From Sedimentisphaerales bacterium (lineage in GTDB: Bacteria > Planctomycetota > Phycisphaerae > Sedimentisphaerales > Anaerohalosphaeraceae), in NCBI GenBank assembly GCA_028282905.1, contig JANQGW010000112.1, forward strand, positions 189-64,188: a DNA stretch of 64,000 bases, in the 5' to 3' direction. The notes under the pieces were generated by a model, which was not told where the DNA came from, made no database searches, and saw only the letters and a program-made list of their open reading frames with translations. Shown here in pieces: positions 1 through 64,000 of the stretch (positions within the stretch are counted from its first letter, which is position 1; every line of letters starts with the position of its first letter). The position numbers were made by a program, and so were the translations under genes.

Positions 1-120
1 GATGACGCCGCCTTCGTATTCGCCCTTGATTTCCAGGGCATTATAAACAGCGGGTACCTGCGAGACAAACTCGGCCTCAAACGTACTGCCCACTACCTGT
101 GTAATTCGTCCACGATTCAT
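1..120 (-). CDS. atpD: F0F1 ATP synthase subunit beta, first 40 codons only (gene runs off the left edge)
   Basis: Hand translation of the reverse complement from the ATG at 120 gives MNRGRITQVVGSTFEAEFVSQVPAVYNALEIKGEYEGGVI, a typical beta-subunit N-terminus. It lies 48 nt downstream of atpG, in canonical operon order. Confidence 0.85.
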   Translation of the reverse strand, partial: MNRGRITQVVGSTFEAEFVSQVPAVYNALEIKGEYEGGVI

Positions 121-168
121 CTTTTTATATACTCACAAACAACCGTATTGCTATTAACTTATTCTGAT

Positions 169-1062
169 TTACTTCGCCGCCTCTACGCCCGCAACGATGT
201 CGAGCAATTCGACGGTAATCTGGCCCTGTCGGGCGCGATTATATTCTTTGGTCAGGTCTTTAATCATATCGTCGGCGTTATCAGAGGCACTTCGCATACA
301 GACCACGCGAGCCAGATGCTCGCTAACGGCTGCTTCGAGAAAACAGCCCAGTACCGACGTACGAATAATCATTTTCGCCAATGTCTCAAAAATACTTTCC
401 GGCGACGGACTCAGCTCAAAATCCTCAAAATCCAATTCCCACGGCCAGATAACCGTCGCCCGGGTTGTCAAGTCGTCAATCAAATCGACAATCGGCAATA
501 CCGTCAGCGTCTGAGCCTTCTGGCTGGCCGGCGAGAAAAATCGGTTATACACAATGCCAAGGCGGCCAATATTGCCCTGGGTGTATTCATCCATGAAGAA
601 GTCACCAATATCGTTGGCCTGTTCGGTGCTTGGCACTTCCTGAAACTCGTCATAAATATGTGCCGGCTCAACGCCCTGCTGCTCCAGATAGGCAATGACC
701 TTGCGGCCCTTGGCGTAAATTTTTAATTCACGACCAAACCGTTTGGCCATCTTTAAATGTGTATCGATCTGGCGGAAAATGTCGGTATTGTACGCCCCGC
801 ACAGGCCGCGGTCCGAGCCAATCACAATCAGTGCGTTGACCTTGGACTTGGGCGCATCCATCAGCGGGTGCGGAATCTTTGTCTGGGCGGTGACCATCAG
901 GTAGGCCAACTGCGCGAGCGTATCGTAAAACGCCACACCCTCGGCCCATTGGTTATAGTACTGGCGATAGCGCACGGCACTGATGGTCTCCATGGTGCCG
1001 GTGACCTTGCTGATATTCGCCGCGGCGTTGCGGCGTAACAAAATTTGTCTCGTATTGGCCAT
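169..1062 (-). CDS. atpG: F0F1 ATP synthase subunit gamma
   Basis: 297-aa ORF. The N-terminus MANTRQILLRRNAAANISKVTGTMETISAVRY and the C-terminus ITVELLDIVAGVEA match the gamma-subunit pattern. It lies between atpA and atpD. Confidence 0.95.
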   Translation of the reverse strand: MANTRQILLRRNAAANISKVTGTMETISAVRYRQYYNQWAEGVAFYDTLAQLAYLMVTAQTKIPHPLMDAPKSKVNALIVIGSDRGLCGAYNTDIFRQIDTHLKMAKRFGRELKIYAKGRKVIAYLEQQGVEPAHIYDEFQEVPSTEQANDIGDFFMDEYTQGNIGRLGIVYNRFFSPASQKAQTLTVLPIVDLIDDLTTRATVIWPWELDFEDFELSPSPESIFETLAKMIIRTSVLGCFLEAAVSEHLARVVCMRSASDNADDMIKDLTKEYNRARQGQITVELLDIVAGVEAAK

Positions 1063-1100
1063 TAAGGCAAATCAACTATCAAATTGTCAAAATTACAATT

Positions 1101-1127
1101 CTGGATTCCCGCCTTCACGGGAATGAC
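1101..1127 (-). repeat. REP-like hairpin unit (GTCAT-stem-loop-stem-ATCCAG family), single copy between atpA and atpG
   Basis: The reverse complement reads GTCATTCCCGTGAAGGCGGGAATCCAG, with a perfect ATTCCCG/CGGGAAT stem. Related units occur at 14978, 29266 and 47323. The spurious ORF 1084..1287 translates it as WIPAFTGMT. Confidence 0.6.
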
Positions 1128-1132
1128 ATCTA

Positions 1133-2656
<1,524 letters not shown>

Positions 2657-2689
2657 TATCGTTACTCAATAATTTCGCTAAATTCTATA

Positions 2690-3262
2690 TCATTCCTTCG
2701 CGGCTTTTTCCTGGGACCGCTGCATGATCGCATCGACAGTTCGCGTCATAATCGTTTTGACCGAATTATCAACCACCAGGTCGCCCTTTTTAATTACGAT
2801 GCCGCCAATGATCTCCGGATCGACGTTAACCGACAGCTTGATTTCGCCTTTGATCGCATCGGTAATATCAGCCTTGATTTTTTCAAGCTGGTCGCCCATC
2901 GGTTCACTTGCCAGTGTCACCTCGACACGATGCAGGTTCTTCTTTTCGTCCATCAGCGATTGATACCGGTCGCCAATGCCGTGTACGAAATTCATGCGGT
3001 TTCGCCTGGCCAGCACACACAGAAAATCCAGCGTCAGATCGTTGACGCGGCCCTTAAAGACCCGGCGAATCATCGAGGCCTTTTCGTCGTCTTTGACGTG
3101 TCCCAGCGTCAGCAATGACAGAAACTCCGGTTCATCCTTGAGCACATCACTGACCGATTCGAGATCGTCCATGACATGTTCGGTCAGGCCGGATTCGTTC
3201 GCCAGCTCAAACATCACGTCGCTGTAAATCTCGTGAATAATATGTCGTGCGTTGCGTGCCAT
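2690..3262 (-). CDS. atpH: F0F1 ATP synthase subunit delta (OSCP)
   Basis: 190-aa ORF. The C-terminal IIGGIVIKKGDLVVDNSVK motif is typical of OSCP/delta. Positioned between atpF and atpA. Confidence 0.85.
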   Translation of the reverse strand: MARNARHIIHEIYSDVMFELANESGLTEHVMDDLESVSDVLKDEPEFLSLLTLGHVKDDEKASMIRRVFKGRVNDLTLDFLCVLARRNRMNFVHGIGDRYQSLMDEKKNLHRVEVTLASEPMGDQLEKIKADITDAIKGEIKLSVNVDPEIIGGIVIKKGDLVVDNSVKTIMTRTVDAIMQRSQEKAAKE

Positions 3263-3271
3263 CGTTTGTCT

Positions 3272-3871
3272 TTACTGCCGATGCTGATCTTTCAGGCGTG
3301 CAATCGCCTCATCGATCAGCTTCTGGTTATCTTGATCGTCCAGCGTCTTGCCGAAAACTTCCTCGCCCAGTTTCTGGACGATGCCTCCGGCCTGCTGCCA
3401 CAATTCATCTTCGGCGCTGATGCGTTCGCGTTCCAGTTCGGCCTGGGCGCGAAGCTTCATCGTCTCGATTTCTTTCTGGTTCTGCCGCGATACTTCCCGG
3501 GCCTGCTGTTCGGCTTCTTTCGTCCGGGCGGTGATAATCGTCCGCCCCTGTCGCTCGGCATCGGCCAGTTTGGCGCCGTACTCTTCCAGCACCTTTTGGG
3601 CCTCGGTCTTGGACTTCTCGGCGTCTGCAATCTGCTTTTCAATATGCTCGGTCCGGTTGGTCAACCCCGCCAGCATCGGCTTCCAGGCAAACTTCCGAAG
3701 TACCAACAACAGAACGCCAAACCAAACCAATGCCCAGATATATTCACCCGACCAGCCGCCGAAAAGTTGAAACGGACTGCTCTCTTCGGACTCGGCAGGT
3801 TCCGATGCCAATACCGGCAACGTTACGACACATAAAAGCCACAGAACCACACTCATTCGGCGTATGTTCAT
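3272..3871 (-). CDS. atpF: F0F1 ATP synthase subunit b
   Basis: 199-aa ORF with an N-terminal membrane anchor followed by a long charged coiled coil (AEKSKTEAQKVLEEYGAKLADAERQ). Positioned between atpE and atpH. Confidence 0.85.
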   Translation of the reverse strand: MNIRRMSVVLWLLCVVTLPVLASEPAESEESSPFQLFGGWSGEYIWALVWFGVLLLVLRKFAWKPMLAGLTNRTEHIEKQIADAEKSKTEAQKVLEEYGAKLADAERQGRTIITARTKEAEQQAREVSRQNQKEIETMKLRAQAELERERISAEDELWQQAGGIVQKLGEEVFGKTLDDQDNQKLIDEAIARLKDQHRQ

Positions 3872-3898
3872 TTGCTTCCTCGCAGTTGAATCGTTCCG

Positions 3899-4228
3899 CT
3901 ACTTAATAACCGCCAACAAACAGATAATCAGCGCAAAGAGCGTCACACCTTCGATCAGCGCCGCTGCGATAATCATCGTCGTAAAGATACGGCCGCCTGC
4001 TTCGGGCTGACGGGCAATCGCTTCTACGGCACTTCCGGCCAATTGGCCGATACCGCGAGCGGCACCCATTACGATCAGACCGGCGCCAAGAACACCGCCC
4101 ATTATGCCAATGCCTTTGGCCAGGAATTCAAACATATCGCCGCTGGCTGCCACTGTTTCGGCAGCTTCCGGAGCCGCCTGAGAAGCATCCGCCAGCAACA
4201 TCGGCACCATCATCAAAACGTCTAACAT
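3899..4228 (-). CDS. atpE: F0F1 ATP synthase subunit c with an N-terminal extension of about 31 aa
   Basis: The C-terminal 78 aa form a typical c-subunit hairpin (GAARGIGQ, ARQPE, carboxylate in AALIEGVTLFAL). The long start at 4228 has a GGAGG 10 nt upstream. The internal ATG at 4135 has no obvious SD. Confidence 0.9.
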   Translation of the reverse strand: MLDVLMMVPMLLADASQAAPEAAETVAASGDMFEFLAKGIGIMGGVLGAGLIVMGAARGIGQLAGSAVEAIARQPEAGGRIFTTMIIAAALIEGVTLFALIICLLAVIK

Positions 4229-4305
4229 CTTGCTAAAACCTCCAATACAAAAATAAGGTTAATTCCCTAATCTATTCACTGTTCACTAACAAGTATTTAC
4301 TAACT

Positions 4306-5115
4306 CTAATGTTCTTCACTGATTGCAAAGCCAATAAAGATCGTCGTCAAAAACGTAAAGATATACGCCTGCAGAAATGCGACAAAGATTTCCAGCAGAC
4401 TCATCATCGTCGCCGCGGTAATCGAAGCCGAGGCCACCATAAAATTCTTAAACAGCAGGATAAATCCCAGCAGCACGCTTAGCAGAATGTGGCCGGCCAG
4501 GATATTGGCAAATAAACGAATGGCCAGCGAAAACAGCCGGACAAACGAGCTGATCAGTTCCATAAGAAACATAAATGGCATCATCGGCCACGGCACCTTG
4601 GGCGACAACGTCGCGAAATACTTGATGAAACCCTTCTCGAAAATACCAGCTAAGTGGAACAGGAAAAACGCAAATGTCGCCAGGGCACCCGTCACATACA
4701 GGTTTGCGGTAGCGGCACCATAAATATGATTTTGCTTACCAAAAATAATTCCCAAAACCGCGTTAAACGGAACCATTCCCAGAAGATTCAAAATCAAAAT
4801 GAAAAAGAAGATCGACCACAGATAGGGAATATAGCGGTCTGTTTGTTTCTTAAGAAACGGCCGCGCCACATCTTCACGGATAAACACGCAAATCGTCTCA
4901 ATGATATTATAAAATCCTCGCGGGATAAGCTGGCGACGGGCAATCACCAGCGGCATAACAATCATCAGCACAATGGAACCAACAGTGATCATGAGCATAT
5001 GGTTGGTAAACGGAATCTCTTTACCAAAAAGCGGAATCGTAAAGAGTTCGTGGCTCACCACGTGCTCAAGCGGGTTCATACTACCCAAATATGTCCCAAA
5101 GATCGCCATGTACAT
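4306..5115 (-). CDS. atpB: F0F1 ATP synthase subunit a
   Basis: 269-aa polytopic ORF with the conserved LAIRLFANILAGH arginine motif. The ATG at 5115 has AGGAA 5 nt upstream. An alternative ATG at 5079 sits 1 nt after the upstream gene's stop. Confidence 0.92.
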   Translation of the reverse strand: MYMAIFGTYLGSMNPLEHVVSHELFTIPLFGKEIPFTNHMLMITVGSIVLMIVMPLVIARRQLIPRGFYNIIETICVFIREDVARPFLKKQTDRYIPYLWSIFFFILILNLLGMVPFNAVLGIIFGKQNHIYGAATANLYVTGALATFAFFLFHLAGIFEKGFIKYFATLSPKVPWPMMPFMFLMELISSFVRLFSLAIRLFANILAGHILLSVLLGFILLFKNFMVASASITAATMMSLLEIFVAFLQAYIFTFLTTIFIGFAISEEH

Positions 5116-5548
5116 TTCGTTCCTGTTTTGATAACTCGCTGTTTCGCAATATCCACAGGGCCAGCCAAGTGTCCGCCGCCAGGAAGATCACATAGTATAT
5201 TCCCAGAAACAAGACAAACCAACTCCGGTGTATATCCATAAAAAAGGTGATTATAGCAGTTCCGGCGCCACTAATCAACAACCGAATTGCGGCGGCGATT
5301 GCGGCGACCATCAGCACCCAGTACGCATCCCTGCCCCAGCCCTTACTAATAATATAGAGTCCGGTTAGACCGGCAATCACGGAAATAATCATTGCCGTCA
5401 GGCAGGCCCGGCTGACATGCAGGCCGCCGGTTTCACTGAGCCGAAAGACAAACATCACTCCGAAAAGCAGCAAAAATACCATCCCCGCGACCTTTCCCCA
5501 CGGAAAGATCATGAAAAACGGTTCTTTTTCTGTCTTTTTTCGGGCCAC
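5081..5548 (-). CDS. atpI: ATP synthase subunit I-like small membrane protein
   Basis: 155-aa, roughly 4-TM ORF immediately upstream of atpB. Its GTG start overlaps the stop of the preceding AtpZ-like gene (TAGTG). The call rests on position and topology, not a strong motif. Confidence 0.5.
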   Translation of the reverse strand: MARKKTEKEPFFMIFPWGKVAGMVFLLLFGVMFVFRLSETGGLHVSRACLTAMIISVIAGLTGLYIISKGWGRDAYWVLMVAAIAAAIRLLISGAGTAIITFFMDIHRSWFVLFLGIYYVIFLAADTWLALWILRNSELSKQERNVHGDLWDIFG

Positions 5549-5820
5549 TATACGTCCTCTTCGTCCTCATCCGGCGGGATGTCCAAATCCTTCTGGGTGG
5601 ATTGAGCGCGTTTGATAATGATATACATCATCACGCCAAAGCCAATAAAAAAGCCCAGGATCATCCAACCCGGGCTGGTATTTTCTAATTTATCGAGCCA
5701 ATAGCCGCCAAAGACAAACATCCCAATGACCACACAAAACTCCACCCCAATGCCCATCCATCGGAATGCCGCCCGGTAAAAAGATGCGTCCGTCGGTTGA
5801 AGTTTCCGTCTTCGGGCCAT
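5548..5820 (-). CDS. AtpZ/ATPase_gene1-like small membrane protein (first gene of the atp operon)
   Basis: FRWMGIGVEFCVVIGMFVFGGYWLDKL...WMILGFFIGFGVMMY resembles the AtpZ family. I prefer the ATG at 5820 (AAGGGA 6 nt upstream) over the GTG at 5835 in the ORF track. Confidence 0.6.
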   Translation of the reverse strand: MARRRKLQPTDASFYRAAFRWMGIGVEFCVVIGMFVFGGYWLDKLENTSPGWMILGFFIGFGVMMYIIIKRAQSTQKDLDIPPDEDEEDV

Positions 5821-5933
5821 TGAATCCCTTTCCACCGCCCCTGCCGGCGAGGCAGGAGGTTCTCACTCAACGCATGGTTTTATGCACAATCAGAGACCAC
5901 AAAATCAATGACGGTCTTTCTATATAAAGCAGA

Positions 5934-5958
5934 TACCGCCGACGTAATGCCGGCGGTA
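5934..5958 (-). terminator. Candidate hairpin terminator after the HEAT-repeat gene
   Basis: TACCGCCG...CGGCGGTA 8-bp stem, 38 nt downstream of the stop at 5996. The T-tract is weak. Confidence 0.4.
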
Positions 5959-5995
5959 CACTATGTAATTTCAAATTTTACTCAACGATGAATCG

Positions 5996-7765
5996 TTAGG
6001 ATTTGGCCTGATCGAGAATCAGACTCTTGACCTGTTCGCTCGGCAGGTTCAGGGCACCGTAGGCTCCGGCTGCCGCCGACCGCAGATCCGGGTCGGTTTC
6101 GAGTGAGCTTACCAGCCCGTAAATCGCCTCAACCTGCTCAGTCAGCAGCAGATTCGCATTAATCTTGGCCGAAACCGCCAAGGAAGCAAACGCGGAAATC
6201 CGAACATCGTTGCTGTTTTCATCAGACAGTGCCATCAGAGCAACCGCACGCTGTGCTTCCGGGCTTTCCAGATGCGACAAAACCTGTGCGGCCAGCGTCT
6301 GCATGGTCGGATTGGCCTGTTGGGTAACGGCAATCAGGGCATCCTGTGCCAGTGCCAGGTCAACGACCTTGTTGCGTGTCAGGGCCAGTTTATACATAGC
6401 TTTTACTGCCCGCAATGCATACTCTGCAGACAATTCAGCATCAATTTCGTCACCATTTTCCGCGACAATCGCAGCGGCCAGGTTTTCAACGATCAATTTG
6501 CTGTTAATAAACTCAATGACCGGATTCGCTTCGGCAAAGGCGATCGCCGCACTGTAGCGGACTTTACGATCCGAGAATTCCAAGGCCTTCGCCAGCGGCT
6601 GTTCGGCACCCACACGGTACAGCAGCGACTTTTCGCCGGCATTAGCAGCCATTGCCTCAACAACACCCAGCGACACATAGGCGTCTTCATCATTCAACGC
6701 ACGTTCGAGTGCCTGATGCAGGTATTCAGGGCCGGCCGTCGTCGCATAGGTCATTGCGTCAGCATGGCCTGCGTCAAAGTATTCCGGCATATCAACACCC
6801 ACCTCTTCGGCACGGAAAAACGAAGCAATCCACAGGCCAATCGCCTTGCCGATACCGGCATCCGCTTTCAGTGCCCATTCACAGCTGCGCATCGACATCA
6901 TTTCATCGAAATAACGCTTGTCAATTTCACGACGGATCAACGCCTGCTTATCGGCATCCCAGAACCAGATATTGGCAAAATCAAATTCAGCCGGCGTGGA
7001 CAGTGAATCGTCCTGGTCGTAGTACTTTTCACCCAGTGTGAAAAACATTTCCGCGGCGGGTGCTTTCAGGGCTTCAGGATTGATTTGTTCAATCGCATTG
7101 ACCGCCTGAGTCTTCAATTCATCCGAATCTGATGTTTCGGCAATCAGTTTCAGATGCGGCAGCGGCTCATAATAGCCGATTTTGCCCAACGCACGGACAA
7201 CTTCAATCTTGATCGCTACGTCATCCATCTGCAAAGAGGCTACCAGCGGGCGAATCGCGGAACGACCAATCTTCGGCAGCGTTTCGGTAATATAGGAGAA
7301 CTCATTCTTGCGGGTTTCGTCGCCCAAAGCCGACAACATATAAGGAATGGCGTATTCGCCGGCGTTGCGGAGACGTTCTTCAGCCGCCAGACGCCCGCGA
7401 ATCGTGGTGCTGAGCCGTTTGATTTCTGCGACGATGATTTTCGGGTCGGTTCGACGGATATACCGGCCCTGTTCGATCAAATCAAGAATTTGACCGCTGA
7501 CTTCGCGCAACTGGTCACTATCGGAGTGCATTTTCAGCAATAAACGATAGCCCTGTGCGTTTTTCTGAGCCAATTCGAGCAATTCAACCGGGTCGGCCTG
7601 GTCGGCAATGAGCTGCTCACCATGGCTTTTGGCCAGTTCAAAACGCCCGATGGCAGTGTAATGAAGAAAATCATTCCAATTTTCCTCAACGGTTGCACCA
7701 AAAAGGCCGCAAGACAACAGCAAAACCGCCGCGACTGCCAATTTCAAAGAACTTTTGTTTTCCAT
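5996..7765 (-). CDS. Secreted HEAT/armadillo-type repeat protein, function unknown
   Basis: 589-aa ORF with an N-terminal signal-like segment (KLAVAAVLLLSCGLFG). Repeated alpha-helical units such as AIRPLVASLQMDDVAIKIEVVRALGKIG are typical of HEAT/PBS-lyase repeats. Confidence 0.6.
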   Translation of the reverse strand: MENKSSLKLAVAAVLLLSCGLFGATVEENWNDFLHYTAIGRFELAKSHGEQLIADQADPVELLELAQKNAQGYRLLLKMHSDSDQLREVSGQILDLIEQGRYIRRTDPKIIVAEIKRLSTTIRGRLAAEERLRNAGEYAIPYMLSALGDETRKNEFSYITETLPKIGRSAIRPLVASLQMDDVAIKIEVVRALGKIGYYEPLPHLKLIAETSDSDELKTQAVNAIEQINPEALKAPAAEMFFTLGEKYYDQDDSLSTPAEFDFANIWFWDADKQALIRREIDKRYFDEMMSMRSCEWALKADAGIGKAIGLWIASFFRAEEVGVDMPEYFDAGHADAMTYATTAGPEYLHQALERALNDEDAYVSLGVVEAMAANAGEKSLLYRVGAEQPLAKALEFSDRKVRYSAAIAFAEANPVIEFINSKLIVENLAAAIVAENGDEIDAELSAEYALRAVKAMYKLALTRNKVVDLALAQDALIAVTQQANPTMQTLAAQVLSHLESPEAQRAVALMALSDENSNDVRISAFASLAVSAKINANLLLTEQVEAIYGLVSSLETDPDLRSAAAGAYGALNLPSEQVKSLILDQAKS

Positions 7766-7942
7766 CGATAATCTCCACTATAAATGATTCCGGTCGTTTC
7801 TCTTAAGAGAAAACATAACTTCGTTATTCAAAAGCACTTATCGACATTTGGTCCGAATAGACCGAATGCGTTCGTCCCATTATAAAGGCCTCTTGGAAGC
7901 TGTCAATTAAAAACCACCCCTATCATACTGATAATCCCGATT

Positions 7943-8605
7943 TTAGCCGGTAAAACCGTACAAATTGTGCAACCGGATGTACTCTATCACCGCTTGCGGT
8001 AATAAATCCGACGGAAATTGCCCATTCGCCAGTTCCAGGCGAATTTGCGTGCTGCTGATATCAATCAGCGGCGTCTGAACAACGTCACGAGCCAGTTTTT
8101 CAACCTGATCGGCCCTGAGTACCCCCATAAAGCGGTTAAATTCAGGCTTCGGATACCCTGCGCGATACATTACGGTAACCCGACACGCATCCAGCAATTC
8201 GGATACCTTATACCACTTGTCAAAATCGTTTAACTGGTCGGCGCCGATCAACCAGTGCAGGTCCGTGCCCTCTCCAAGCTGCTCTCGAAAAAAGTTTATT
8301 GTATCCAATGTGTAACTCGGCGCCGGTCGATTTAATTCACACTCGCTAACCGAAAATGAAGGATCATTTTGGGTTGCCTGGCGAATCATTTGCACACGAT
8401 GTTTTCCATCAACAGGCGAATCCGTTTTATGCGGACTGCGCCGCACCGGAACAAAGATCAACTGCCCGGCATTAAGCTGACAAAAGACATCGCGCGCGAC
8501 ACGCAAGTGCCCGTTATGTATCGGATCAAATGAACCGCCAAACAAAATGGTTTTTGCTTTTTTCAACACCGGCAATCTTAACAAAAAACTGTTAAAACCG
8601 CACAT
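7943..8605 (-). CDS. nadD: Nicotinate-nucleotide adenylyltransferase
   Basis: GGSFDPIHNGHL nucleotidyltransferase motif near the N-terminus plus a C-terminal ISSTQIR motif; 220 aa. Confidence 0.9.
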   Translation of the reverse strand: MCGFNSFLLRLPVLKKAKTILFGGSFDPIHNGHLRVARDVFCQLNAGQLIFVPVRRSPHKTDSPVDGKHRVQMIRQATQNDPSFSVSECELNRPAPSYTLDTINFFREQLGEGTDLHWLIGADQLNDFDKWYKVSELLDACRVTVMYRAGYPKPEFNRFMGVLRADQVEKLARDVVQTPLIDISSTQIRLELANGQFPSDLLPQAVIEYIRLHNLYGFTG

Positions 8606-9021
8606 GTTTTTTTAACAAGGCAAGGAAATTTTCTTAAAAATACAAAATTTTTTCAAGTTTTTTTCTTGCATGAAGAACTTCATAATAACGCGGAAAAAGA
8701 AAGCAATCACTTAAACACAATCGCTTACTTTGCAAAACACTGTAAAAAATAAAGTTACAAAATTTTGCACTCCAGCATAGGTTTCAATGCAATATTCGAT
8801 TTTCAGTTTTTTTTAAACAAACATACCAAACACTCTTAATACAGTTTTATATTGAAGGAAACTATCACTCGATAAAAACCGGCAACCTCATTAACAGGGC
8901 TGTAAACTCACTTTTTATAAAGGATTCGCATGAAATTTGTCGATAAAGGTGTATAATATACGCAATTGTAATTCGAACGTAAAAACGAAACGCCAAGATC
9001 CTTTGAAAGGAGGTGACAAAC

Positions 9022-9351
9022 ATGGCCAAAAAGAAAGCTGCGAAAAAGAAAGTCGCAAAGAAAAAAGTAGCTAAGAAAAAAGCTCCTGCGAAGAAGAAAG
9101 TTGCTAAGAAAAAAGTAGCTAAGAAGAAAGCTCCTGCGAAGAAGAAAGCTGCAAAGAAAAAAGTAGCTAAGAAGAAAGTCGCAAAGAAGAAAGTTGCTAA
9201 GAAAAAAGTAGCTAAGAAGAAAAAAGCAACGAAGAAAAAAGCTGCTAAGAAGAAAGTCGCAAAGAAAAAAGTAGCTAAGAAGAAAGTTGCAAAGAAAAAA
9301 GCCACGAAAAAGAAAGCAACCAAGAAAAAAACAGCCAAGAAGAGAAAATAG
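9022..9351 (+). CDS. Lysine/alanine-repeat histone H1-like (Hc-like) nucleoid protein
   Basis: 109 aa made almost entirely of AKKK/VAKKK/APAKKK repeats. The ATG at 9022 is preceded by AAAGGAGGTGA with 8-nt spacing, while the track start (GTG at 9013) lies inside the SD. A strong terminator follows. Confidence 0.8.
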   Translation: MAKKKAAKKKVAKKKVAKKKAPAKKKVAKKKVAKKKAPAKKKAAKKKVAKKKVAKKKVAKKKVAKKKKATKKKAAKKKVAKKKVAKKKVAKKKATKKKATKKKTAKKRK

Positions 9352-9383
9352 TGGACGATAAGTTCCACAAACAGTGGTACACA

Positions 9384-9425
9384 AAAGGAAGGTTTCTCAT
9401 CCACGTCGAAACCTTCCTTTTTTTA
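9384..9425 (+). terminator. Rho-independent terminator of the histone-like gene
   Basis: AAAGGAAGGTTTC (9384-9396) pairs perfectly with GAAACCTTCCTTT (9408-9420), followed by a T-run. Confidence 0.85.
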
Positions 9426-9541
9426 TGACATATCACACCCAAACACCCCCTATTTCATCGTCTATAGGTTATTTTCAGGCTTTTCACTCTCATACCCCCT
9501 CCAAAGTTCGCTTTTTTCGCTATTTTTTAGGCCTAAATACT

Positions 9542-9570
9542 TTGCAACCGGCGTACATTCGGTATATAAT
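9542..9570 (+). promoter_or_regulatory. Near-consensus sigma70-type promoter
   Basis: TTGCAA (9542-9547), a 17-nt spacer, then TATAAT (9565-9570). The next gene starts at 9754, implying a leader of about 180 nt. Confidence 0.6.
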
Positions 9571-9753
9571 CCCCTAAAGCTGTGTAACGTCGGGTCTTTG
9601 CGCAGTTTATGAGCGGCTTTGCCGCATCGCAGCCGGGTGGGATCAAAGGTTCGCCTCCACCGGTGTCTATTTGGCATGAAACGGGATTCATTGCTCGTAT
9701 TAGAATGAAATTAAGGAATTATTCGAGTAATCTCTAAATAGGAAGTACAAAAC

Positions 9754-11010
9754 ATGGCAGAAGATTTTTACACAATGCAGGAAGTGATGGAAAAACTGCG
9801 CCAATCCGAAGAACAGGTACAGGATTTGGTCAAGCAGGGCAAACTTCGTCAGTACATGGACTCCGGCAATCCTATGTTCAAGACCGAAGACGTCAATGAA
9901 CTGGCCGAGGAAATCGTCGGTATCGACATCTCTTCGACCGGTCTTGACCTGGGAGGTTCGGCCCTGGAACTGGCTGAAACCGGCGATCTTGACTTGGGCG
10001 GAGCAGACCTGGAATCAGCCGAAACCGGCGACGTTGAGGATTTAGTCGGCGACCTGGATCTGGGTGGGGATTTGGAAATCGCTGAAGAAGCTGAAGAAGC
10101 AGTTGGCGATGCGGAAGCAATGGATGCTTCTGAACTGAATCTGGCGGAAACCTCGGAAATTCAGTTGGAACCGGATGAAGAACCTGCTGACAGCCCCGAA
10201 CTGAAAGATCAAACCAGTGAAGGTGGCTTTGGACTGAGCCAAATGGGCGATTTGACCATGGCTGATACCAATGTCGGTACAGTTGGCATCAACATTCTCA
10301 GCGGCACCGAAGATGCTTTTAAGCTGACCGAAGATACGAAAGCCGAAACCATGTCGGCTGACGCCGAAGAGATTGAAGAACTGGAAAGCCTCGATGCCGA
10401 CTCCAATATGGAAAGTTTCGGCAGCGGTTCCGGTCTGCTGGACTTGTCATTACAAGCTGATGATACCTCGCTGGGTGCGGTTTTGGACGATATTCTGCCG
10501 GCTGGTGCTGAAGAGGCCGGCGGCGGAGACCTCCCGGTTGACCAGATTGGCATAGGCGATGAAGCGGAAGACCTGCTAGCCGAGCCGGCCATGGCTGAGG
10601 CAGCGGAACCTGCCGCTGCAGAACCTGCGGCTGCACCGGCCGCAGCCGGTGCTCCGGCGATGCCCGCTCAAAAAATGGTCGCGGTCGCAGAGATTGACCC
10701 TCGCACGAACCTGTTCGGCATTGCGATGTTCCTGCCGCTGGCAGCGATTATTCTGGTCGGTATCATCCTGACCGGTGCGATGCAGGGCATCAACCCGTCA
10801 CTAATGAAAGTTCTGACGGAAAAAGAAATCGGCCAAGTCGGCTTGTTCTGGTACGTGTTGGGCGGTCTGGCCATTTTTGCGGTTCTTTTCTCCCTGTTTG
10901 CTTCAGTCGGCGGTGGCACCGGCGGCGGAACCGGACGGGCAAAAGCTGCGAAAAAGACTAAAAAGCCCAAGGCTAAAAAAGAGAAAAAGCCTAAAAAGAA
11001 GAAAAAATAG
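9754..11010 (+). CDS. Membrane-anchored protein: N-terminal HTH (excisionase/MerR-like), roughly 250-aa polyacidic low-complexity region, two TM helices, lysine-rich tail
   Basis: ATG with AGGAAG 8 nt upstream. The N-terminus reads DFYTMQEVMEKLRQSEEQVQDLVKQGKLRQY. D/E-rich DLDLGG-type repeats follow, then TM segments LFGIAMFLPLAAIILVGIILTG and VGLFWYVLGGLAIFAVLFSLFA, then the tail RAKAAKKTKKPKAKKEKKPKKKKK. Confidence 0.7.
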   Translation: MAEDFYTMQEVMEKLRQSEEQVQDLVKQGKLRQYMDSGNPMFKTEDVNELAEEIVGIDISSTGLDLGGSALELAETGDLDLGGADLESAETGDVEDLVGDLDLGGDLEIAEEAEEAVGDAEAMDASELNLAETSEIQLEPDEEPADSPELKDQTSEGGFGLSQMGDLTMADTNVGTVGINILSGTEDAFKLTEDTKAETMSADAEEIEELESLDADSNMESFGSGSGLLDLSLQADDTSLGAVLDDILPAGAEEAGGGDLPVDQIGIGDEAEDLLAEPAMAEAAEPAAAEPAAAPAAAGAPAMPAQKMVAVAEIDPRTNLFGIAMFLPLAAIILVGIILTGAMQGINPSLMKVLTEKEIGQVGLFWYVLGGLAIFAVLFSLFASVGGGTGGGTGRAKAAKKTKKPKAKKEKKPKKKKK

Positions 11011-11181
11011 GCTTCTTTGCCTGATGGCAACCGTCAAATGTCGGATTAAAAGCGAAATTGAGCCGTTAAACGCATATTTTTTATGCCAAAGGCGGCTTTT
11101 TGCCGACATAACGTCTATGGAATGCAACCGTTTGATGGTGCGAAAATTAAAGGATTGACCTTCGTCAGAAAGGGTATCGTT

Positions 11182-11964
11182 ATGAGCCGGAGCAAATGTT
11201 TAATCACAGTATTGGCATGCACAATGATTCTGTTCACGGTCGGTTGTGAATGCGGACAAAGCGTAAACGACCTGAAAGCCCAAAACCGCATCCAGCAGCA
11301 GCGTATTGCGGATTTGGAAAGTGAATTGGGCTTGTGCAACTCGGAATTACAGCAAAAACTGCAGGACTTGCAGAATCTTTCAGGCACCAGTTCGGCGGAT
11401 ATGGAAGCGAAGAACGCCCTGATCGCAGCATTGGAAGCGGACATCGAAAAGAAAAAAGCGATGATCGAACAGATGAAGGCCCAAATGCTGACGGCTGGCG
11501 CTCCCCTGCCGCCGGAAATGAACATGCTGCTTCAGGAATTCGCCAAAACCAGCGAAATGATCGATTTTGACGAGGCTACCGGGTCATTGAAGTTCAAAAA
11601 CGACCTGCTGTTTACCCCCGGCAGTGACCAGGTGACCGCAAACGCGGCAACATCGCTGAAATCGCTGGCCGGCATTATGACCAGTGCCGAAGCCAAACAA
11701 TTTGACATTGTCATCGTCGGCCATACTGACGATGTGCCGATTAAACGCCCTGCCACCAAGGCAAAGCATCCGACCAACTGGCATCTTTCCGTCCACCGTT
11801 CAATCGGCGTTATGACGGTACTGAACAGCAGCGGCATCGCTTCAGAACGTATGGCCGTTAAGGGCTACGGTGAATTCCGCCCGGTCGCCCCGAACAAGCC
11901 CAACAAAGGCGGCAACCCTGCCAACCGCCGGGTCGAAATCTTTATTCTGCCGGGACAATCTTAA
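11182..11964 (+). CDS. OmpA/MotB-family peptidoglycan-binding lipoprotein with an N-terminal coiled coil
   Basis: Lipobox LFTVGC after MSRSKCLITVLACTMI. The C-terminal OmpA-like domain contains IVIVGHTDDVPI and NRRVEIFI. I prefer the ATG at 11182 over the track start at 11083. Confidence 0.85.
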   Translation: MSRSKCLITVLACTMILFTVGCECGQSVNDLKAQNRIQQQRIADLESELGLCNSELQQKLQDLQNLSGTSSADMEAKNALIAALEADIEKKKAMIEQMKAQMLTAGAPLPPEMNMLLQEFAKTSEMIDFDEATGSLKFKNDLLFTPGSDQVTANAATSLKSLAGIMTSAEAKQFDIVIVGHTDDVPIKRPATKAKHPTNWHLSVHRSIGVMTVLNSSGIASERMAVKGYGEFRPVAPNKPNKGGNPANRRVEIFILPGQS

Positions 11965-12003
11965 TCACTTGAGTTGACAGCTTCGAGGACAACAGGAGAA
12001 CAC

Positions 12004-12465
12004 ATGGCGGAACGAACACTGATTATCATTAAGCCGGATGCGGTACAGCGGCATTTGGTCGGTCAGATTCTCTCGCGGTTTGAAACCAAAGGTCTCAAAA
12101 TCGTCGCCGCCAAGTTCATGCAGATTTCAAAAGAGCTGGCTCAAAAGCATTACGCCGCCCATGAAGGCAAGCCGTTCTTTAAGGGCGTGGTTGAGTTTCT
12201 GTCCGCCAGCCCGGTGATGGTATTGGTCCTGGAAGCTGACGGCGTGATTGCAATGAGCCGCAAGCTGATGGGCAAAACATTCGGTAACGAAGCGGAACCG
12301 GGCACCATTCGCGGCGACTTCGGTGCCTGTCGCGGTTTTAATCTTGTCCATGGTTCGGACAGCCCGGAATCGGCTGAATACGAAATTGGCCTGTACTTCA
12401 AGTCCGAGGAAATCGTCGATTATACATTTGCCGATGACCACTGGCTCTACGGCAGCAACGAATAA
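12004..12465 (+). CDS. ndk: Nucleoside diphosphate kinase
   Basis: MAERTLIIIKPDAVQR...NLVHGSDS (active-site His) is the classic NDK signature. The ATG at 12004 follows AGGAGA. Confidence 0.95.
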   Translation: MAERTLIIIKPDAVQRHLVGQILSRFETKGLKIVAAKFMQISKELAQKHYAAHEGKPFFKGVVEFLSASPVMVLVLEADGVIAMSRKLMGKTFGNEAEPGTIRGDFGACRGFNLVHGSDSPESAEYEIGLYFKSEEIVDYTFADDHWLYGSNE

Positions 12466-12493
12466 GACACCCTGCCTTAAGGTAATATTCCAA

Positions 12494-12518
12494 AGCCCCT
12501 GAATAAGGGGCTTTTTTT
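12494..12518 (+). terminator. Rho-independent terminator after ndk
   Basis: AGCCCCT-GAATA-AGGGGCT followed by T7. Confidence 0.85.
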
Positions 12519-12539
12519 GTGCCTTCTGGTATGGTCAAT

Positions 12540-13442
12540 TTAAGAAAACATGATAGCAGTACCGCAGACGGCAACGACGGCGCCGATGATTTCTCGGACA
12601 TTGACCTTTTCCTTAAACAGCACCACGACAAACGGGATAATCAGAACGGGGACAATCGAGATAATCGTACTGGCCACGCCGGTTGATGTGTGCTGAACGG
12701 CCAGCAGCGACAAATACACACCGAGAAATGGTCCAAATACCGTTCCCGTCATCAAGAATATCATGGCCCGGCGATTTCTGAATGCCGCCGCGAACTGTCT
12801 CCATGCACGAAAGTGAAAAAACAGCAATGAAAAACCAATCATTCCCGCAATGATACGGATATGCGTTGCGGCGAAGGCATTATATTCGCCCATACCGAAC
12901 TTACTGAGTACCAATCCGACCGCCTGACCCAACATTCCAAGGCCGGCAAACAATATTCCCTTAATCGGATGCTTCAGTTCTTTGCTGCCGTCTTTGCGTG
13001 TCAGGATAACCGTCGCGACGCCACCTGTTGTCATCGCCATGCCGATGCAATGATTCAATGTCAGCGTTTCACTTAAGACCAGATAACCCAACACCGCTGT
13101 CACGGGCGGTGCCAAAGCCATAATCAGCATGGAGGTCCGCGACCCGATAACGACAAACGCTTTGAACAGGAACAGATCGCCTATCACAAAACCAACAATC
13201 CCTGACAAAGCCAGCCAAAACCAGGCACTGGAGGGCGCATCGGTCGGAAACGCCCTGCCCCGAAAAATCAATGAAAAGACAGCAAATAAAACAAATGCTC
13301 CGTACAGCCGGATCAGATTTACCGACAGTGAGCCAACCCGCTTGGAGGAATACTCAAAACATAAGGCGGTAACCGTCCAGCACAACGCTGTCAATAGAGC
13401 CGCAAGCGGGCCGATTTTGATTGCTGCCAACATCAAGGTCAT
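12540..13442 (-). CDS. EamA/DMT-family transporter
   Basis: 300-aa ORF with about 10 TM segments arranged as two similar halves, typical of the drug/metabolite transporter (EamA) superfamily. Confidence 0.8.
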
Positions 13443-13614
13443 TTATGGAGTTTTCTGTTTAATATGGATATTAGCTGACGATAATACTTTACTACTGGCA
13501 CAAGTCAATAAAAACATACCTCAATATCCTGAAAATAAGGACAGCATTCTCCAGAGTGCAAATATAATCGGATAAAAAATTCCTTGATATTTTTTAGATT
13601 TTCCTTGAACAAGC

Positions 13615-13631
13615 ATACCCCCGTGGGGTAT
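13615..13631. promoter_or_regulatory. Candidate CsoR-family operator overlapping the csoR-like promoter
   Basis: Perfect 7-bp inverted repeat ATACCCC-CGT-GGGGTAT. It lies between a TTGAAC -35 (13605-13610) and a TATATA/GTATAT -10 (13628-13634), 54 nt upstream of the repressor gene. G/C-tract dyads flanked by TA are the known operator style of CsoR/RcnR repressors. Confidence 0.6.
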
Positions 13632-13684
13632 ATACCCTATGGAACGAATATGAATACCGTATTATTAATGGAAAGAGTAACATT

Positions 13685-13960
13685 ATGGCTAAACATCCTG
13701 ATCATTCTAAAAATTTAGTCGCACTTCGACGTATTGAGGGACAGGTCCGCGGCGTCCAGCGTATGGTGGAGGAAAAGCAGTATTGCGTGGATATTCTCAC
13801 CCAGATACGCGCGATCAAGGGGGCACTGGGGAACGTCGAAAAGAAGATATTAGAGCGACACTTCCGACATTGTGTTAAGGATGCCATCACCAGCCAATCC
13901 GAGTCAGACACCGATGAAAAAATCCAGGAAATCATCCGCTTGTTTGATAAGAGGATATAG
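13685..13960 (+). CDS. CsoR/RcnR/FrmR-family metal-sensing repressor (x-C-H-C fingerprint, CsoR-like)
   Basis: 91 aa with LRRIEGQVRGVQRMVEE..YCVDILTQIRAIKGAL...HFRHC. The Cys in YCVD plus H-x3-C in HFRHC give the C-H-C ligand pattern. Confidence 0.9.
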   Translation: MAKHPDHSKNLVALRRIEGQVRGVQRMVEEKQYCVDILTQIRAIKGALGNVEKKILERHFRHCVKDAITSQSESDTDEKIQEIIRLFDKRI

Positions 13961-13962
13961 CG

Positions 13963-14973
13963 ATGAAAACTCAACCAGTTTTAATCTGTTTTGGGCTATT
14001 GGGAATATTGCTTTTCAGTCATACCGGACATGCGGATGAGTTTTATAAAGAACTCAATCTGATTGGCGGCTACTCCAATACGCGTGACTGGGTGGGAACC
14101 AATGGAAAAGGTCAGAAAAACTCGGTTGGTTTTGAGTATTTCAAAATCTTCTCCGACGAGTACGGCGACACACTGAAACTGAATCTGCAATTGCGCTTTG
14201 CCTACGATTCGTTAGCTGATTCTGATGACGCTTTCGGCATTGAAGTGCATAACGCCTGGCTGGAATATAAACTCGGACTGGGGCGAGCCATCCGATTTGG
14301 ACATTTTGACACGGCATTCGGGCTGGAACCCGTTTTGGATACGCACAGCAGTTTGCTGCAAACGCTGGCGTTTGACAACATCGGCTTTAAAAAAGACTGG
14401 GGCGTCGGCTATCGCACGTACTGGGGTGACTTTGATATCGAGATGGCCGCTCAGTTCGGTTCCGGCATGGGGATTCGCTACAAGGACCATAACTATCTGC
14501 TGAGTACGCGCATCAGCTCAAAAACTGAAAGCGGTACCGAATACGGCATCTCTTTCCTGCACGGTCAAACACTGCAAAGCCGTCAGTCCTGGACTATCCC
14601 AGTGGCGGACCTGGTTTCGGACAAAAGCATCCAGCGCAATCGCATGGGAGTGGATATGCAAAGACCACTGGGGCCATTTCGACTGCTAAGTGAATTTGCC
14701 ATTGGAGACGATGAAGGTACAACCGTTGGCGGCGGCATGGCTCAACTGGAGTATGACCTGCCTGAACAGGAAAACACAACCCTGAAGTTTCAAACGCTAG
14801 CCTGGTATGACGAATGGAACAACAGCGACACATTAAAACTGACACTGTCGCCGGTACTCGAACATCGGCTGTCTTCGACCTGGACATTTCGGGCGGGGTA
14901 TTTTCATGACTTGTACCATCCGGACGATAATGAACAAGCCTTTTTGATTCAGCTCTATTACTTTGGAAAATGA
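13963..14973 (+). CDS. Putative outer-membrane beta-barrel (porin-like) protein
   Basis: Signal peptide (LICFGLLGILLFSHTGHA), then alternating hydrophobic/polar beta-strand pattern throughout, with an aromatic C-terminus LIQLYYFGK. It starts 2 nt after the csoR-like stop. Confidence 0.5.
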   Translation: MKTQPVLICFGLLGILLFSHTGHADEFYKELNLIGGYSNTRDWVGTNGKGQKNSVGFEYFKIFSDEYGDTLKLNLQLRFAYDSLADSDDAFGIEVHNAWLEYKLGLGRAIRFGHFDTAFGLEPVLDTHSSLLQTLAFDNIGFKKDWGVGYRTYWGDFDIEMAAQFGSGMGIRYKDHNYLLSTRISSKTESGTEYGISFLHGQTLQSRQSWTIPVADLVSDKSIQRNRMGVDMQRPLGPFRLLSEFAIGDDEGTTVGGGMAQLEYDLPEQENTTLKFQTLAWYDEWNNSDTLKLTLSPVLEHRLSSTWTFRAGYFHDLYHPDDNEQAFLIQLYYFGK

Positions 14974-14977
14974 TTTA

Positions 14978-15044
14978 GTCATGCCGGGCTTGTCCCGGCA
15001 TCCAGACAGTGACGCACTGGACCCCGGATCAAGTCCGGGGTGAC
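14978..15044. repeat. REP-like double hairpin element (two head-to-head GTCAY-hairpin-TCCAG units)
   Basis: GTCATGCCGGGCTTGTCCCGGCATCCAGA on the plus strand and GTCACCCCGGACTTGATCCGGGGTCCAGTG on the minus strand. Same architecture as 29266-29331. Confidence 0.65.
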
Positions 15045-15069
15045 ACAGAGAGAAAGATTGGATGAGATA

Positions 15070-15753
15070 ATGAAGATGAAATTAAACCGAACCATCATAC
15101 TTGCCGCCGCCCTATTGCTGTTGAAAGCATCCGCGGTTTATGCGGCAGTCGGCTGTACGCTGACGGACCCGGACCGGGATATCCGGCGGTTGTTCTCGAA
15201 AGCGACCAACTACAAAACGGAATTTTTCTCAATCAAGGAAAACGGCGGCCCGCCTCTGCATGCTGAAATAGAAAAGAAGCTCGGAGATAAGCTGGACACC
15301 GTCTACGAAACGGATGACGTCCCCTATGCGTACTACACAGTACTGCAGGGTAAAACCGTTATCGGCTATGTGCATGGCGTCAATCAAAAGGGCCGATTTG
15401 GCGGAATGCAGCTTATACTGGCAACCGATACCCAGGGGAAAATCCTGGATTTCTATTACCAGAAGCTCACCTCGCCGGAAGCGAAAGCATTTCGAAATAA
15501 GAAATTCACAAAGCAATTCGTCGGCTTAACGCTCAAAGAGTTTTACACAACGGATATCTCAAAAAAAATTGCCGACCCGAGTAAAAGCAATGCCCGAGAT
15601 TATCAGTCCACACTGCGGGGATTGAAAAAAAATCTGATTATCTATGACATTTTTAAATTGAATCGAAAATTTGACCCGGTTTTCAAAAAACAACAGGAAT
15701 CCAAAGAAAAACCGGAAACAGAACAAAACAAATCAGGAGAGAAAGAATCATGA
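15070..15753 (+). CDS. Secreted/lipoprotein of unknown function with a Lys/Glu-rich tail
   Basis: Signal peptide MKMKLNRTIILAAALLLLKASAVYAAVGC. The stop overlaps the next start (ATGA). The central GRFGGMQLILATDTQGKILDF segment faintly resembles FMN_bind-type domains, which is not enough for a call. Confidence 0.55.
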   Translation: MKMKLNRTIILAAALLLLKASAVYAAVGCTLTDPDRDIRRLFSKATNYKTEFFSIKENGGPPLHAEIEKKLGDKLDTVYETDDVPYAYYTVLQGKTVIGYVHGVNQKGRFGGMQLILATDTQGKILDFYYQKLTSPEAKAFRNKKFTKQFVGLTLKEFYTTDISKKIADPSKSNARDYQSTLRGLKKNLIIYDIFKLNRKFDPVFKKQQESKEKPETEQNKSGEKES

Positions 15754-16124
15754 AAAAGACACTTATTTCCATAACACTTGTTACAGTTCTAATGGCATTG
15801 ATCTTGGCCGGCTGTGGTAAAAAAACCGGCGAAGTGTATGGTGAGCCGATTGGAAACCGACAAACCACCCACTTAAAAGAAGTGCTGACCGAGCCGGACA
15901 GCTTTAAGGACAAGACGTTAACCGTTGAAGGCAAGATCGTGCGTCAATGCCCAACGGGCTGCTGGTTTGACATTCAAAGCGATACGGCGGTCATGCATGT
16001 AGATATTAACCCTTCCGGCTTTGCCCTGCCGCAAAAGCCGGGTAAAACGGTTCTGGTGGAAGGAAAGGTCAGCGTTGAAGGCGACCAGGTCGAAATCATC
16101 GGAACAGGAGTGGAAGTCAAATGA
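15750..16124 (+). CDS. DUF4920-like lipoprotein
   Basis: Lipobox LILAGC. The CPTGCW motif and overall size match my recollection of DUF4920. It is translationally coupled on both sides (ATGA overlaps). Confidence 0.55.
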   Translation: MKKTLISITLVTVLMALILAGCGKKTGEVYGEPIGNRQTTHLKEVLTEPDSFKDKTLTVEGKIVRQCPTGCWFDIQSDTAVMHVDINPSGFALPQKPGKTVLVEGKVSVEGDQVEIIGTGVEVK

Positions 16125-17305
16125 ATACGTTATCGATTGCCGTTAAAAATTTGCGGCGAAAAAAAATACGCTCGGTGCTGACGATTGGCGGCGTTTCCAT
16201 TGCCGTCGCGGTACTGGTGAGCCTGATGGGTTTCGATAAAGGCTATCAGCAGTCACTGACGAGCAATATTGACCGGATGGGTTATCAACTGCTGGTGACC
16301 GCCAAAGGCTGCCCGTACGAAGCGGCCACGATGATGCTCAAAGGCGGCGGCGGGCTGCGCTATATGGAACAGGACGCTTACGATCAGATTCGCAGTGACC
16401 AACGCATCGAACAGATTACGCCGCAGCTTGTGGCAACAGTTTTTGACCCAGACCGGGCTGAGGGCGAAGGCGGGTTTGTCATGTTTATGGGCATTCACGA
16501 TTCGTACATGAAGCTGAAACCGTGGAACAAATTCAAAAGCGGTGGCTGGTTCAGCAGCCCTGACGCTGACGAGGTCATTATGGGCTTTGAAGCGGCCGAG
16601 CTGGAACAGCGAAACGTCGGCGATGAAATCTTTATCCCCGGCAAGAATAAGATCTTGAAAGTCGCCGGCATTTTTGAGCGGACCGGCACACAGGACGACG
16701 GGATTGTCTTTATGCCACTCCAAACCACCCAGCAGATTTTCGGCCTGCCGGGTAAACTGACCGGTGTAGGCATCAAACTCAAAGACATCCAGACCATCAG
16801 CAAAGTCGAAGAGGATTTGTATGAGGTTCCGGGTATTCAGGTTATCAGCATGGCTCAGGTGCGCGGCACGATTTTAAACCTGATCGCCTCGGCAAAGATC
16901 ATGGCCAATTCCATCGCAGTGATCGCTATTTTTATCGCGGTCATTGGCGTCATTAATACGATCTTGATGTCGGTCTTTGAACGAACACAGGAAATCGGCA
17001 TCCTCAAGGCGATGGGCGCTTCGCGGTTTCAAATCTTTAGGCTGATCTGGGCGGAAACGATTTTGATTTGCAGCCTGGGCGGTATCATCGGTAATATTGT
17101 CGCCTTAACGGCCAGCCGGGCCGTGGAAGCAATAATTGTCAACATCCTTCCGTTTACACCGTCGGGGCCAATTGTCGTTATTTATCCGGCATTACTTGTG
17201 TATGCCCTGGCCGGAGCGGTTGTACTGGGACTGATCGCCGGATTGTATCCGTCATGGCGTGCGTGCGCGATGGTACCGGTTGAAGCGATTCGACGAGGAG
17301 AATAA
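16121..17305 (+). CDS. ABC transporter permease, FtsX/MacB type
   Basis: 394 aa with an N-terminal TM, a large periplasmic domain, and a C-terminal 3-TM FtsX bundle (ERTQEIGILKAMGASRFQI motif). Confidence 0.9.
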   Translation: MNTLSIAVKNLRRKKIRSVLTIGGVSIAVAVLVSLMGFDKGYQQSLTSNIDRMGYQLLVTAKGCPYEAATMMLKGGGGLRYMEQDAYDQIRSDQRIEQITPQLVATVFDPDRAEGEGGFVMFMGIHDSYMKLKPWNKFKSGGWFSSPDADEVIMGFEAAELEQRNVGDEIFIPGKNKILKVAGIFERTGTQDDGIVFMPLQTTQQIFGLPGKLTGVGIKLKDIQTISKVEEDLYEVPGIQVISMAQVRGTILNLIASAKIMANSIAVIAIFIAVIGVINTILMSVFERTQEIGILKAMGASRFQIFRLIWAETILICSLGGIIGNIVALTASRAVEAIIVNILPFTPSGPIVVIYPALLVYALAGAVVLGLIAGLYPSWRACAMVPVEAIRRGE

Positions 17306-17307
17306 CA

Positions 17308-17979
17308 ATGAATAGAACGATCGTAAAAGCAGAAAAGCTGAGAAAAGTATATCATTTGTTTGCCGAGGAAATCGCCGCGGTCGATGGCGTTGACCTGGAG
17401 ATTACCGCAGGCGAGTTTGTGTCCATCATGGGACCATCCGGTTCCGGAAAGACGACCCTGCTGGATATGATCGGCTGTCTGGACTCCATTAGCGATGGTA
17501 CACTAGAGATTCTCGGCGAAGATGTTTCCTCAACACCTGAAAGCCAACTGGTGAAAACACGCCGAGGACAAATCGGATTTATCTTTCAGGACTTTTCACT
17601 GATTCCCAGCCTGACCGCACTGGAAAATCTGCAACTGGGGCTGTTTTTAGCAGGCAAGCAGACGAATCGCCAAAAATGTCTGGAAATGCTGGACAAGGTG
17701 CATTTGTCCCACCGCTGCAACCATCTGCCCAAACAGATGTCCGGCGGTGAACAGCAGCGCGTCGCCATCGCCCGGGCACTGGTCATTGAGCCGGATTTCC
17801 TGCTGGCGGATGAACCGACGGGACATCTGGATACGGCGACGACACAGACGGTTTTTGCATTGCTGAAGGAAATTAATGCTCAACAGAATCTGACGATTAT
17901 CCTGGCCACGCATGATGCGTCCATTGGTTCGCAAACCCAGCGGACGATCCTGCTGAAAGACGGGAAAATCGCCTCCTGA
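17308..17979 (+). CDS. ABC transporter ATP-binding protein (LolD/MacB-type)
   Basis: Walker A GPSGSGKTT, signature MSGGEQQRVAIARAL, Walker B LLADEPTGHLD. Confidence 0.95.
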   Translation: MNRTIVKAEKLRKVYHLFAEEIAAVDGVDLEITAGEFVSIMGPSGSGKTTLLDMIGCLDSISDGTLEILGEDVSSTPESQLVKTRRGQIGFIFQDFSLIPSLTALENLQLGLFLAGKQTNRQKCLEMLDKVHLSHRCNHLPKQMSGGEQQRVAIARALVIEPDFLLADEPTGHLDTATTQTVFALLKEINAQQNLTIILATHDASIGSQTQRTILLKDGKIAS

Positions 17980-18024
17980 TGCTCATGCTGCCATAACTTT
18001 TTAATTTTAAAAGAGTTACAGTTT

Positions 18025-18064
18025 AGCCGCCAGTGTTTCCCGAAGCACCGGCGGCTTTCTTTTC
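18025..18064 (+). terminator. Rho-independent terminator after the ABC operon
   Basis: 11-bp stem AGCCGCCAGTG/CACCGGCGGCT (one mismatch) followed by TTCTTTTC. Confidence 0.7.
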
Positions 18065-18130
18065 ATACCAAACTTCTATTATTAGTTAAAAAACGGCTGT
18101 TTTGCCGGTAAAAAAGTGCCGATGATTCCA

Positions 18131-18160
18131 TTGAACCGGAAGGGGCAATTATGGTAGAAT
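18131..18160 (+). promoter_or_regulatory. Sigma70-type promoter for the S8 peptidase gene
   Basis: TTGAAC, an 18-nt spacer, then TAGAAT. The predicted TSS falls downstream of the GTG at 18164 used in the ORF track. Confidence 0.55.
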
Positions 18161-18193
18161 AGAGTGGGTGTAACAGGAGTTTTTGGAGTATTT

Positions 18194-19942
18194 TTGATAC
18201 CATTACGCAAGACAATCACTTGGCTGCAACCAGCACGCAGGTCAATCCCCCTGCTGGGGTGGGCGTGTATGCTGTTATCGGTCTGGGCCGCGGCGGCAAA
18301 TACGGTTCCGCTGGAACCAGCGGCGCTGGATTACACCGGCATTCGTGAGATAACTTCGGCCGACCCCAACCTGACCGGCGACGGTGTATTGATCGCCGCC
18401 ATCTGCCGGTCCATGACCTATCGTAATGAGATTCCGCTCAATGACTACCGGTTTAACATGGATCATGACGCTCTGTATCGGGGCGATGTGGCATTTGAAG
18501 ATAACTCGGACGGTCGGTTCGGCATCTCATCTCACGCAACCGCCATCGCGGGACTGTTGATCGGGCAAAAGGACAATGCCAAGCACCCGACACTTGGAAC
18601 ATTCAATTATCGCGGTATTTGCCCTGATGCGGCGGTCGATGTTTATGAGTTTCACCGGTTTGGATTGTACCTGTATGAAAAAAGGGCTTTTGAAGCTGAC
18701 ATCATCACATTGAGCCTCGGCGAGAAATATGAAGACTGGTGGACGCGGGCGTTGGATAATCTGGCGGCCCGTGATGATCGCATTCTTATTGCCAGTACCG
18801 GTAACGGGCAGAGTGATTATCATCTGCTGTACCCAGGTGCGGGCGCCAATGCCATCGGTGTCGGCGTCATTGACGCAGCGGTGGATGAAAACGGCAAACT
18901 GAGCCTGCAAGAATTTTCGGCACCTTCGGCTGATCATTCCAGCAGCGGCCCGACGGATAATAATCGCTGCAAGCCGGATATTGTCGCGCCGGGAACGGCT
19001 ATTGTGCCACTGCACAACAGCCCGGCGGATTATACGATTGAGAAAAACTGGTCATCACTGGCCGCTCCCATTGTCAGTGGAACTGCCGCCCTGCTGCTGC
19101 AAAAGGCGTATGCGGATCCGACTCTTTCAACCGACATTGACCGGCCGGGAAAAAATGCTCTTATCAAAGCAATATTGCTGAACTCCGCCGCCAAGCTGCC
19201 CTACTGGCACAAAGGAAATATCAGCAGTGACGATGATACCGCCGCGCCGCTGGATTATACGCAGGGCACCGGGGCATTGGATGCGGTTGCCGCCATGAAA
19301 CAGTTGACCGCCGGCCGCCAGCGGCCCGGTAAGGTCAATACAACCGGCTGGGATAATCGTGTATTGAACGCCGAAAAGGACCGCTTTGATTATATCATTG
19401 ATGCCGCCGAGCCGAATCAGATGCTGACGGCGACGCTGTGCTGGAACCGTGTCTATAAAAATGAATTTCCCTTCAAACATGACCTGAAAAAGGACACTGA
19501 CCTGCGGCTGGAGTTGTGGGGTGTCGATCCGAATGAGGCTGTTGAAGATACGCTGCTGGATGTCAGCGACAGTATCAATGATAATGTCGAGCATATCTAT
19601 TTCCGCTGCGGTGATAGTTTTGCGGCCTATCGTATCTGCGTGCGATTTAACGAACAGCAGGAACTCACGGATACCACACGCCAGCGGTTCGCAGTCGCCT
19701 TTCGAGTTACTGAAGATACCGCCACAGGAAATCGCTGGTGGCATGACCTCAACGGCGACAGTCGAGTCGATGGGATGGACCATCTCGCCCGGCAGTTAAT
19801 TGATTCGAAAATTGCCGGCCAAATCGCCCCGACCTTTTTACAGCAGGCCCTAAAACTTTCCGCTGAACGCCTCGCCCTGCTCCAAACCCACTGGGCCGAC
19901 TGGAAACCCTATTTAACCGACTTCAAAAAGACCTCTGAGTAA
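18194..19942 (+). CDS. Secreted subtilisin-like (S8) peptidase homologue with a C-terminal dockerin/EF-hand-like Ca-binding loop
   Basis: His motif SSHATAIAG, oxyanion region ASTGNGQ, Ser motif WSSLAAPIVSGTAALL, and C-terminal DLNGDSRVDGMD. The start is uncertain. TTG at 18194 (GGAG 5 nt upstream) gives a good signal peptide, MIPLRKTITW..LLSVWAAAAN. Confidence 0.75.
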   Translation: MIPLRKTITWLQPARRSIPLLGWACMLLSVWAAAANTVPLEPAALDYTGIREITSADPNLTGDGVLIAAICRSMTYRNEIPLNDYRFNMDHDALYRGDVAFEDNSDGRFGISSHATAIAGLLIGQKDNAKHPTLGTFNYRGICPDAAVDVYEFHRFGLYLYEKRAFEADIITLSLGEKYEDWWTRALDNLAARDDRILIASTGNGQSDYHLLYPGAGANAIGVGVIDAAVDENGKLSLQEFSAPSADHSSSGPTDNNRCKPDIVAPGTAIVPLHNSPADYTIEKNWSSLAAPIVSGTAALLLQKAYADPTLSTDIDRPGKNALIKAILLNSAAKLPYWHKGNISSDDDTAAPLDYTQGTGALDAVAAMKQLTAGRQRPGKVNTTGWDNRVLNAEKDRFDYIIDAAEPNQMLTATLCWNRVYKNEFPFKHDLKKDTDLRLELWGVDPNEAVEDTLLDVSDSINDNVEHIYFRCGDSFAAYRICVRFNEQQELTDTTRQRFAVAFRVTEDTATGNRWWHDLNGDSRVDGMDHLARQLIDSKIAGQIAPTFLQQALKLSAERLALLQTHWADWKPYLTDFKKTSE

Positions 19943-20062
19943 ATGCATCATTATTGATGCCGGATTTTCTTTCCCCATGTTCTTCATGGTAAAAAACAAC
20001 CCATGAAAATCTGCGTTAATCTGTGTCAAAAATGAAAACCGAAAGCCTCCCGCAACGCGCAT

Positions 20063-20090
20063 AAAAAAAGGCCCTGCCAAAGCAGCGCCT
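20063..20090 (-). terminator. Rho-independent terminator of the cold-shock gene
   Basis: The minus strand reads AGGCGCTGC-TTTG-GCAGGGCCT followed by T7, 25 nt after the stop. Confidence 0.7.
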
Positions 20091-20114
20091 TTCATGTTTA
20101 TGCCTGTCATTGAA

Positions 20115-20318
20115 TTAGGCAGGAACCACGTTGTTTGCACATGGGCCTTTTTTGCCTTCGCCGACTTCATAGGTCACCTTCTGGTTTTCGTCCAGAGTGG
20201 CATAGCCCTCTGTCTTGATTTCTGAATGATGGACGAACAGATCGCTGCCGCCGTCATCCGGAGTGATAAAACCAAAACCTTTAGTTGCGTTGAACCATTT
20301 TACTGTACCTGTACTCAC
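20115..20318 (-). CDS. Cold-shock protein (CspA family)
   Basis: [34 protein letters not shown] carries the RNP1/RNP2 motifs. About 390 nt of non-coding sequence lies upstream, consistent with a long csp leader. Confidence 0.95.
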
Positions 20319-20704
20319 TGTACTACTCCTTGGCCCGGTTATGGACCGTTTAACTATATCTCTCGTTTCATGGGAAGAATATTTCTGAGAGATGAAAAAA
20401 TAAACTTCTTATACTGGTCATTATTATCGGCCAAACGAGTAACAAATGCACCATAAAAATAAAATATTCTTCCTCGCCTGCCCCGCAAACCTTCACAACT
20501 CCCCCATAAACATCTTTTTTGGGATTATAATGCGGTTTTTTTCATGATCCCCAGACATTGTAATAATCGAAAAAATAACAACTTTTCCGCCGCACCGTCA
20601 CAAAGAATGTACTAATTTCAGATATTCAAAATATCACACCTGTTTGCGAGCTTAATAAATCCTGCGAATCATCCACACTTTGGCAAGACGACAAATGGCC
20701 GATG

Positions 20705-23041
20705 TCAATGCCAAGACGGGATGCCGATTGAGATAAGTTCAGCCGCAGGAGTTGATTGCTCGACTCGCACTAAGGGCATTCGCAGTTCAGGCGTCATGTG
20801 TGCCATCACAAGCTCATAGCGTTTTAAGTCTTTATTGTATTGAGTGATGATTTTTTGTTTACGATGCGCATAGACAAATCCCAATTCATTCTCCAGTGGT
20901 ATAATTTCAGAAGGCCCTTCTCGTTTTATCCATTTCCCATCCTGCTCCGGAGACAGATGAACAGAATAATACTTGCCCTTCTCTTTTCGGATTTCCATGC
21001 GATAATACGGAAACCATTGCGGCTGGTAGTAACCCAAAAAACCATCGTTTGTTTGCGGGGCCGGTGCCGTTGAATCCAGTATAGATGACGGCTTGTCAAT
21101 CCTTACCATCGGGCGCGGGCCGGTATTATGCGGAGCCTCTGACTCACTGGTGAAATTTTCGGACTGTGCATCGCGGATAATTATAAAGTAATTGCCATCC
21201 GGGCGACAACCGATGGTTGTTCCGATCATACTGGTCTGTAATGCCCATTCCAGACCGCCGGGACATTTTTTGAATGGAATCTCCATGCCTCGACAGACCG
21301 AATAGTAAGTATCCTTAATTTTGAATACCGGGATAATTGTTCCGGGATTGGCGTTTTTACGCTGCGGTTCCTGAATTCGAAAATACCCGGTTAGCGGATC
21401 ATCTTTCGCAGAGACACTTTTGGGGACGATTTTTCCGTCAAGCTCTTCGGGAAAGGTATAGTCCAGCAATTGCAGCTCATACGGTTCGCGATGCCGTAAA
21501 ATACACACGATGACACCACTGTCCAAAACCCAGTATTCGGTGATGTGGCCGGCCCGTTTTTTGAACCAGGTATCGGTCGAGGTAAGCTGCTTGAGGACAA
21601 GATGGTTCGCCTTAAACGTTCCTGCCGGAACTGTGATGACTTCTTTCCCGGCATGCGTGATCTGGATGGCGTAATCGGCAAGTGCTTCCCCTGAATTGTC
21701 CCAATCGTACACATGAAATTCTTTGGACTGGCCCGGTTCAAGATTCAAGCCTCGCAGAAAAATGTTGTCGGCACAATATGAGTCCGGTCGGGTATTTGGA
21801 TTGTAGTAAGCACCGCCGGGAACTGAAAGTTTCTTGTCATCGCAATCGGCCCGCACACCGCGACGGGTCAGCAGCACCTTTTCACCCTGCAGCTCAAGAT
21901 TGATGTTGTATGCCCCATCCTTTCCGGTTTGATAGCTTTTCAGCCGACCGCTGGTGTCACCGGAGGCAAGGTCATAGCTGCCCATCCACAGTAAACGAGC
22001 CAATGCTGTGAGGTTCCCGCCTTCACCCTGTTTTATCCAAAGTTCGCCGGGGGTATCAATGTCACGGTTCCGGCTTCGATGGCGATAGCGGCCGTGGAAA
22101 ATCAGCTTTCCCGGCAAGTTTTCCGCCTTGAACGCGGGATTCTTGATATCTTCTAAGCTGGTAGCGGAATGCTTTGGGCGAGATAATGATTTGAATTCCA
22201 GGTGCCCGTGGTTTTGATTGCTTGTGCTGTCATGGGCAATATCACCCTGACCCTCATCGAATTTCCAATACGCCGCCAATCCAGCAGAATCTGCAGCGAC
22301 CGATTGATTCATGTTTGCCTCGATCTGTTGTTCGGTCCGGGCGACATTCCAGATGCGTACCTCGTCAATCATCCCCTTGAAATATTCATTGCCGAATATG
22401 CCATACCCGATATACAAATCAATCGGTGAATGCCTCAAATCTCCCGGTCTGTGAGTTTGCTTATCAATTAATCTGCCATCCACATAGAAAGCGACATACT
22501 CTTTCGCATAGACTCCTGCAAAATGATGCCATGTGCCTGTTCGCTCAGTATGCAAAACATTGTCCGCGGCGCGAATCGTCCTTGGGCCATTGGTGACACC
22601 GTCAAAACGAATCTGCATTCGCCTGTCACCCTGGTCAGCAGCAAGAAGATAGCCAGGCTTCAAACCGCCGGCCTTTCTCAGCAAGCGGCTGCAATACTTT
22701 TGCGGCCCGTCGATCCATGCCCACAATTCGATAGTCATTTCCGTTTTCGGTTCCAGGGACGGATGATTAGGAACTCGAACAAAGTTACTGACGCCATCAA
22801 ACTCCAACGCATAGCCGCTGGGGCCTTGCTCATCGTCAACAGATATCCATTGCGGCTGGTTGCCTGAAGCTTTATCGACATCAACCTCAGCCATCAATTG
22901 AGCTGCTGTAAGAAAGGTCGATAGCAACAGCCCAATCACCACGAGGCTCAACGTACGCGTCACTTTCCAGATTTCAATTTGAACATTCATGGACTTTCTC
23001 CTTTTTGTCAATGCTCCACGTTTATTCATGACCTCTTTCAT
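20705..23041 (-). CDS. Secreted LamG/concanavalin-A-like lectin-domain protein with a large uncharacterised C-terminal region
   Basis: N-terminal anchor/signal. The segment FDGVSNFVRVPNHPSLEPKTEMTIELWAW...DEVRIWNVART is the typical LamG (Laminin_G_3) pattern. It lies 56 nt downstream of the blaR1-like gene on the same strand. Confidence 0.7.
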   Translation of the reverse strand: MKEVMNKRGALTKRRKSMNVQIEIWKVTRTLSLVVIGLLLSTFLTAAQLMAEVDVDKASGNQPQWISVDDEQGPSGYALEFDGVSNFVRVPNHPSLEPKTEMTIELWAWIDGPQKYCSRLLRKAGGLKPGYLLAADQGDRRMQIRFDGVTNGPRTIRAADNVLHTERTGTWHHFAGVYAKEYVAFYVDGRLIDKQTHRPGDLRHSPIDLYIGYGIFGNEYFKGMIDEVRIWNVARTEQQIEANMNQSVAADSAGLAAYWKFDEGQGDIAHDSTSNQNHGHLEFKSLSRPKHSATSLEDIKNPAFKAENLPGKLIFHGRYRHRSRNRDIDTPGELWIKQGEGGNLTALARLLWMGSYDLASGDTSGRLKSYQTGKDGAYNINLELQGEKVLLTRRGVRADCDDKKLSVPGGAYYNPNTRPDSYCADNIFLRGLNLEPGQSKEFHVYDWDNSGEALADYAIQITHAGKEVITVPAGTFKANHLVLKQLTSTDTWFKKRAGHITEYWVLDSGVIVCILRHREPYELQLLDYTFPEELDGKIVPKSVSAKDDPLTGYFRIQEPQRKNANPGTIIPVFKIKDTYYSVCRGMEIPFKKCPGGLEWALQTSMIGTTIGCRPDGNYFIIIRDAQSENFTSESEAPHNTGPRPMVRIDKPSSILDSTAPAPQTNDGFLGYYQPQWFPYYRMEIRKEKGKYYSVHLSPEQDGKWIKREGPSEIIPLENELGFVYAHRKQKIITQYNKDLKRYELVMAHMTPELRMPLVRVEQSTPAAELISIGIPSWH

Positions 23042-23097
23042 AGAAAATGCCGGCTGTCAAGTATACTTCTTCTATTCCTGACAGCCGGCAAAAACAT

Positions 23098-25863
23098 TTA
23101 TCGTCGAGCTTTATAGTCCTGCCAGAGGTCGAAAATGACTTTCGGGTCGCTCAGCCCCATACCTTCCAGATCCGGGGCGGTCAGTTTGAAATTGCCGTTA
23201 CCCGGCTCGACAAATTCCGGTTCGACAATCACCGCGTCGGGGCTGTCACAGTTTTCCAGATCGGCTTGATTTTTCCAAAAGACGTTTTTACCAAATTTCG
23301 ATCGGATAGGGTCGGACTTGCCTTCTTCCTGATGGATGATAATGCCGCGAGGATTGGAACTGATGACATTATTACTTACGGCCAGCATCGAATACGGTCG
23401 GGCGGCAATGGCCGCGTAGGTCGATTTCAGAATCACATTGTTTTCGACTTTAAACTTACAGGCCGATATGCCGTCGATCCCGCTGGCGTTGCCAATCAAC
23501 AGATTGTTAGTAATCGTGCCGGAACCGGATTTGTTGCCCAGATAGACACCGCGATTGCGATTGTTGATAATCAGATTATCTTTCATCGTCAGCTTCCCGC
23601 CGGTGGTACGAACGGCATGATATTTTGAGCCGGTTATCACGTTTCGCTCAACGGTGGCCTCGGCGCCGTTGTAAAGAATCACACCCTGATGGCCGCAGTC
23701 ACGGATGAAACAATCGAACATTCGCCCCTGAGTGCCCTCACCATAGCAAACGACATAATCAAAGCCGGTGAAATCACAGTCAATCACATCCATTTTGGAA
23801 AAACCCATGGAGCGGATCGCGACCGGGCTGCGCTGCGGATTGCCAAGCGGACGAAACTTACAATCGGTAATAGTTGCTTCAGTATCCTTGACCGCAACCG
23901 CAAAAGGCATTTCATGCCGGTCGCTGGTCGCAAGCTGCCAGTTGATGTAAAGTCCGGAAACTATCACCTTGCCTTTACCGGCAGTGTCAATCATAATCGC
24001 CGGCTCATTAGCGGTGATATTAAAGATAACATCGCCGTGATCCATACAAACCAAATTCATGGGCTTGGTGATCTTTATCGGCTTATCATATGTCCCGGCC
24101 GGCACCGTCAACGTCTTGCCCGGCTTGGTCGCATTGATCATCGCCTGCAAATCGGAGCTGTCCGCCGATGCTGCCATCATGCCCGGTGCCCCTGCCCCCG
24201 GTGCTTCCATTCCCGGCATCATTCCATCCGGGGCACCCGTATCGCTGGACGGACGAATGACCGGACGAATCATCCAGTCGCCGGTATCAAATTCCTCAAA
24301 TCCCTGTCCCGGCAGGCCGGTGTAGGAATTGCCGGAAGCTTCGGCGTCATAATGCACATACACACCCTTTCTCTGCTCAGCGTTAAAACCAAAGCACAGG
24401 TAAAACTGGTCGGGAAGCTGCGTGGTTTTGACACGCATTTTAACCCACTTGGGATTACCGCGTTTGAATGTCCCGTACGGCAATTCAAAGTCCGCAATCA
24501 CTTCCTGGTTGACGTCACACAGCCAGACATGAAATTTTTCTTTTGGCGGCTGGGGATATCCGTAACGTGAGCCGTACAGCATCACCGCCACTATCTCGGA
24601 TTTTTGCTCCGGCTCAAAATAGACCGCGTGCCCGCTGCCGGCAATGCTCTTTTTACCCGCTGACTTACCGTCATCATGGCCAATCGGCGCGGGTCTGGCA
24701 GCCGCCGTTAAAGTCGTTTCCACAATCGGCTCAACGACTTTTTCCACACTTGGTCTGGCGACTGACCTTGCGGACGTAAACGTCGTTGCCGCCAAAATCG
24801 CAATCACAACGAGGATCGGAATGGTCGAGGCCTTCTGGTTTTTGAATTTTGCGATCATGCTCATTCTCCTTTTCAATAGTGATTGATTTTCTGCGATTCC
24901 CGCCATTGCAGGGACGGTTCGCTGCCCAGCAAACCGCTGCAAAAATGCCAGGATCGTCGCTCCATACGCTTTAGGTTCATGCTCTTTTAACGTTGAAAGT
25001 GCCAGTTCGTCGCAGGCCAACTCGCGGTCTGCGTTGATGCGGCTCATCGCGAACCAGACCGCGGGATTGAACCAGTGCAATACCTGCACGACCGCCATCA
25101 GCCAGCCAATCAGGATGTCATGACGTTTGAGATGGGCCAGTTCGTGCAGAAAAACATAGCGAAGCTGATCCGGGGTCATCTCGTTCAGAATGCCGGTCGG
25201 CAGCAGTAAACGCGGCCGCAGGTAGCCGAACAGACACGGTGTTTTGACTTCGTCAGTTTCCACCACACCAACAACCGTTTGCAGGTCCAACTGGCCCTTA
25301 CAGTCCTCCAGCAATTCCAGAATATCCTGTCGCGTCACCAGACGTCGACGCTTGATAATTCGCCACAACCGAAAGTTATTAGCTAATACCCACACGCTCA
25401 GCAGGCCCGCCCCGCCAAGCCACAGGCCGCTAAGCAGCTTTGGCCAGTCCATTGTCGCCACAGCCGGTGATGCCAATTCGACTGAATCAACCGCCGCCGT
25501 AGTGGTTTCCGGCCCGGTTGTTTCAGCCGATGCTGCCGGAGGAAGTGCATCTGTCGTATCAGTAGATGCGGCGACATTAGCATTGGCATTATGCTCCTCT
25601 GCCGTCTGCGGCGATGATAAATACTGTTCCGGCGTGACCTGCCGCGGAATCAGGTTAAAAACACTGAAAGCCGTCTGCACATTCAGCGGCCAGATTAGTC
25701 GTACCAGCAGCACCAGCCACAGCCAATACACCATCCGGCAGCGTAATTTCCCTTTGACCACTATCCGCACCAGCAGAATCATCGCCAACAAAATTGTCCC
25801 GTAAAATGAACTTCGGGCAAGCCATAAAAAGACTTCCTGAAGTGATTGCGGTATCGAAAACAT
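23098..25863 (-). CDS. BlaR1/MecR1-type M56 peptidase sensor fused to a large extracytoplasmic right-handed beta-helix domain
   Basis: N-terminal polytopic M56 domain with the zinc motif HELAHLKRHD. After a further TM there is a roughly 550-aa ectodomain with a Met/Pro/Gly linker and repeated beta-helix-type units (NNVITGS, NNLIINN, NNLLIGN, NNVILKS, NNVISSN). Confidence 0.85.
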   Translation of the reverse strand: MFSIPQSLQEVFLWLARSSFYGTILLAMILLVRIVVKGKLRCRMVYWLWLVLLVRLIWPLNVQTAFSVFNLIPRQVTPEQYLSSPQTAEEHNANANVAASTDTTDALPPAASAETTGPETTTAAVDSVELASPAVATMDWPKLLSGLWLGGAGLLSVWVLANNFRLWRIIKRRRLVTRQDILELLEDCKGQLDLQTVVGVVETDEVKTPCLFGYLRPRLLLPTGILNEMTPDQLRYVFLHELAHLKRHDILIGWLMAVVQVLHWFNPAVWFAMSRINADRELACDELALSTLKEHEPKAYGATILAFLQRFAGQRTVPAMAGIAENQSLLKRRMSMIAKFKNQKASTIPILVVIAILAATTFTSARSVARPSVEKVVEPIVETTLTAAARPAPIGHDDGKSAGKKSIAGSGHAVYFEPEQKSEIVAVMLYGSRYGYPQPPKEKFHVWLCDVNQEVIADFELPYGTFKRGNPKWVKMRVKTTQLPDQFYLCFGFNAEQRKGVYVHYDAEASGNSYTGLPGQGFEEFDTGDWMIRPVIRPSSDTGAPDGMMPGMEAPGAGAPGMMAASADSSDLQAMINATKPGKTLTVPAGTYDKPIKITKPMNLVCMDHGDVIFNITANEPAIMIDTAGKGKVIVSGLYINWQLATSDRHEMPFAVAVKDTEATITDCKFRPLGNPQRSPVAIRSMGFSKMDVIDCDFTGFDYVVCYGEGTQGRMFDCFIRDCGHQGVILYNGAEATVERNVITGSKYHAVRTTGGKLTMKDNLIINNRNRGVYLGNKSGSGTITNNLLIGNASGIDGISACKFKVENNVILKSTYAAIAARPYSMLAVSNNVISSNPRGIIIHQEEGKSDPIRSKFGKNVFWKNQADLENCDSPDAVIVEPEFVEPGNGNFKLTAPDLEGMGLSDPKVIFDLWQDYKARR

Positions 25864-25883
25864 TGATTGTGCTCCTTTCTATT

Positions 25884-26258
25884 CTATGAGCCTTCCTTTT
25901 GATTGAGAATGTCCTTGAGTTCTTCGATCTCTTTTTCTGAAAGCTTTTGGTCCTGCAGAAAAGCCGCCAACATGGGCTTAAGCGCCGCCGCTCCGGCACG
26001 CTCCAACAGCGACTGCGTTTCCTGCCGGACGCACTCATGCTCAGCCACCAGGGGGAAATAGCGATGCTGCCTGCCATCTTTTTCAAAATCGAGCGCGCCC
26101 TTTTTGTGCAGGCGTCCAATCAGCGTGCGAATGGTCTTGGGATTCCAGCCGGAATCGTCCAGCACCTCAACTACTTCATTGGCGGTCCGCGGCGACTTAT
26201 GCCAGAAAACCTTCATGACAGCCCACTCAGCTTCCGTAATGTTCGGCATGGTACTCAT
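25884..26258 (-). CDS. BlaI/MecI/CopY-family transcriptional repressor
   Basis: MSTMPNITEAEWAVMKVFW...TIRTLIGRLHKKGAL is the winged-helix penicillinase-repressor pattern. The ATG at 26258 has GAGGAG upstream, so the track's N-terminal extension to 26336 is rejected. Confidence 0.9.
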   Translation of the reverse strand: MSTMPNITEAEWAVMKVFWHKSPRTANEVVEVLDDSGWNPKTIRTLIGRLHKKGALDFEKDGRQHRYFPLVAEHECVRQETQSLLERAGAAALKPMLAAFLQDQKLSEKEIEELKDILNQKEGS

Positions 26259-26274
26259 AATGACTCCTCTTAAT

Positions 26275-26312
26275 ATTACATCTGTAATATTTCTAATTAT
26301 TACAGCTGTAAT
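26275..26312. promoter_or_regulatory. Twin BlaI-type operator dyads upstream of the blaI-blaR1 operon
   Basis: ATTACATCTGTAAT (26275-26288) and ATTACAGCTGTAAT (26299-26312), each a perfect TACA-N2-TGTA palindrome, lie 17-54 nt upstream of the blaI start. TACA/TGTA dyads are the established BlaI/MecI recognition motif. Confidence 0.7.
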
Positions 26313-26594
26313 CCATAAGTCAACAAGAAAATCCAAACAAAACTTAAATACGCATATCTCATTTCAAATAAAAGACTTAACAACACATTAATTTTAATTT
26401 AAGAATTATTTCGTCTTAAAAAAGCATTTTAATCCATTTGCAACTGCTTTAAACTCAATCAACCATTCAATGGATGACTACAAAATGCAACCACATTTAT
26501 CACAGTGAAATATCCATTTTACAATCAGTAACACTTCGGCTACAATTAGCACAAATTACTTAGATAAAAGTGTTTTGCTTAAGGAGATTTCTTA

Positions 26595-27893
26595 GTGGAG
26601 CGTTCAATGTTAATAGCCAAGCCAGTTATATTATTCCTTTTGTCATGCCTTGTTTTGGTAATTGGATGCAATAACGACGATGGCAATGAAATTTACTATT
26701 CAGTTATCATCGAAAATGAAACAGAGTCTGTCTTGCATGAACTCACCTTGCATGATTGGCCGGGAGTTTCAGGAACGTTTGGCAGAAACAGTGGAATTAC
26801 AAATCCTGTTCCAGACATAATAAGGATTACTTGGAAATCAGCAATTCAGGGTAAAGAAACAGAAGCCGAGGAGTACTTAAAAAAAATTACGCAAGATTTC
26901 AACAAACCTCTAAACAGGACATCAGATAATAGTAGAGGATTCTTAGCATTTGATGAAAGAGAAATATTCCCCACTGATCTATTTAAAACCCACGAGGCAA
27001 CTCTAGTTCTAAAGGATAAAATTCCTCAAAAACCATGTGGTGACATCACAATCTCGTATATTGGTAACGAAGATTTTGAATTAGAATTTCAAAAAGATAA
27101 TCGCGGTGCTACAAACTCTGACATGAAAGATGGAAATGTCACCATTAAAGACGGCATATTAGATCTAAGTTTCTCAAAGATTACTGACAAAGGATTGGAT
27201 AGCTTTAAAAACACTGAACAAGTTAAGATATTAAATCTTACAGGAACTACTATTTCTGACCCAGGGCTTAAACACCTTTCTTCATATCCAAATCTTAAAG
27301 CAGCAGACTTAAAATATTTGCAGATATCAGGAAAAGGATTTGAAAATTTCAAGTCAGATAAGTTAGAATACTTGAACTTAGAGCAAAGCACCATAGAAAA
27401 TCAATACTTGGATAATTTATCAAATTATAGAAACCTTGAAATCCTAATATTGATCAGAACAGACATCTCTGATATTTCAGGAATCTCAAATCTCAAATCA
27501 CTTCAGATTCTGAATTTGGCTGCGTGCCCAATCTCTGATGATGGCTTAAAAAATATAGGACAGTTGAAAAACTTAGAACAACTTACACTTGTTCAAAACA
27601 ATATTTCTGATAGCGGAATAAAGTACTTAACAGAACTTGAAAATTTAAAATCACTCCGTTTGGGAGCAAATAATATTACAGACTCTGCTGTACAAAAACT
27701 CTCAATAATGCCAAGTTTGCTTTACCTTGAACTGTCCGGTACAAACATTACTGACAAAGCCGTAGAATATCTCTTAAAATTTCCAAAATTAGAATCGGTC
27801 AATTTACGTTCAACAACATTGTCTGTTGAAAGCCTGAAGAAATTAAAGCAGCAACGCCCCAATTTGAAAATACTTTCATGGGAGGAAATTTAA
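26595..27893 (+). CDS. Leucine-rich-repeat (LRR) lipoprotein
   Basis: Lipobox LVIGC. The C-terminal half holds about 10 tandem 24-aa LRR units (LxxLxLxxTxISDxGLKxLxx). A GTG start at 26595 sits 8 nt after AAGGAG. The gene is markedly AT-rich compared with its neighbours. Confidence 0.85.
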   Translation: MERSMLIAKPVILFLLSCLVLVIGCNNDDGNEIYYSVIIENETESVLHELTLHDWPGVSGTFGRNSGITNPVPDIIRITWKSAIQGKETEAEEYLKKITQDFNKPLNRTSDNSRGFLAFDEREIFPTDLFKTHEATLVLKDKIPQKPCGDITISYIGNEDFELEFQKDNRGATNSDMKDGNVTIKDGILDLSFSKITDKGLDSFKNTEQVKILNLTGTTISDPGLKHLSSYPNLKAADLKYLQISGKGFENFKSDKLEYLNLEQSTIENQYLDNLSNYRNLEILILIRTDISDISGISNLKSLQILNLAACPISDDGLKNIGQLKNLEQLTLVQNNISDSGIKYLTELENLKSLRLGANNITDSAVQKLSIMPSLLYLELSGTNITDKAVEYLLKFPKLESVNLRSTTLSVESLKKLKQQRPNLKILSWEEI

Positions 27894-28349
27894 TTACTCG
27901 GCCAGAACAGCCCAGTCGAGGGTTTCGGCGTTGGAATTTGAGATACCGGTCAGGACGTGTTTGACCTGTCCGAACGTGACGGCTTTATCGCATCGCAGGC
28001 GGACGGTTTTATCCGTTGCGCCCTCTTTTCCCAGTGATTCGTCAATCGCCGCGGTCATCAGACGGGCAAGATCATCACCGGTGACATTGCCCAGCGGCTC
28101 ACTGCCGACGGCATAGACGGCACCGCCGTTTTCGGCCATAATCGTGATCGTCAGCGGCTCTTTTTGGTCAACCGGGTCTTTTTGAGCGGATGCAATCTCG
28201 TCGGGTACCTCAACGCGAAACTGCTCGGCGGCGATGAACTGGCAGACCAGCATAAAGAAGATGATCAGCAAAAAGACCACATCAATAATCGGGGTCATGT
28301 CGAATGACTCGGCCTCAAACGAACGCTTTTTGTTCCAAAAACCAAGCAT
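27894..28349 (-). CDS. exbD: ExbD/TolR-family biopolymer transport protein
   Basis: The N-terminal FDMTPIIDVVFLLIIFFML anchor containing the conserved Asp, and 151 aa in length. It starts 3 nt after the exbB stop. Confidence 0.9.
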   Translation of the reverse strand: MLGFWNKKRSFEAESFDMTPIIDVVFLLIIFFMLVCQFIAAEQFRVEVPDEIASAQKDPVDQKEPLTITIMAENGGAVYAVGSEPLGNVTGDDLARLMTAAIDESLGKEGATDKTVRLRCDKAVTFGQVKHVLTGISNSNAETLDWAVLAE

Positions 28350-28352
28350 TTG

Positions 28353-29240
28353 TTATTCCGCCGCTTTGGCCGCGGGCTGCGGCTCGTTTTTGCGTTTGGC
28401 TATACGCGGCTTAGGCGTCTGGGACTTGAGCCGCTTTTGTTTTCGCCGGATGAATGTGCCTTTGGGCTGCTGCGGAACCTTTGCCTGGTTCGGTTTAGCA
28501 GCGGTCGCCTGCTGCTGAGGTTGGGGCTGGGCAACAACTTTAAAGCCCTTGGCATTGCCGTTGGCAAAAATGCGCGCCAGTACCGCCTCGGCTTCCAGCG
28601 ACGCCTCGCTGACAAATGCTTCGATTCGTGTCTGGAACACGCCGTACAAAAATAATGCGGGTATCGCCACCAGCAGGCCCCAGAAGGTCGTCACTAATGC
28701 GATGGAAATCTTATCGGCGAGTAATTCATAACGCTGTCCTTCGGTGCCCTGTCCCAGCAGGTGAAAAGCCCCGATCATGCCGAAGACCGTTCCGAACAGT
28801 CCCACCATCGGCGCGACCGAACCGATGATCTGGCACCACTGAGCCTTTCGCATCAGGTGCATGCCGTTTTCGGCCAGCGACTCGGCAGTCAACTGGCGAA
28901 TCATCTCGGACGAGGCTCCCATCTGGCGGCCCTGATCCATCGCCCGCAACAGTGCCCGGCTCAGCAAATCTTTTCGCCCGACAAGTTTATTGGACAATGA
29001 CGCCGGTCCGTTTCGTAAAGCATGCGTGGCAATCTCAGTGGCAATGCCGGCCGGCAGTAGCCGCTTACGGCGAATCGTCACCAGTAAATCCAGTGCCAGA
29101 TAGACAATAATAATCGACATTGGCAGCAGGATAAACCAGACAATCGGCCCGCCCTGGACAAAGAACTGCCGGAAAAATGTCTGCGCCGCCGAATCATCGG
29201 CCGCGGCTAAAACAGAATAAGCTATCCAACCTATATCCAC
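28353..29240 (-). CDS. exbB: MotA/TolQ/ExbB proton-channel protein with a Lys/Pro/Gln-rich C-terminal tail of about 70 aa
   Basis: Core motif IIGSVAPMVGLFGTVFGMIGAF...ALVTTFWGLLVAIPAL. GTG start with GAGG 6 nt upstream. The tail reads QPQPQQQATAAKPNQAKVPQQPKG..KRKNEPQPAAKAAE. Confidence 0.9.
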   Translation of the reverse strand: MDIGWIAYSVLAAADDSAAQTFFRQFFVQGGPIVWFILLPMSIIIVYLALDLLVTIRRKRLLPAGIATEIATHALRNGPASLSNKLVGRKDLLSRALLRAMDQGRQMGASSEMIRQLTAESLAENGMHLMRKAQWCQIIGSVAPMVGLFGTVFGMIGAFHLLGQGTEGQRYELLADKISIALVTTFWGLLVAIPALFLYGVFQTRIEAFVSEASLEAEAVLARIFANGNAKGFKVVAQPQPQQQATAAKPNQAKVPQQPKGTFIRRKQKRLKSQTPKPRIAKRKNEPQPAAKAAE

Positions 29241-29265
29241 ACAAACCTCAAACTATTCATCATTT

Positions 29266-29331
29266 GTCACCCCGGCCCCCGAGCCGGGGTACAGAGCGTT
29301 GATATTTGGATGCCGACAGGAGCGGCATGAC
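29266..29331. repeat. REP-like double hairpin element between the TonB-like gene and exbB
   Basis: GTCACCCCGGCCCCCGAGCCGGGGTACAG on the plus strand and GTCATGCCGCTCCTGTCGGCATCCAAA on the minus strand. The reverse complement aligns along its length with the 14978-15044 element. Confidence 0.65.
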
Positions 29332-29359
29332 AAAACAAAGAAAATCAACTCACTCATAG

Positions 29360-30244
29360 CTACTTCACTTCCACAAACTCGCCGCCGGTCACTGCCGCCA
29401 GCACATCCAGCATTTTACGGTCGTTTTCCTGCGGCCAGAATCCTATGGTATGCAGAACCACCGCGGGTGCAAGCATTTTCCGGCGGGTCTCGATTTTTTC
29501 GACAAATTCCAGTGCCCCGTCGGCATCGAGGTCAAATCCGTCCGTCAAAAAATAAATCACCTCGGGCGACAGATTATCAGCATCACGCAGCCGCATCGCA
29601 CGATCAAGCGCGTGGGCGGCATCGGTACTGCCGCCTGGACGGATGCGTTTTATCAGTTCCAATGCTTCGGATTTGGCAATCACACTGGCGGCCTGAAGTT
29701 TTCCTTCGCCGGTCATAAGAATCTGCCGGCCTTCGGTAAAAAACAGGACCGTAAACGCCTGTTGAGAATTGAGCTTTAAAATCGACTCCTTGAGCTGACT
29801 CTTAACGCGATACATCTGGCCGTACATACTGCCCGAACAGTCCACCACATAACAAATTCGCTGCACAATACTTTTCTGGCCGAAAAACTCCACCTCATGG
29901 GCCACCGGCTCCGTAAATGCTGGTGACGGCTCAATGGGTTCTGTGGTTTCAGGTTGCGGTTCGGGAATCGGCGTTTCATCTGCAACTAACGGCTTGGGCT
30001 GTGGTTTTTCCGGTTCGACCACCTTTTCAATCGGCTTGATTTTCGGCTTGGGTTTGGGCGTAGGCGTCTCAACGGCCTTTTCAATCATCTGCATGGATAA
30101 CCCGCTGCGTGCCGCTGCGGCATCCGCCTGTCGGGCCGACAATTTCACCCCGGTAAAGACCGCCAGCGCAACGGCATGGACAGTCACTGAAATCACCAGT
30201 GCCCAGTACCGTACCCGTCCTTTGTCGGCTTCAAGCTGTCTCAT
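29360..30244 (-). CDS. TonB-like energy-transducer N-terminus (SxxxH anchor plus Pro-rich spacer) fused to a periplasmic vWA/MIDAS domain
   Basis: TM YWALVISVTVHAVALAVFTGV carries S-x3-H as in E. coli TonB (LLSVCIHGAVV). The spacer reads TPKPKPKIKPIEKVVEPEKPQPKP..PIPEPQPETTEP. The vWA domain has DCSGSM, STD and LTDG MIDAS elements. Start is ATG 30244 (AGGGG upstream) or TTG 30265. Confidence 0.7.
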   Translation of the reverse strand: MRQLEADKGRVRYWALVISVTVHAVALAVFTGVKLSARQADAAAARSGLSMQMIEKAVETPTPKPKPKIKPIEKVVEPEKPQPKPLVADETPIPEPQPETTEPIEPSPAFTEPVAHEVEFFGQKSIVQRICYVVDCSGSMYGQMYRVKSQLKESILKLNSQQAFTVLFFTEGRQILMTGEGKLQAASVIAKSEALELIKRIRPGGSTDAAHALDRAMRLRDADNLSPEVIYFLTDGFDLDADGALEFVEKIETRRKMLAPAVVLHTIGFWPQENDRKMLDVLAAVTGGEFVEVK

Positions 30245-30295
30245 ATCCCCTGCCTTCTTGTACAAAATTCAAACAAGCCGCAAGCCGTCGCCGGG

Positions 30296-31405
30296 TTAAT
30301 CATAAATGATGATTTCCGAAACGCCTGCCCGCAGCAGATTATAGACTTCCTTAACATCCTCGTTGTGCAGACGCACACACCCGCGTGACGACCGGGTTCC
30401 GATGGACTCCGGTTCTTTGGTGCCGTGCAATGCGAAACCGGTCCGTTTCTCGGTATTGATGTCCAGCCCTTCAATCGCAATCCAGCGATCACCCAGCGGG
30501 TAATCCGGATCGCTGCCGGAATATACTCTGCCGGTGTCTGGGTCGGTCCACTGGGGTCGGTTCGGATTTTTCCCACCGGATTTAACGCGCCAGCGGCCCG
30601 GTGGCGTTTCATGGCCTTCCTTGCCGATGCCCACCTTGTACGTCTTGACATAAGTGCCCTGCAGATATAAGTCCATCGTAAAGGTGCTTTTGTAAACGAC
30701 CGCGTTAAACGGCCCTTTGATAACTTTGATCTTCTGGCCGGCCTGCAGTGCCTCTGGGCGCGGAAGACCGTTAATCTCCTGCAGAATTTCATAGGGTACT
30801 TTGAATCGCGAAGCGATCGTGCTCAAATAATCGCCCGGCTTGACGAGATAGTATTCGCTCAAGTTATCCGACTCGAACACTTCTCGGCCGAACAGCCATT
30901 TATCGGCCAGCTTGGTCATCTTTGTTTTGATCTGCGCCCGCAGCGAGTCACTTAACCGCTTGTCCAGGGCACCATTAAGCAAATCGCGCGTCGCAATAAT
31001 CTTGCCGGCCTTGTCCAGTTCAATCGCCCGCTCAACCAGGGCACGTGCTTCATCGCTGCTTTCTACCGTCGGCGTATCGACGGTCGGTGTAGGCGGATCC
31101 GGTGTTGGTTCCGGTTGCGGTTCTACCGGTGTCACTTCCTCTGGTTCCGGTGTCGGTTCCGGCTGAGGCTCCGGCGTTTCCGTAGATTCATCGTCGGCGT
31201 CACCATCGTCTCCAGACATGATCTCGCCCACGGTTCGTTCTTCACTGCCGGTTTCCGGTGCTGGCTGCGGCTCATCGCCTTTGTAAAGCCTTGTGACGAT
31301 GATAATGCCCACAATCAACACAATCAGGATGATAATAATATTTCGCAATTGACGCTGTTTGCCCTGCTTGTGGGTGCTGTAGGGTTTATACTTTCGTTTG
31401 CTCAC
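30296..31405 (-). CDS. LysM-domain L,D-transpeptidase (YkuD family)
   Basis: LysM segment YLVKPGDYLSTIASRFKVPYEILQEINGL and YkuD catalytic motif HGTKEPESIGTRSSRGCVRL. I prefer the GTG at 31405 (GGGAGG 6 nt upstream). It overlaps the upstream stop as GTGA. Confidence 0.88.
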   Translation of the reverse strand: MSKRKYKPYSTHKQGKQRQLRNIIIILIVLIVGIIIVTRLYKGDEPQPAPETGSEERTVGEIMSGDDGDADDESTETPEPQPEPTPEPEEVTPVEPQPEPTPDPPTPTVDTPTVESSDEARALVERAIELDKAGKIIATRDLLNGALDKRLSDSLRAQIKTKMTKLADKWLFGREVFESDNLSEYYLVKPGDYLSTIASRFKVPYEILQEINGLPRPEALQAGQKIKVIKGPFNAVVYKSTFTMDLYLQGTYVKTYKVGIGKEGHETPPGRWRVKSGGKNPNRPQWTDPDTGRVYSGSDPDYPLGDRWIAIEGLDINTEKRTGFALHGTKEPESIGTRSSRGCVRLHNEDVKEVYNLLRAGVSEIIIYD

Positions 31406-31992
31406 GACAAACCTCCCTGTTTTATGTCTATACAATTAATCATCTCTTGTTCGGTCACAACGGCATGAACGGGAACATCCGTCTCATCATGCGGAACCGC
31501 GTCGCATAACTGCTGCGAAAATGCCACACCCCAGCGGGCGGCTCGCAGGTCATGGCCGGCAAAAAAGCGGTCGTAATAGGCCCCACCGCGGCCAAGGCGA
31601 TTGCCGTCTCTGTCAAAGCCCAACCCCGGCGTAATCACCAGGTCGATATCCTCAAACGGCACTGGCGTGCCGTTAGTCGGATTGCGAAGGCCCTTTTGAT
31701 CGGTGCTCAGCCCCGTGTCCAGCGATGTCAGCTCCACGGGTATCATGTGCCGCTGTTCCCAGGAAACCTTTGGCACCGCCACGGTCTTTCCCTGCTGCCA
31801 TGCGTGCAAAATCAGCGGGGTCGTGTCCACCTCATGCGGCAGTGACAGATACACCATCACCACCGCTGCCTCATGAAAAACCTCTGAATCCAGAATATGT
31901 CGGCAAATCGCCTTGCTGGCGGAAATGCGTTCATCAGTGCTCATTTTCAGGAGCCGGGTCTTAATGTCATGCCGCAATGCGACTTTATCCAT
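31402..31992 (-). CDS. 5-formyltetrahydrofolate cyclo-ligase
   Basis: 196 aa, with ITPGLGFDRDGNRLGRGGAYYDRFF, the MTHFS family signature. Confidence 0.88.
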   Translation of the reverse strand: MDKVALRHDIKTRLLKMSTDERISASKAICRHILDSEVFHEAAVVMVYLSLPHEVDTTPLILHAWQQGKTVAVPKVSWEQRHMIPVELTSLDTGLSTDQKGLRNPTNGTPVPFEDIDLVITPGLGFDRDGNRLGRGGAYYDRFFAGHDLRAARWGVAFSQQLCDAVPHDETDVPVHAVVTEQEMINCIDIKQGGLS

Positions 31993-32024
31993 ACTAAAAA
32001 CCTCTATAAATAGAATAATTCCGA

Positions 32025-33380
32025 TTAACTGCGCCGAAGCTGTTCTACCTGATTTCGCAGTTTTTGTAAATATTCGGCCACCAATTTTTCTCTTCCTATA
32101 TTTTTCGGCTGGTAATAGGGTTTTTCGAGATTTTTTCCGAGATAATCCTGCGGAATGTAGCCTGTGGGGCTTTTATGCGGGTATTGATAGCCTTCGCCGT
32201 GGCCAAGCTTTTTGGCGCCGGCGTAGTGAGCGTCTCTCAGATGGGCAGGCACGGGAATGGTTCGGCCGTTATTGACATCGCTGCAGGCCTGCCAAATGGC
32301 ATTGGCACAGGCGTTGGATTTCGGCGCGCAGGCAATATAGATCGCCGCCTGCGCCAGCGGAAGCTGAGCCTCCGGAAATCCGACAAATTCGGCGATTTGG
32401 ACTGCGGAAGCCGTCAATATCGTCGCCATCGGGTCAGCGTTTCCCACATCCTCAGCTGCGCAAACCGCGATTCTTCGGGCGATAAACCGCAAATCCTCGC
32501 CTCCAACGATCATTCGAGCCAGCCAATAGACCGTCGCGTCCGGGTCCGAACCCCGCATTGACTTTTGCAGCGCACTGGCCAGGTCGTAATGCGTATCGCC
32601 GGAGCCGTCGTACTGGATAGCTTTTCTCTGGACCGATTCGCGAGCCACCTCGAGCGTCAGGGCGATTTTTTCGTCGTCAGCCCCTTTGACCTGTGACTTA
32701 ACCGCCACTTCCAGCGCCGTCAGCGCCCGGCGGGCATCACCATCACAAATTTCAGCTAAAAACTGCAATGCTTCCAGGTCTGCGCTGATATTCATCTTGC
32801 CAAGGCCTTTTTCGGTGTCAGCCAAAGCTCGATTTAAAAGCCCTAAAATATCCTTAACACTTAACGCCTCAAACGCAAACACGCTGCTGCGGCTAATGAG
32901 CGGCGAATTCACACTGAAAAACGGGTTTTCCGTTGTTGCCCCGATCAGTGTGACAATGCCGTTTTCCACGTCATCCAGCAAAACATCTTGCTGAGCGCGG
33001 TTAAAACGGTGGATTTCATCGATAAACAGCAATGTCCGGGCACCGTTTGTGATAAGCCGGTCTTTAGCGGAGGCGATAATTTCGCGAACGTCCTTAACGG
33101 AGGCCGCGGGAGCACTCAAATAGTGGAATTTCGCCTCAATCGCCCCTGCGACAATGCGAGCCAGCGTGGTTTTGCCCACACCCGGCGGGCCGTAAAAAAT
33201 CAGGCTGCTGACGGTACCCGCCTCCAGCATCCGCCGAAGCAGCTTGCCCTCACCCACAAAATGCCGCTGTCCGGCAAATTCGTCCAGCGTTGCCGGGCGC
33301 ATCCGAACCGCCAGCGGCGCATGAGAGGCCAGCGTCTTCCGCTCGCCCGCACTGAACAAATTGTCCCCAAATTTCGCCAT
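32025..33380 (-). CDS. rarA: Replication-associated recombination protein A (AAA+ ATPase)
   Basis: Walker A GPPGVGKTT, LFIDEIHRFNRAQQD, and the C-terminal MgsA domain (SMRGSDPDATVYWLARM, YQYPH). Confidence 0.95.
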   Translation of the reverse strand: MAKFGDNLFSAGERKTLASHAPLAVRMRPATLDEFAGQRHFVGEGKLLRRMLEAGTVSSLIFYGPPGVGKTTLARIVAGAIEAKFHYLSAPAASVKDVREIIASAKDRLITNGARTLLFIDEIHRFNRAQQDVLLDDVENGIVTLIGATTENPFFSVNSPLISRSSVFAFEALSVKDILGLLNRALADTEKGLGKMNISADLEALQFLAEICDGDARRALTALEVAVKSQVKGADDEKIALTLEVARESVQRKAIQYDGSGDTHYDLASALQKSMRGSDPDATVYWLARMIVGGEDLRFIARRIAVCAAEDVGNADPMATILTASAVQIAEFVGFPEAQLPLAQAAIYIACAPKSNACANAIWQACSDVNNGRTIPVPAHLRDAHYAGAKKLGHGEGYQYPHKSPTGYIPQDYLGKNLEKPYYQPKNIGREKLVAEYLQKLRNQVEQLRRS

Positions 33381-33471
33381 AGTCGGGCATTATAATCGAA
33401 GCGGCTGCCAAAGTCCACCGGCAATGAAACAGACAAAACAACCACCGAAATCACGGAATACCACAGAAAAA

Positions 33472-33503
33472 ATTCCTACATTCCTGTATTCCTATATTCT
33501 TAT
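33472..33503 (+). repeat. Four tandem 8-mers ATTCCTAC-ATTCCTGT-ATTCCTAT-ATTCTTAT upstream of greA
   Basis: Read directly from the sequence. A GGAATAC at 33455-33461 is complementary to GTATTCC at 33486-33492. An inverted copy of the first two and a half units lies just after greA (34142-34161). Confidence 0.6.
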
Positions 33504-33565
33504 CAACTTCATTTTGGACAAATCGAATCGCAGAACCACTGTGACAATGAATTCATCAAAAAGTA

Positions 33566-33594
33566 TTTACGAAACCGTAATGATTTGTTATAGT
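33566..33594 (+). promoter_or_regulatory. Candidate sigma70 promoter for greA
   Basis: TTTACG, a 17-nt spacer, then TATAGT, about 60 nt upstream of the greA ATG. Confidence 0.5.
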
Positions 33595-33652
33595 ACAACT
33601 TTTTAGCAGAGAACAAAGTCAGACAGATGTAAGTTAATGGAGAATTGTCCGA

Positions 33653-34135
33653 ATGCATGACATTATGCCAATTTCTGAAACAGGCCACGCAAAACTGAAA
33701 GAAGAGCTGGTCAAGCTGGAAAAGGAAGCCGTCGAACTGCGAATCCGGGTCGAAGAGGCTCGCCAGCAAGGTGATTTAAGAGAAAACGGTGAATATATTT
33801 ACGGCCGACAGAACCTCGGTTTTGTCGAGGGCCGCATGGGTGAAATCCGCGGCAAGCTGAACTTTTCAAAGGCCGTCGATTGCACACAGGTGCCGTGTGA
33901 CAAAGCGGCGTTTGGTACAATCGTAACCCTGCTGAATCTTGACACGCAGAACAAAGTTGTCTTTCAATTGCTGGGACCGCATGATGCAGATCTGACCGAT
34001 GACAGCATTTCCATTTGCTCACCCATCGGTGAAGCGATTGTGGACCATGTCGTCGGCGATGAAATTTCAGCAATGGTCCCCCGCGGCGAAATGCGTTTCG
34101 AACTGCTCGAAATCAATCCGTCCGAAATTAAGTAG
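33653..34135 (+). CDS. greA: Transcription elongation factor GreA
   Basis: 160 aa with an N-terminal coiled coil (GHAKLKEELVKLEKE...ARQQGDLRENGEY, acidic finger tip) and a C-terminal FKBP-like domain (SPIGEAIVDHVVGDE). Confidence 0.9.
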   Translation: MHDIMPISETGHAKLKEELVKLEKEAVELRIRVEEARQQGDLRENGEYIYGRQNLGFVEGRMGEIRGKLNFSKAVDCTQVPCDKAAFGTIVTLLNLDTQNKVVFQLLGPHDADLTDDSISICSPIGEAIVDHVVGDEISAMVPRGEMRFELLEINPSEIK

Positions 34136-34141
34136 CTGCGA

Positions 34142-34161
34142 ATACAGAATGTAGGAATACG
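34142..34161 (-). repeat. Inverted copy of the ATTCCT repeat block, 6 nt after the greA stop
   Basis: The reverse complement of 34141-34170 reads GAATTCCCCCGTATTCCTACATTCTGTATT. It matches ATTCCTACATTCCTGTATT (33472-33490) apart from a 1-nt deletion. Confidence 0.6.
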
Positions 34162-34217
34162 GGGGAATTCTCAATGAAATCCCGCGCATTCCATGCTTAA
34201 AATGGTATTGCCTATAA

Positions 34218-34257
34218 TAAAAGGCCGCCAGAACTTTCAGATTCTGACGGCCTTTTT
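34218..34257. terminator. Bidirectional rho-independent terminator between convergent greA and icd
   Basis: Long stem AGGCCGCCAGAA/TTCTGACGGCCT (one mismatch), flanked by an A-run on the left and a T-run on the right. Confidence 0.8.
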
Positions 34258-34273
34258 ATTTGTCGTTTGTTAT

Positions 34274-36706
<2,433 letters not shown>

Positions 36707-36815
36707 TTATCACGGCCCTATCCTATCGATTGTGTGGAAAAAGTCAATGAAAATACAAGGGGTTGACCGCCTCGTTCCTGCGCTAAACTGAGTATTGGCT
36801 TATAATCGCGCATAC

Positions 36816-36847
36816 AAAAAGAGCCTGCAAATCCCCGCAAGCTCTTT
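36816..36847 (-). terminator. Rho-independent terminator after the TolC-family gene
   Basis: The minus strand reads AGAGCTTGC-GGGGATTT-GCAGGCTCT followed by TTTTT, about 20 nt after the stop at 36866. Confidence 0.65.
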
Positions 36848-36865
36848 ATTATTAGCGACTTATAT

Positions 36866-38497
36866 TTATTCGGCGACCGTCAAAACCGGCTTTTCCCACA
36901 TGCCGTCCGGGCGAATCTTCATTGAGCCGGTATCACGGTAGAATTCCAGGCTGGCCAGCACGTAATCGATCAGGGCACGGTTCGAGGCATTCTGGGCATC
37001 CAGCAAATCCTCTCGAGCATCCAGCACATCGCGAGTGTTGGCACGGTCATACCGCAATAACAGCAGTGTATTATCCGTTCGCTCGCTGGCCAGTTCACGG
37101 CTGGTCTGTTCAACCCGCCAGCGCCGGTAGGCCTCCTGCATCTGACGATAGGCACGCCGGACCTCCAGCGTCACCATTTCGGTCAATTCCTGATGCGCCC
37201 GCTGCTGCTGCATCAATGTAATCAGCGAACGGCGGTAGGCGTTCTTTTCCGCCAGGCGGTCAATCGGCAAATCCAGTTGAGCACTCAACTGGTAGCGATC
37301 CCGCGTTTCCTGCAGTTGGCCGGGATCGGCTCCAAACACCGTCCGATTCGGTGTTTGAGTTTCGGCAGCCCCAATTAAATTCAGTTCGGCACGAATCGCA
37401 TCCGCGGCCACATCGACCTTTCGCTCGGCGTCAATGACCTGGTCAGCGGCATTGGCTAAATCCAGCCGCTGCGCCAATGCGATTCCAATCGCGTCCTCTT
37501 CGCTCATCGCCATCATTTCCGTCGCGGACCGCTTGAGTGCATCCAGTTCAGCGACATTCAGGCGAACATTGCGACTGACCGAAAACGCCAATTGCATTTT
37601 AAATTCGTCCAGCGCGTTGTTGTAGTCTTTTTTCGCACTGGTATAGTCAGCCAGAGCCTGCAGTCGATCCTGGTTGGCCTGTTCCAGTTCATGCTGGGGT
37701 AAACGGCCGGAAGCAGCGCGTTTTTGCAGCTTCTCATAGATTTTGTAAAGCGAGTAATAATAATCGCGTGCGTTAAGCTGTTCGGTATTGAGCTGCAGCA
37801 GCGTATAATACTCCGTCATGATCGAAGTGACAAAAGTCTTACGGTAGCGATTGAAAGAGCGAATCTGGTAGAGCGTATTGCGTTCAGCCTGTGTCAGATT
37901 TTCCAGCGCCACTTTCCGGCCGGCACCCCGCAGCAGCGGCTGGGTAATTACGGTTGATGCCACAGTCGAAAAACCACTTCGGAAGTCACCTGAAATAATA
38001 TCAACCCAGCCAAGGCTGAGATTACCGCTGATATGAGCACCAGTTGCCAGCAACTGTTCAAACCCCACGTTGCCAAACGCTCCGGCCGCTTTGTTACCGT
38101 CATCTTTTCGGAAACCACCATCGCCGCCCATGAACGGCATCGGCTCATAGAGGTGCCGAACATCGGTATAATCCAGAGCGGTTAAATACAGGGTTTCTTT
38201 TTCAGTATGATATTGGCGATTATGACGTGTCGCAATAGCAACGGCTGCCGGCAGCGTCAATACATCGCTTTTGGACAGGGTCGGCTCATCGGCAACAATG
38301 GTCTTGGCATCGGTCGCGGCATCGGCAATACGATAGTTCGCGCGTTCAGCCGTCAGTTCATCGTCCCACTGCGAATCGATCACTTCATAAACCGACGCAT
38401 CGGTTTCGGCGACGGTTTTCGGAAGATCCAACTGACAACCGGCTGACAGACAACACAGCAACCCGACCAGCAAAATCAAAAACAATTTTTGGTACAT
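36866..38497 (-). CDS. TolC-family outer-membrane efflux/secretion channel
   Basis: 543 aa with a lipoprotein-like signal (LLCCLSAGC) and two tandem repeats of the long coiled-coil/beta-barrel OEP pattern. ATG with GGGGA 7 nt upstream, 14 nt after the HlyD-family stop. Confidence 0.88.
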   Translation of the reverse strand: MYQKLFLILLVGLLCCLSAGCQLDLPKTVAETDASVYEVIDSQWDDELTAERANYRIADAATDAKTIVADEPTLSKSDVLTLPAAVAIATRHNRQYHTEKETLYLTALDYTDVRHLYEPMPFMGGDGGFRKDDGNKAAGAFGNVGFEQLLATGAHISGNLSLGWVDIISGDFRSGFSTVASTVITQPLLRGAGRKVALENLTQAERNTLYQIRSFNRYRKTFVTSIMTEYYTLLQLNTEQLNARDYYYSLYKIYEKLQKRAASGRLPQHELEQANQDRLQALADYTSAKKDYNNALDEFKMQLAFSVSRNVRLNVAELDALKRSATEMMAMSEEDAIGIALAQRLDLANAADQVIDAERKVDVAADAIRAELNLIGAAETQTPNRTVFGADPGQLQETRDRYQLSAQLDLPIDRLAEKNAYRRSLITLMQQQRAHQELTEMVTLEVRRAYRQMQEAYRRWRVEQTSRELASERTDNTLLLLRYDRANTRDVLDAREDLLDAQNASNRALIDYVLASLEFYRDTGSMKIRPDGMWEKPVLTVAE

Positions 38498-38511
38498 GCG
38501 TATCCCCGGTC

Positions 38512-39669
38512 TTATTGCATGAGCGTTCGAATACCCAGCACTTCATTATGAATACAGGCGAAACCGGGCTGAATTGTAATCTGTACGGAACGTCCCCATT
38601 CCGGACGAGTAGGATCTTGCCAAAGCCGTTCAGGGATCAACTCTATCGACGCGCCAACATCTGATATCTGCGAGGTAAACGTCTCGTACGGAGAGTTCAG
38701 AGAAGCAACCTGCACTTTCGTGTTCACATCAAATTTGTCCATATCTTTCTGGTCAACCCAGGCAGTGATGACGTCCGGGGTCGGTTTGACAATTGTCATA
38801 ATCGGTTCACCGCGTACCACGGTTTGCCCGGGCTTATAGGTCAAGGTGTTGATAATTCCATCAAACGGTGCCGTTAAAACGATGATATCGCTCTGCTCAA
38901 TGAATTCGGCAATGCGTTTTTCCTGTGCCAGAATGGCCTTTTTGATAGGCGCCAATCGCTTATCGGCCAACTGCGGCCGCCGCGGTACTTCCTGCTCGAA
39001 TTCATCTTTTCGGAGCATGGCCGCTTCATAATCCTGTTGAGCCTGGGCCAGCAGAGCCTGCGATGCATCAATCTTTTTCTCCAAAATTGCGTACTGGGCC
39101 TCTGCCTTCTGCAGTTCGTATGCTTCGGCTGCATTTTCTTTTAAGAGATTTTTGACAATCTCAATTTCCACCTCAAGATCCTTGAGGGCAAGACGATCCG
39201 GTTCCAGCGTGGCATTGACCTCTAATACCGCCAGACGCGTCCGTTCAATATCCACTGCCAGCCGACGTTCCATCGTGACAACGTCGTTGGCGTATTCCTG
39301 CTCTTCCCGAATCAACTGGTCCTCAACCGCTTCGAGTTCGGCCTTCAACTGCTCCAGTTCAACCTCGGCCGTTGCCTTTTGGGCCTTCAGCAACGCATCC
39401 TCATATACCTGCCGGGCCAGTGTGTTTTCCTTGATAACGGCCAGCGTATCACCTTTTTTGACTTCCTGATAGAGCCGGACCTCAATCGATCGGATGTAGC
39501 CGGTTTCCACACTGTTAATCGACTGTTCCTCACTGAACGCAATGCCTTTCAGCTCCACTCGCATTGACTGAAACTGAAACAGTACCACAACAGCACCCAA
39601 CGCCATCACCCAGACCAGCGTCGGCAGCATTCGAGCGATTAACTTTCCCTGTTTTAATTTAAATCTCAT
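38512..39669 (-). CDS. HlyD-family periplasmic adaptor (membrane fusion protein)
   Basis: N-terminal TM, a lipoyl-like half (GYIRSIEVRLYQEVKKGDTLAVI ... LTAPFDGIINTLTYKPGQTVVRGEPIMTIV), and a coiled-coil hairpin of about 200 aa between the halves. Confidence 0.88.
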   Translation of the reverse strand: MRFKLKQGKLIARMLPTLVWVMALGAVVVLFQFQSMRVELKGIAFSEEQSINSVETGYIRSIEVRLYQEVKKGDTLAVIKENTLARQVYEDALLKAQKATAEVELEQLKAELEAVEDQLIREEQEYANDVVTMERRLAVDIERTRLAVLEVNATLEPDRLALKDLEVEIEIVKNLLKENAAEAYELQKAEAQYAILEKKIDASQALLAQAQQDYEAAMLRKDEFEQEVPRRPQLADKRLAPIKKAILAQEKRIAEFIEQSDIIVLTAPFDGIINTLTYKPGQTVVRGEPIMTIVKPTPDVITAWVDQKDMDKFDVNTKVQVASLNSPYETFTSQISDVGASIELIPERLWQDPTRPEWGRSVQITIQPGFACIHNEVLGIRTLMQ

Positions 39670-39687
39670 CGATGTTCATCCTTATCA

Positions 39688-40386
39688 TCATATCTGGAGC
39701 AGTTGTTCCTGAACCGTCAGGCTGACATTTTTCACACCTTCGGCCTTCTGCAATTCATCCATCATTATTTCATTTTTCGCGGCGTTTTTCAGCATCACCT
39801 GGTATGCATACTCCACGGTCCGCTCGCCAAAATCCCCGCCGTCCGAAGAAATCATTGTGTGAGCACGGCAGAACTTCTTCAAAGTTACCATCACCGGATG
39901 GTCGGGGCTGAGGTGGCCGTCTAAGGTAAACCGCAGGAAAGCGTTATGCGGCCGGTGCGTCCCGAAATCGGACAGGTAAAGATACAGAATAATCATACTC
40001 AGCGCCAGCGTGCCGACAATTGCGATGACATACCGCTGTGAGCCAGCGGCCATGCCGATGACCAACGCACAAAAAATAAACGCGATATCACGCGTATCTT
40101 TAATAATATTGCGGAAGCGAATAATCGATAGCGCTCCCATCAGACCAACCGCCACGACAAAACTGCCCGCGATGGTGGACATCACCATCGAGACGATGAC
40201 GGTAATCAAAATTAATGCCTGCACAAATGATCGCGAATACGACAGTCCGTTGTGCGTAAAGTAGTACAGCCACGCCAGAAGCTGGCCCAGTACAAACGCC
40301 AACAGCAGTGACAACAACAGTGCCTGGACGGAAAATTCCGGTCCAATGGCCGAGGCGTTTTCAATCGATCGCCAGATTGCTTGCAT
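39688..40386 (-). CDS. DUF4956-family integral membrane protein
   Basis: GALSIIRFRNIIKDTRDIAFIFCALVIGMAAGSQRY is the family signature (ALSIVRFRT..KD.rD..F). The ATG at 40386 lies 2 nt after the VTC-gene stop (TAA TT ATG), so the track's longer start at 40434 is rejected. Confidence 0.78.
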   Translation of the reverse strand: MQAIWRSIENASAIGPEFSVQALLLSLLLAFVLGQLLAWLYYFTHNGLSYSRSFVQALILITVIVSMVMSTIAGSFVVAVGLMGALSIIRFRNIIKDTRDIAFIFCALVIGMAAGSQRYVIAIVGTLALSMIILYLYLSDFGTHRPHNAFLRFTLDGHLSPDHPVMVTLKKFCRAHTMISSDGGDFGERTVEYAYQVMLKNAAKNEIMMDELQKAEGVKNVSLTVQEQLLQI

Positions 40387-40388
40387 AA

Positions 40389-41393
40389 TTACATTCCTAC
40401 CGAATACAATGGGGCACAGTAGCCCAGGGAACAAGATTGTTTAACGGTTGACACATATTTCGACATCGCTGTCTGCTTGAGGTCAAACACTTTTGCCATA
40501 TCACTAAGCCACAGCGGGTATCGATTCGTAAATTTGATTTCCAGCACAACAAAATCCATCGGCACTTCGTGCCAGTCGGGGCCGTCAACTTCCAGTATCG
40601 GGCGATCCGGCGTCTTGTAGCTTAGCCGTCGGTCAAAGGTGACGCGAACGCGGTTTCGGGAGTCGCCCTCAAAAGCCTGCCGCTTGTACTTAACCAGCAC
40701 CACCGGCCGGGCGCACAACGTCCGCAGATAAAACTGGAACTGACGCAGTGTTTTCTGGTCTTTCTTATACAGTGAAGGAGGAACATACATCTCCTGAACG
40801 ACCCGACCCATCACATCTTTACTCAACCGGGCACGGTCCTTCATAATTACGCTGTTGAGACGACGCTTGATCTCGACGAAACACGGGGTATCCGGGTTAT
40901 CATCATAGCAGCGAATGCGCAGTTTAAAGCGATTTGTTTTCTTGTTGATCGTCTCTTTGCATAAATGCAGGTGACTGGAGTCAAAGTACAAGCTGGAAAT
41001 CGGGTACTCCAGGTTGGGTGACTTCAGGGAATAACGGTCCACGGGAATATAAGAGCGGACATATTCAGCAATCGCACGGGCCTTGCTTTCCCGGATGCGG
41101 TATTTTAACTCGTAGCGAACATTGAGCGTGGTATCTTTCTTGGGGGATTTCGGCTTACTCCGAACCGTGTCGATTTTCAACGACGATGATGGCTTTGGAG
41201 ACTTTGAAGACGCCGGGCGTGAAGGAAGAAGCGGCACCACAGACGGTGTTTCCCGCTGAACCTTTTTTTCTGCTTTGCTGTTGTTATCCTGCTTTGACTG
41301 AGAACTCACGATTGTAATCCCCACGCACATTGCAAAACCCGTTACTCCTCGCAACAGCCAACCCCCGGCTGTCCGAAGATACTTGTTCTGCAT
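40389..41393 (-). CDS. VTC-domain (polyphosphate polymerase / triphosphate-tunnel) protein with an N-terminal TM anchor and Ser/Pro/Lys linker
   Basis: YELKYRI, SSLYFDS, FKLRIRCY, FVEIKRR, VRVTFDRRL, VVLEIKF and MSKY occur in the order typical of bacterial VTC-domain proteins. The N-terminus GWLLRGVTGFAMCVGITIV is hydrophobic. Confidence 0.78.
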   Translation of the reverse strand: MQNKYLRTAGGWLLRGVTGFAMCVGITIVSSQSKQDNNSKAEKKVQRETPSVVPLLPSRPASSKSPKPSSSLKIDTVRSKPKSPKKDTTLNVRYELKYRIRESKARAIAEYVRSYIPVDRYSLKSPNLEYPISSLYFDSSHLHLCKETINKKTNRFKLRIRCYDDNPDTPCFVEIKRRLNSVIMKDRARLSKDVMGRVVQEMYVPPSLYKKDQKTLRQFQFYLRTLCARPVVLVKYKRQAFEGDSRNRVRVTFDRRLSYKTPDRPILEVDGPDWHEVPMDFVVLEIKFTNRYPLWLSDMAKVFDLKQTAMSKYVSTVKQSCSLGYCAPLYSVGM

Positions 41394-41593
41394 TCCCCAT
41401 ATATGACTCGTAAGACAGTGTTTTCAGCTATTATTATACAACAGGCGATATAAACTGTCAACGAATTATTTAACTAATCAAATGAAAATATATTTATAGA
41501 CCTAAAAACACAACATTTAAGCAAAAAAACCTACAGACAACCCTGTTTTCACTGCTATTATCGGCCTTTTTGAAACCAAAAAGCAATGTATAT

Positions 41594-41637
41594 AAAAAAA
41601 GCCGTTTTGAGGAGGGCATTGCCTTCCCCAAAACAGC
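41594..41637 (-). terminator. Strong rho-independent terminator isolating the VTC operon from the upstream gene
   Basis: The minus strand shows a 17-bp imperfect stem GCTGTTTTGGGGAAGGC/GCCCTCCTCAAAACGGC followed by T7. Confidence 0.8.
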
Positions 41638-41714
41638 CTTGTTAAAACATTTTTCTGTTTATCGTATCGGCAGCAATCTGAAAACGGATTTACCGCCGCT
41701 AAAACGACCTGATG

Positions 41715-44171
41715 CTATTTGGTCACCGCTACAGCATCCAGATTGGGGCCGTTACCAATGCTCATGACCTTGACGAAGTTGCCGCCCTTCTTAAACGTCA
41801 CCTTTGCCTGAACCGTTTTCCAGTTGGTCCATTGTCCGGTGCTCTTAAAGGCAATCTTGCCGGCCTTTTTGCCGTTGATAAACAATTCACACGGCCGGTT
41901 ATCAGACGACGCATAACGGAATGTCAGGGTATATTGGCCTTGCTTGTCGGCCAGCACGTTATCCCATTCAACATAGCTTCCGGCACCGCCGAAATCAGTA
42001 AACCCGGTGCCTTGGTAGCCTTTCTGGTTGGTGGCCTTTTTACAGCCGACCATCTTGGCGTCTTCTGCTTCATAGGCATCACCTTTGAGCTTGGAAGCCA
42101 CTGCCGCGGCGGCGGCCTTTTCACGATGCGGATAACACACATCACCGCCGGCGCCCAAATCCTTAATGCGAAGGTTGCGGAACTGGTAAACCAGTCCTTT
42201 TTCGCCGTGATGCTGGATACCGATGTGGCCTTGCAGATCCATCTCATCCCGGATATCCGTCGTAACGACGCCGTTCACCGAAATCTTGATATGGGAACCG
42301 ATACACTCAATGCGGTACTTGTTCCACTGGCCCTGCTTGTAGCATTCGCCGGCCCGGGCACGGAAATCAGCAATCGATTTTTCCTTTTCCTGGGCATTGG
42401 CTGCCTTGTCACGGTTGGGCGAGATAAACCAGGTTCGACGGCCTTCATCATAAAGCCCTCCGGACCACTTACGGTCAGAAGGATCGACTTCTGCCTGATA
42501 GCCCCATGCTCTGTTTTTCTGCTTTTGGCAGCGGAACAGGAAGCCGGAATTGCCTTTGCCAACCGGCATCTTGATTTCGCCTTCGAAAATGAAGTTGGCA
42601 TACTGCTTTTTGGTCAGCAGGAACCACTTACTCTTTTCGGTCGTCAGTTCGACAACGCCGTCTTTTAACTCGGCCTTGCCCCAGTCGTAAGGATTTTCCC
42701 ATTGACTGAACGAGGCGTCTGTGACCAATTCTTCCCACTTGGTTTGCTTGGCTGTTTTAATCAATGACACCTTGGATGGAGCGGGCTTCATCTTATCGTA
42801 TGCGTCCCAGTGCTCGCGAACCTCGGGGCCTTTCAGCATCGCATTCGCTTCCGGATGGTTGGTAATCTTCATCGCCTTGGCGTCATATTTGAGCGTACCG
42901 CCGAACTTTTGACCGACGCAGCCCAGACACAGCATTTCCGAAAGCGGTGCCCCGACTTCAAACGGCGAGTTGGCCGGTTCGATGCCCTGGCAGGCATTCA
43001 GAAAGTTCTTGTAGTGGTTATAGTTCTCACGATTCGGGTCAGGCAGGCCGCCTTCCTTTTCCAGCTTTTCGAGCTTAGGATTTAAGGCAAAGTGGTATTT
43101 GGCACCATGACTCTTACCGCTTAAGACACCCTTGTCGAGATAAAGCAGCGAGCCGGGAGCATCCATCTTCGCTTTGTAACCGTCAGGCCGCGGGGCAGAA
43201 TTGCCCTGTCCGTCGTACCAGTTCAATTCCAGCGGCGGCATATCGCCGCGTGCTTTAAACTTAAAGGTAATTACAGAGCCTTGAGGATAATAATGTTCGC
43301 TTGGCCCCATTACTTTTGTGGTAATTTCATAAGGCTGTCCGAGCTTGAGGTAACGGTGATAGGCATCAAGAATATGAGCACCCCAGTCACCCATGCAGCC
43401 GCAGCCAAACTCATACCAGCAGCGCCAGTTACCACCGACCATCTTGTCACTGTACGGACGGAACTGACGTCGGCCCAGCCACTGGTCCCAATCATAACCA
43501 ACCGGCGGAATCGCCTGCGGATAATCTTCATAGGTCCAGCCATGCCACCGGCGGCTCTTGTTCATCCAGGCATCAATGCGCTTGACGTTTTTAATAATAC
43601 CCTCATCAACCATTTGACCAAACTGAATCGTTCCGAACCCTGAATGGCCCTGGTTGCCCAATTGCGTCACAACACCGCACTTGCGGACTGTCTTTTCGAC
43701 CAGACGGCATTCATAGACATTTTGCGCCAGCGGCTTTTCAACGTAAACGTGCTTGCCCATCAGCATCGAATGCATGACCATCGGGAAATGTGAGTGGTCC
43801 GGCGTCGAAACAATTACCGCGTCGAACTTGTCGTGCATTTCCTCGAACATCTGGCGATAATCCCGATAGCACGGCACGCCGGGGAAACCCTTCATCTGAT
43901 AATTGTGTGAGGTGAACAGCACGTCCGCAAACGCTACAAAATCAACCTGATCCGAAAAACCCGCAAAGGTTTTCAGAACACTTGCGCCTCGGTTGAATAC
44001 ACCAATCTGAACGGCACGAATTTTCTGTCCCTTCGGGACAATCCGCGACGGCATCAGCGGCTTAACGTCGCCATTGGCAAACGCACCACAGCCGGAAAAC
44101 ATCAGCACCGGCGGCGTGTAAAGCATCGTCTTCAGCACCGCGCGACGTGATACATCCATCTTCTTATCCAT
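41715..44171 (-). CDS. TAT-exported fusion: Gfo/Idh/MocA oxidoreductase + DUF1080 (3-keto-disaccharide hydrolase-like) + CBM6/35-like carbohydrate-binding module
   Basis: Twin-arginine signal MDKKMDVSRRAVLK. Rossmann/EKP motif (GKHVYVEKPLA). DUF1080 pattern (GNSGFLFRCQ..GYQAEVDPSDRKWSGGLYDE..WNKYRIECIGSHIKISVNG..IGIQHHG). C-terminal YEAEDAKMVG..GYQGTGFTDFGGAGSYVEWDNV. I prefer the ATG at 44171 (AAGGAA upstream), because the track start at 44234 lies inside a hairpin. Confidence 0.8.
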   Translation of the reverse strand: MDKKMDVSRRAVLKTMLYTPPVLMFSGCGAFANGDVKPLMPSRIVPKGQKIRAVQIGVFNRGASVLKTFAGFSDQVDFVAFADVLFTSHNYQMKGFPGVPCYRDYRQMFEEMHDKFDAVIVSTPDHSHFPMVMHSMLMGKHVYVEKPLAQNVYECRLVEKTVRKCGVVTQLGNQGHSGFGTIQFGQMVDEGIIKNVKRIDAWMNKSRRWHGWTYEDYPQAIPPVGYDWDQWLGRRQFRPYSDKMVGGNWRCWYEFGCGCMGDWGAHILDAYHRYLKLGQPYEITTKVMGPSEHYYPQGSVITFKFKARGDMPPLELNWYDGQGNSAPRPDGYKAKMDAPGSLLYLDKGVLSGKSHGAKYHFALNPKLEKLEKEGGLPDPNRENYNHYKNFLNACQGIEPANSPFEVGAPLSEMLCLGCVGQKFGGTLKYDAKAMKITNHPEANAMLKGPEVREHWDAYDKMKPAPSKVSLIKTAKQTKWEELVTDASFSQWENPYDWGKAELKDGVVELTTEKSKWFLLTKKQYANFIFEGEIKMPVGKGNSGFLFRCQKQKNRAWGYQAEVDPSDRKWSGGLYDEGRRTWFISPNRDKAANAQEKEKSIADFRARAGECYKQGQWNKYRIECIGSHIKISVNGVVTTDIRDEMDLQGHIGIQHHGEKGLVYQFRNLRIKDLGAGGDVCYPHREKAAAAAVASKLKGDAYEAEDAKMVGCKKATNQKGYQGTGFTDFGGAGSYVEWDNVLADKQGQYTLTFRYASSDNRPCELFINGKKAGKIAFKSTGQWTNWKTVQAKVTFKKGGNFVKVMSIGNGPNLDAVAVTK

Positions 44172-44211
44172 AACCAATTCCTTTCCCATGAGTGTGTGTG
44201 GTGATAATAAT

Positions 44212-44243
44212 AACGCCCCGGCGTGTGATGTCACCGGGGCGTT
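44212..44243 (-). terminator. GC-rich hairpin between the two DUF1080 genes (terminator or attenuator)
   Basis: AACGCCCCGG (44212-44221) pairs perfectly with CCGGGGCGTT (44234-44243). On the minus strand it is followed by ATTATTAT. Confidence 0.55.
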
Positions 44244-44251
44244 AAGTGTGT

Positions 44252-45628
44252 TTACTTCAGCTTTTTAATCTTAACGTTTTTGAATGAAACAGTATTGCCG
44301 TGGTCCTGAAGCAGGATATGTCCCTGATTCCATTCACCGAATCCCGGCCACTTTTTGTATTTGCTTTCCTTAACCAACTGACGGAATTCCGGCGTCTTGC
44401 GGTCATATTCCAGCACCTTGCGGCCATTGAGCCAGTGCTCAACATGATTGCCCTTGGAAATCACGGTTGCATGGTTCCATTGGCCGATGGGGTTGGGGTG
44501 CTTGCTGCCGTTGTCCGCTTCGATCAGGTCATACAGGCACGACAGTGCCCGGCTGCCTTCGTGGCTGCCCAGCTTGGCATCTTTGTGCCGCTGGTCATCC
44601 AGAATCTGAAATTCCAGTCCAATCGATGAGCCGGGGCCTTTATTAACGGCCGGATCAACGAAATACTTAATGCCGCTGTTGGCACCCGGGGTCATTTTGA
44701 AATCCAGGTGCAGTTCAAAATCGCTGTATTTATCAATGGTAATGATATCGCCGCCTGCAGCCGATTCGCCGCCACCGGATTCAAGAACGGTCAGAATGCC
44801 GTCTTCAATCACCCATCCGGTTTTTGGGAAACCATCCAGTTTCGCACCGCGCCAGCCATTGCTGGTTTTGCCATCAAAAAGGAATACGAAACCCCTTTCC
44901 GAACTGCCAAGCTGGTTGTCCATGCTCTTGACCGGCAGCGGAGTCGGACGGCTGAAACTGGCGGGGCTTTCGTCAATGATACGAACGTTACGCCAGCGAA
45001 CCTCGATACCTTCTTTGTTCTTGTCTTTGCCAACCCCGTGAACCTGCAGGCCAATGAAACCGGTCCGGGTCAGCGTATCATACAGGTGAGAGGCGGGAAC
45101 ATCGTTGATCCAGGTCTTAATCGTACTGCCAATCGCTTCGATACGATATTTATTCCACTGGCCCTGCTTGAAGGCTTTTTGGGCATCCGTGTTGTCTTTC
45201 AACGGATACAGCCAGCCGCGGCGACCCTCTTCGTAAATACCACCGCTCCAGGCGCGATCGGAGGGATCAATCTCAATCTGATAACCATGAATGCGTCCCT
45301 TGTTGTATTCCGGAAAACTGTTGGAGCGAATCTGGATACCGGAATTGAGCTTTGGGTCCACTTTGAATTCCAGTTCTAATATGAAATCGGTATAAAACTG
45401 CTTGGTACAGAGGAAACTGTTCGGCGTTCCCAGGACGGTTTTCCCAACAATCTGGCCGTCTTCCACGGTATAACTCGCCTTACCGCCCTGCTGCTGCCAA
45501 CCGTTCAGCGTCTTGCCGTCAAACAGGTCTTTCCACGGTCCCCCGGCAAACATCGTTCCGCCCAAAACGAAAACAATCACAAGCGAAAAGAGCAATTTCT
45601 TGTTAAAGCTGGTCTGCATGGTCATCAT
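44252..45628 (-). CDS. Secreted protein with two tandem DUF1080 (3-keto-disaccharide hydrolase-like) domains
   Basis: Signal peptide, then two copies of the pattern W...GGKASYTVEDG / NSGIQIRS..GYQIEIDPSDRAWSGGIYEE..WNKYRIEAIGSTIKTWIND..IGLQVHG, with a second half ending GHILLQDHGNTVSFKNVKIKKL. Confidence 0.85.
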   Translation of the reverse strand: MMTMQTSFNKKLLFSLVIVFVLGGTMFAGGPWKDLFDGKTLNGWQQQGGKASYTVEDGQIVGKTVLGTPNSFLCTKQFYTDFILELEFKVDPKLNSGIQIRSNSFPEYNKGRIHGYQIEIDPSDRAWSGGIYEEGRRGWLYPLKDNTDAQKAFKQGQWNKYRIEAIGSTIKTWINDVPASHLYDTLTRTGFIGLQVHGVGKDKNKEGIEVRWRNVRIIDESPASFSRPTPLPVKSMDNQLGSSERGFVFLFDGKTSNGWRGAKLDGFPKTGWVIEDGILTVLESGGGESAAGGDIITIDKYSDFELHLDFKMTPGANSGIKYFVDPAVNKGPGSSIGLEFQILDDQRHKDAKLGSHEGSRALSCLYDLIEADNGSKHPNPIGQWNHATVISKGNHVEHWLNGRKVLEYDRKTPEFRQLVKESKYKKWPGFGEWNQGHILLQDHGNTVSFKNVKIKKLK

Positions 45629-45876
45629 CCTTTCAAAATATAAGAGCTTTATTTACATTCATAGTTTAGAACACGTCAACGATATTATTTATTGCACACA
45701 TCTTGAGTTATTTCAAAAAACTATAACCGCAACACACAATAACTTAAAGGGGGAATTATAATCAGCCTACTTACTGAGGTCAACTCATAAACAAGCTAAA
45801 TTGGAAATAACCGCATTATTACGTAGCATCCTAATGAAATGCTAAGAAGTGGAAAAATAAAGACTTGCAGAAAAAA

Positions 45877-45949
<73 letters not shown>

Positions 45950-45963
45950 GAAACAGGTAGGGA

Positions 45964-45992
45964 AATTTAGCAGAAAAGCCCGCCCTTGGCAA
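45964..45992 (-). promoter_or_regulatory. Sigma70-type promoter for tRNA-Ala
   Basis: The minus strand reads TTGCCA, a 17-nt spacer, then TAAATT, ending about 15 nt before the tRNA 5' end. Confidence 0.6.
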
Positions 45993-46116
45993 GCGTTTTT
46001 ACCGATGGAATTGGGAAATTTGTCATTTTTCAGCGATTAAACACTCAAAAATGGGTTTTCAAAGGGGTAATCCGCGAAAAAAATCCAATTAAGTTGGTGT
46101 TTTCGAGTAAAAAAAC

Positions 46117-46145
46117 TTGAAATTGCCCCCCGCTGTCGGTACAAT
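46117..46145 (+). promoter_or_regulatory. Sigma70-type promoter for tRNA-Thr
   Basis: TTGAAA, a 17-nt spacer, then TACAAT, ending 13 nt before the tRNA 5' end. Confidence 0.7.
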
Positions 46146-46158
46146 CCTGCGTTTTCAG

Positions 46159-46230
46159 GCCAATGTAGCTCAACGGTAGAGCACCGGTTTTGTAAACCGG
46201 CGGTTGTGGGTTCGATTCCCACCGTTGGCT
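46159..46230 (+). tRNA. tRNA-Thr (anticodon UGU)
   Basis: GCCAATGTAGCTCAACGGTAGAGCACCGGTTTTGTAAACCGGCGGTTGTGGGTTCGATTCCCACCGTTGGCT folds by hand into a cloverleaf with anticodon loop UUUGUAA. A hairpin TGCCC-TGT-GGGCA follows. Confidence 0.93.
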
Positions 46231-46414
46231 TTTTTCTATTGCCCTGTGGGCAGTAGGTTCCCGCGAGCAACCCGTTTCTTGCTGTTGCGGCCGGTCATCG
46301 CCGCGAAGAAATCGGTTTAGCCATCGCAATCGGAAGATTTGAAAGCGGAGCCGTCCCCGGCATCCTGAGACACCAGCCCAACGCCCCCCTTTCAACACGG
46401 ATACGGAGAGAAAT

Positions 46415-47290
46415 ATGGAACAAGCGATTATCAAAGCCAGCGCCCTGATCGAAGCAATGGAATATATCCGGGGCTTCAAGGGGAAAATTGTTGTCGTTAA
46501 ACTCGGCGGCAGCATCCTCGATGACATCGACCTGCAGAAAAAGCTGCTGACCGACGTGGTCTTTATGTCGATTGTCGGCATCAAGCCCATTCTCGTTCAC
46601 GGCGGCGGCAAAGCCATTACCGCAGCCATGAACAAGGCGGGACTGGAGCCGGTCTGGGTACATGGCCGCCGCTATACCGATGAACGTACACTGACGATTG
46701 CTGAACATACGCTTGTCAATGAAGTTAATCAGCCGATCTGCGAAGTACTCAGCGAGCTGGGCGTCAACGCAATGGGCCTGCACTCATTGAGCAGCTGTGC
46801 CGTCTTTGCCAATCCGCTGCGGCTGGAAGGGGAAGACGGACGTAAGCTGGATTTGGGAATGGTTGGTGCTGTTTCCGATATTAATGCCGAACTGCTTAAA
46901 ACCCTGTGCCACAGTAACGTCGTACCGGTCATCGGGCCGATTGCACGGGCCAAAACCGGCAGCAAGCTGAATGTCAATGCTGACAGCGTCGCCGGCCATG
47001 TTGCCGCGGCGGTCAGAGCCGAAAAGCTGGTCGTGCTCAGTGATACCCACGGCATCCGTACCGATGTCAATGACCCGGAAAGCTGGATTTCGACGATAGA
47101 CGAAGCGAAAATTGCTGAAATGGTTGACGACGGAACGATCTCAGCGGGTATGATGCCGAAGGTCGAAGCGTGCATTACCGCGCTCGAAGGCGGCGTCGGC
47201 AAAGCCCATATTATTGACGGGCGAATCCCGCATTCACTACTGCTGGAAATTTACACCGACCGCGGCATCGGCACACAAATCGTTAAGTAA
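46415..47290 (+). CDS. argB: Acetylglutamate kinase
   Basis: FKGKIVVVKLGGS, ILVHGGG and NVNADSVAG motifs; 291 aa. Confidence 0.95.
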   Translation: MEQAIIKASALIEAMEYIRGFKGKIVVVKLGGSILDDIDLQKKLLTDVVFMSIVGIKPILVHGGGKAITAAMNKAGLEPVWVHGRRYTDERTLTIAEHTLVNEVNQPICEVLSELGVNAMGLHSLSSCAVFANPLRLEGEDGRKLDLGMVGAVSDINAELLKTLCHSNVVPVIGPIARAKTGSKLNVNADSVAGHVAAAVRAEKLVVLSDTHGIRTDVNDPESWISTIDEAKIAEMVDDGTISAGMMPKVEACITALEGGVGKAHIIDGRIPHSLLLEIYTDRGIGTQIVK

Positions 47291-47322
47291 ATGCAAAAAT
47301 CAAAGTGTAAAATGTAAAATTA

Positions 47323-47379
47323 TGGAATCGCCTTCGGCGATGGCTGTTTAAATAGATTTCTCGCTTTGCTCGAAATGAC
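47323..47379 (-). repeat. REP-like tandem hairpin element between argB and argD
   Basis: The reverse complement reads GTCATTTCGAGCAAAGCGAGAAATCTATTTAAACAGCCATCGCCGAAGGCGATTCCA, i.e. two units of the GYCAT-hairpin-AT(T)CCA family in the same orientation. Confidence 0.55.
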
Positions 47380-47405
47380 ACGGCGGGGACAACAAAGGAT
47401 TGATT

Positions 47406-48593
47406 ATGAATACACAAGAAGTACTTTCGATGTTTGATGACTATGTGATCGCCAACTATGGGCGGCTGCCAAAAGTCATTACCAAAGGCGAAAATAATAA
47501 GCTGTTTGATCTGGAAGGCAACGAGATTCTGGACATGTTCCCCGGCTGGGCGGTTAGCGGTATTGGTCACTGCCATCCCAAGGTCGTCAAGGCCATCCAG
47601 CAGCAAGCCGCTAAACTGCTGCACATTGACAACACCTTCTATACGGTCGAGCAGGGCAAGCTGGCCAAGCTGCTGAGCGAGCGGGCCTTTGGCGGCAAAT
47701 GCTTTTTCTGCAACAGCGGCGCCGAAGCCAACGAAGCGGCCTTGAAGCTGGCACGACGCCACACACCGCGTCAACAGTACAAAATCATTACCGCCGAAAA
47801 GAGCTTTCACGGACGAACTTTCGCCACGCTGACGGCGACAGGACAGTCCAAGTGCCACGAAGGTTTCCAGCCACTGCCAGCGGGTTTTGTATATGTGCCG
47901 TTTAACGATATCGACGCATTGCAGGAAGCATTTGATGATGAAGTTGCCGCGGTCATGATCGAGCCGATTCAGGGCGAAGGCGGCGTTCATGAAGCTACGC
48001 CGGAATACATGCAGACCATTCGTGATTTGTGTGACGCCAACGGTGCCTTGATGATTCTGGACGAAGTGCAGACCTGTATGGGACGAACCGGCCGGTGGTT
48101 CGGCTATCAGCATTACGAAGTTGTGCCCGATGTCATCACCATGGCCAAAGCACTCGGCGGCGGAGTCGCCGTCGGTGCGATGATGGCCCGCCCGGACATC
48201 GCAGCCTCGCTGGTGCCCGGCACGCACGCGTCCACATTCGGCGGCAACTCACTGGCCTGTGCGGCCTCTATCGCCGTCGTTGAAGCTATTGAAGAAGATA
48301 ACCTGCTGGATAATGCCAATGTCATGGGCCGCTACACGCGGGAAAAACTGGCCCAGCTTAAGGAAAAATATCCGATCATCGACCACGTTCGGGGCAAAGG
48401 GCTGATGATCGGCATTCAATTAACCATGCCCGGAGCGGCGATTGTCAGCCGGTGTCTTGAAAAAGGCCTGCGGGTCAACTGCACACAGGAGACGGTGCTG
48501 CGGTTTATGCCCTCGATGACGGTCACCAGTGAAGAAGTTGACCGAGCTGTCGCCATTCTGGATGAAGTTCTTGCCCAAGGAGAAACGTCATGA
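47406..48593 (+). CDS. argD: Acetylornithine aminotransferase (class III PLP aminotransferase)
   Basis: FCNSGAEANEAALKLAR, ILDEVQTCMGRTG and TMAKALGGG (PLP lysine). ATG at 47406, 7 nt after AAAGGA. Confidence 0.92.
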   Translation: MNTQEVLSMFDDYVIANYGRLPKVITKGENNKLFDLEGNEILDMFPGWAVSGIGHCHPKVVKAIQQQAAKLLHIDNTFYTVEQGKLAKLLSERAFGGKCFFCNSGAEANEAALKLARRHTPRQQYKIITAEKSFHGRTFATLTATGQSKCHEGFQPLPAGFVYVPFNDIDALQEAFDDEVAAVMIEPIQGEGGVHEATPEYMQTIRDLCDANGALMILDEVQTCMGRTGRWFGYQHYEVVPDVITMAKALGGGVAVGAMMARPDIAASLVPGTHASTFGGNSLACAASIAVVEAIEEDNLLDNANVMGRYTREKLAQLKEKYPIIDHVRGKGLMIGIQLTMPGAAIVSRCLEKGLRVNCTQETVLRFMPSMTVTSEEVDRAVAILDEVLAQGETS

Positions 48594-49501
48594 AGAGTTT
48601 TTTAGCGATTAACGATTGTACAACGGATGAACTGCACGAAGTTCTGGATTTGAGCTGCCAACTGAAGGCCCTGTACAAAAGCGGCCGGCGTGACACCTGC
48701 CTGGAGGGCAAGGTGCTGGCAATGCTGTTTGAAAAGGCCAGCCTGCGGACGCGTGTCAGCTTTCAGGTGGCCATGACCGACTTAGGCGGTTCGGCACTCT
48801 ACCTGAAACCCGAAGATATCGGCATTATCGGCGAACGGGAACCGGCTAAAGACATGGCCCGGGTCTTTGACCGCTACATCGACGGCATCATGGCCCGAAC
48901 CTATAAGCATGAAACCATCGTGGAACTGGACAAGTGGACAGGCGTGCCGGTCATCAATGCATTGAGCGACTGGACCCACCCCTGCCAGGCCATGGCAGAC
49001 GTCCAGACGATTCAGGAACATTGCGGTGACCTCAAGGGGCTGAAACTGGCCTATATCGGCGATGGCAACAATGTTGCCCGTTCACTGGCGTTTGCCTGTG
49101 CGAAATTCGGCATGACGTTTGTCTGTGCCTCACCGAAAGGCTATGAATTGGATGATGAGTCGCTGAACACGGCCAATGCGATGGCGGCCGACTGTGCGGC
49201 CCAGACCAACGACCCGGTCGAAGCGGTGACCGATGCACAGGTCATTTATACCGACACCTGGACCAGCATGGGCCAGGAAGAGGAAAAACAGCAGCGAATC
49301 AATGATTTCCAGGGATTTGCCGTCGATGAAACCCTGCTGGCCAACGCTCCGGCTAATGCCAAGATCATGCACTGTCTGCCGGCCTACCGGGGCTATGAGA
49401 TTTCCGACGGTGTCATGGAATCAGAGCACTCAGTCGTCTTTAATCAGGCGGAAAACCGGCTGCACGTCCAGCGGGCACTGCTGAAATACCTGATGGGTTA
49501 A
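48590..49501 (+). CDS. argF: Ornithine carbamoyltransferase
   Basis: SLRTRVSF (STRTR), HPCQAMAD and MHCLPAYRG motifs. The start overlaps the argD stop (ATGA). Confidence 0.93.
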   Translation: MKSFLAINDCTTDELHEVLDLSCQLKALYKSGRRDTCLEGKVLAMLFEKASLRTRVSFQVAMTDLGGSALYLKPEDIGIIGEREPAKDMARVFDRYIDGIMARTYKHETIVELDKWTGVPVINALSDWTHPCQAMADVQTIQEHCGDLKGLKLAYIGDGNNVARSLAFACAKFGMTFVCASPKGYELDDESLNTANAMAADCAAQTNDPVEAVTDAQVIYTDTWTSMGQEEEKQQRINDFQGFAVDETLLANAPANAKIMHCLPAYRGYEISDGVMESEHSVVFNQAENRLHVQRALLKYLMG

Positions 49502-49509
49502 CTATAAAC

Positions 49510-49533
49510 GCGGGCATCTGGCCCGCTTTTTTT
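49510..49533 (+). terminator. Rho-independent terminator after argF
   Basis: GCGGGC-ATCTG-GCCCGC followed by T7. Confidence 0.85.
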
Positions 49534-49550
49534 ATGGGTTCAAGGTGACT

Positions 49551-50195
49551 ATGAAAATACTTGTCGCAACAACAAATCCCGGGAAACTGGAAGAACTCAG
49601 CGAGATGCTCGGCGATATGCCGGCCACTATCGAATGGCTCAGCCTGCGAGATTTTCCCGATGTGGGCGAAGTGGAAGAGGACGGCACAACGTTTGCCGAA
49701 AACGCCCGCAAGAAGGCACTCGGCTACGCGAAAGCAACGGGTTTATGGACGATTGCTGATGATTCCGGGCTGGTCATCGACGCACTGGGCGGTGACCCGG
49801 GCGTTTACAGTGCCCGCTACGCCGCCGATGAGTGCGACAGCCGCGACCGAAAAGCAATAGATGTGGCTAATTATAAAAAAGCTCTCCGTTTGCTGGCCGA
49901 CGTTCCGGATGCCAAGCGGACGGCACGATTTAAATGCTGCCTGTGCCTGGCCAATGGCGACGGAAATATCCTGCTGGAAACCGACGGCGCAGTTGAGGGT
50001 GTTATCAATCATAGCCCGGTCGGCGACAATGGTTTCGGTTATGACCCGATTTTTTATATACCTGCGTTGGGAAAAACTGCCGCCCAACTGGAAAACCATG
50101 AAAAAAACAAGATATCCCACCGCGGCAATGCTATCCAACAATTCAAACCCCTTTTGCAATCACTGCTGAACAGCCCTGAATATAAGGACATTTGA
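49551..50195 (+). CDS. rdgB: Non-canonical purine NTP pyrophosphatase (RdgB/HAM1)
   Basis: MKILVATTNPGKLEE, DDSGLVIDALGGDPGVYSARY, GFGYDPIF and ISHRG motifs. I prefer the ATG at 49551 over the GTG at 49545. Confidence 0.92.
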   Translation: MKILVATTNPGKLEELSEMLGDMPATIEWLSLRDFPDVGEVEEDGTTFAENARKKALGYAKATGLWTIADDSGLVIDALGGDPGVYSARYAADECDSRDRKAIDVANYKKALRLLADVPDAKRTARFKCCLCLANGDGNILLETDGAVEGVINHSPVGDNGFGYDPIFYIPALGKTAAQLENHEKNKISHRGNAIQQFKPLLQSLLNSPEYKDI

Positions 50196-50311
50196 TTTTT
50201 TCTTGACATAATATAGTAGCGTTTGTTATTTAACATCTATTCCGGCCCGAAAAATGGGCATAACAGAGAGATTAAGCTCTGAACTGACATTATTTATTTG
50301 GTATTATATCT

Positions 50312-52762
50312 ATGGCAAAAACAATGGGGAAATCGCTGGTGATCGTGGAATCGCCCGCTAAGGCGAAGACGATTAACAAGTATCTCGGCAGCAACTTTGA
50401 GGTCAAGGCCTCGATGGGGCATATCCGGGATTTACCGGCCAAGGGCATCAATGTGGACATCGAAAATAACTTCGAGCCAACCTACGACATTACGCCCGGC
50501 CGCAAAAAAATGGTCAATACGCTCAAATCCGTCGCGAAAAAATGTGAAAACGTCTATCTGGCGACTGACTTGGACCGCGAGGGAGAAGCGATTGCCTGGC
50601 ACTTGAAAGAGTGCCTGAATCTGACCGATGAAAACACCTACCGTGTGGTCTTTAACGCAATCACGAAAAATGCTATCCAGAGCGCTTTTGCCGACCCCGG
50701 AAAACTTGATATGGATCGTGTGCTGGCTCAGCAGGCCCGCCGGATTCTGGACCGCATCGTGGGTTATCAAATCAGTCCCGTACTTTGGAAAAAAGTCGCC
50801 CGCGGCCTCAGCGCTGGCCGTGTGCAGTCCGTAGCCGTTAAGATCATCGTCGCTCGCGAACGTGAGATCAAGGCCTTTGATCCGCAGGAATACTGGCAGA
50901 TTCCCGCCGTCTTTACCACAAACCTGCAAGACGACCTGGGCGGCGACTGGCAGGCGTTTCTGGACTCAGCCGAGGATGAGAAAAAGGGCCGCACTATTGC
51001 CCAGCAAAATGTATGGCTGGCTGAGCATCAGGCCTTCAAAGCCGATTTGGTCAAGGTCAACGGCGAGAAATTCCATGTCGATAATGAAACGCAGGCACAG
51101 GAAATATTCGCAAATATTCAGAAATCCACATTTACGGTTTCGGACATTACCACTCGGCGGGTCAAATCACGCCCCGCCCCGCCATTTATCACCTCGACGC
51201 TTCAGCAGGCCGCAGCGAATCGGTTGGGCTTTGCCGCCAAGCGGACGATGCGCATTGCTCAGCAGTTGTATGAAGGCATCGATTTAGGCTCAATGGGATC
51301 ATTGGGGTTGATTACCTATATGCGTACCGACAGCACGCATCTGTCGGGCGAAGCGCTGAACTCGGTCCGGCATTATATCCAAACTCAAATCGGTGCTGAC
51401 TATGTACCGGAAAAACCCAACTTCTTCAGCTCGAAAAAAGGTGCCCAGGAAGCTCACGAAGCCATCCGTCCGACCGATCCCGATCTGGCCCCCGATGACA
51501 TCAAGCCCTTCCTGAATGAAGAACAGTATAAGCTGTACAACCTGATCTGGCGGCGGTTTGTCGCCTGCCAGATGGCCGCGGCACAGTGGGATACCACCCG
51601 CATTGAGATCGACGGAACCACCGACAACTTCAACTGCCACTATCGCACCAGCGGACGGGTGCTCGTCTTTGACGGTTTCACAAAAATCTGGTCCACCTCG
51701 ACGGAAGAACCGCAACTGCCCGCCCTGTCAAACGGTGACACTCTGGCAGCAGTCAGTATCAAAGCCGACCAGCACTTTACCAAACCGCCGGCCCGCTATA
51801 CTGAAGCCTCGCTGGTTAAGGAACTGGAAAAGGAAGGCATCGGCCGACCGAGTACCTATGCATCGATTATCTCAACAATTCAGGACCGAAAGTATGTCGA
51901 AAAACTCGACCGCAAGTTCCATGCGACTGACCTGGGTGAAGTCGTCACCGATAAGCTCGAAGAGTGCTTCCCGCGGGTGATGGATATCGCCTTTACACGG
52001 CACATGGAAGAGCAACTCGATAAGATTGAGGAGCAGCACCTGAATTGGGTGGACGTACTAAACGAGTTCTACGGACCGTTCAAGGAAAATCTTGAAAACG
52101 CCGCCAACATGACACATGCTAAGGCTGAAACCCAGCCCAGCGATTATACCTGTCCGGAGTGTAAAAACCCGATGGTCTATCGGTTTGGCAAAAACGGGCG
52201 TTTTCTAAGCTGCGGCGACTACCCAACCTGTAAATACGCCTGTCCGTGCGACCGTGAAGGCAAAATGGTCGAGCAGGTCGAAAGTGAACACAAGTGCCCG
52301 AATTGCGGCAAACCGCTCATCGAGAAAACCGGCCGGTTCGGTGCGTTTTTGGGGTGTTCGGACTATCCCAACTGCAAAACCATTTTGAAAATGGATGCCG
52401 ACGGCAATCCGCTGCCGCCGCCCCCGCCGCCGGAACCGACGGGTGTCAAATGCTATAAATGTAAGGACGGTGAACTGGTTATCCGTCAGAGCAAACGCGG
52501 GCCATTCATGGGGTGCAACCGCTTCCCGCGCTGCCGGACGATCGTTAGCATGAAAAAGCTCGATGAACTGAAGGCTCTGCAGGCGGAAGGCAAGTGGCCG
52601 CCGGCCGATATCGAAGAAGGCAAGGCGATCGCCTCAGTTGCCAAAAAGAAAACAACCAAAAAGAAGACTGCTAAAAAGAAAACCACAAAGAAAAAGGCAG
52701 CTAAGAAAAAGACAACAAACAAGAAAACTGTCAAAAAGACTGAGAATAAAATAGACGAGTAA
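50312..52762 (+). CDS. topA: DNA topoisomerase I with four C-terminal zinc ribbons and a lysine-rich tail
   Basis: TOPRIM region LVIVESPAKAKTI and catalytic region GLITYMRTDS. Repeated CPxC...C..C ribbons are present. The tail reads KKKTTKKKTAKKKTTKKKAAKKKTTNKKTVKK. Confidence 0.96.
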   Translation: MAKTMGKSLVIVESPAKAKTINKYLGSNFEVKASMGHIRDLPAKGINVDIENNFEPTYDITPGRKKMVNTLKSVAKKCENVYLATDLDREGEAIAWHLKECLNLTDENTYRVVFNAITKNAIQSAFADPGKLDMDRVLAQQARRILDRIVGYQISPVLWKKVARGLSAGRVQSVAVKIIVAREREIKAFDPQEYWQIPAVFTTNLQDDLGGDWQAFLDSAEDEKKGRTIAQQNVWLAEHQAFKADLVKVNGEKFHVDNETQAQEIFANIQKSTFTVSDITTRRVKSRPAPPFITSTLQQAAANRLGFAAKRTMRIAQQLYEGIDLGSMGSLGLITYMRTDSTHLSGEALNSVRHYIQTQIGADYVPEKPNFFSSKKGAQEAHEAIRPTDPDLAPDDIKPFLNEEQYKLYNLIWRRFVACQMAAAQWDTTRIEIDGTTDNFNCHYRTSGRVLVFDGFTKIWSTSTEEPQLPALSNGDTLAAVSIKADQHFTKPPARYTEASLVKELEKEGIGRPSTYASIISTIQDRKYVEKLDRKFHATDLGEVVTDKLEECFPRVMDIAFTRHMEEQLDKIEEQHLNWVDVLNEFYGPFKENLENAANMTHAKAETQPSDYTCPECKNPMVYRFGKNGRFLSCGDYPTCKYACPCDREGKMVEQVESEHKCPNCGKPLIEKTGRFGAFLGCSDYPNCKTILKMDADGNPLPPPPPPEPTGVKCYKCKDGELVIRQSKRGPFMGCNRFPRCRTIVSMKKLDELKALQAEGKWPPADIEEGKAIASVAKKKTTKKKTAKKKTTKKKAAKKKTTNKKTVKKTENKIDE

Positions 52763-52771
52763 GTTTGCGTT

Positions 52772-53089
52772 ATGGCCAAAAACGAAAATACCACAAATGA
52801 ACCGTTTGAAACCGTCGAACCAATCGGTCCGCGAGTGCTGATCCGTAAAGACGAGGATAAAAAGCAGACCAAAGGCGGCATTCAACTGCCGGACAATATT
52901 GAAATTCCCACTATCACCGGCCGCATCGTCTCGGTCTCGGCGGAAGTTGAAATGTCCAGCGAGTTTCCGCTCAAACAGTACGATAAGGTGCTGTTTAATC
53001 CCAAAGGAGCCATCCCGGTGGATTTCGAGGGCGACAACCGGCTGTTTGTCGTCGATGTGGAAAACGTCGTGGCAGTCTTCCGCAAGTAA
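52772..53089 (+). CDS. GroES/Cpn10-family co-chaperonin paralogue (no adjacent groEL)
   Basis: IGPRVLIRKDEDKKQTKGGIQLPDN...GRIVSVS...YDKVLFNP...VVDVENVVAVF follows the Cpn10 pattern. It lies 9 nt downstream of topA. Confidence 0.75.
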   Translation: MAKNENTTNEPFETVEPIGPRVLIRKDEDKKQTKGGIQLPDNIEIPTITGRIVSVSAEVEMSSEFPLKQYDKVLFNPKGAIPVDFEGDNRLFVVDVENVVAVFRK

Positions 53090-53110
53090 TTGAAATATCA
53101 GGATAAAAAA

Positions 53111-53148
53111 AGCGGCGTTGCTTTTCTGAAAGCTGACGCCGCTTTTTT
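53111..53148. terminator. Bidirectional rho-independent terminator after the groES-like gene
   Basis: AGCGGCGT...ACGCCGCT stem, flanked by A7 on the left and T6 on the right. Confidence 0.8.
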
Positions 53149-53297
53149 ATGCGCAAAAAATACGGCCGAGCCTCACCCGACGCTCGACCATATTCCTCAA
53201 CACCTCCTCCGGTGCCAATCTCCGATCAGTTCCTTGGACACTTATATTCGTTAAGTATCATTGCGGTCACTGTCCAGGAAGGAGGTTTGAGGTTATT

Positions 53298-53927
53298 TTA
53301 TTTTTTTCTTCTCAAAAAAGCGGCCGATCCCAAACCCAACAGCAGAATCGTTGTCGGTTCCGGCACTTCTTCACCACCCGGTACGGGAATATCATCGCCA
53401 TCACCGGGAACGGGTATATCATAGTTATTTGTGGGATCATATTCGTAGATGTAGTCTGGATAGTCAATCTCGGCCGGACCGCTGGCGGGACTAACCGATG
53501 CTGACGGAAGAATCGGATTGAATCCACCACGTCGGCCGCCGCCACCACCGCCGCCGGAGAGACGTTCGCCTGCCCCGGCGCCGCCGGAAAGGACATCCTC
53601 AAAATCATCACGTGCGAAAACCGCCACAACCATCTTGGGAGAATCCACTTCAATCGACGTTTCCATCGTATCAGCCGCGCTGACATCACCAAGCCAGTAC
53701 AAAAACCGGTAACCGGGCTTGGGTGTCGCTGATAAAGCGACATTTTCACCAATTCCCACTTTATGGACACCGGAGCCCAGGTTCACCGAACCTCCGTCCG
53801 GCGGGCTTTGCTGAACCAGCAGTGCATAACCATCTTCGGCATATGCCGGAACGGCCAGCATCACCGTAAACAGCCCAAGAATCAAACTCGTTAAAATCGC
53901 TTTACTCATTCGCAGTGCCATCTTCAC
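53298..53927 (-). CDS. PEP-CTERM sorting-domain secreted protein
   Basis: Signal peptide LILGLFTVMLAVPAYA, a Gly-rich centre, and the C-terminal VPEPTTILLLGLGSAAFLRRKK (PEP motif, TM and basic tail). Confidence 0.85.
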   Translation of the reverse strand: MKMALRMSKAILTSLILGLFTVMLAVPAYAEDGYALLVQQSPPDGGSVNLGSGVHKVGIGENVALSATPKPGYRFLYWLGDVSAADTMETSIEVDSPKMVVAVFARDDFEDVLSGGAGAGERLSGGGGGGGRRGGFNPILPSASVSPASGPAEIDYPDYIYEYDPTNNYDIPVPGDGDDIPVPGGEEVPEPTTILLLGLGSAAFLRRKK

Positions 53928-53982
53928 TTCCCCCCAGAAGGTAAAAGGTTTTCACGAATACAAACAATTACTCTTAATCGGT

Positions 53983-54600
53983 CTATTTTCTACGAATCAA
54001 AGATACCAGACCGCCGCCCAACAGCAATACCAGTGTCGCCGGTTCCGGAACATTCGTGTCACCGCCGCCGGTTGTGTCGGTATCCTGACCGGGAACCGTA
54101 ATATCGGTATCGGCCGGATTGATTTCATAGCTGCCCTTGACCCAGTCATAGTCACTGTACATCAGCAGGAACCATGAGGTACTGCCTGCGACTACCGCAC
54201 CGCCGTCGAAAATATACAGCGCTTCAACGTCTTCGGTATCCAGCAATGCCGTTGCATCGACACCGCCGGTCGTGTTGTCACCCAGTTCATCTGAAGCATC
54301 CAGAGAATCAGCGGTAACCGCCAGCGGGTCAAATCCAAGAATGGCAATCGCGTCAATATCCGCACCGCCAGTGTGGAAAATCTGATAAGCATAAACAAAC
54401 CGCTCCTCGCGGTCATAGCCGGTCAGTTGCTGCGTCGTGGTGTCATACACAGCATATTCGATATAACCGGCAATGGTGCCGGTATTAAAAACAGAAACAC
54501 CGTCAATATAGTCACTGTCCGGCAGCAACGTCAATGTCGCCTGTGCAGTCGGAACGGCAACTGCCAACAATACAATCATCCATAACAAATTCTTCATCAT
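53983..54600 (-). CDS. PEP-CTERM sorting-domain secreted protein
   Basis: The start at MMKNLLWMIVLLAVAVPTAQA (ATG 54600) avoids overlap with the upstream gene. The C-terminus is VPEPATLVLLLGGGLVSLIRRK. Confidence 0.85.
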   Translation of the reverse strand: MMKNLLWMIVLLAVAVPTAQATLTLLPDSDYIDGVSVFNTGTIAGYIEYAVYDTTTQQLTGYDREERFVYAYQIFHTGGADIDAIAILGFDPLAVTADSLDASDELGDNTTGGVDATALLDTEDVEALYIFDGGAVVAGSTSWFLLMYSDYDWVKGSYEINPADTDITVPGQDTDTTGGGDTNVPEPATLVLLLGGGLVSLIRRK

Positions 54601-54631
54601 CGCACCCTTGTCTTTCGTAAGTAAAATAAAA

Positions 54632-55264
54632 TTATGCCTTTTTTCTTCCCATAACACAAACAGCACCGCCCATTGCCAGCAATACCAGTGTGGCTGGTTC
54701 CGGCACACAAACGGTCTCAACACAAATCCAATCCAGGACCGCGTCAACCGGCTGCCCGGTAACTTCCTGTGTTCCCTTCAGCCCGATTACAACCAGTTCT
54801 TCCCGCGGATTCGGTTCAAAACGAAATACTTTCGTAACGGTTTTCCAGCCGTTTCCCTCGTCCTCAACATCAAAACGTACAGGAGTGAAAAGTGCCCCCG
54901 TTTCAACATCCGCAACCCATGAGAACGTAATATCGCCTTGATATCTCATTTCGAGCGTCAATTCTTTATAGGGATTGGGAATCGGCTGATTGGGAATATC
55001 GAGGATAATTTTAAACTCAGGACCAAAAATAGCACCATTGCCCCAACCGAAACCCTGACCGGAAAGGTCATTGATCATTCCCAGAGGGGTACCAAACGGA
55101 TTTTCGAGTGTATCCTGATCGGCGTAAACAAAATTGCCGCCGATTGGTTCCTGATCAAAACTCCAACATTGAGCCGTCTCACCGACCGTCAGCGTTGCCA
55201 TTGCCGGCGCCACCAGGGCCGCCATTACCATTACTCCCATCCATAACATCTTATTCATCATCAT
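54632..55264 (-). CDS. PEP-CTERM sorting-domain secreted protein
   Basis: Signal MMMNKMLWMGVMVMAALVAPAMA and C-terminus VPEPATLVLLAMGGAVCVMGRKKA. TAGGAG lies upstream of the start. Confidence 0.85.
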   Translation of the reverse strand: MMMNKMLWMGVMVMAALVAPAMATLTVGETAQCWSFDQEPIGGNFVYADQDTLENPFGTPLGMINDLSGQGFGWGNGAIFGPEFKIILDIPNQPIPNPYKELTLEMRYQGDITFSWVADVETGALFTPVRFDVEDEGNGWKTVTKVFRFEPNPREELVVIGLKGTQEVTGQPVDAVLDWICVETVCVPEPATLVLLAMGGAVCVMGRKKA

Positions 55265-55405
55265 GCACTCCTAAATAGCGATTAGCACGTACTATCGAAA
55301 TCCGATTTCAATTCAATATTTACGAAAAAGATGTTCTTAACGTGAAATGAAACACTCATCCCGGCGTTGAACAACTTTTACAATTTCAGAAAAAATATTA
55401 CTTCT

Positions 55406-55750
55406 CAAAAGAGCTTCCCGTTAAACGGGCCTCTCACCTCGCTGCTGCGCAGTACTCCGCACAGCACTTTTCATCTTTTCCTCATCCGTAAAAGTCTTTC
55501 CAACACCTCCCAGGTATTTGAAAATGAAGTTTAGAAATGCCTTTCGGCCTCGTTCAAACTTCGGTCCTACTCAAAAGATTCTTTCCATCGTCCTCAGTTG
55601 CTAAACAACGTCTCTCCAGAACCTCTCCTCGCAGTCCTCAGTCTTTCCCAAGACCTCCGTGTGGAAACGCAAAGCAGAATCATTCCCCATGCGTTTATGG
55701 CGTCACTTTCGTGACATCTTTTCTTCCCTACTCCCCCGAGTATTGAATGT
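55406..55750 (-). ncRNA. Candidate ~345-nt GA-rich small RNA with multiple GGA motifs (CsrB/RsmZ-like architecture); speculative
   Basis: It is bounded by a TTGACT-17-TTAAAT promoter (55757-55785) and a hairpin plus T-run (55406-55435) on the minus strand. I count 16 GGA triplets in 55441-55740, and at least two hairpins display GGA/GGGA in the loop. There is no convincing ORF. Confidence 0.3.
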
Positions 55751-55756
55751 GACTTT

Positions 55757-55785
55757 ATTTAAGCAAAACAACGTCAAAAAGTCAA
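55757..55785 (-). promoter_or_regulatory. Sigma70-type promoter on the minus strand, ahead of the GA-rich region
   Basis: The minus strand reads TTGACT (55785-55780), a 17-nt spacer, then TTAAAT (55762-55757). Confidence 0.5.
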
Positions 55786-55867
55786 GAAAAAAACGATTAT
55801 TTTTTTCGAATTCAAGACGCCATTCCACCTGTTTAGGCAAAAAAAACGCTATATCCTTTGTTTTGAA

Positions 55868-57091
55868 CTATTTAGCATCTTTTCGCTTACCTGACACCGG
55901 TTTACCCTGCACATAGCAGCCAATATTGCGAATGGCCTGCCGGAGCCTGTGTTCATTCTCAACCAGAGCGATTCGCATATAATGTTCGCCGTTTTCACCA
56001 AATGCACCACCCGGTGAAATCACGACATTAGCCTCTTCCAACAGATCCATTGCGAAATCAATGCTGTTACGGCCCTTTGAGTGCTCTTGGGGCACTTTCG
56101 CCCAGACAAACATCGACGCTCGCGGCACCTCAACTTCCCAACCAAGACGCTGCAAACCCTGACAGACAACATCCCGTCGAGCTTGATATTTTGCGTTTTG
56201 CTTTGTGATTTCGTCCTCACAATGCCGCATCGCGATAATACTGGCAATCTGAATCGGCTGGAAAATGCCGTAATCATAATAGCCTTTCACTGTTGCCAGC
56301 GCTTCGATCATCTTCTTATTGCCAGCAGCAAAGCCTATCCGAAAACCGGCCATTCCATAAGGCTTGCTCATCGTCGTAAACTCAATGCCCACATCTTTGG
56401 CCCCTTTGGCCGACAGGAAACTGGGAGGCTTGTAGCCGTCGAAACACGTCTCACCATAGGCAAAATCGTGGATAACAGCAATATTAAAGCGTTTTGCCAG
56501 TTCGACAACCGTTTCAAAAAAGCCCGGATCAACCGTCATCGCCGTCGGGTTATGCGGATAGTTCAAAATCAGCAGCTTGGGCTTCGGGAACAGATGTTCG
56601 CACACATAGGCAATGGTATCCAGAAACTTCTGGTCGTTACCCAGCGGCACGGTAATCACATTTCCACCGGCAAGCACGACACCATAAATATGAATCGGAA
56701 ACGCCGGGTCCGGCACAACCGCAGTGTCACCGGGGCCGAGCATTGCCAGGCATATATGACTGAAACCCTCTTTGGAGCCGATACAGGCTAATACCTCGGA
56801 ATCCGGATCCAGTGAGACGCCCCACTTCCGCTCATACTTCAACGCCATCTCTTTTCGGAGATTTTTAATCCCCTTTGAAGCACTATAGCGGTGGTTGCGC
56901 GGATCTTGCGCAGCTTCACACATCTTGTCAATGACCTCTTTGGGGGCACCATCCATCGGATTGCCCATTCCCAAGTCAATAATATCAATGTGCTCTCGGC
57001 GTTTCTGAAGTTTCAGCGCATTGAGCCGGCCAAACAAATACGGCGGCAGACGTTTCATCCTTGCCGCGGTTTCAATTGTAAATTCTTCCAT
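55868..57091 (-). CDS. Class I/II PLP-dependent aminotransferase (AlaA/AspC-like)
   Basis: MEEFTIETAARMKRLPPYLFGRLNALK..IIDLGMGNP at the N-terminus and TMSKPYGMAGFRIGF (PLP lysine). I prefer the ATG at 57091 with GGAG 6 nt upstream over the track start at 57160. Confidence 0.88.
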   Translation of the reverse strand: MEEFTIETAARMKRLPPYLFGRLNALKLQKRREHIDIIDLGMGNPMDGAPKEVIDKMCEAAQDPRNHRYSASKGIKNLRKEMALKYERKWGVSLDPDSEVLACIGSKEGFSHICLAMLGPGDTAVVPDPAFPIHIYGVVLAGGNVITVPLGNDQKFLDTIAYVCEHLFPKPKLLILNYPHNPTAMTVDPGFFETVVELAKRFNIAVIHDFAYGETCFDGYKPPSFLSAKGAKDVGIEFTTMSKPYGMAGFRIGFAAGNKKMIEALATVKGYYDYGIFQPIQIASIIAMRHCEDEITKQNAKYQARRDVVCQGLQRLGWEVEVPRASMFVWAKVPQEHSKGRNSIDFAMDLLEEANVVISPGGAFGENGEHYMRIALVENEHRLRQAIRNIGCYVQGKPVSGKRKDAK

Positions 57092-57442
57092 GACTGTCTC
57101 CTGTGGATACAAAGATAGAATCGTCATTATGACAGATTTCCCTGAAAAATCAAATACCAAAACCCGTGATTTGCCTTTTAAACAGGGTTTTTCAGGCTAT
57201 TTACAGAACGCCTTGCCCTTGTGCTTTATTGCGATAATCAACAACAAGAACTATAGAAAGGCGATTTTTTTTGACTTGTTTTTACATATCCAAGCGGTTT
57301 CCTGTTGCACTGAAATCCCAAAAACTCTATCCTGAGTTGCTCTGAAAGAACGCAAATAAGACTTCTATTTCACAAAATCCACCGTTGTCGCAAAAAGTCT
57401 CGCGATGGCCGCGGTTGAGTAATATTGACAAGGGACATTATT

Positions 57443-60400
57443 ATGCAGAGAAAACTTAACACTTGCCGCATAACCGATGAAGAGAAAATCAAACAGGCCG
57501 GTCTGGTTCTCGATTTTGACGAGATCGCACGTAAAGACTCCATGTCAGGCGAAGAAGCGCTTATCGCAAAATGGTACGGAATCTACCGCTCACGCCAGTC
57601 AGGCGACCACATGGCACGCATTGTCGTTCCCGCCGGCAAGATCACCTCTGTGCAGGGCCGGGCTATTGCCGCAATGTCAGAACGCTATTCACAGGGTAAA
57701 ATCTCTTTTACAACCCGACAGGCCGCACAGCTTCACCGGTTGCAGTTAAAGCAACTGCCCGCTTTTCTGCGTGATGTTAAGGCCGCCGGAATGACCACAT
57801 TTCACGGCTGCGGTGACGTTGCACGCAATGTCACCGCCTGTCCATGGGCCAGCTTCTGCCAATATCGTCGATTCGATGTTACCGATTACGCTGTTGAAAC
57901 GGCCCACCTGCTTTCTGCCAGCCGTGACCTGGATAATTTGCCGCGAAAGTTTAAGGTTTCCTTTTCCGGATGCGAGGGATTATGCAGTCAACCGCATATT
58001 AACTGTGTCGGTGCCATCGCCGTTAACCGCATAACAGCCGACGGTCACGTCGAAGATGGATTTCGCGTCATCATCGGCGGTGGTATGGGTTGGAAACCCT
58101 TCATTGCCAAAATGATTTACTCGTTTGTGCCCGCCGAACAGATTGCCGCCGTCTGTCGAGCCATCGGACTGCTGTACAGTGAACAGGGGAACAGACAGCG
58201 TCGTATGTATGCTCGTCTGAAATTTGTCGTGGACCGACTTGGTGTTGACGGATGCAGAAAGCTGCTGGAGCCGATTTTTCAGCGTGAGGGCATTGATTCA
58301 ACTCGCTTTGAAACCGATCCCATCGACGAAAACGGCCCGGCCGTTCCCACGCGTCCGCTCACTGAAATCAATCCCCTCGATGACAACGGATTGGTTATCC
58401 AGCGAATCATGATCCCGAAGGGTGAATTGTCCGCTGAGGCATTACTGAAAATCGCCGAACTGTCCGAACAATATGGCGATAAGCATATTTACAGCACCAA
58501 CCGGCAAAATCTTGAAATTCACGGCGTCCGCCCTGACAAAACATCTGAGTTGAAACGGCAAATCGAAGCGTTATCGTTTGAGACCGAACACTTTTTCGGT
58601 CTGGATGATATTGTCAGTTGTGTGGGAACGACGTATTGCCCGTTGGCGGTGACCCGAACGCATGACATTTTCGACTCTCTAAAAGAGCTTGTGCCCCAAG
58701 ACCGCTACCGCTCCATTCAGTCAAAAGCCAATATCAATATTACCGGCTGTCCCAATGCCTGCGGCCAATACCGCGTTGCGGATATCGGCCTTCGTGGCCT
58801 GCGTATTCGCGAACAATCCGGATCGGTCGAAAGCTATCAGCTTTCACTGGGAGGTACCCATCAGACTCTCGGCACCATTGTCGGTGATTTTAAATCGGCT
58901 GATTGCGTCTCGGCAATTGAAACAATACTGGATACATTTCTGAAAGCTAATGAGCAAACGGACTGGCCGTCACTGGCCGAACACATTGAAGCTGAGGGAA
59001 TCGAACCATATCAGCAAGCCGTCTCTCAATTTAACAGCGCCTATGAAAAAGCCGGCAAACCGAACGACTACTCGACGGTCACCGGCCCGGCTGACAAAGC
59101 ACTGGATTTCAGCACGATTGCCAAAGACATCCCATGCCAGGCGGAATGTCCCGCCGGCACGCATATTCCGGATTACATAAAGCTGATCTCGGAGGGCAAA
59201 TACCAACAGGCCCACCAGATTAACCAGGAAGACAATGTGCTGCCGGGAGTGCTGGGACGCATCTGCACGCGTCCCTGTGAAAATCGGTGTCGGCATCAAT
59301 GGACCAATACGCTGGGGCCGGTACGAATCTGCCACCTCAAGCGATCTGCCGCTGACAGTAAGGAAATAACCAGTGCTCCCCTGCCGCCGTATTTTGATGC
59401 CTCGGGCAAACGGGTTGCCGTCATTGGCGCAGGTCCGGCAGGTTTGGCCGCTGCCAGAGAATTGAAACGTTACGGCCACGATGTGACGATCTTTGATAAC
59501 CAGTCCAAGCCGGGCGGACAGGTTCGCAGCGGCGTACCGGAATTTCGTCTGCCGCGAACAGTGCTGGACGAAGACATTAGCGCAATTCTCGACAGTGAGA
59601 TCAAAACGAAGCTTGATACCCAAATCGACAAAGCAGCCCTAACTGAAATGGTCAACGACTATGACGCTGTCCTTGTCGCCACCGGAGCCAATGCTCCACG
59701 CCGCCTTACATTTGATGGACTCGATGACAGCTCAGCAATTGAAGGTCTGGAATTCATGAGACGGTATAACGAAGGCCAACCGGTCTCGGTCGGAAGCAAT
59801 GTCATTATCATTGGCGGCGGGTTTACTGCGGTTGATTGCAGCCGTTCGACACGGCGAATCGCACCGGATGCGAATATTACGATTATGTACCGTCGAGGCG
59901 TGGCACAGATGGCGGCCAATGAAGATGAACTGCATGAGATGGCCATCGAGAACATCCGGATTGAAACGCTTGTCACTCCCGTCAGTTGCCAAACAAAAGA
60001 CGGCAAACTCACTTCGGTGACATTTCAGCGAAACACACTGGGGACAGTCGATGAATCCGGCAAGCCAAGCTTCCACCCTGTACCGGACAGTAATTTCCAG
60101 CAGCCCTGTGACACACTGATTTTAGCGATCGGCCAAACACCGGACCGGACGCTGTTGCCGGAAGGAGTGAAATTTTCCGAAGGACACAGTACCACGCAGG
60201 CCGGTTTATATGTTGCCGGAGATTTTGCAATGGGTAACGGCGATGTTATCAGCGCTGTCGCCGATGCAAAAACTGCCGCCGAAGAAATCGACACCTATTT
60301 ATCCGGATGCCGACGACGCAAAAAAATAGTCCGGATCGCGGAGACCGATGACGTCGGACGGATGCGTGAGTACGATATGATCGATCCGCCTGCCATGTCG

Positions 60401-60787
60401 GTTCTATCTGAAAATCGGCGACAGGGAAACGAAGAGGTCGAATTAGGCCTGACCGATGAAAATACCGATTTGCACTCAAAGCGGTGCTATCTCTGCAATC
60501 ACAAGTTTGAGATCGATCAGGACAAGTGCATTCACTGCGACTGGTGTATCCGCGTTTCGCCAAGAGACTGTATTCATCGACTCAGCAAAATTGAAACGGA
60601 TGAAAACGGAATCGTTCAGGATGTCACGAAAGTCGATGCGGACAAGCCGGAACAGGCAACCTTTATCTGGATTGACAGTGACCAGTGCATCCGCTGCGGC
60701 AACTGTATCAATATCTGCCCCGTTGGTGCGATTTCGCTGAAAAAAGCCAAGCTATGCAGGGATGCCGGAAACGAGCCAGGCTCTTAG
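57443..60787 (+). CDS. Triple fusion: sulfite/nitrite reductase-like siroheme-[4Fe-4S] hemoprotein + GltD-like NAD(P)H:FAD oxidoreductase + C-terminal 2x[4Fe-4S] ferredoxin
   Basis: The N-terminal ~540 aa has two SiR/NiR half-domains with SCVGTTYCP (C-x5-C) and GCPNAC (C-x3-C). The middle has the GltD-type cluster region (CQAECPAGTHIP..GRICTRPCENRC) and dinucleotide fold VAVIGAGPAGLAAARELKRYGHDVTIFD. The C-terminus has CIHCDWCIRVSP and CIRCGNCINICP. The ATG at 57443 is preferred. Confidence 0.8.
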   Translation: MQRKLNTCRITDEEKIKQAGLVLDFDEIARKDSMSGEEALIAKWYGIYRSRQSGDHMARIVVPAGKITSVQGRAIAAMSERYSQGKISFTTRQAAQLHRLQLKQLPAFLRDVKAAGMTTFHGCGDVARNVTACPWASFCQYRRFDVTDYAVETAHLLSASRDLDNLPRKFKVSFSGCEGLCSQPHINCVGAIAVNRITADGHVEDGFRVIIGGGMGWKPFIAKMIYSFVPAEQIAAVCRAIGLLYSEQGNRQRRMYARLKFVVDRLGVDGCRKLLEPIFQREGIDSTRFETDPIDENGPAVPTRPLTEINPLDDNGLVIQRIMIPKGELSAEALLKIAELSEQYGDKHIYSTNRQNLEIHGVRPDKTSELKRQIEALSFETEHFFGLDDIVSCVGTTYCPLAVTRTHDIFDSLKELVPQDRYRSIQSKANINITGCPNACGQYRVADIGLRGLRIREQSGSVESYQLSLGGTHQTLGTIVGDFKSADCVSAIETILDTFLKANEQTDWPSLAEHIEAEGIEPYQQAVSQFNSAYEKAGKPNDYSTVTGPADKALDFSTIAKDIPCQAECPAGTHIPDYIKLISEGKYQQAHQINQEDNVLPGVLGRICTRPCENRCRHQWTNTLGPVRICHLKRSAADSKEITSAPLPPYFDASGKRVAVIGAGPAGLAAARELKRYGHDVTIFDNQSKPGGQVRSGVPEFRLPRTVLDEDISAILDSEIKTKLDTQIDKAALTEMVNDYDAVLVATGANAPRRLTFDGLDDSSAIEGLEFMRRYNEGQPVSVGSNVIIIGGGFTAVDCSRSTRRIAPDANITIMYRRGVAQMAANEDELHEMAIENIRIETLVTPVSCQTKDGKLTSVTFQRNTLGTVDESGKPSFHPVPDSNFQQPCDTLILAIGQTPDRTLLPEGVKFSEGHSTTQAGLYVAGDFAMGNGDVISAVADAKTAAEEIDTYLSGCRRRKKIVRIAETDDVGRMREYDMIDPPAMSVLSENRRQGNEEVELGLTDENTDLHSKRCYLCNHKFEIDQDKCIHCDWCIRVSPRDCIHRLSKIETDENGIVQDVTKVDADKPEQATFIWIDSDQCIRCGNCINICPVGAISLKKAKLCRDAGNEPGS

Positions 60788-61779
60788 AACGTCCAGGAAA
60801 CGGTTAGTGCACCGATGCTGTCCACACCGGACTGTTCTTTGAATTGGTGCGTGTAAAAGGTCTGCGAATAGCCTAATTCCAGGCGATTGCGTTTGTAAAC
60901 GGCGCCGATTTGAAACTCACCGACCAGTGGCTCATGTCCCAGACCGGTCAAAAAACGGTCATGCTCAACCGCCTTGCCGACAAAGCGTGTAAACAGCCAA
61001 GCTGACTCAGCAGGTCCTTCCCGCAGTGCATCCACACCCGACGGCAGTTCCAGTCGCCCGGCCGCAAAGGTGTTGCCCAGGTTATAGCCATAGCGAAATG
61101 TCACGCCCGCCTGCAGGTGGCGATGAACCGATCCGGCAGTAAAACCGTACTCGGCAATCACATCGGTGGACTCCGTCGGTGCCAGCCAGCCATTTGCCAA
61201 TCGTTGATGCCGCATAAATGTAAAGTCAACCGCTAACTCGTCACCAATCTGGTCTTCCCAGCCAATCGGATCATTGGAGTTGATCAGGCTGTGAACTGCC
61301 TCCTGCACGTCCTGTCCATGTGCCGACGGACCGATAACACCGATGTTCAGTTCGACATGATCCATCACATCGGCAGTTGCTCGCTGGGCAAACATCCCCA
61401 CATAGAGCCAGCCGGCAAACACCCGATCCTCCGGATTACGCAGCCAGGGCTTGTCGGGATAATCCGGGCTGTAAATATTCTGGCCAAGAAAGAAACCTAC
61501 AGCGGTATCAACCGCCTGGCCGTCTTCGGCAAAGCTCCAGCTTGAAAAGTCCCCCAGCCACTGCCAGTCAGGCTGTGTCACATAAACCAGCTTGGTGCCG
61601 TGGGTGTAATGGCGATCCGTATTATGGTTGGGCTTGAGTCCCCGGCTGTCATTTTCGACATAGACCTGAAACGCATCCTTTGCAAATGTTTGCGTTGCCG
61701 ATGCCGCTAAAAGCAAGCAAACCAAAGCTATAGGCCGTGAAAACCGCATTCCTTTATCTCCCCTGCCAAAAAGTAACAT
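60784..61779 (-). CDS. LpxR-family (DUF2219) outer-membrane lipid A deacylase-like protein
   Basis: Signal peptide, YVENDSRGLKPNHNTDRHYTHGTKLVY (the END...TDR.YT.G family motif), a beta-barrel pattern, and a terminal TVSWTF. Its stop overlaps the convergent upstream gene's stop by 4 nt. Confidence 0.8.
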   Translation of the reverse strand: MLLFGRGDKGMRFSRPIALVCLLLAASATQTFAKDAFQVYVENDSRGLKPNHNTDRHYTHGTKLVYVTQPDWQWLGDFSSWSFAEDGQAVDTAVGFFLGQNIYSPDYPDKPWLRNPEDRVFAGWLYVGMFAQRATADVMDHVELNIGVIGPSAHGQDVQEAVHSLINSNDPIGWEDQIGDELAVDFTFMRHQRLANGWLAPTESTDVIAEYGFTAGSVHRHLQAGVTFRYGYNLGNTFAAGRLELPSGVDALREGPAESAWLFTRFVGKAVEHDRFLTGLGHEPLVGEFQIGAVYKRNRLELGYSQTFYTHQFKEQSGVDSIGALTVSWTF

Positions 61780-61791
61780 TAACTACTTCAG

Positions 61792-63333
61792 CTATTCCCA
61801 TTCAATCGTGGCCGGCGGCTTGCTGGACACATCATAGACTACACGGTTAACACCGCGAACCTCATTAATAATCCGGCTGGCAATACGCCCCAGCACATCA
61901 TGCGGCACATGCGAAAAATCCGCCGTCATAAAGTCGGTCGTTTCCACGCAACGCAGTGCGATCACATGCTCATAGCTGCGTTCGTCGCCCATGACGCCAA
62001 CCGTACCCACCGGCAGCAATACCGCCAAAGCCTGGCTGATCTGCCGGTACAGACCGGCCGCTTTAATCTCTTCAATCAAAATATCGTCGGCTTCCCGCAG
62101 GATCGCCAGCTTGTCTTCGGTAATATCGCCGAGCACCCGTACCGCCAATCCCGGCCCCGGGAACGGATGCCGCCAGACCATATCCTCCGGCAGGCCCAGG
62201 TATTCGCCGACCAGCCGAACTTCATCCTTGAACAGATCCCGCAATGGCTCAACCAGCTCGAATCCAAGCTGTTCCGGCAGGCCGCCGACGTTGTGGTGCA
62301 GTTTGATATTGGCTGCCAGGTTGCCGTCCTTGTTGCCGGATTCAATCACATCCGGATACAGCGTGCCCTGTGCGAGGAACTTGGCATTCTCAATCTTGTC
62401 GGACTCGGACTTAAAGGCCTCGATAAATTCGGCCCCGATGATTTTTCGTTTTTCCTGCGGATCGGTCACTCCGGCCAGCTTTTCGAGGAACTGTTTGCCC
62501 CAATCCACAGTATGCAGGTCGATTTTGAAATGGCCGCCAAACATGGATTCGACGCCTTCGCGTTCGTTTTTGCGAAGCAAACCGTTATCAACGAAGATAC
62601 AAACGAGCTGATCGCCGATGGCCTTATGCAGCAGCGCCGCGGTGACCGCCGAATCGACACCACCGGACAAACCGCAGATCACCGTCGCGTCACCAACCTG
62701 TTCCTGCACCTTGGCAATGGTTTCCTCGACAAAATCACTCATCTGCCAGTCACCGGCGCACCCGCAGATGTCATACAGGAAATTCTTGAGAATATCAGCA
62801 CCACGCGGCGTGTGCGTCACTTCCGGGTGGAACTGCACGCCGTAGAAGATGCCGTTTTTGTGACGAACCGCTGCAAATGGGCAGGTACTCGTTGTCGCCA
62901 GTGACTCAAAATCGTCGGTCAACTGGTTGACCTGGTCGCCGTGGCTCATCCAGACTGTTGTATGGTCCGGCAGATTCTTGAACAAGTCACTGGTATCGGA
63001 AATATCAATCGCCGTCCGGCCGTATTCGCGGCTTTCGGCGGGCGCAATGTCAGCACCGAGAATCTTGCTGCCGATCTGCATGCCGTAGCAAATCCCCAAA
63101 ACCGGTACACCCAGTTCAAAAATACGCGGATCGCACATGGGGGCATTCTCAGCATACACACTGGCCGGCCCACCGGACAGGATAATGCCCTTAACGCCCA
63201 ATTGAGCCAGCTTTTCAATCTTGACCGATGGTTGATAAATCTGCGAATACACCTTGTGCTCGCGAACGCGCCGGGCAATCAACTGACCGTACTGACTTCC
63301 AAAATCGATAATCGCAACAACTTCTCGTGACAT
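61792..63333 (-). CDS. guaA: GMP synthase (glutamine-hydrolysing)
   Basis: GATase region (ICYGMQ, catalytic Cys), ATP-PPase P-loop [10 protein letters not shown], and C-terminal KPPATIEWE. Confidence 0.97.
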
Positions 63334-63365
63334 ATTATTTATCTTCTAAAATTCTTAATTCGATT

Positions 63366-64000
<635 letters not shown>

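Follow-up and report, generated by a model that had tools for sequence, protein, structure and literature searches.

Bacterial H1-like lysine-repeat proteins include chlamydial Hc2 (HctB), the H1-like proteins of Bordetella and Burkholderia, and the KPAA tails of Pseudomonas AlgP and PhaF. A helix-turn-helix (HTH) domain need not contact DNA; that of RodZ binds a protein, MreB. The polar landmark proteins FimV and HubP combine a membrane anchor and a long acidic cytoplasmic region with a link to a peptidoglycan-binding module. Transcription regulators that span the membrane are widespread among bacteria (PMC10269533), AlgP binds DNA or polyphosphate (PMC9239181), and the repeat number of Hc2 is described as differing between close relatives (PMC2848022). 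Here, a locus in which a gene for a lysine-repeat protein (the AKKK gene) precedes a gene for a 418-aa membrane protein with an HTH domain and a long acidic region (the HTH-acidic gene) was compared with these systems. The features of the locus are collected in Table 1.

Table 1. Features of the locus. Coordinates here and in the text are positions in the window, the whole 64,000-nt stretch of DNA that was analysed.
Feature	Position	Strand	Residues	Basis or remark
nadD-like nucleotidyltransferase gene	7943..8605	-		Pfam CTP_transf_like E=6.4e-26; divergent from AKKK gene
Promoter-like site 5' of AKKK gene	8930..8957	+		ATGAAA-16-TATAAT, 10/12 matches, consensus match only
Shine-Dalgarno GGAGG, AKKK gene	9009..9013	+		Read in sequence, 8 nt 5' of ATG 9022
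AKKK gene, 109-aa poly-lysine pentamer-repeat protein (59% Lys)	9022..9351	+		ORF call, composition, orthologues
Intrinsic terminator, AKKK gene	9383..9425	+		14-bp stem, then U run
Promoter-like site, HTH-acidic gene	9542..9570	+		TTGCAA-17-TATAAT, 10/12 matches
Leader of HTH-acidic gene, ~180 nt	9571-9753	+		3' of promoter-like site
Gene for 418-aa HTH / acidic disordered region / 2-TM / poly-Lys-tail protein	9754..11010	+		
Winged HTH domain, MerR/excisionase fold	9754..9918	+	1-55	AF2 pLDDT ~94
DLDLGG-type acidic repeat insert, lineage-specific	9931..10128	+	~60-125	Alignment A1
Motif A (SEGGFGLSQMGDL..ADTNVGTVGINILSGTED..LTEDTKAET)	10216..10350	+	155-199	Many invariant columns in alignment A1
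Motif B (..GSGSGLLDLSLQADDTSLGAVLDDILP), family signature	10390..10500	+	213-249	102-sequence alignment
TM hairpin	10708..10917	+	TM1 319-345, 19-aa loop, TM2 365-388	Hydropathy
Gly-rich spacer and poly-Lys tail	10918..11007	+	389-418	Net +15
Lipoprotein gene, coiled coil and OmpA/MotB-type peptidoglycan-binding domain, candidate partner	11182..11964	+		
ndk	12004..12465	+		Pfam NDK E=4e-53

The AKKK gene is as the sequence-only reading had described it, a gene for a 109-aa repeat protein with its own Shine-Dalgarno sequence and terminator. The ORF (9013/9022-9351, plus strand) was confirmed in the window, and ATG 9022 was taken as the start because the orthologues all begin MAKKK. The product contains 64 Lys, 26 Ala and 11 Val residues and is built of 20 repeat units of the (A/V/T)AKKK pentamer type. 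Its N- and C-termini are the same in at least 10 species, and its length within the genus ranges from 35 to 118 aa (109 aa in genome G000, 118 aa in G005). The 11 VAKKK units are encoded by six DNA versions. Such synonymous-site differences between repeats, together with retention of the frame in at least 10 species, show that the frame is coding and not a product of chance. A 179-aa FFLATFF ORF on the minus strand is the mirror image of this gene. Folding of the terminator hairpin (9383-9421) and the U run that follows gave -18.1 kcal/mol (z = -4.1).

The likeness of this protein to Hc2 and H1, proposed from sequence alone, held for composition and not for family membership. As in Hc2, the protein consists of near-pure Lys/Ala/Val pentamers, rich in lysine, and its repeat number, and with it its size, varies among close relatives, here species of one genus. 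Its scores against the family models all lay below the cut-offs: 22.2 bits against Pfam HC2 (PF07382; cut-off 40), 19.2 bits against the H1-like model NF038052 of NCBIfam (cut-off 135) and 21.9 bits against NF038053, the Burkholderia-type histone H1-like model (cut-off 80). Unlike Hc2 and the H1-like proteins, it lacks a folded domain, and its chain is far shorter. On these scores, the resemblance is best described as one of composition, without demonstrable homology. By analogy with AlgP, a polycation of this kind would be expected to bind DNA or polyphosphate. Most likely, to judge from composition, the AKKK protein would coat DNA or another polyanion (polyphosphate, RNA), the near-pure polycation acting in the manner of a histone H1 or chlamydial Hc2 tail.

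The architecture first ascribed to the product of the second gene, an HTH domain followed by an acidic region, two TM helices and a lysine tail, was also borne out, except that the DLDLGG repeats do not extend over the proposed 250 aa or so and are confined to the insert listed in Table 1, which in alignment A1 is found only in the window protein and its three closest relatives (P0002, P0004 and P0008). An excisionase/MerR-type HTH had been called, and structure prediction agrees. AF2 gives a beta-alpha-alpha-beta-beta-alpha winged helix (strand 5-7, helices 8-15 and 19-27, strands 33-36 and 39-43, helix 44-61), and the top Foldseek matches are BldC, Xis, GlnR and RacA, with TM scores of 0.56-0.76 relative to the target. 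BldC 6amk superposes with an rmsd of 1.5 A over 47 residues (TM 0.76); Xis 4j2n also matches, as does RacA 5i44, RacA with 27-31% identity over ~50 residues. By sequence, residues 5-53 match Pfam HTH_17 (PF12728) with E = 3.9e-5 and 24.3 bits, short of the gathering cut-off of 27, and TIGR01764 with 15.9 bits (cut-off 28.8); some homologues have a precomputed PF12728 match. A sequence search of the PDB with the family profile or the HTH alone returned nothing usable.

Residues 59-318 have a net charge of -63 and are predicted to be disordered (AlphaFold pLDDT ~45-54). The two TM helices were placed by AF2 at residues 316-344 and 364-386 (pLDDT 78-85). Because a signal peptide is absent, the TM segments form a helical hairpin and a +15 tail follows TM2, the HTH, the acidic region and the tail would all lie in the cytoplasm, in agreement with the orientation first proposed for the HTH and the tail. 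No other 20-aa stretch in the genome is as dense in K as this tail. Similar tails had been reported elsewhere in the window, on TopA and ExbB; the former was confirmed (~52643-52711), whereas the ExbB tail is a mixed K/R basic stretch and not poly-Lys. Among Pfam-identified proteins of genome G000, lysine tails occur on TopA, a DksA-like protein and a TfoX_N protein. Two further proteins with such tails are, on our own reading, a likely small histone, for which Pfam found nothing, and a likely trigger factor. As the tails in this genome are mostly on nucleic-acid-associated proteins, that of the 418-aa protein probably contacts nucleic acid.

The sequence-only reading had joined the two genes in a nucleoid-to-membrane module, in which the acidic membrane protein would serve as a charge-complementary chaperone, antagonist or tether of the AKKK polycation, and it had named loss of their adjacency in related genomes as a reason to abandon the proposal. 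The charges are indeed complementary, about +64 on the AKKK protein facing the -63 of the acidic region, and the two genes are adjacent in the same orientation in six of the 15 genomes of one genus (G000, G001, G002, G005, G007 and G012). Beyond these six, the arrangement is not kept. In four genomes of the genus (G003, G008, G009 and G013) the AKKK gene lies elsewhere, yet still beside nadD, which also adjoins it in G005, G007 and G012; nadD is thus the neighbour that the AKKK gene keeps. Among 10 further genomes from the order, none shows the AKKK/HTH-acidic adjacency or a K-repeat gene near the HTH-acidic gene, and the same holds for all 88 loci examined across the class. The two genes are also predicted to be separate transcription units, because a terminator follows the first and the second has a promoter-like site of its own; no Rfam family matched in the 402-nt spacer between them. 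Both the AKKK protein and the acidic DLDLGG insert are expanded in G000 and G005, which would fit charge matching, but this joint expansion counts as a single evolutionary event. Co-occurrence of AKKK genes with the HTH-acidic family is uninformative, because poly-Lys mini-genes seem to be present throughout the group; short KKKxxKKK matches occur even in genomes lacking the strict three-unit pattern. The idea that the neighbours form a charge-matched pair was therefore given up as highly improbable; complementary charges on neighbouring gene products do not by themselves indicate a module. We consider instead, with a probability of roughly 0.6, that the two genes are independent and became neighbours by chance in one small lineage, and that the acidic protein is a membrane-anchored scaffold. 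On this view the AKKK gene would be a free-standing unit with transcription of its own, and its length changes fast.

The pattern of conservation within the acidic region also argues against charge pairing. By alignment, the conserved part consists of two short motifs, A and B. In 102 sequences, G178, D194 and T199 of motif A are at least 90% conserved, and motif B (GSGSGLLDLSLQADDTSLG) has 12 invariant columns (G225, G227-L231 and D236-G241). The rest of the region is variable, the length of the linker ranging from 137 to 459 aa across the family. An invariant short motif such as GSGSGLLDLSLQADDTSLG is typical of contact with a specific partner and points to one, rather than to a generic polyanion. 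In AlphaFold models built from 27 or 102 sequences, the acidic region stays disordered and the motifs dock on neither the HTH nor the TM hairpin, so that the models give no clue to the partner. Resemblances of motif B to a clathrin box, a clamp-binding motif or an SSB tip were considered and rejected as unsupported look-alikes.

The 418-aa protein belongs to an unnamed, single-copy family found throughout the Phycisphaerae. A family member is present in 40 of 41 relatives. The strict motif-B pattern occurs in 20 of 29 genomes of the class, in a single copy each, as compared with none of 372 genomes of other classes; a profile search recovered a full-length member in each of five pattern-negative genomes of the class that were tested, and likewise in 14 of 14 Phycisphaerae genomes. 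With the motif region as query, phmmer returned only 258 clusters among 1.84 billion, and the nine full-length matches inspected share the architecture. Most other Planctomycetota have a relative with an HTH, an acidic linker and one TM helix. A literature search found no described Planctomycetota protein with an HTH/acidic/TM architecture. The poly-Lys tail is missing from family members in other orders. The acidic region, which exists in lineages without the tail, predates it, which again tells against a role in partnering the AKKK protein.

A DNA-binding type of fold (MerR/Xis) on a membrane protein also raises the possibility of a one-component transcription regulator operating by the logic of ToxR or CadC, in which the HTH would sit on an operator, for example that of the adjacent lipoprotein gene, with the lipoprotein or the membrane part as the sensor of envelope state. 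The 418-aa protein resembles the ToxR/CadC/TcpP class (PMC10269533) in joining a DNA-binding-type domain and a TM segment in one polypeptide; the family consensus retains basic residues in helix 2 and the wing (K17, K/R23, R32, R35, K39 and K43), and an envelope gene often lies next to the HTH-acidic gene. However, the HTH is acidic. Its median net charge is -2 in the family; for residues 1-58 of the window protein, where several of the family's basic positions are gone, the value is -8. In addition, the polyanionic linker of 140-460 aa that carries the HTH at its end would repel DNA. Members of the ToxR/CadC/TcpP class have an OmpR-type winged helix near the membrane and a periplasmic sensor, and the 418-aa protein has neither: no Trans_reg_C match was found and, with a loop of only 19 aa, there is no periplasmic or other sensor domain. 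The dimerisation coiled coil and effector-binding domain that follow the winged helix in MerR regulators are likewise absent from the AlphaFold model. Conservation as a single copy throughout the class, amid changing neighbours, is more readily explained by a structural role than by local regulation, and we regard the regulator as unlikely.

The membrane-anchored scaffold that we favour would have a candidate partner in the lipoprotein encoded downstream. This protein scores 51.7 bits against Pfam OmpA (PF00691; cut-off 27.2), and the lipobox L-x-G-C is conserved in 15 of 15 orthologues inspected; a domain above cut-off and a lipobox Cys are what is expected of an OmpA-like peptidoglycan-binding lipoprotein. 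It also matches MotB/TssL-OmpA-like models of NCBIfam, the MotB/MotD scores of 84-101 bits being far below the cut-offs of 283-301. A MotB stator was rejected, as the N-terminus is a cleavable lipoprotein signal without Asp, and so was a MotA-like four-TM partner, as the protein encoded upstream has two TM helices and no MotA/ExbB match. An OmpA-type lipoprotein gene lies directly 3' of the HTH-acidic gene at 16 of 16 loci from five families of the order, and ndk follows it at eight of 15 related loci, often as the third gene in the row. This fixed neighbour within the order suggests that both proteins work together. Class-wide, the OmpA-type gene is the commonest neighbour (27 of 74 loci), with both tailed and untailed forms represented; some other gene lies downstream at 33 of the 74, and at six loci from three other families of the class the OmpA-type neighbour was found at none, psd being next at four. 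Because the neighbour is not universal, a physical complex with the lipoprotein is proposed with reserve, and a periplasmic loop of only 19 residues would offer little surface for contact.

A cytoplasmic HTH on a membrane anchor recalls RodZ, and the HTH fold itself recalls RacA. The protein could accordingly be an adaptor for the cytoskeleton, division or segregation, its HTH and motifs bringing MreB (the target of RodZ), ParA/ParB or FtsK to the membrane of cells without FtsZ. A single-copy gene with class-wide presence and a relative in most other Planctomycetota is in keeping with this idea, and in G000 MreB was found, FtsZ and RodZ_C were not, and the HTH_25 matches proved to be LexA/Xre-like proteins rather than RodZ. 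However, a sequence relation between RodZ and the 418-aa protein was looked for and not found. The HTH of the latter is of the HTH_17/MerR-like and not the Xre type (HTH_25), there are two TM helices separated by the short loop, with no HTH_25 or RodZ_C match, and the linker is acidic where that of RodZ is basic. Moreover, MreB is present in 15 of 15 Planctomycetota genomes checked, including five without an HTH-family match; as it occurs with or without the family, the phyletic pattern gives no support. An adaptor of this specific kind is doubtful.

The chromosome anchor RacA of Bacillus subtilis and FimV/HubP are further comparators. The 418-aa protein shares the small winged-HTH fold of RacA, BldC and Xis and, like RacA, has it at the end of a protein fixed to the envelope. 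It differs from RacA in that the HTH is acidic and that the anchor is a TM hairpin in place of RacA's DivIVA-binding coiled coil, and neither RacA nor BldC nor Xis has anything like its 260-aa polyanionic linker and the conserved motifs in it. FimV and HubP resemble it in pairing a membrane anchor with an extended, strongly acidic stretch in the cytoplasm and in being linked to peptidoglycan binding. Here, however, the peptidoglycan-binding module would be a separate OmpA-type lipoprotein, whose gene is adjacent only sometimes, the 418-aa protein has no LysM domain and no FimV C-terminal motif, and no sequence similarity to FimV/HubP was found.

The 418-aa protein is, then, most likely a scaffold or tether. 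The C-terminal helical hairpin would hold it in the inner membrane, and a long, polyanionic, disordered tether would reach into the cytoplasm, bearing motifs A and B and ending in a winged helix of MerR/Xis type; a specific partner, whether protein or DNA, would bind to this winged helix and to the motifs. In this order, an added poly-lysine tail beside the membrane would contact nucleic acid, and scaffold and OmpA-type lipoprotein would jointly link the cytoplasmic partner to the cell envelope. The polyanionic tether might also make generic electrostatic contacts with cellular polycations.

Two published accounts present nucleoid organisation and FtsZ-less division in Planctomycetota as an open question (PMC5147048, PMC6952346). 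It is conceivable, and we would not rate it as probable, that the family and its single-TM relatives constitute a phylum-specific core factor of cell biology, an adaptor in the membrane that would tie the chromosome or a machine of MreB/Par type to the envelope in cells whose division does without FtsZ. In this order the OmpA-type lipoprotein would carry the connection on to peptidoglycan, and the nearly invariant GSGSGLLDL..DDTSLG would be the docking site. For practical purposes, each poly-lysine mini-gene of the Phycisphaerae is best regarded as a gene standing on its own. The HTH-acidic family, single-copy in the class, with relatives in most other Planctomycetota, and combining a DNA-binding-type head, a disordered tether with invariant docking motifs and a membrane anchor, offers a well-defined and inexpensive subject for work on localisation and interactions that bears on the planctomycetal nucleoid and division.

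The window is contig C103 of a draft genome (G000; 5.7 Mb, 93% complete), and the public names of close homologues assign it to Phycisphaerae, Planctomycetota. The sequence-only reading had described the AKKK gene as encoding a 109-aa protein of (A/V)AKKK repeats with a Shine-Dalgarno sequence and a terminator, and this was borne out. The protein is built from 20 pentamer-type units (VAKKK, AAKKK, ATKKK and KKKAPA variants), and synonymous variation is such that its 11 VAKKK units are encoded by six DNA versions. The frame recurs in at least 10 related species with a constant start, MAKKKAAKKKVAKKK, and end, ATKKKATKKK, and orthologue lengths differ by whole-repeat steps. Retention of both ends in these species, together with the stepwise lengths, argues that the frame is a genuine gene; the opposite strand mirrors it as long FFLATFF open reading frames. 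Among the species of one genus (the window and loci L003, L005 and L033–L040), gene length spans 35–118 aa, more than threefold, as a hypervariable coding repeat in which 15-nt units are gained or lost.

Features in and around the AKKK and HTH-acidic genes and in topA, and conserved blocks of the 418-aa protein family
Feature	Window position	Strand	Details
AKKK gene	ATG 9022 to 9351	+	109 aa: 64 Lys, 26 Ala, 11 Val
Shine-Dalgarno of AKKK gene	8 nt 5' of ATG 9022	+	GGAGG; from sequence
Terminator of AKKK gene	32 nt past stop	+	14-bp hairpin and U run; folds at -18.1 kcal/mol, z = -4.1
Promoter-like site of HTH-acidic gene	9542-9570	+	TTGCAA-17-TATAAT; between AKKK terminator and HTH-acidic gene
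HTH-acidic gene	9754-11010	+	418-aa protein
TopA	50312-52762; tail ~52643-52711	+	Toprim, Topoisom_bac, three Zn ribbons; KKKTTKKKTAKKKTTKKKAAKKK tail
Block 1			winged HTH
Block 2			short LxLEETxEIxLEPDE element
Block 3			motif A, SEGGFGLSQMGDL..ADTNVGTVGINILSGTED..LTEDTKAET
Block 4			motif B, LD.D.NLES.GSGSGLLDLSLQADDTSLGA.LD.I
Block 5			TM hairpin
Block 6			Lys-rich tail, part of family only

In composition and repeat behaviour the AKKK protein resembles chlamydial Hc2, which, by one account, likewise differs in size according to how many lysine-rich pentamers it contains (PMC2848022). It is similarly like the DNA-binding KPAA tails of AlgP and PhaF, AlgP also associating with polyphosphate granules (PMC9239181). 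The protein scores below the curated cut-offs of all named families (HC2, 22.2 versus 40 bits; NF038052, 19.2 versus 135; NF038053, 21.9 versus 80). Because every threshold is missed, it is filed outside these families, as a protein that probably works like those of the Hc2/AlgP/PhaF type.

The sequence-only reading had joined the AKKK protein and the acidic membrane protein encoded downstream in a nucleoid-to-membrane module. This proposal is not supported by the neighbourhood of the two genes. Of 41 related genomes, 40 encode a homologue of the 418-aa protein. An AKKK gene upstream of the gene for this protein is confined to G000, G001, G002, G005, G007 and G012, all of one genus. In four other genomes of that genus (G003, G008, G009 and G013; 4–6 kb inspected around both genes) the AKKK gene is located elsewhere and remains divergent from nadD; nadD has a HEAT-repeat gene on its far side in G003 and G008, a convergent uvrC-like gene follows the AKKK gene in G003 and G009, and in G003 another gene precedes the HTH-acidic gene. 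The two genes are on different contigs in G004, G006, G010 and G014. Outside the genus, none of 10 loci from five families of the order had a K-repeat gene within ~6 kb of the HTH-acidic gene, and none was found near the family gene in 88 complete loci (8-kb stretches) across the class. Synteny in relatives, on which the sequence-only reading had made its module depend, goes against it, because the adjacency is missing from the rest of the genus, the order and the class. In the window, the promoter-like site is separated from the start codon of the HTH-acidic gene by a leader of ~180 nt (9571–9753) that matches no Rfam family. We conclude that nadD is the stable partner of the AKKK gene, that the AKKK/HTH-acidic junction is a lineage-specific rearrangement, and that the two genes are separate units, rarely neighbours.

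One correlation favours the module. The longest AKKK proteins are those of G000 and its sister G005 (109 and 118 aa, versus 35–68 aa elsewhere), and the membrane proteins of these two genomes account for two of the four known carriers of a DLDLGG-repeat insert in the acidic region. This joint enlargement is, however, a single evolutionary event and cannot carry the argument.

The link of the HTH-acidic gene to the gene on its other side is far better supported. In the order, a lipoprotein gene (product of ~260 aa) lies 3' of it in 16 of 16 loci from five families; the product combines an OmpA/MotB-type peptidoglycan-binding domain with a coiled coil and a lipobox that is conserved. The spacer ranges from ~20 to ~500 nt across loci and is 171 nt in the window, where it holds no terminator-like site. 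The ndk gene often comes next, and no other conserved gene was found around the pair in loci of the order. The association is not obligatory: among 74 loci of the class with enough flank, the lipoprotein gene is downstream in 27 (15 of these without the Lys tail), psd, for phosphatidylserine decarboxylase, in 14 and other genes in 33. Members examined from three other families of the class end in VGKAxDR, and have neither a Lys tail nor an OmpA neighbour. At L041, L043, L044 and L046 (families f9 and f11), psd (LGST motif) replaces the lipoprotein gene, and in three of these loci a metallophosphoesterase gene lies upstream. The 418-aa protein and the lipoprotein may form a physical complex.

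All the parts ascribed to the 418-aa protein are present: an HTH_17 match at residues 5–53 (Pfam, E = 3.9e-5), an acidic region, hydrophobic segments at 319–345 and 365–388, and a lysine tail with 16 basic residues and one acidic. The acidic stretch stands (residues 59–318, 68 acidic versus 5 basic residues); the DLDLGG-type repeats said to characterize it are confined to residues 60–125 and form an insert that the window protein shares with its three closest relatives alone. Six blocks emerge when 27 close homologues, and subsequently 102 diverse homologues, are aligned, and within motif B residues G225, G227–L231 and D236–G241 are invariant in 102 of 102 sequences. Sequence between the blocks is acidic, variable in length (137–459 aa) and disordered in AlphaFold models (pLDDT about 45–54), in which the head is a beta-alpha-alpha-beta-beta-alpha winged helix (pLDDT about 94) and the TM helices form a hairpin (pLDDT 78–85).

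The protein lacks a signal peptide. A 318-residue polyanion leads up to TM1, a 19-residue loop of no net charge separates the helices, and a +15 tail follows TM2. The positive-inside rule, applied to these flanking charges, would place head, tether and tail all in the cytoplasm, in agreement with the location originally proposed for the HTH and the tail. Single-TM relatives from other classes frequently have a basic stretch directly before the TM (for example RISRSARLRAMTIKKKRGH), which suggests the same orientation.

The best Foldseek match to the head is BldC (rmsd 1.5 Å over 47 residues; TM 0.76 relative to target), and mycobacteriophage Xis, GlnR and the chromosome anchor RacA (27–31% identity) are also among the best. 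DNA binding by the head is possible but doubtful, because the head is acidic (net charge -8 for residues 1–58 of the window protein; family median -2, range -11 to +2), although consensus basic residues of helix 2 and the wing (K17, K/R23, R32, R35, K39 and K43) persist in the family. Helix 2 begins S/T-E-E/D-E/Q, and several of the basic residues have been lost in the window's lineage. The HTH of RodZ is protein-binding, and a comparable role for this head would be equally open. A membrane-bound regulator is a live rival to the scaffold or tether that we consider most likely.

Only 15 open reading frames in G000 have at least 10 Lys in 20 residues, the AKKK and HTH-acidic genes included. TopA, a DksA-like protein and a TfoX_N protein were identified among them by Pfam; a likely trigger factor and an 80-aa AKKK-tailed small histone-like protein, which has no Pfam match, were recognized by reading the sequence. 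Lys tails mostly mark proteins that work with nucleic acids or the ribosome, and for this reason contact with nucleic acid would be the most likely role of the tail of the 418-aa protein. Lysine tails had also been noted on TopA and ExbB; the first was confirmed, and that of ExbB is a mixed K/R basic tail. The KKKTT repeat of the TopA tail appears to be shared with the trigger-factor-like protein (503 aa, C232:38035-39546). The 80-aa protein (C15:12957-13199, minus strand, outside the window) opens with a MAKKKAAKKKVAKKKATKKK tail that differs very little from the start of the AKKK protein; a small helical domain of ~55 aa is fused to this tail, and the protein may be a tailed bacterial histone. 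The DksA/TraR-type protein (C24:6755-7597, minus strand, also outside the window; zf-dskA_traR, E = 1.2e-7) is Lys-rich over ~100 aa in its N-terminal region and poly-acidic at the C-terminus, a polycation and a polyanion in one chain.

A phmmer search with residues 149–255 gave only 258 matches among 1.84 billion cluster representatives. Nine of 10 inspected had the same architecture, and the tenth was an odd open reading frame stopping just past motif B. A back-translated pattern for motif B has one and only one match in each of 20 of the 29 class genomes, and is matched in 0 of 372 from other classes of the phylum (GTDB classification). Of the nine class genomes that are pattern-negative, five were profile-searched, and all five hold a full-length member (E = 1e-37 to 1e-70); a further profile search found such a member in 14 of 14 class genomes. 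In a scan of one genome per species, the pattern was found in MAGs labelled Phycisphaerales, Tepidisphaerales, Sedimentisphaerales and Anaerohalosphaeraceae. It was also seen in several public MAGs labelled Pirellulales, Isosphaeraceae or Planctomycetales (L068–L122), labels that may be wrong since they conflict with the 0 of 372 under GTDB classification.

Of 187 Planctomycetota genomes from other classes, 143 have a match, usually one, which covers the head and the first part of the linker but no more. All seven such proteins that were read consist of an HTH, an acidic linker and a single TM at the C-terminus. These results indicate that the HTH/acidic linker/TM plan extends across the phylum; Phycisphaerae alone have motif B and the second TM. 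The relatives read were L170, L171 and L172–L176 (G108, G196, which is Lacunimicrobium album, G159, G053, G222, G066 and G190). Those from Planctomycetaceae have a linker of 500–560 aa with SDSDV(R/K)L and SGISL repeats, and the NCBI label for non-Phycisphaerae relatives is just 'helix-turn-helix domain-containing protein'.

A second live rival is that the 418-aa protein is a cytoskeleton or segregation adaptor. MreB is present in G000 (452 bits), and neither FtsZ nor RodZ_C was detected there; its two HTH_25 matches are LexA/Xre-like proteins. MreB was found in 15 of 15 Planctomycetota genomes checked, and because the profile search gave no HTH-family match in five of these, phyletic patterns speak neither for nor against a link to MreB. 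The 418-aa protein is most likely a membrane-anchored scaffold or tether.

The original observation of both genes and their features was accurate. Of the two, more interest attaches to the acidic membrane protein, whose family is conserved, single-copy and as yet unnamed; the family has a clear modular plan and a short motif that is nearly invariant.

Follow-up and report, generated by a model that had tools for sequence, protein, structure and literature searches.

The window analysed here, a 64,000-nucleotide stretch of DNA from a Sedimentisphaerales bacterium, carries on its minus strand a cluster of four genes, which encode a predicted L,D-transpeptidase, a TonB/TolA-like protein that ends in a vWA/MIDAS domain, a TolQ/ExbB-type motor subunit and a TolR/ExbD-type subunit. 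The ORFs described for this region in the first-pass annotation are all present, and the junctions between the genes of the module are short, with exbD starting 3 nt beyond the stop of exbB. The vWA gene starts at the ATG at 30244, within the ORF 29360-30265, and its homologues have MRQL or MKQL at the N-terminus. The GTGA overlap noted earlier is also found, between the GTG start of the transpeptidase gene (31405) and the TGA stop of the 5-FTHF cyclo-ligase gene (31404-31402). The latter gene and that of MgsA/RarA are syntenic with the cluster in most relatives, yet lie outside the module. The features are as follows.

31402-33380, minus strand: co-directional housekeeping genes upstream of the module (MgsA/RarA and 5-FTHF cyclo-ligase)
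32025-33380, minus strand: MgsA/RarA gene, upstream neighbour
31402-31992, minus strand: 5-FTHF cyclo-ligase gene, upstream neighbour
30296-31405, minus strand: predicted LysM-YkuD L,D-transpeptidase (Pfam LysM and YkuD; ORF 30296-31435)
29360-30244, minus strand: TonB/TolA-like putative transducer with C-terminal vWA/MIDAS domain, 294 aa plus stop (Pfam, homologue alignments, AF2)
30143-30208, minus strand: N-terminal TM helix of the transducer, residues 13-34, with S19-x3-H23 (conservation and AF2)
30071-30106, minus strand: conserved juxtamembrane island, residues 47-58, P-x-[AV]-x-[IV]-x-x-[VI] (information content)
29897-30070, minus strand: Pro/Lys/Glu-rich spacer, predicted to span the periplasm, residues 59-116, 17 Pro (sequence, AF2)
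29363-29896, minus strand: vWA domain, residues 117-294, with complete MIDAS (Pfam VWA, invariant columns, AF2, Foldseek)
29241-29359, minus strand: vWA-exbB spacer with two hairpins, 119 nt
28353-29240, minus strand: TolQ/ExbB-type subunit of a predicted pentameric motor (Pfam MotA_ExbB, NCBIfam, PDB profile)
28356-28565, minus strand: Lys/Arg/Pro/Gln-rich C-terminal tail of ExbB, residues 226-295, presumed cytoplasmic (sequence)
27894-28349, minus strand: TolR/ExbD-type subunit, single copy (Pfam ExbD, NCBIfam)

The Pfam models VWA_3, VWA_2 and VWA match residues 136-295 of the ORF 29360-30265 with E-values between 6e-9 and 1e-7, while no match to the TonB_C domain was found in the transducer, the whole C-terminal half of which is vWA. 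The MIDAS residues are D135-C-S137-G-S139, T207 and T234-D235-G236. In 28 diverse sequences D135, S139 and T234-D235-G236 are invariant and S137 is at least 90% conserved, whereas T207 is found in 25 sequences and is Ala in the other three; the predicted metal-binding MIDAS is essentially invariant. The domain is preceded by a conserved motif, EVEFFGQKS, and is modelled by AF2 with a pLDDT of 93-98 per 10-residue block. A Foldseek search of the PDB with this domain gave as top matches the MIDAS-type domains of ITIH1, CaV alpha2delta and ANTXR2/CMG2, as well as BatB, with E-values down to 4e-11, so that the nearest solved structures of the modelled fold are ligand-binding MIDAS domains. The proposal that a vWA domain with a complete MIDAS takes the place of the TonB C-terminal domain is thus borne out by the Pfam matches, the invariant columns and the confidence of the model.

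The N-terminal helix of the transducer, which AF2 draws over residues 8-39, contains the TM segment YWALVISVTVHAVALAVFTGV, which has no Asp. H23 is conserved in 100% and S19 in 99% of 112 close homologues, and in a set of 125 representatives clustered at 50% identity H23 is present in 123/123 and S19 in 117/123. Loss of these two positions in orthologues had been named as evidence against a TonB-like anchor, and the opposite was observed, the His being invariant and the Ser nearly so. Residues A15, S19, H23, L27 and F30 form one conserved helical face, with a conservation periodicity that peaks at 90-100 degrees, and the Ser and His are placed as deep, relative to the cytoplasmic Arg, as their counterparts in TonB and TolA. 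The SHLS-type motif is only partly matched at its Leu and Ser positions, with F30 at H+7 and K34 at H+11; in Ton, too, these two show weaker conservation (PMC12215075). The net charge of the flanks, calculated over 110 homologues, is +2.5 on the N-terminal side and +0.6 on the C-terminal side, a difference that favours an N-in topology and therefore places the linker and the vWA domain in the periplasm, and not in the cytoplasm, as had been considered a possible objection.

The likeness to TonB could be followed statistically only to a point. A profile of residues 1-62 retrieved no TonB or TolA chain from the PDB, and nothing at E<=10. The NCBIfam TonB model does match the transducer (E 3.8e-6; the model's cut-off is 315 bits), but this match spans the low-complexity spacer and is probably driven by its Pro/Lys/Glu composition. 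We rejected such matches as evidence of homology, since the Pro-rich linker of the transpeptidase, which has no Ser/His motif, also matches a TonB model (NCBIfam, E 2e-4). Given this second match and the empty PDB profile search, the likeness to TonB, as judged from sequence, is one of motif and architecture and not of statistically demonstrable homology, and, with no statistical link between the TM segment and TonB/TolA, the case for the anchor rests on a motif of four-residue scale. Of the energy-coupling anchor claimed by the first-pass annotation, the Ser-x3-His motif and its conservation stand.

Residues 40-116 are predicted to be disordered (pLDDT 41-59 in AF2), and residues 59-116 form the TonB-style Pro/Lys/Glu spacer already recognised in the sequence. 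Inside this variable linker, the island formed by alternating hydrophobic residues at 47-54, which sits 24-31 residues past the His, has raised information content at positions 47, 49, 51 and 54, over a background of about 0.5-0.8 bits. AF2 draws a short helix at 52-56 with low confidence. The position of the island fits that of the membrane-proximal disordered region by which TonB and HasB bind ExbD, and a "motor box" element has been described for force transducers (PMC12204202). By analogy, we consider residues 47-58 a candidate motor box for the ExbD/TolR dimer.

The first motor subunit matches Pfam MotA_ExbB (1.4e-26). The NCBIfam models score it better as TolQ (6.4e-19) than as ExbB (1e-14), and a profile search of the PDB gives the same order, with TolQ at 6.5e-19 and ExbB at 2e-13. 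The second subunit matches Pfam ExbD (PF02472, 6.9e-16) and the NCBIfam models TolR (3.4e-11) and ExbD (5.8e-9). The motor, named ExbB-ExbD at first, is therefore closer in its scores to TolQR than to ExbBD. The conserved residues of TolQ/ExbB include S42 (TM1), T151 (TM2) and, in TM3, T184/T185 and P194; of these, S42 and P194 show no variation and correspond, in the PDB profile alignment, to the TM1 Ser and the TM3 Pro of TolQ. In cryo-EM structures of the E. coli complexes the Ser and His of TonB/TolA touch a Ser and a Trp in TM1 of ExbB/TolQ, and the Trp touches the Pro of TM3 (PMC12215075). The position of the E. coli ExbB Trp, which contacts His20 of TonB, is occupied here by Val46, adjoining a conserved Tyr47. 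The TM Asp of TolR/ExbD, D23, is at least 95% conserved, and its retention, together with that of the pore Thr residues of ExbB, would fit a working motor. The unusual ExbB tail pointed out previously is real, with 17 Lys or Arg and 20 Pro or Gln in 70 aa. It varies between lineages (2-78 aa, median 40 in relatives), and the long-tailed relatives have in common a KGTF[IL]RRKQKR motif.

The gene upstream of the transducer encodes a predicted YkuD-type L,D-transpeptidase (Pfam YkuD PF03734, 1e-20; LysM, 1.6e-12), which would be membrane-anchored and in which a TM helix is followed by a disordered linker that is acidic and rich in Pro, then by a three-helix module and by the LysM and YkuD domains. 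All of 29 homologues have the catalytic residues H327 and C343, in an HG...SxGC[IV]R pattern. The AF2 model has a pLDDT >90 over most of residues 120-369, and its best match in the PDB is YkuD of B. subtilis.

Two hairpins (29269-29290 and 29310-29328) do exist in the spacer between the vWA gene and exbB, but their designation as a REP-like pair was not sustained. The GC hairpin has no second copy in the window, the spacer folds no better than shuffled sequences (z = -0.99), and the hairpins are absent from the corresponding spacers of two relatives (L003 and L011). Rfam and consensus scans of 26000-34500 gave nothing above chance.

The conservation of the gene order was assessed in 56 species-level genomes, 52 of which are informative for exbBD and 4 of which are not. 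The transpeptidase gene immediately precedes the vWA gene in 56/56 genomes, and exbB-exbD immediately follows it in 48/52, so the linkage to exbBD, the failure of which had been put forward as a possible refutation, holds in orthologues. Four genomes keep the transpeptidase-vWA pair and lack exbBD over a distance of 7-8 kb. In nearly all genomes the neighbours of the cluster are housekeeping genes; in one relative (L056) glycosyltransferase genes replace the upstream neighbours and the four genes stay together, and a more distant relative (L060) has ExbB and two ExbD genes. The transducer family of the Phycisphaerae comprises about 159 clusters at 50% identity. We read the transpeptidase, the vWA transducer, TolQ/ExbB and TolR/ExbD as a probable module of the envelope, its four genes being conserved across Phycisphaerae, in which the transpeptidase linkage could in part be gene order inherited within one class.

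The architecture itself, suggested by the first-pass annotation as a distinct output class, is already in print. "vWA force transducers" encoded next to tolQR-like genes, among others in Planctomycetes, were proposed in Mol Biol Evol in 2025 (PMC12204202) from sequence and structure models, with transducers 1 and 2 of Tichowtungia aerotolerans as prototypes; no function was assigned, no deletion phenotypes are known, and multimer models place the His at the site used by TonB/TolA. The proteins of that class share with the present transducer a TM helix with Ser-x3-His, a disordered region with a membrane-proximal element, a spacer and a C-terminal vWA domain, they are encoded next to tolQ/tolR-like genes, and they are found in PVC bacteria, among them Planctomycetes. 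The Tichowtungia transducers and the Phycisphaerae family also have in common a V-x-FFG-x-KS lead-in to the vWA domain. An hhalign comparison of the family profile with Tichowtungia transducer 2 gave a weak signal over the vWA domain (probability 74%, E 2.9e-5), and BLASTP of the transducer against the same protein was not significant. The Tichowtungia proteins differ in their length of 474-476 aa, in a large insertion and in the absence of a MIDAS, with D-A-N-K-L in place of D-C-S-G-S. The gene layout differs as well: the published PVC type has a TPR gene, tolQ, two different tolR genes and vWA, whereas here the transpeptidase and vWA genes precede the motor, which has tolQ/exbB and one tolR/exbD, and there is no TPR gene. 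The idea of a vWA motor has been published, and what is new here is that the motor has a cell-wall cross-linking enzyme as its constant partner; the word "transpeptidase" occurs 0 times in PMC12204202. A second family in that work consists of vWA proteins with a TM helix that are paired with tolQ only. These are likewise membrane-tethered vWA proteins beside a TolQ-like gene, but they have no Ser/His, carry a TolR-like TM Asp and replace TolR. We rejected membership of this family, given that the TM helix of the transducer is free of Asp and that the Asp-bearing TolR/ExbD is encoded by a gene of its own.

With TonB (E. coli TonB, HasB and FusB) the transducer shares a single TM anchor of likely N-in topology, Ser-x3-His and a Pro/Lys/Glu spacer, and with the TonB/ExbB-ExbD system an adjoining motor of the MotA_ExbB/ExbD family that retains the Asp of the TM helix and the Thr residues of the pore. 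It differs in having no statistically detectable homology in the TM region, no TonB-dependent transporter seen linked to it, and a vWA/MIDAS C-terminus instead of the TonB C-terminal domain, so that target binding by strand pairing with a TonB box is not expected. With TolA/TolQ-TolR it shares the Ser-x3-His of the anchor and a motor that scores best with TolQ/TolR models and structures. Tol is coupled to cell-wall remodelling in the Tol-Pal/CpoB system, which the link to a peptidoglycan enzyme recalls; unlike in Tol-Pal, TolA domain III, TolB, Pal and CpoB are absent from the present cluster. In the catalogue of PMC12204202, which cites Witwinowski et al., Planctomycetes are given as lacking pal. 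The Agl-Glt machinery of Myxococcus also has a TolQR-type motor that ultimately acts on a MIDAS vWA protein, CglB (PMC9946355). There the vWA is a separate outer-membrane lipoprotein, whereas here it is fused to an inner-membrane anchor, and the TonB-like proteins of Myxococcus keep TonB-type C-termini.

Taking these features together, the explanation that we consider best, and probable, is a TolQR/ExbBD-type motor with a vWA-tipped arm that has a Tol-like role in the envelope. TolQ/ExbB and TolR/ExbD would form a proton-driven motor of the 5:2 type in the inner membrane, on the exterior of which the 294-aa protein would dock its N-terminal helix by the Ser-x3-His face, in the manner of TonB/TolA. 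The short conserved strand just past the membrane would probably engage the periplasmic dimer of TolR/ExbD, and the Pro-rich spacer would carry the vWA domain across the periplasm, where the MIDAS may, by way of a divalent cation, bind a partner protein at an acidic residue. The motor, when active, would then pull on this partner or reposition it. The earlier suggestion of a proton-motive-force-driven transducer acting on a vWA-bound partner is supported as regards the conserved Ser/His, the topology and the linkage, while force transduction itself, like motor docking, the ligand and the physiological role, is what we infer. Because the module is everywhere accompanied by the LysM-YkuD transpeptidase, itself membrane-anchored, the target most likely lies in the peptidoglycan/outer-membrane layer, with a function in envelope maintenance or tethering and not in nutrient import.

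The same proteins could also be read as a scaffold or metal-dependent binder, tethered to the membrane and exposed to the periplasm in the manner of BatA/BatB, that is not coupled to the motor, the Ser/His serving oligomerisation or another role and the TolQR/ExbBD pair serving a different transducer. The lack of detectable similarity between the TM profile and TonB/TolA, the four genomes with no adjacent exbBD and the presence of BatB among the structural matches are in line with this reading, which we nevertheless regard as unlikely: a single-pass anchor in which the His never varies and the Ser hardly does, the two being four residues apart on one face and at the depth seen in TonB and TolA, is hard to explain otherwise, and no other transducer gene is found in the cluster. 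The MoxR ATPase and DUF58 partners of Bat operons are absent from the window and from related loci, on which ground we also rejected assignment to the Bat-type (BatA/BatB) vWA family.

If the protein is coupled to the motor, its output could still be Ton-like import, the vWA head engaging an outer-membrane transporter or its cargo and force opening the transporter, with the transpeptidase a mere neighbour. The spacer is indeed of the TonB-style Pro/Lys/Glu type and not helical as in E. coli TolA (PMC12204202), and the TonB homologue FusB is described as able to bind a protein substrate directly; still, import seems quite improbable to us, as no gene for a TonB-dependent transporter or other outer-membrane barrel is linked in the window or in the 56 loci, the motor scores nearer to TolQ/TolR than to ExbB/ExbD, and the sole constant partner is a peptidoglycan enzyme. 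Coupling of the motor to a surface adhesin system, in adhesion or gliding, was speculated upon in PMC12204202 by analogy with Agl-Glt/CglB, and the account in PMC9946355 of a TolQR-like motor, TonB-like Glt proteins and the MIDAS vWA adhesin CglB in Myxococcus lends itself to the comparison. We give this very little credence, since the vWA protein of Myxococcus is the outer-membrane lipoprotein and not an inner-membrane transducer, and neither Glt-like nor other motility genes are found near the cluster in any locus, with housekeeping surroundings in nearly all genomes.

The Tol-like envelope role might be carried further, to the rather speculative idea that the transpeptidase-vWA-TolQR module of Phycisphaerae, for which absence of Pal has been reported, is a functional stand-in for Tol-Pal/Lpp, in which a proton-driven arm would grip an outer-membrane or wall protein by a MIDAS bond that strengthens under tension, and the L,D-transpeptidase would fix that protein to the peptidoglycan or remodel the latter. 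If this were true, envelope tethering would be coupled to membrane energy. Ton and Tol were for long the sole known routes by which TolQR/ExbBD-type motors reach the outer cell layers, and a metal-dependent vWA domain as a third head group would widen what these motors can pull on. To this the window adds a class-wide family whose MIDAS is intact and whose constant partner is a peptidoglycan enzyme, which leads to a testable hypothesis of an envelope role and a metal-dependent ligand.

The module lies on the minus strand, where five co-directional genes follow one another:

31402-31992, minus strand: 5-formyl-THF cyclo-ligase, co-directional with the module
30296-31405, minus strand: L,D-transpeptidase with LysM and YkuD domains
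29360-30244, minus strand: 294-aa protein in which a TM helix and a Pro-rich spacer lead to a vWA domain
28353-29240, minus strand: MotA_ExbB-family protein
27894-28349, minus strand: ExbD-family protein

The start of the vWA gene was assigned to ATG 30244 and not to an upstream TTG, because the homologues begin with MRQL or MKQL. The GTG start of the transpeptidase does overlap the TGA of the preceding gene, as the first-pass annotation had described. The 119-nt spacer before exbB does contain two hairpins, but the label "REP-like" given to them is not supported: the GC hairpin has no second copy in the window, the folding of the spacer is at the level of shuffled sequence (z = -0.99), and the hairpins are missing in relatives. 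The ExbB tail, which had been called unusual, is indeed 70 aa long and made of Lys/Arg/Pro/Gln, with a length that in relatives varies between 2 and 78 aa. Inside this variable C-terminal tail (28356-28565, minus strand), the long-tailed relatives have in common a basic motif, KGTF[IL]RRKQKR. The GTG starts of exbB (29240, minus strand) and of the transpeptidase (31405, minus strand) are preceded by a near-identical ribosome-binding context (GAGGTTTGT-GTG and GGAGGTTTGTC-GTG).

We collected 876 relatives of the vWA protein from 5.8 billion proteins, and searching 1.84 billion cluster representatives exhaustively with a profile returned 159 clusters at E<=1e-30. The TonB-type S-x3-H anchor reported at first pass holds: Ser19, His23 and Leu27 are 99-100% conserved in 112 full-length relatives, and S-x3-H-x3-[LIVMF] occurs in 117 of the 130 cluster representatives of full-length size. 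In a joint alignment of 125 of these representatives, His is found in 123/123 and Ser in 117/123 (Thr in 4), and conservation peaks in the TM helix at A15, S19, H23, L27 and F30, with a periodicity of 90-100 degrees, and therefore on one helical face. As to whether the vWA domain is cytoplasmic, the net charge of +2.5 in the N-terminal flank versus +0.6 after the helix favours an N-in topology with the vWA domain outside. The TonB likeness of the anchor has limits: the motif is conserved, but a profile of residues 1-62 had no PDB match at E<=10, and the weak NCBIfam TonB matches span the low-complexity spacer, with a TonB model also matching the Pro-rich linker of the transpeptidase.

The MIDAS is complete (D135-x-S137-x-S139, T207, T234-D235-G236), as originally noted, and its residues are invariant or nearly so in relatives. 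AlphaFold2 predicts residues 120-294 with a pLDDT of 93-98 per 10-residue block, places the TM helix at 8-39 and shows the spacer as disordered. Among solved structures, the closest are MIDAS vWA domains that bind ligands (ITIH1, calcium-channel alpha2delta, ANTXR2/CMG2 and BatB). Residues 47-54 stand out from the otherwise variable spacer as a conserved island with the pattern P-x-[AV]-x-[IV]-x-x-[VI]. In TonB/HasB a membrane-proximal segment inserts between the ExbD protomers (PMC10771500), and is named the "motor box" in PMC12204202; the island, at the corresponding position, is a candidate motor box.

The motor subunits score closer to TolQ/TolR than to ExbB/ExbD, and the ExbB profile can be aligned end to end with TolQ structures. 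In E. coli cryo-EM structures the TonB/TolA Ser/His pair contacts a Ser and a Trp in TM1 of ExbB/TolQ, and the same Trp touches a TM3 Pro (PMC12215075). In the profile alignment, the invariant S42 and P194 fall on the TolQ Ser and Pro, and the Trp position is taken by Val46, next to a conserved Tyr47. The TM Asp of ExbD and the pore Thr residues of ExbB are retained.

Scanning one genome per species gave 56 distinct loci with a vWA-family member, labelled nearly all as Phycisphaerae, Anaerohalosphaeraceae, Sedimentisphaerales or unclassified Planctomycetota. In all 56 the vWA gene is directly preceded by the transpeptidase. This enzyme comprises a membrane anchor, a disordered acidic linker, a three-helix module predicted with confidence, a LysM domain and a YkuD domain whose catalytic His and Cys are invariant. 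The linkage to exbBD also extends across genomes, being direct in 48/56 loci (L051 included); four are uninformative, three ending at a contig edge and the fourth, L008, having exbB ~2 kb after the vWA gene and then the contig end. In the remaining four (L018, L019, L032 and L037) exbBD is absent within 7-8 kb, despite which Ser-x3-His is retained, and the motor genes must be located elsewhere or shared. These four form a subclade with D-G-S-G-S replacing D-C-S-G-S, and keep the transpeptidase neighbour. Gene order alone is weak evidence, because the genes for MgsA and the cyclo-ligase also lie upstream in most cases. In L056 glycosyltransferase genes replace this pair, and transpeptidase-vWA-ExbB-ExbD is intact with abutting junctions; estimated gene spacings are short in all loci.

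An orphan second ExbD-like gene, which the window lacks, occurs 4-7 kb downstream of the cluster in L042, L027, L038, L052, L054 and L055, with no ExbB-like gene detected nearby in those Phycisphaerae genomes. In L042 (11806-14583, minus strand), the one examined, it adjoins a 756-aa protein and ClpX.

Within the window, a leucine-rich-repeat protein gene (26595-27893, plus strand; 37% GC versus about 52% nearby) has its stop abutting that of exbD on the opposite strand, and is accompanied by a BlaI repressor, a BlaR1-M56/beta-helix protein and a LamG protein (20705-26336, minus strand). This block is probably an insertion, since the corresponding position in relatives is taken by genes for a cold-shock protein and a peptidase S8. 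At 9754-11964 (plus strand), a 418-aa protein (weak HTH start, ~300 aa of repeats that are extremely acidic, two TM helices at the C-terminus, poly-Lys tail) precedes a coiled-coil, lipoprotein-like protein with an OmpA domain (Pfam OmpA 1.2e-13, ZorB/MotB-like 1.4e-15). The latter may bind peptidoglycan in the manner of Pal or MotB, in a phylum for which the absence of Pal has been reported.

The class itself is already known, the concept having been published in 2025 as a prediction (PMC12204202), the only paper on vWA transducers found in our literature search. The proteins treated there are located in the inner membrane and combine an SHLS-type TM helix and a motor box with a disordered/Pro-rich domain II and a C-terminal vWA domain. 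Their genes neighbour tolQ/tolR-like genes and are reported from Proteobacteria, Planctomycetes, Verrucomicrobia, Bacteroidetes and Rhodothermaeota; the His occupies the TonB/TolA site in multimer models, and the function is stated as unknown. The window's family is related only distantly to the Tichowtungia prototypes: BLASTP of its protein against them was not significant, and hhalign gave a probability of 74% (E 2.9e-5) over the vWA domain. Both share a V-x-FFG-x-KS lead-in, but the prototypes have a large insertion and no MIDAS (D-A-N-K-L), whereas here the MIDAS is intact. The published PVC layout (TPR, tolQ, two tolR genes, then vWA) also differs, and the word "transpeptidase" appears nowhere in that paper. 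Two bridging forms were found: L060, where the gene for a protein with an S-x3-H helix, Gly-rich linker and MIDAS vWA precedes those for ExbB and two ExbD proteins, and L059, with a similar protein and a divergent TPR gene upstream.

We consider it reasonably probable that a proton-driven TolQR/ExbBD-type motor works a TonB/TolA-like arm whose metal-dependent vWA head would grip a partner located in the wall or outer-membrane layer and pull on it, in cooperation with the co-encoded transpeptidase. That the protein is a tethered vWA scaffold, passive and uncoupled from the motor, is improbable: an invariant His on a single conserved face of the helix is hard to reconcile with such a role. With no transporter genes linked to the cluster, a Ton-like import role is slightly less credible again, and the gliding or adhesion role speculated by the 2025 authors (PMC12204202) is very unlikely, no motility genes being found near the cluster.

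The first-pass observation of a TonB-like anchor fused to a vWA/MIDAS domain beside an ExbB-ExbD motor is thus confirmed, and its interpretation is supported by every available sequence-level test, force transduction being predicted. What is new is a four-gene module that spans the Phycisphaerae, its MIDAS intact and its L,D-transpeptidase partner constant, a combination that points to a role in the envelope.

Follow-up and report, generated by a model that had tools for sequence, protein, structure and literature searches.

Apart from VTC polymerases, the enzymes of the triphosphate-tunnel type act as hydrolases or cyclases. To our knowledge, polyphosphate synthesis has been demonstrated for no bacterial VTC-domain protein. 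A three-gene unit, CotH-VTC-DUF4956, has been published from Gram-positive Pel loci (Whitfield et al., bioRxiv 10.1101/768473; PMC12345266). Genetic analysis in S. intermedius ties DUF4956 and CotH to a phenotype that concerns a surface polymer, and the authors of this mBio study on Pel reported the triad at Pel loci only (PMC12345266). Salmonella MgtC, the characterized member of the MgtC family, is a regulator and not a channel, as is well established and discussed in PMC12345266.

Here, we analyzed a planctomycete cassette in which VTC and DUF4956 genes are followed by genes for a periplasmic adaptor and an outer-membrane channel; no published description of such an arrangement was found in the literature. 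The original prediction for this DNA had regarded VTC and DUF4956 as a known pair of unknown role, which is correct but incomplete, since the published unit includes CotH. Judged from its sequence, the cassette is a strong candidate for a polymer-making and -exporting machine. We consider the chances about even that it is a dedicated envelope-spanning exporter, in which a VTC synthase docked on DUF4956 would form the inner-membrane engine and polyphosphate would be sent out.

Organization of the operon

The window, i.e., the whole analyzed stretch of 64,000 nt, derives from a Sedimentisphaerales bacterium (GTDB lineage Bacteria; Planctomycetota; Phycisphaerae; Sedimentisphaerales; Anaerohalosphaeraceae; assembly GCA_028282905.1) and corresponds to positions 189-64,188 of the forward strand of contig JANQGW010000112.1. 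The genes for the VTC protein, DUF4956, an HlyD/EmrA-type adaptor, and a TolC-family lipoprotein follow one another in this order on the minus strand (36866-41393; Table 1). Examination of the open reading frames agreed with the predicted positions of the four genes and with gaps of 2, 18, and 14 nt between them, and the VTC, DUF4956, HlyD, and TolC-family (OEP) assignments were all upheld by Pfam profiles. The sigma-70 promoter was the sole perfect TTGACA-17-TATAAT match in the region 36000-42500. The two terminators proposed to bracket the block both folded well, with dG values of -17.4 kcal/mol (z -4.6) downstream and -27 kcal/mol (z -7.4) upstream, and each was followed by a U-tract. The upstream one ends the preceding GFO/CBM gene and insulates the VTC operon from read-through. 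The perfect promoter, short gaps, and flanking terminators indicate at the sequence level that the four genes form an operon.

Table 1 Features of the VTC-DUF4956-adaptor-channel locus in the window.
Feature	Coordinates	Strand	Remarks
Upstream intrinsic terminator, GFO/3-keto-disaccharide-hydrolase/CBM gene	41588..41645	-	Hairpin followed by U7
Sigma-70 promoter of the operon, TTGACA-17 nt-TATAAT	41433..41461	-	12/12 consensus positions
VTC-domain (triphosphate-tunnel, polyphosphate-polymerase-type) protein	40389..41393	-	Pfam VTC; 334 aa from ATG at 41393
Disputed VTC N-terminal extension ("TM anchor")	41310..41393	-	Fails hydropathy; missing in homologues
DUF4956 inner-membrane protein, 232 aa	39688..40386	-	Pfam DUF4956 PF16316
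EmrA/HlyD-type periplasmic adaptor (membrane-fusion protein), 385 aa	38512..39669	-	Pfam HlyD_3, HlyD_D23
TolC-family outer-membrane channel lipoprotein, 543 aa	36866..38497	-	Pfam OEP, two repeats
Intrinsic terminator at operon end	36810..36852	-	13-bp core stem, 17 pairs in MFE fold, U-tract

VTC-domain protein

The VTC protein matched PF09359 over model positions 2-233 of 235 (E = 3.4e-41), and a profile of 30 homologues matched yeast Vtc4 (E = 1e-7). By mapping through the natively numbered chain 8i6v_E, K97, R159, R161, E174, and K176 were found to correspond to K200, R264, R266, E279, and K281 of Vtc4, respectively. All five were invariant in both clades described below and in the Firmicute homologue; the catalytic-type residues are intact. 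The C-terminal motifs LEIK and SKY, also invariant, are those that we equate with Vtc4 E426 and S457/K458. According to a different explanation, which we regard as unlikely, the cassette is one machine with a cargo other than polyphosphate, be it a protein (for example, a neighbouring CotH/LTD giant), a metal ion, or some small molecule, and VTC-DUF4956 either energizes the export as an NTPase or serves to gate or regulate it. Hydrolases do occur among the triphosphate-tunnel enzymes, and the bacterial VTC proteins retain an extra Glu on strand 1 (E95) that Vtc4 lacks; against this stand the Pfam assignment to VTC, not to the CYTH hydrolases, and the invariance of the basic tunnel residues. 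The VTC enzyme may make polyphosphate.

The Ser/Pro/Lys-rich linker noticed in the original prediction was present here and in the homologues, although its sequence was variable. The N-terminal transmembrane anchor claimed for the same protein was not supported. No window of 19 residues reached a Kyte-Doolittle value of 1.6, an Arg lies inside the supposed segment, residues 1-28 were missing in 29/29 homologues, and the closest relatives carry in-frame stop codons at this position. Translation from a GTG at 41309, which lies behind GGGGA-N8, would instead yield 306 aa, in agreement with the homologue lengths. The true start is probably this GTG and the anchor a start-codon artefact; the extension more likely belongs to the 5' UTR than to the coding region. 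Predictions place the VTC protein in the cytoplasm as a soluble protein whose N-terminal tail is basic and rich in Ser, Pro, and Lys.

DUF4956 protein

DUF4956 matched PF16316 with E = 3.5e-16 and, weakly, the Pfam MgtC family; its match to the NCBIfam MgtC/SapB model (E = 3e-8) was below the family cut-off. Its architecture, approximately five membrane helices and a C-terminal beta-alpha-beta-beta-alpha-beta ACT-like domain, is MgtC/SapB-like. Mean column identity among homologues was 65-75%, and the predicted signature ALSIIRFRN..KDTRD was found to be nearly invariant. In a Foldseek search with the AF2 model, which is of moderate confidence (pLDDT 68), matches were obtained to ACT domains only, and the membrane part matched no solved structure, channels included. 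DUF4956 is unrelated to the eukaryotic VTC channel subunits, with no fold match between them. Leaving aside the anchor helix of the adaptor, no other protein of the cassette is integral to the inner membrane, and DUF4956 may serve as the conduit for the polymer. The tie of the MgtC family to Mg2+ and phosphate homeostasis (PMC12345266) would also suit a machine with another cargo.

Adaptor and outer-membrane channel

The adaptor was assigned to HlyD_3 (E = 8e-13) and also matched HlyD_D23. It consists of an N-terminal transmembrane helix (residues 8-34), a lipoyl domain, a hairpin with helices of approximately 94 residues, and a beta-barrel, lacks a membrane-proximal domain, and carries the family-specific C-terminal motif P.RLW..P..PEWGR. 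The best PDB matches of its AF2 model (pLDDT 85) were EmrA (4tko, E = 2e-17), EmrAB-TolC, MacA, and HlyD; the model thus portrays a genuine tripartite-pump adaptor. The TolC-family protein gave two OEP repeats (E = 2.7e-20) and has an LSAGC lipobox with an invariant Cys21. A profile of 20 orthologues matched E. coli TolC over approximately 300 residues (E = 3.8e-8).

Conservation of the gene order

The same gene order recurred in more than 100 independent loci, which places the VTC-DUF4956-adaptor arrangement far beyond chance, and the linkage persisted from 100% to approximately 20-35% protein identity. Clade 1 was represented by 50 non-redundant Phycisphaerae loci with at least 1.7 kb of DNA after the adaptor. 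Order and strand were constant among them and the flanks unrelated; the gene after the adaptor was TolC-like in 45, a secretin in four, and neither in one (L031). Practically every related genome showed HlyD and TolC in synteny with the VTC-DUF4956 pair. When 8000 candidates were scored with the adaptor, 150 homologues passed the cut-off of E = 1e-3, and members of the adaptor family of the window were found only beside DUF4956. The most distant homologues on long contigs (35-38% identity) all lay in VTC-DUF4956-adaptor-OEP cassettes. Within this search, the adaptor family was exclusively associated with the cassette.

The secretins occupied the TolC site together with a co-diverged adaptor. 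Locus L004 shares a downstream SHC flank (65% identity) with L020 and L022, and their VTC and DUF4956 proteins are 67-72% and 83-85% identical, respectively; between L004 and the other two, adaptor identity falls to 38-39% and TolC gives way to a secretin. A 2-residue insertion and a divergent hairpin tip were seen in the four secretin-linked adaptors only. The adaptor was exchanged along with the channel, which implies functional adaptor-channel contact. As the channels that secretins form are ordinarily for proteins or pili, these four loci also speak for a cargo other than polyphosphate.

In a second clade, in which DUF4956 is 33% and the adaptor approximately 20% identical to those of the window, VTC-DUF4956-HlyD was kept in all of the approximately 44 metagenomic loci with enough DNA, amid varying flanks. 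No linked outer-membrane gene was detected in these loci, which means that export could end in the periplasm. We consider it quite unlikely that polyphosphate is periplasmic only (serving for storage, buffering, or metal chelation) or cytoplasmic, with the adaptor as a scaffold or retention tube and TolC or secretin as a lineage-specific add-on. VTC-DUF4956-adaptor is indeed the deepest conserved unit, L031 lacks the outer-membrane gene even in clade 1, and the streptococcal literature took polyphosphate as cytoplasmic (bioRxiv 10.1101/2024.04.20.589940). However, an outer-membrane channel gene comes next in 49/50 clade-1 loci, the adaptor was swapped with the channel, and its long hairpin is built like those of TolC-docking adaptors. 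Moreover, tripartite systems normally allow unlinked outer-membrane partners, as is established for E. coli tolC.

Absence of a conventional pump

As originally predicted, no ABC, MFS, or RND partner was found within approximately 19 kb of the cassette in the window. No conserved adjacent pump emerged from the precomputed Pfam lists of eight loci, nor from scanning every locus for ABC ATPases. The window does contain a MacB_PCD/FtsX permease paired with an ABC ATPase, without an adjacent adaptor (16121-17979), and orphan adaptor-OMP pairs are known. Hence one could suppose two independent systems, VTC-DUF4956 for cytoplasmic phosphate/polyphosphate homeostasis and HlyD-TolC for ordinary efflux with a pump elsewhere, such as this one. 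We judge this highly improbable. The MacB/ABC pair lies 19 kb away on the opposite strand, looks LolCDE-like, and has MacB-like counterparts in no other cassette locus examined; no ABC ATPase is conserved next to the cassette; and the linkage, retained across unrelated flanks down to low identity, includes an adaptor family confined to the side of DUF4956.

CotH neighbours

Secreted CotH-kinase proteins adjoined the cassette in at least 24 loci, and the CotH partner was often a giant LTD/Laminin_G protein of 1500-2100 aa; an adjacent CotH gene was absent from the window and from many loci. The frequent proximity of such giant surface proteins would fit their being the cargo. The CotH neighbours, however, bear classical Sec signal peptides without T1SS-like features, so they act outside the cytoplasm and would reach the periplasm independently, and complete cassettes occur in many loci without a nearby CotH. 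In addition, the monoderm Firmicute locus L063 has CotH-VTC-DUF4956 beside Pel genes and neither adaptor nor OMP, i.e., the triad persists where outer-membrane export is unneeded. This relative has the triad only, which suggests that the adaptor and channel were added to it in diderms.

Proposed model

In the polyphosphate export model that we prefer, the VTC enzyme on the cytoplasmic face would build a polyphosphate chain from ATP, and the nascent polyanion would thread through a DUF4956 oligomer that is analogous, not homologous, to the eukaryotic VTC channel. The chain would then pass into the tube of the membrane-anchored EmrA-like adaptor and may exit the cell via the TolC-family channel, or the secretin in some relatives. 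At the surface, the polymer probably works with secreted CotH-kinase-domain proteins. TolC channels are classically cation-selective at their periplasmic entrance, which makes polyanion export through TolC awkward, and secretins usually pass folded proteins. The polymerase activity and the conduit role of DUF4956 are inferred, and so are the assembly of the proteins into a complex, the nature and fate of the product, and the functional link to CotH. The computable tests of the original prediction (synteny, adaptor reciprocity, tunnel residues, and pump neighbours) all came out in its favour; as a whole, its observation was partly confirmed and its interpretation partly supported.

Comparison with known systems

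The planctomycete cassette shares with the Gram-positive Pel module homologous, adjacent VTC and DUF4956 genes in the same order and a secreted CotH-kinase protein as a frequent neighbour; that module is exactly the gene set of L063. In contrast, the planctomycete cassette has no nearby Pel genes and possesses the extra adaptor and channel, and its CotH protein is often of the giant LTD/Laminin_G kind or, as in the window, unlinked. Members of the MgtC/SapB/YhiD family resemble DUF4956 in combining an N-terminal helical membrane domain with a C-terminal ACT-like domain; DUF4956 gives weak sequence matches to this family, and its homologues are annotated as YhiD by JGI, but the scores fall under the family cut-offs. 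MgtC regulates F-ATPase and PhoR, is not known as a conduit, and, unlike DUF4956, is not known to be genetically linked to VTC or adaptors.

The eukaryotic VTC complex (Vtc4 and the Vtc1/2/3 channel) has the same PF09359 domain with the K200/R264/R266/K281 residues, and likewise couples a soluble synthase domain to a small multi-helix membrane protein, here genetically. It joins synthesis to nascent-chain translocation, and we propose the same logic for the cassette. The VTC protein of the cassette, however, lacks an SPX domain and is unfused to a membrane domain, its partner is DUF4956 (MgtC-like helices and ACT) instead of the DUF202-type three-helix Vtc1 fold, the cassette further encodes an adaptor and an outer-membrane channel, and the target would be the diderm periplasm or exterior instead of the vacuole lumen.

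The cassette resembles EmrAB-TolC, MacAB-TolC, and HlyBD-TolC in its EmrA/HlyD adaptor architecture (with EmrA as the best structural match), its TolC-family outer-membrane protein, and its gene arrangement. It differs in having VTC and DUF4956 in place of an ABC, MFS, or RND transporter, in a presumed cargo made in situ rather than captured, and in the secretin that replaces TolC in some relatives; we know of no adaptor-secretin pairing in classical tripartite systems. Finally, synthase-dependent secretion of alginate (Alg8/Alg44/AlgK/AlgE), cellulose, PNAG, and Pel follows the same concept of polymerase, periplasmic scaffold, and outer-membrane pore, and Alg44 has an adaptor-like (MFP-like) periplasmic domain. 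Compared with these systems, the polymer of the cassette would be inorganic, its synthase is a tunnel metalloenzyme instead of a glycosyltransferase, and its exit would be TolC or a secretin instead of a TPR-porin pair.

A self-contained operon in the window

The cassette consists of four tightly packed minus-strand ORFs, encoding a VTC-domain enzyme, a DUF4956 membrane protein, a HlyD/EmrA-type adaptor and a TolC-family outer-membrane protein (OMP). Their coordinates, and the intergenic gaps of 2, 18 and 14 nt, were exactly those of the original prediction. The terminator proposed after the OMP gene was recovered as a strong hairpin with a U-tract (-17.4 kcal/mol, z -4.6), and the one proposed upstream of the operon as a hairpin with a U-tract after the upstream gene (-27 kcal/mol, z -7.4). 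A sigma-70 promoter (TTGACA-17-TATAAT) matched the consensus at 12 of 12 positions and was the sole perfect match in the region. The flanking genes were unrelated housekeeping and sugar genes, assigned by Pfam to a monomeric isocitrate dehydrogenase and a GFO/3-keto-disaccharide-hydrolase/CBM protein. From the gaps, the promoter, the folded hairpins and the unrelated flanks, we therefore concluded that the block is a self-contained operon, as had been suggested. An Rfam scan of the operon and its leader gave no credible RNA element, and PADLOC models gave no anti-phage defence match to the four proteins.

Elsewhere in the window, whose overall G+C is about 0.51, the value dropped sharply to 0.37 where a leucine-rich-repeat protein is encoded; this ORF was possibly acquired horizontally. 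A second dip reached 0.42. A 1120-aa fusion of NIR_SIR nitrite/sulfite-reductase, pyridine-nucleotide-disulfide oxidoreductase and several 4Fe-4S domains was also encoded.

Coordinates of the cassette and of features in the window and in related loci from the genome and metagenome scans (L numbers)
Feature	Locus	Position	Strand	Remarks
VTC enzyme	window	41393-40389	-	
DUF4956 protein	window	40386-39688	-	
Adaptor	window	39669-38512	-	HlyD/EmrA-type
OMP	window	38497-36866	-	TolC family
Sigma-70 promoter	window	41461-41433		
MacB_PCD/FtsX permease, then ABC ATPase	window	16121-17979	+	
Two ORFs upstream of that pair	window	13963-14973; 15040-15753		no Pfam match
Two large adjacent genes	window	20705-25863	-	M56 peptidase fusion; Laminin_G_3 protein
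G+C dip	window	26001-28000		
Leucine-rich-repeat ORF	window	26595-27893	+	
Second G+C dip	window	8001-10000		
NIR_SIR fusion	window	57425-60787	+	
Secretin replacing TolC-family gene	L020	2743-4653	+	STN + Secretin_N + Secretin
Secretin replacing TolC-family gene	L022	3182-4843	+	STN + Secretin_N + Secretin
Secretin replacing TolC-family gene	L033	7409-9538	+	STN + Secretin_N + Secretin
Secretin replacing TolC-family gene	L034	13325-15169	+	STN + Secretin_N + Secretin
VTC-DUF4956-HlyD unit (examples from L067-L146)	L074	5025-7653		variable flanks
VTC-DUF4956-HlyD unit	L081	5305-8017		variable flanks
VTC-DUF4956-HlyD unit	L102	4322-6952		variable flanks
CLC-type channel	L102	6995-8812	-	
CLC-type channel	L118	9293-11116	-	
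CLC-type channel	L119	4659-6521	-	
CLC-type channel	L136	4222-6084	-	
Phage-type genes	L001	106-306		
Phage-type genes	L002	6144-7349	-	
Phage-type genes	L003	1-136		
Phage-type genes	L003	5880-7271	-	
Split VTC gene	L058	9938-10853		two overlapping ORFs
Split OMP gene	L049	12705-14358		two overlapping ORFs

The VTC enzyme retains tunnel residues of Vtc4

Profile searches supported the VTC assignment (Pfam PF09359, E = 3.4e-41, 141.8 bits against a cut-off of 23) over nearly the full length of the model (positions 2-233 of 235), and a profile from 30 VTC homologues matched Vtc4 structures at E = 1e-7. When the enzyme was mapped to Vtc4 through the natively numbered chain 8i6v_E, the catalytic tunnel residues were found to be present: K97, R159, R161 and K176 correspond to K200, R264, R266 and K281 of Vtc4, and E174 aligns with E279. 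These four basic residues were invariant in the 30 homologues, in a second clade of distant metagenomic loci and in a Firmicute. E174, R93, E95, Y136, D138, R178, R238, R250, D254, E285, K287, K312 and Y313 were likewise identical in every lineage examined, the Firmicute included. The LEIK motif holds E285/K287 and the SKY motif S311/K312; by motif only, because the pairwise VTC-Vtc4 alignment ends earlier, these would be equivalent to Vtc4 E426 and S457/K458. No bacterial VTC-domain member with characterised activity was found in the literature searched.

The N-terminal TM anchor attributed to this enzyme did not hold up. The segment lies below the standard hydropathy threshold, has an Arg inside and is not a family feature: it was missing from 29 of 29 homologues, and in-frame stops interrupt the matching upstream DNA of the four closest relatives examined. 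The closest relatives start with MAKTV.., MASKKQ.. or MSIKQQ.., and translation from a GTG at 41309, with GGGGA 8 nt before it, would yield 306 aa, a length usual among homologues. Given the hydropathy, the homologues and the stops, the enzyme is most likely a soluble, cytoplasmic protein whose basic tail is rich in Ser/Pro/Lys, a location that suits an ATP-using enzyme.

DUF4956 weakly resembles the MgtC/SapB family

The DUF4956 assignment was likewise borne out (Pfam E = 3.5e-16). The family has more than 2000 homologues. The protein is highly conserved, with a mean column identity of 65-75%, and R90, R92, K96 and R99 are invariant. The mechanical ORF (39688-40434, minus strand) runs on upstream to a TTG at 40434, where it shares 46 nt with the VTC gene; the ATG at 40386 is the likely start, because the homologues all begin at that position. 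The protein matched Pfam MgtC weakly (19.1 bits against a cut-off of 31.4) and NCBIfam PRK09977 over residues 59-223 (33.5 bits against a cut-off of 214), and some homologues carry a precomputed PF02308 match. Structure models were built from alignments of database homologues, which are less diverse than the locus-derived set. The AF2 model, of moderate confidence (pLDDT 68), has five membrane helices followed by a beta-alpha-beta-beta-alpha-beta domain. In a Foldseek search against the PDB the only matches were ACT domains, and these were weak; the membrane part had no fold match and no VTC-channel match. The nearest relatives of DUF4956 are regulators, not channels.

No conventional pump is encoded beside the adaptor and OMP

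The adaptor matched Pfam HlyD_3 and HlyD_D23, and the OMP matched OEP/TolC in two repeats (E = 2.7e-20); NCBIfam agreed with both assignments. In a confident AF2 model (pLDDT 85), the adaptor has a TM helix, a lipoyl domain, a beta-barrel and a hairpin whose helices span about 94 residues; it lacks a membrane-proximal domain. W20 and L30 of the TM helix are invariant. The structures that the adaptor matched best were EmrA (E = 2e-17), EmrAB-TolC, MacA and HlyD. The lipobox cysteine of the OMP is invariant. A single-sequence PDB search with the OMP found no match, and a profile of 20 sequences was needed to reach E. coli TolC (E = 3.8e-8).

No ABC, MFS or RND gene was found inside the operon or in the roughly 19 kb around it, nor was such a pump found beside the cassette in the 8 loci with precomputed Pfam lists, and ABC ATPases are not conserved neighbours across about 60 loci. 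A pump encoded away from the cassette could conceivably be the adaptor's partner.

The window does encode a MacB_PCD/FtsX permease and, directly behind it, an ABC ATPase; no adaptor gene adjoins them. We rejected this pair as the missing pump: it lies 19 kb off on the opposite strand, and none of the other loci has it near the cassette. The pair probably belongs to a LolCDE-like or MacB-like system.

The four genes stay together in Phycisphaerae

The key test put forward with the original prediction was synteny of the HlyD/TolC genes with VTC/DUF4956, and this was kept across related loci. VTC homologues of 52-64% identity in four genomes were all accompanied by DUF4956, a ~385-aa adaptor and a ~548-aa OMP, with entirely different flanks. 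A pattern scan in which each species was represented by a single genome gave 58 loci, almost all of them from Phycisphaerae (Sedimentisphaerales, Anaerohalosphaeraceae), with some labelled Pirellulales, one Akkermansia and one Firmicute; their genes were called with HMMs built from the cassette proteins. VTC, DUF4956 and adaptor occurred in this order in every planctomycete locus with enough DNA, with estimated median gaps of 6 nt (VTC-DUF4956) and 16 nt (DUF4956-adaptor). Among 50 non-redundant loci with at least 1.7 kb beyond the adaptor, the next gene was TolC-like in 45, a secretin in 4 and neither in 1. The reciprocal test also passed: 150 database proteins among 8000 candidates scored matched the adaptor at E <= 1e-3, and the most distant adaptor homologues on long contigs (35-38% identity) again lay in VTC-DUF4956-adaptor-OEP cassettes. 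The four proteins very probably form a single functional unit. That two unrelated systems lie side by side in the cassette, a reading compatible with a remote pump, is highly improbable beside an order kept within such different flanks.

In three complete or near-complete Sedimentisphaerales genomes (L001-L003), the cassette and the gene for a giant CotH-kinase-domain (CotH) protein are directly preceded by a phage-type integrase or by phage genes (AlpA/HTH_17, Phage_tail_T), which hints that this block adjoins or sits within an integrated element or insertion hot spot. The VTC gene of one locus and the OMP gene of another are split, representing either frameshift pseudogenes or MAG assembly errors.

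Adaptor and outer-membrane channel exchanged as a pair

In the four secretin loci, secretin domains follow the adaptor with E = 1e-43 to 1e-46. Two of them (L020 and L022) share a downstream flank with the TolC-type locus L004, namely a squalene-hopene cyclase of 65% identity. Compared with L004, their VTC and DUF4956 proteins are 67-72% and 83-85% identical, and their adaptors just 38-39%. In the adaptor alignment, a two-residue insertion and a divergent hairpin tip occur only in the four secretin-linked adaptors. Because the adaptor diverged and its hairpin changed, with VTC, DUF4956 and the flank retained, we conclude that adaptor and outer-membrane channel were exchanged as a pair, and that the synthase and membrane protein stayed. 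Such a paired exchange is expected if the adaptor contacts the outer-membrane pore and the system merely needs some outer-membrane route. We know of no classical system in which a secretin is the partner of an HlyD-family adaptor, and an in-situ exchange of TolC for secretin together with the adaptor is unusual among secretion systems.

Second-clade loci and a monoderm outgroup

A metagenome scan run with four seed sequences, seeded from the Akkermansia-like DUF4956 (33% identical to that of the window), yielded 80 loci from soil, marine and freshwater. In all of the ~44 loci with room, VTC-DUF4956 was followed by a TM-anchored HlyD-family protein, only ~20% identical to the window adaptor. 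The gene after the adaptor varies (EF-G, kinases, FIST, GST or a convergent CLC channel), as do the upstream genes, which include PVC hallmark families; some flanks carry PSCyt/DUF1501 genes, typical of PVC bacteria. No linked outer-membrane gene was seen in the loci scanned, so that any outer-membrane partner must be encoded elsewhere. In this clade the product may be delivered to the periplasm only. Extended to the cassette as a whole, delivery of polyphosphate (polyP) to the periplasm only is improbable; the TolC-like or secretin gene next to most clade-1 (Phycisphaerae) adaptors stands on the other side.

In several marine loci, a convergent gene for a CLC-type anion channel with CBS domains lies right after the adaptor, which may reflect either a functional connection through the handling of anions or counter-ions, or common descent of closely related loci.

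The Firmicute locus (L063) has CotH-VTC-DUF4956 followed by Pel-type genes, with neither adaptor nor OMP. Taken with the second clade, this gene content suggests that diderms added the adaptor, alone or along with a linked pore, to an older core.

CotH proteins accompany the cassette

A CotH protein is encoded directly upstream or downstream of the cassette in at least 24 clade-1 loci. These proteins are often 1500-2100 aa long, with LTD, Laminin_G_3, Fn3-associated or PA14 domains. T1SS-like export of the CotH giants was rejected as the main reading because all those examined carry Sec signal peptides. Within the 64-kb window, tblastn and HMM searches with giant CotH proteins found no CotH.

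The window encodes, in two large adjacent genes, a 921-aa fusion of a BlaR1-type M56 peptidase with NosD/beta-helix repeats and a 778-aa Laminin_G_3 protein. Many CotH giants likewise have Laminin_G_3 at the N-terminus; in the 778-aa protein a CotH domain is absent.

Pel loci of Gram-positive bacteria have been described as carrying CotH, a "polyphosphate polymerase" and DUF4956 as conserved accessory genes (bioRxiv 10.1101/768473). Mutants of S. intermedius in the DUF4956/MgtC-ACT gene and in the CotH gene showed less Pel and less aggregation, and the authors found the three-gene CotH-VTC-DUF4956 synteny only at Pel loci (PMC12345266). No Pel genes were present in the annotated planctomycete loci.

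A model for polymer export

Here, we propose synthase-coupled polyP export as the most economical mechanism for the cassette. The VTC enzyme would polymerise phosphate from ATP at the inner face, the chain would pass the inner membrane through a DUF4956 oligomer, the EmrA-like adaptor would form a periplasmic tube, and the chain would exit by TolC, by a secretin or by a pore encoded elsewhere; the secreted CotH proteins may plausibly use the product. We regard this mechanism as evenly balanced between right and wrong, because the kin of DUF4956 are regulators, the entrance of TolC is classically selective for cations and the second clade is perhaps periplasm-only. A different cargo through the same machine we consider unlikely beside the invariant tunnel residues; even then, an adaptor-TolC pair depending on a non-transporter partner would be new. 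That the cassette is the first dedicated bacterial polyP secretion system, with polyP as phosphoryl or energy donor for secreted CotH kinases in a compartment without ATP, is a decidedly speculative extension.

To our knowledge, no exporter has been defined by which bacteria place polyP outside the cytoplasm. A citation in PMC12345266 (its ref. 97) reports polyP on the surface of several bacteria or outside their cells. As a candidate exporter the cassette is concrete, widespread and compact in its genetics, and its four genes make polyP export and the role of CotH-VTC-DUF4956 directly testable. If the model is true, both DUF4956 and the bacterial VTC-domain proteins, two large families, would gain a role, and the repeated association of these two with CotH kinases, in streptococcal Pel loci as in planctomycetes, would be explained.

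Comparison with known systems

Literature searches (VTC with HlyD, CotH with polyphosphate polymerase, bacterial VTC domains) found no description of the cassette or of VTC together with HlyD. All parts belong to known families, and the combination is new as far as the literature was searched: the dedicated inner-membrane partner of an adaptor and outer-membrane channel would be a polymer synthase with an MgtC-like protein. The cassette is conserved across two deep PVC clades, with TolC and secretin exits interchangeable.

Tripartite efflux and type I secretion systems share the periplasmic adaptor and TolC-family outer-membrane factor with the cassette, but need an ABC, MFS or RND inner-membrane transporter, which it does not encode. 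If polyP extrusion were shown, the cassette could count as a new class of envelope machine, the fourth tripartite one, with a new kind of inner-membrane engine beside the ABC/MFS/RND trio: VTC polymerisation on an MgtC-like protein would drive the chain through the adaptor and TolC or secretin.

The cassette would then also be a bacterial counterpart of the eukaryotic VTC synthase-translocase, convergent at the membrane step. Unlike the eukaryotic complex, the window enzyme has no SPX domain, Pfam finding the VTC domain alone, and the cassette has neither a DUF202-type membrane domain nor a Vtc1 partner. DUF4956 is unrelated to the eukaryotic membrane subunits by Pfam (DUF4956 and weak MgtC) and Foldseek (no match); its model, at moderate confidence, has instead the MgtC/SapB layout of a helical membrane domain and a C-terminal ACT-like domain.

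The Gram-positive Pel module sits at the pel locus with an adjacent secreted CotH gene, whereas the window cassette lies beside isocitrate dehydrogenase and sugar oxidoreductase genes and lacks the CotH neighbour that its clade-1 relatives often have. The adjacency and order of VTC and DUF4956 are the same in the window and in the Firmicute.
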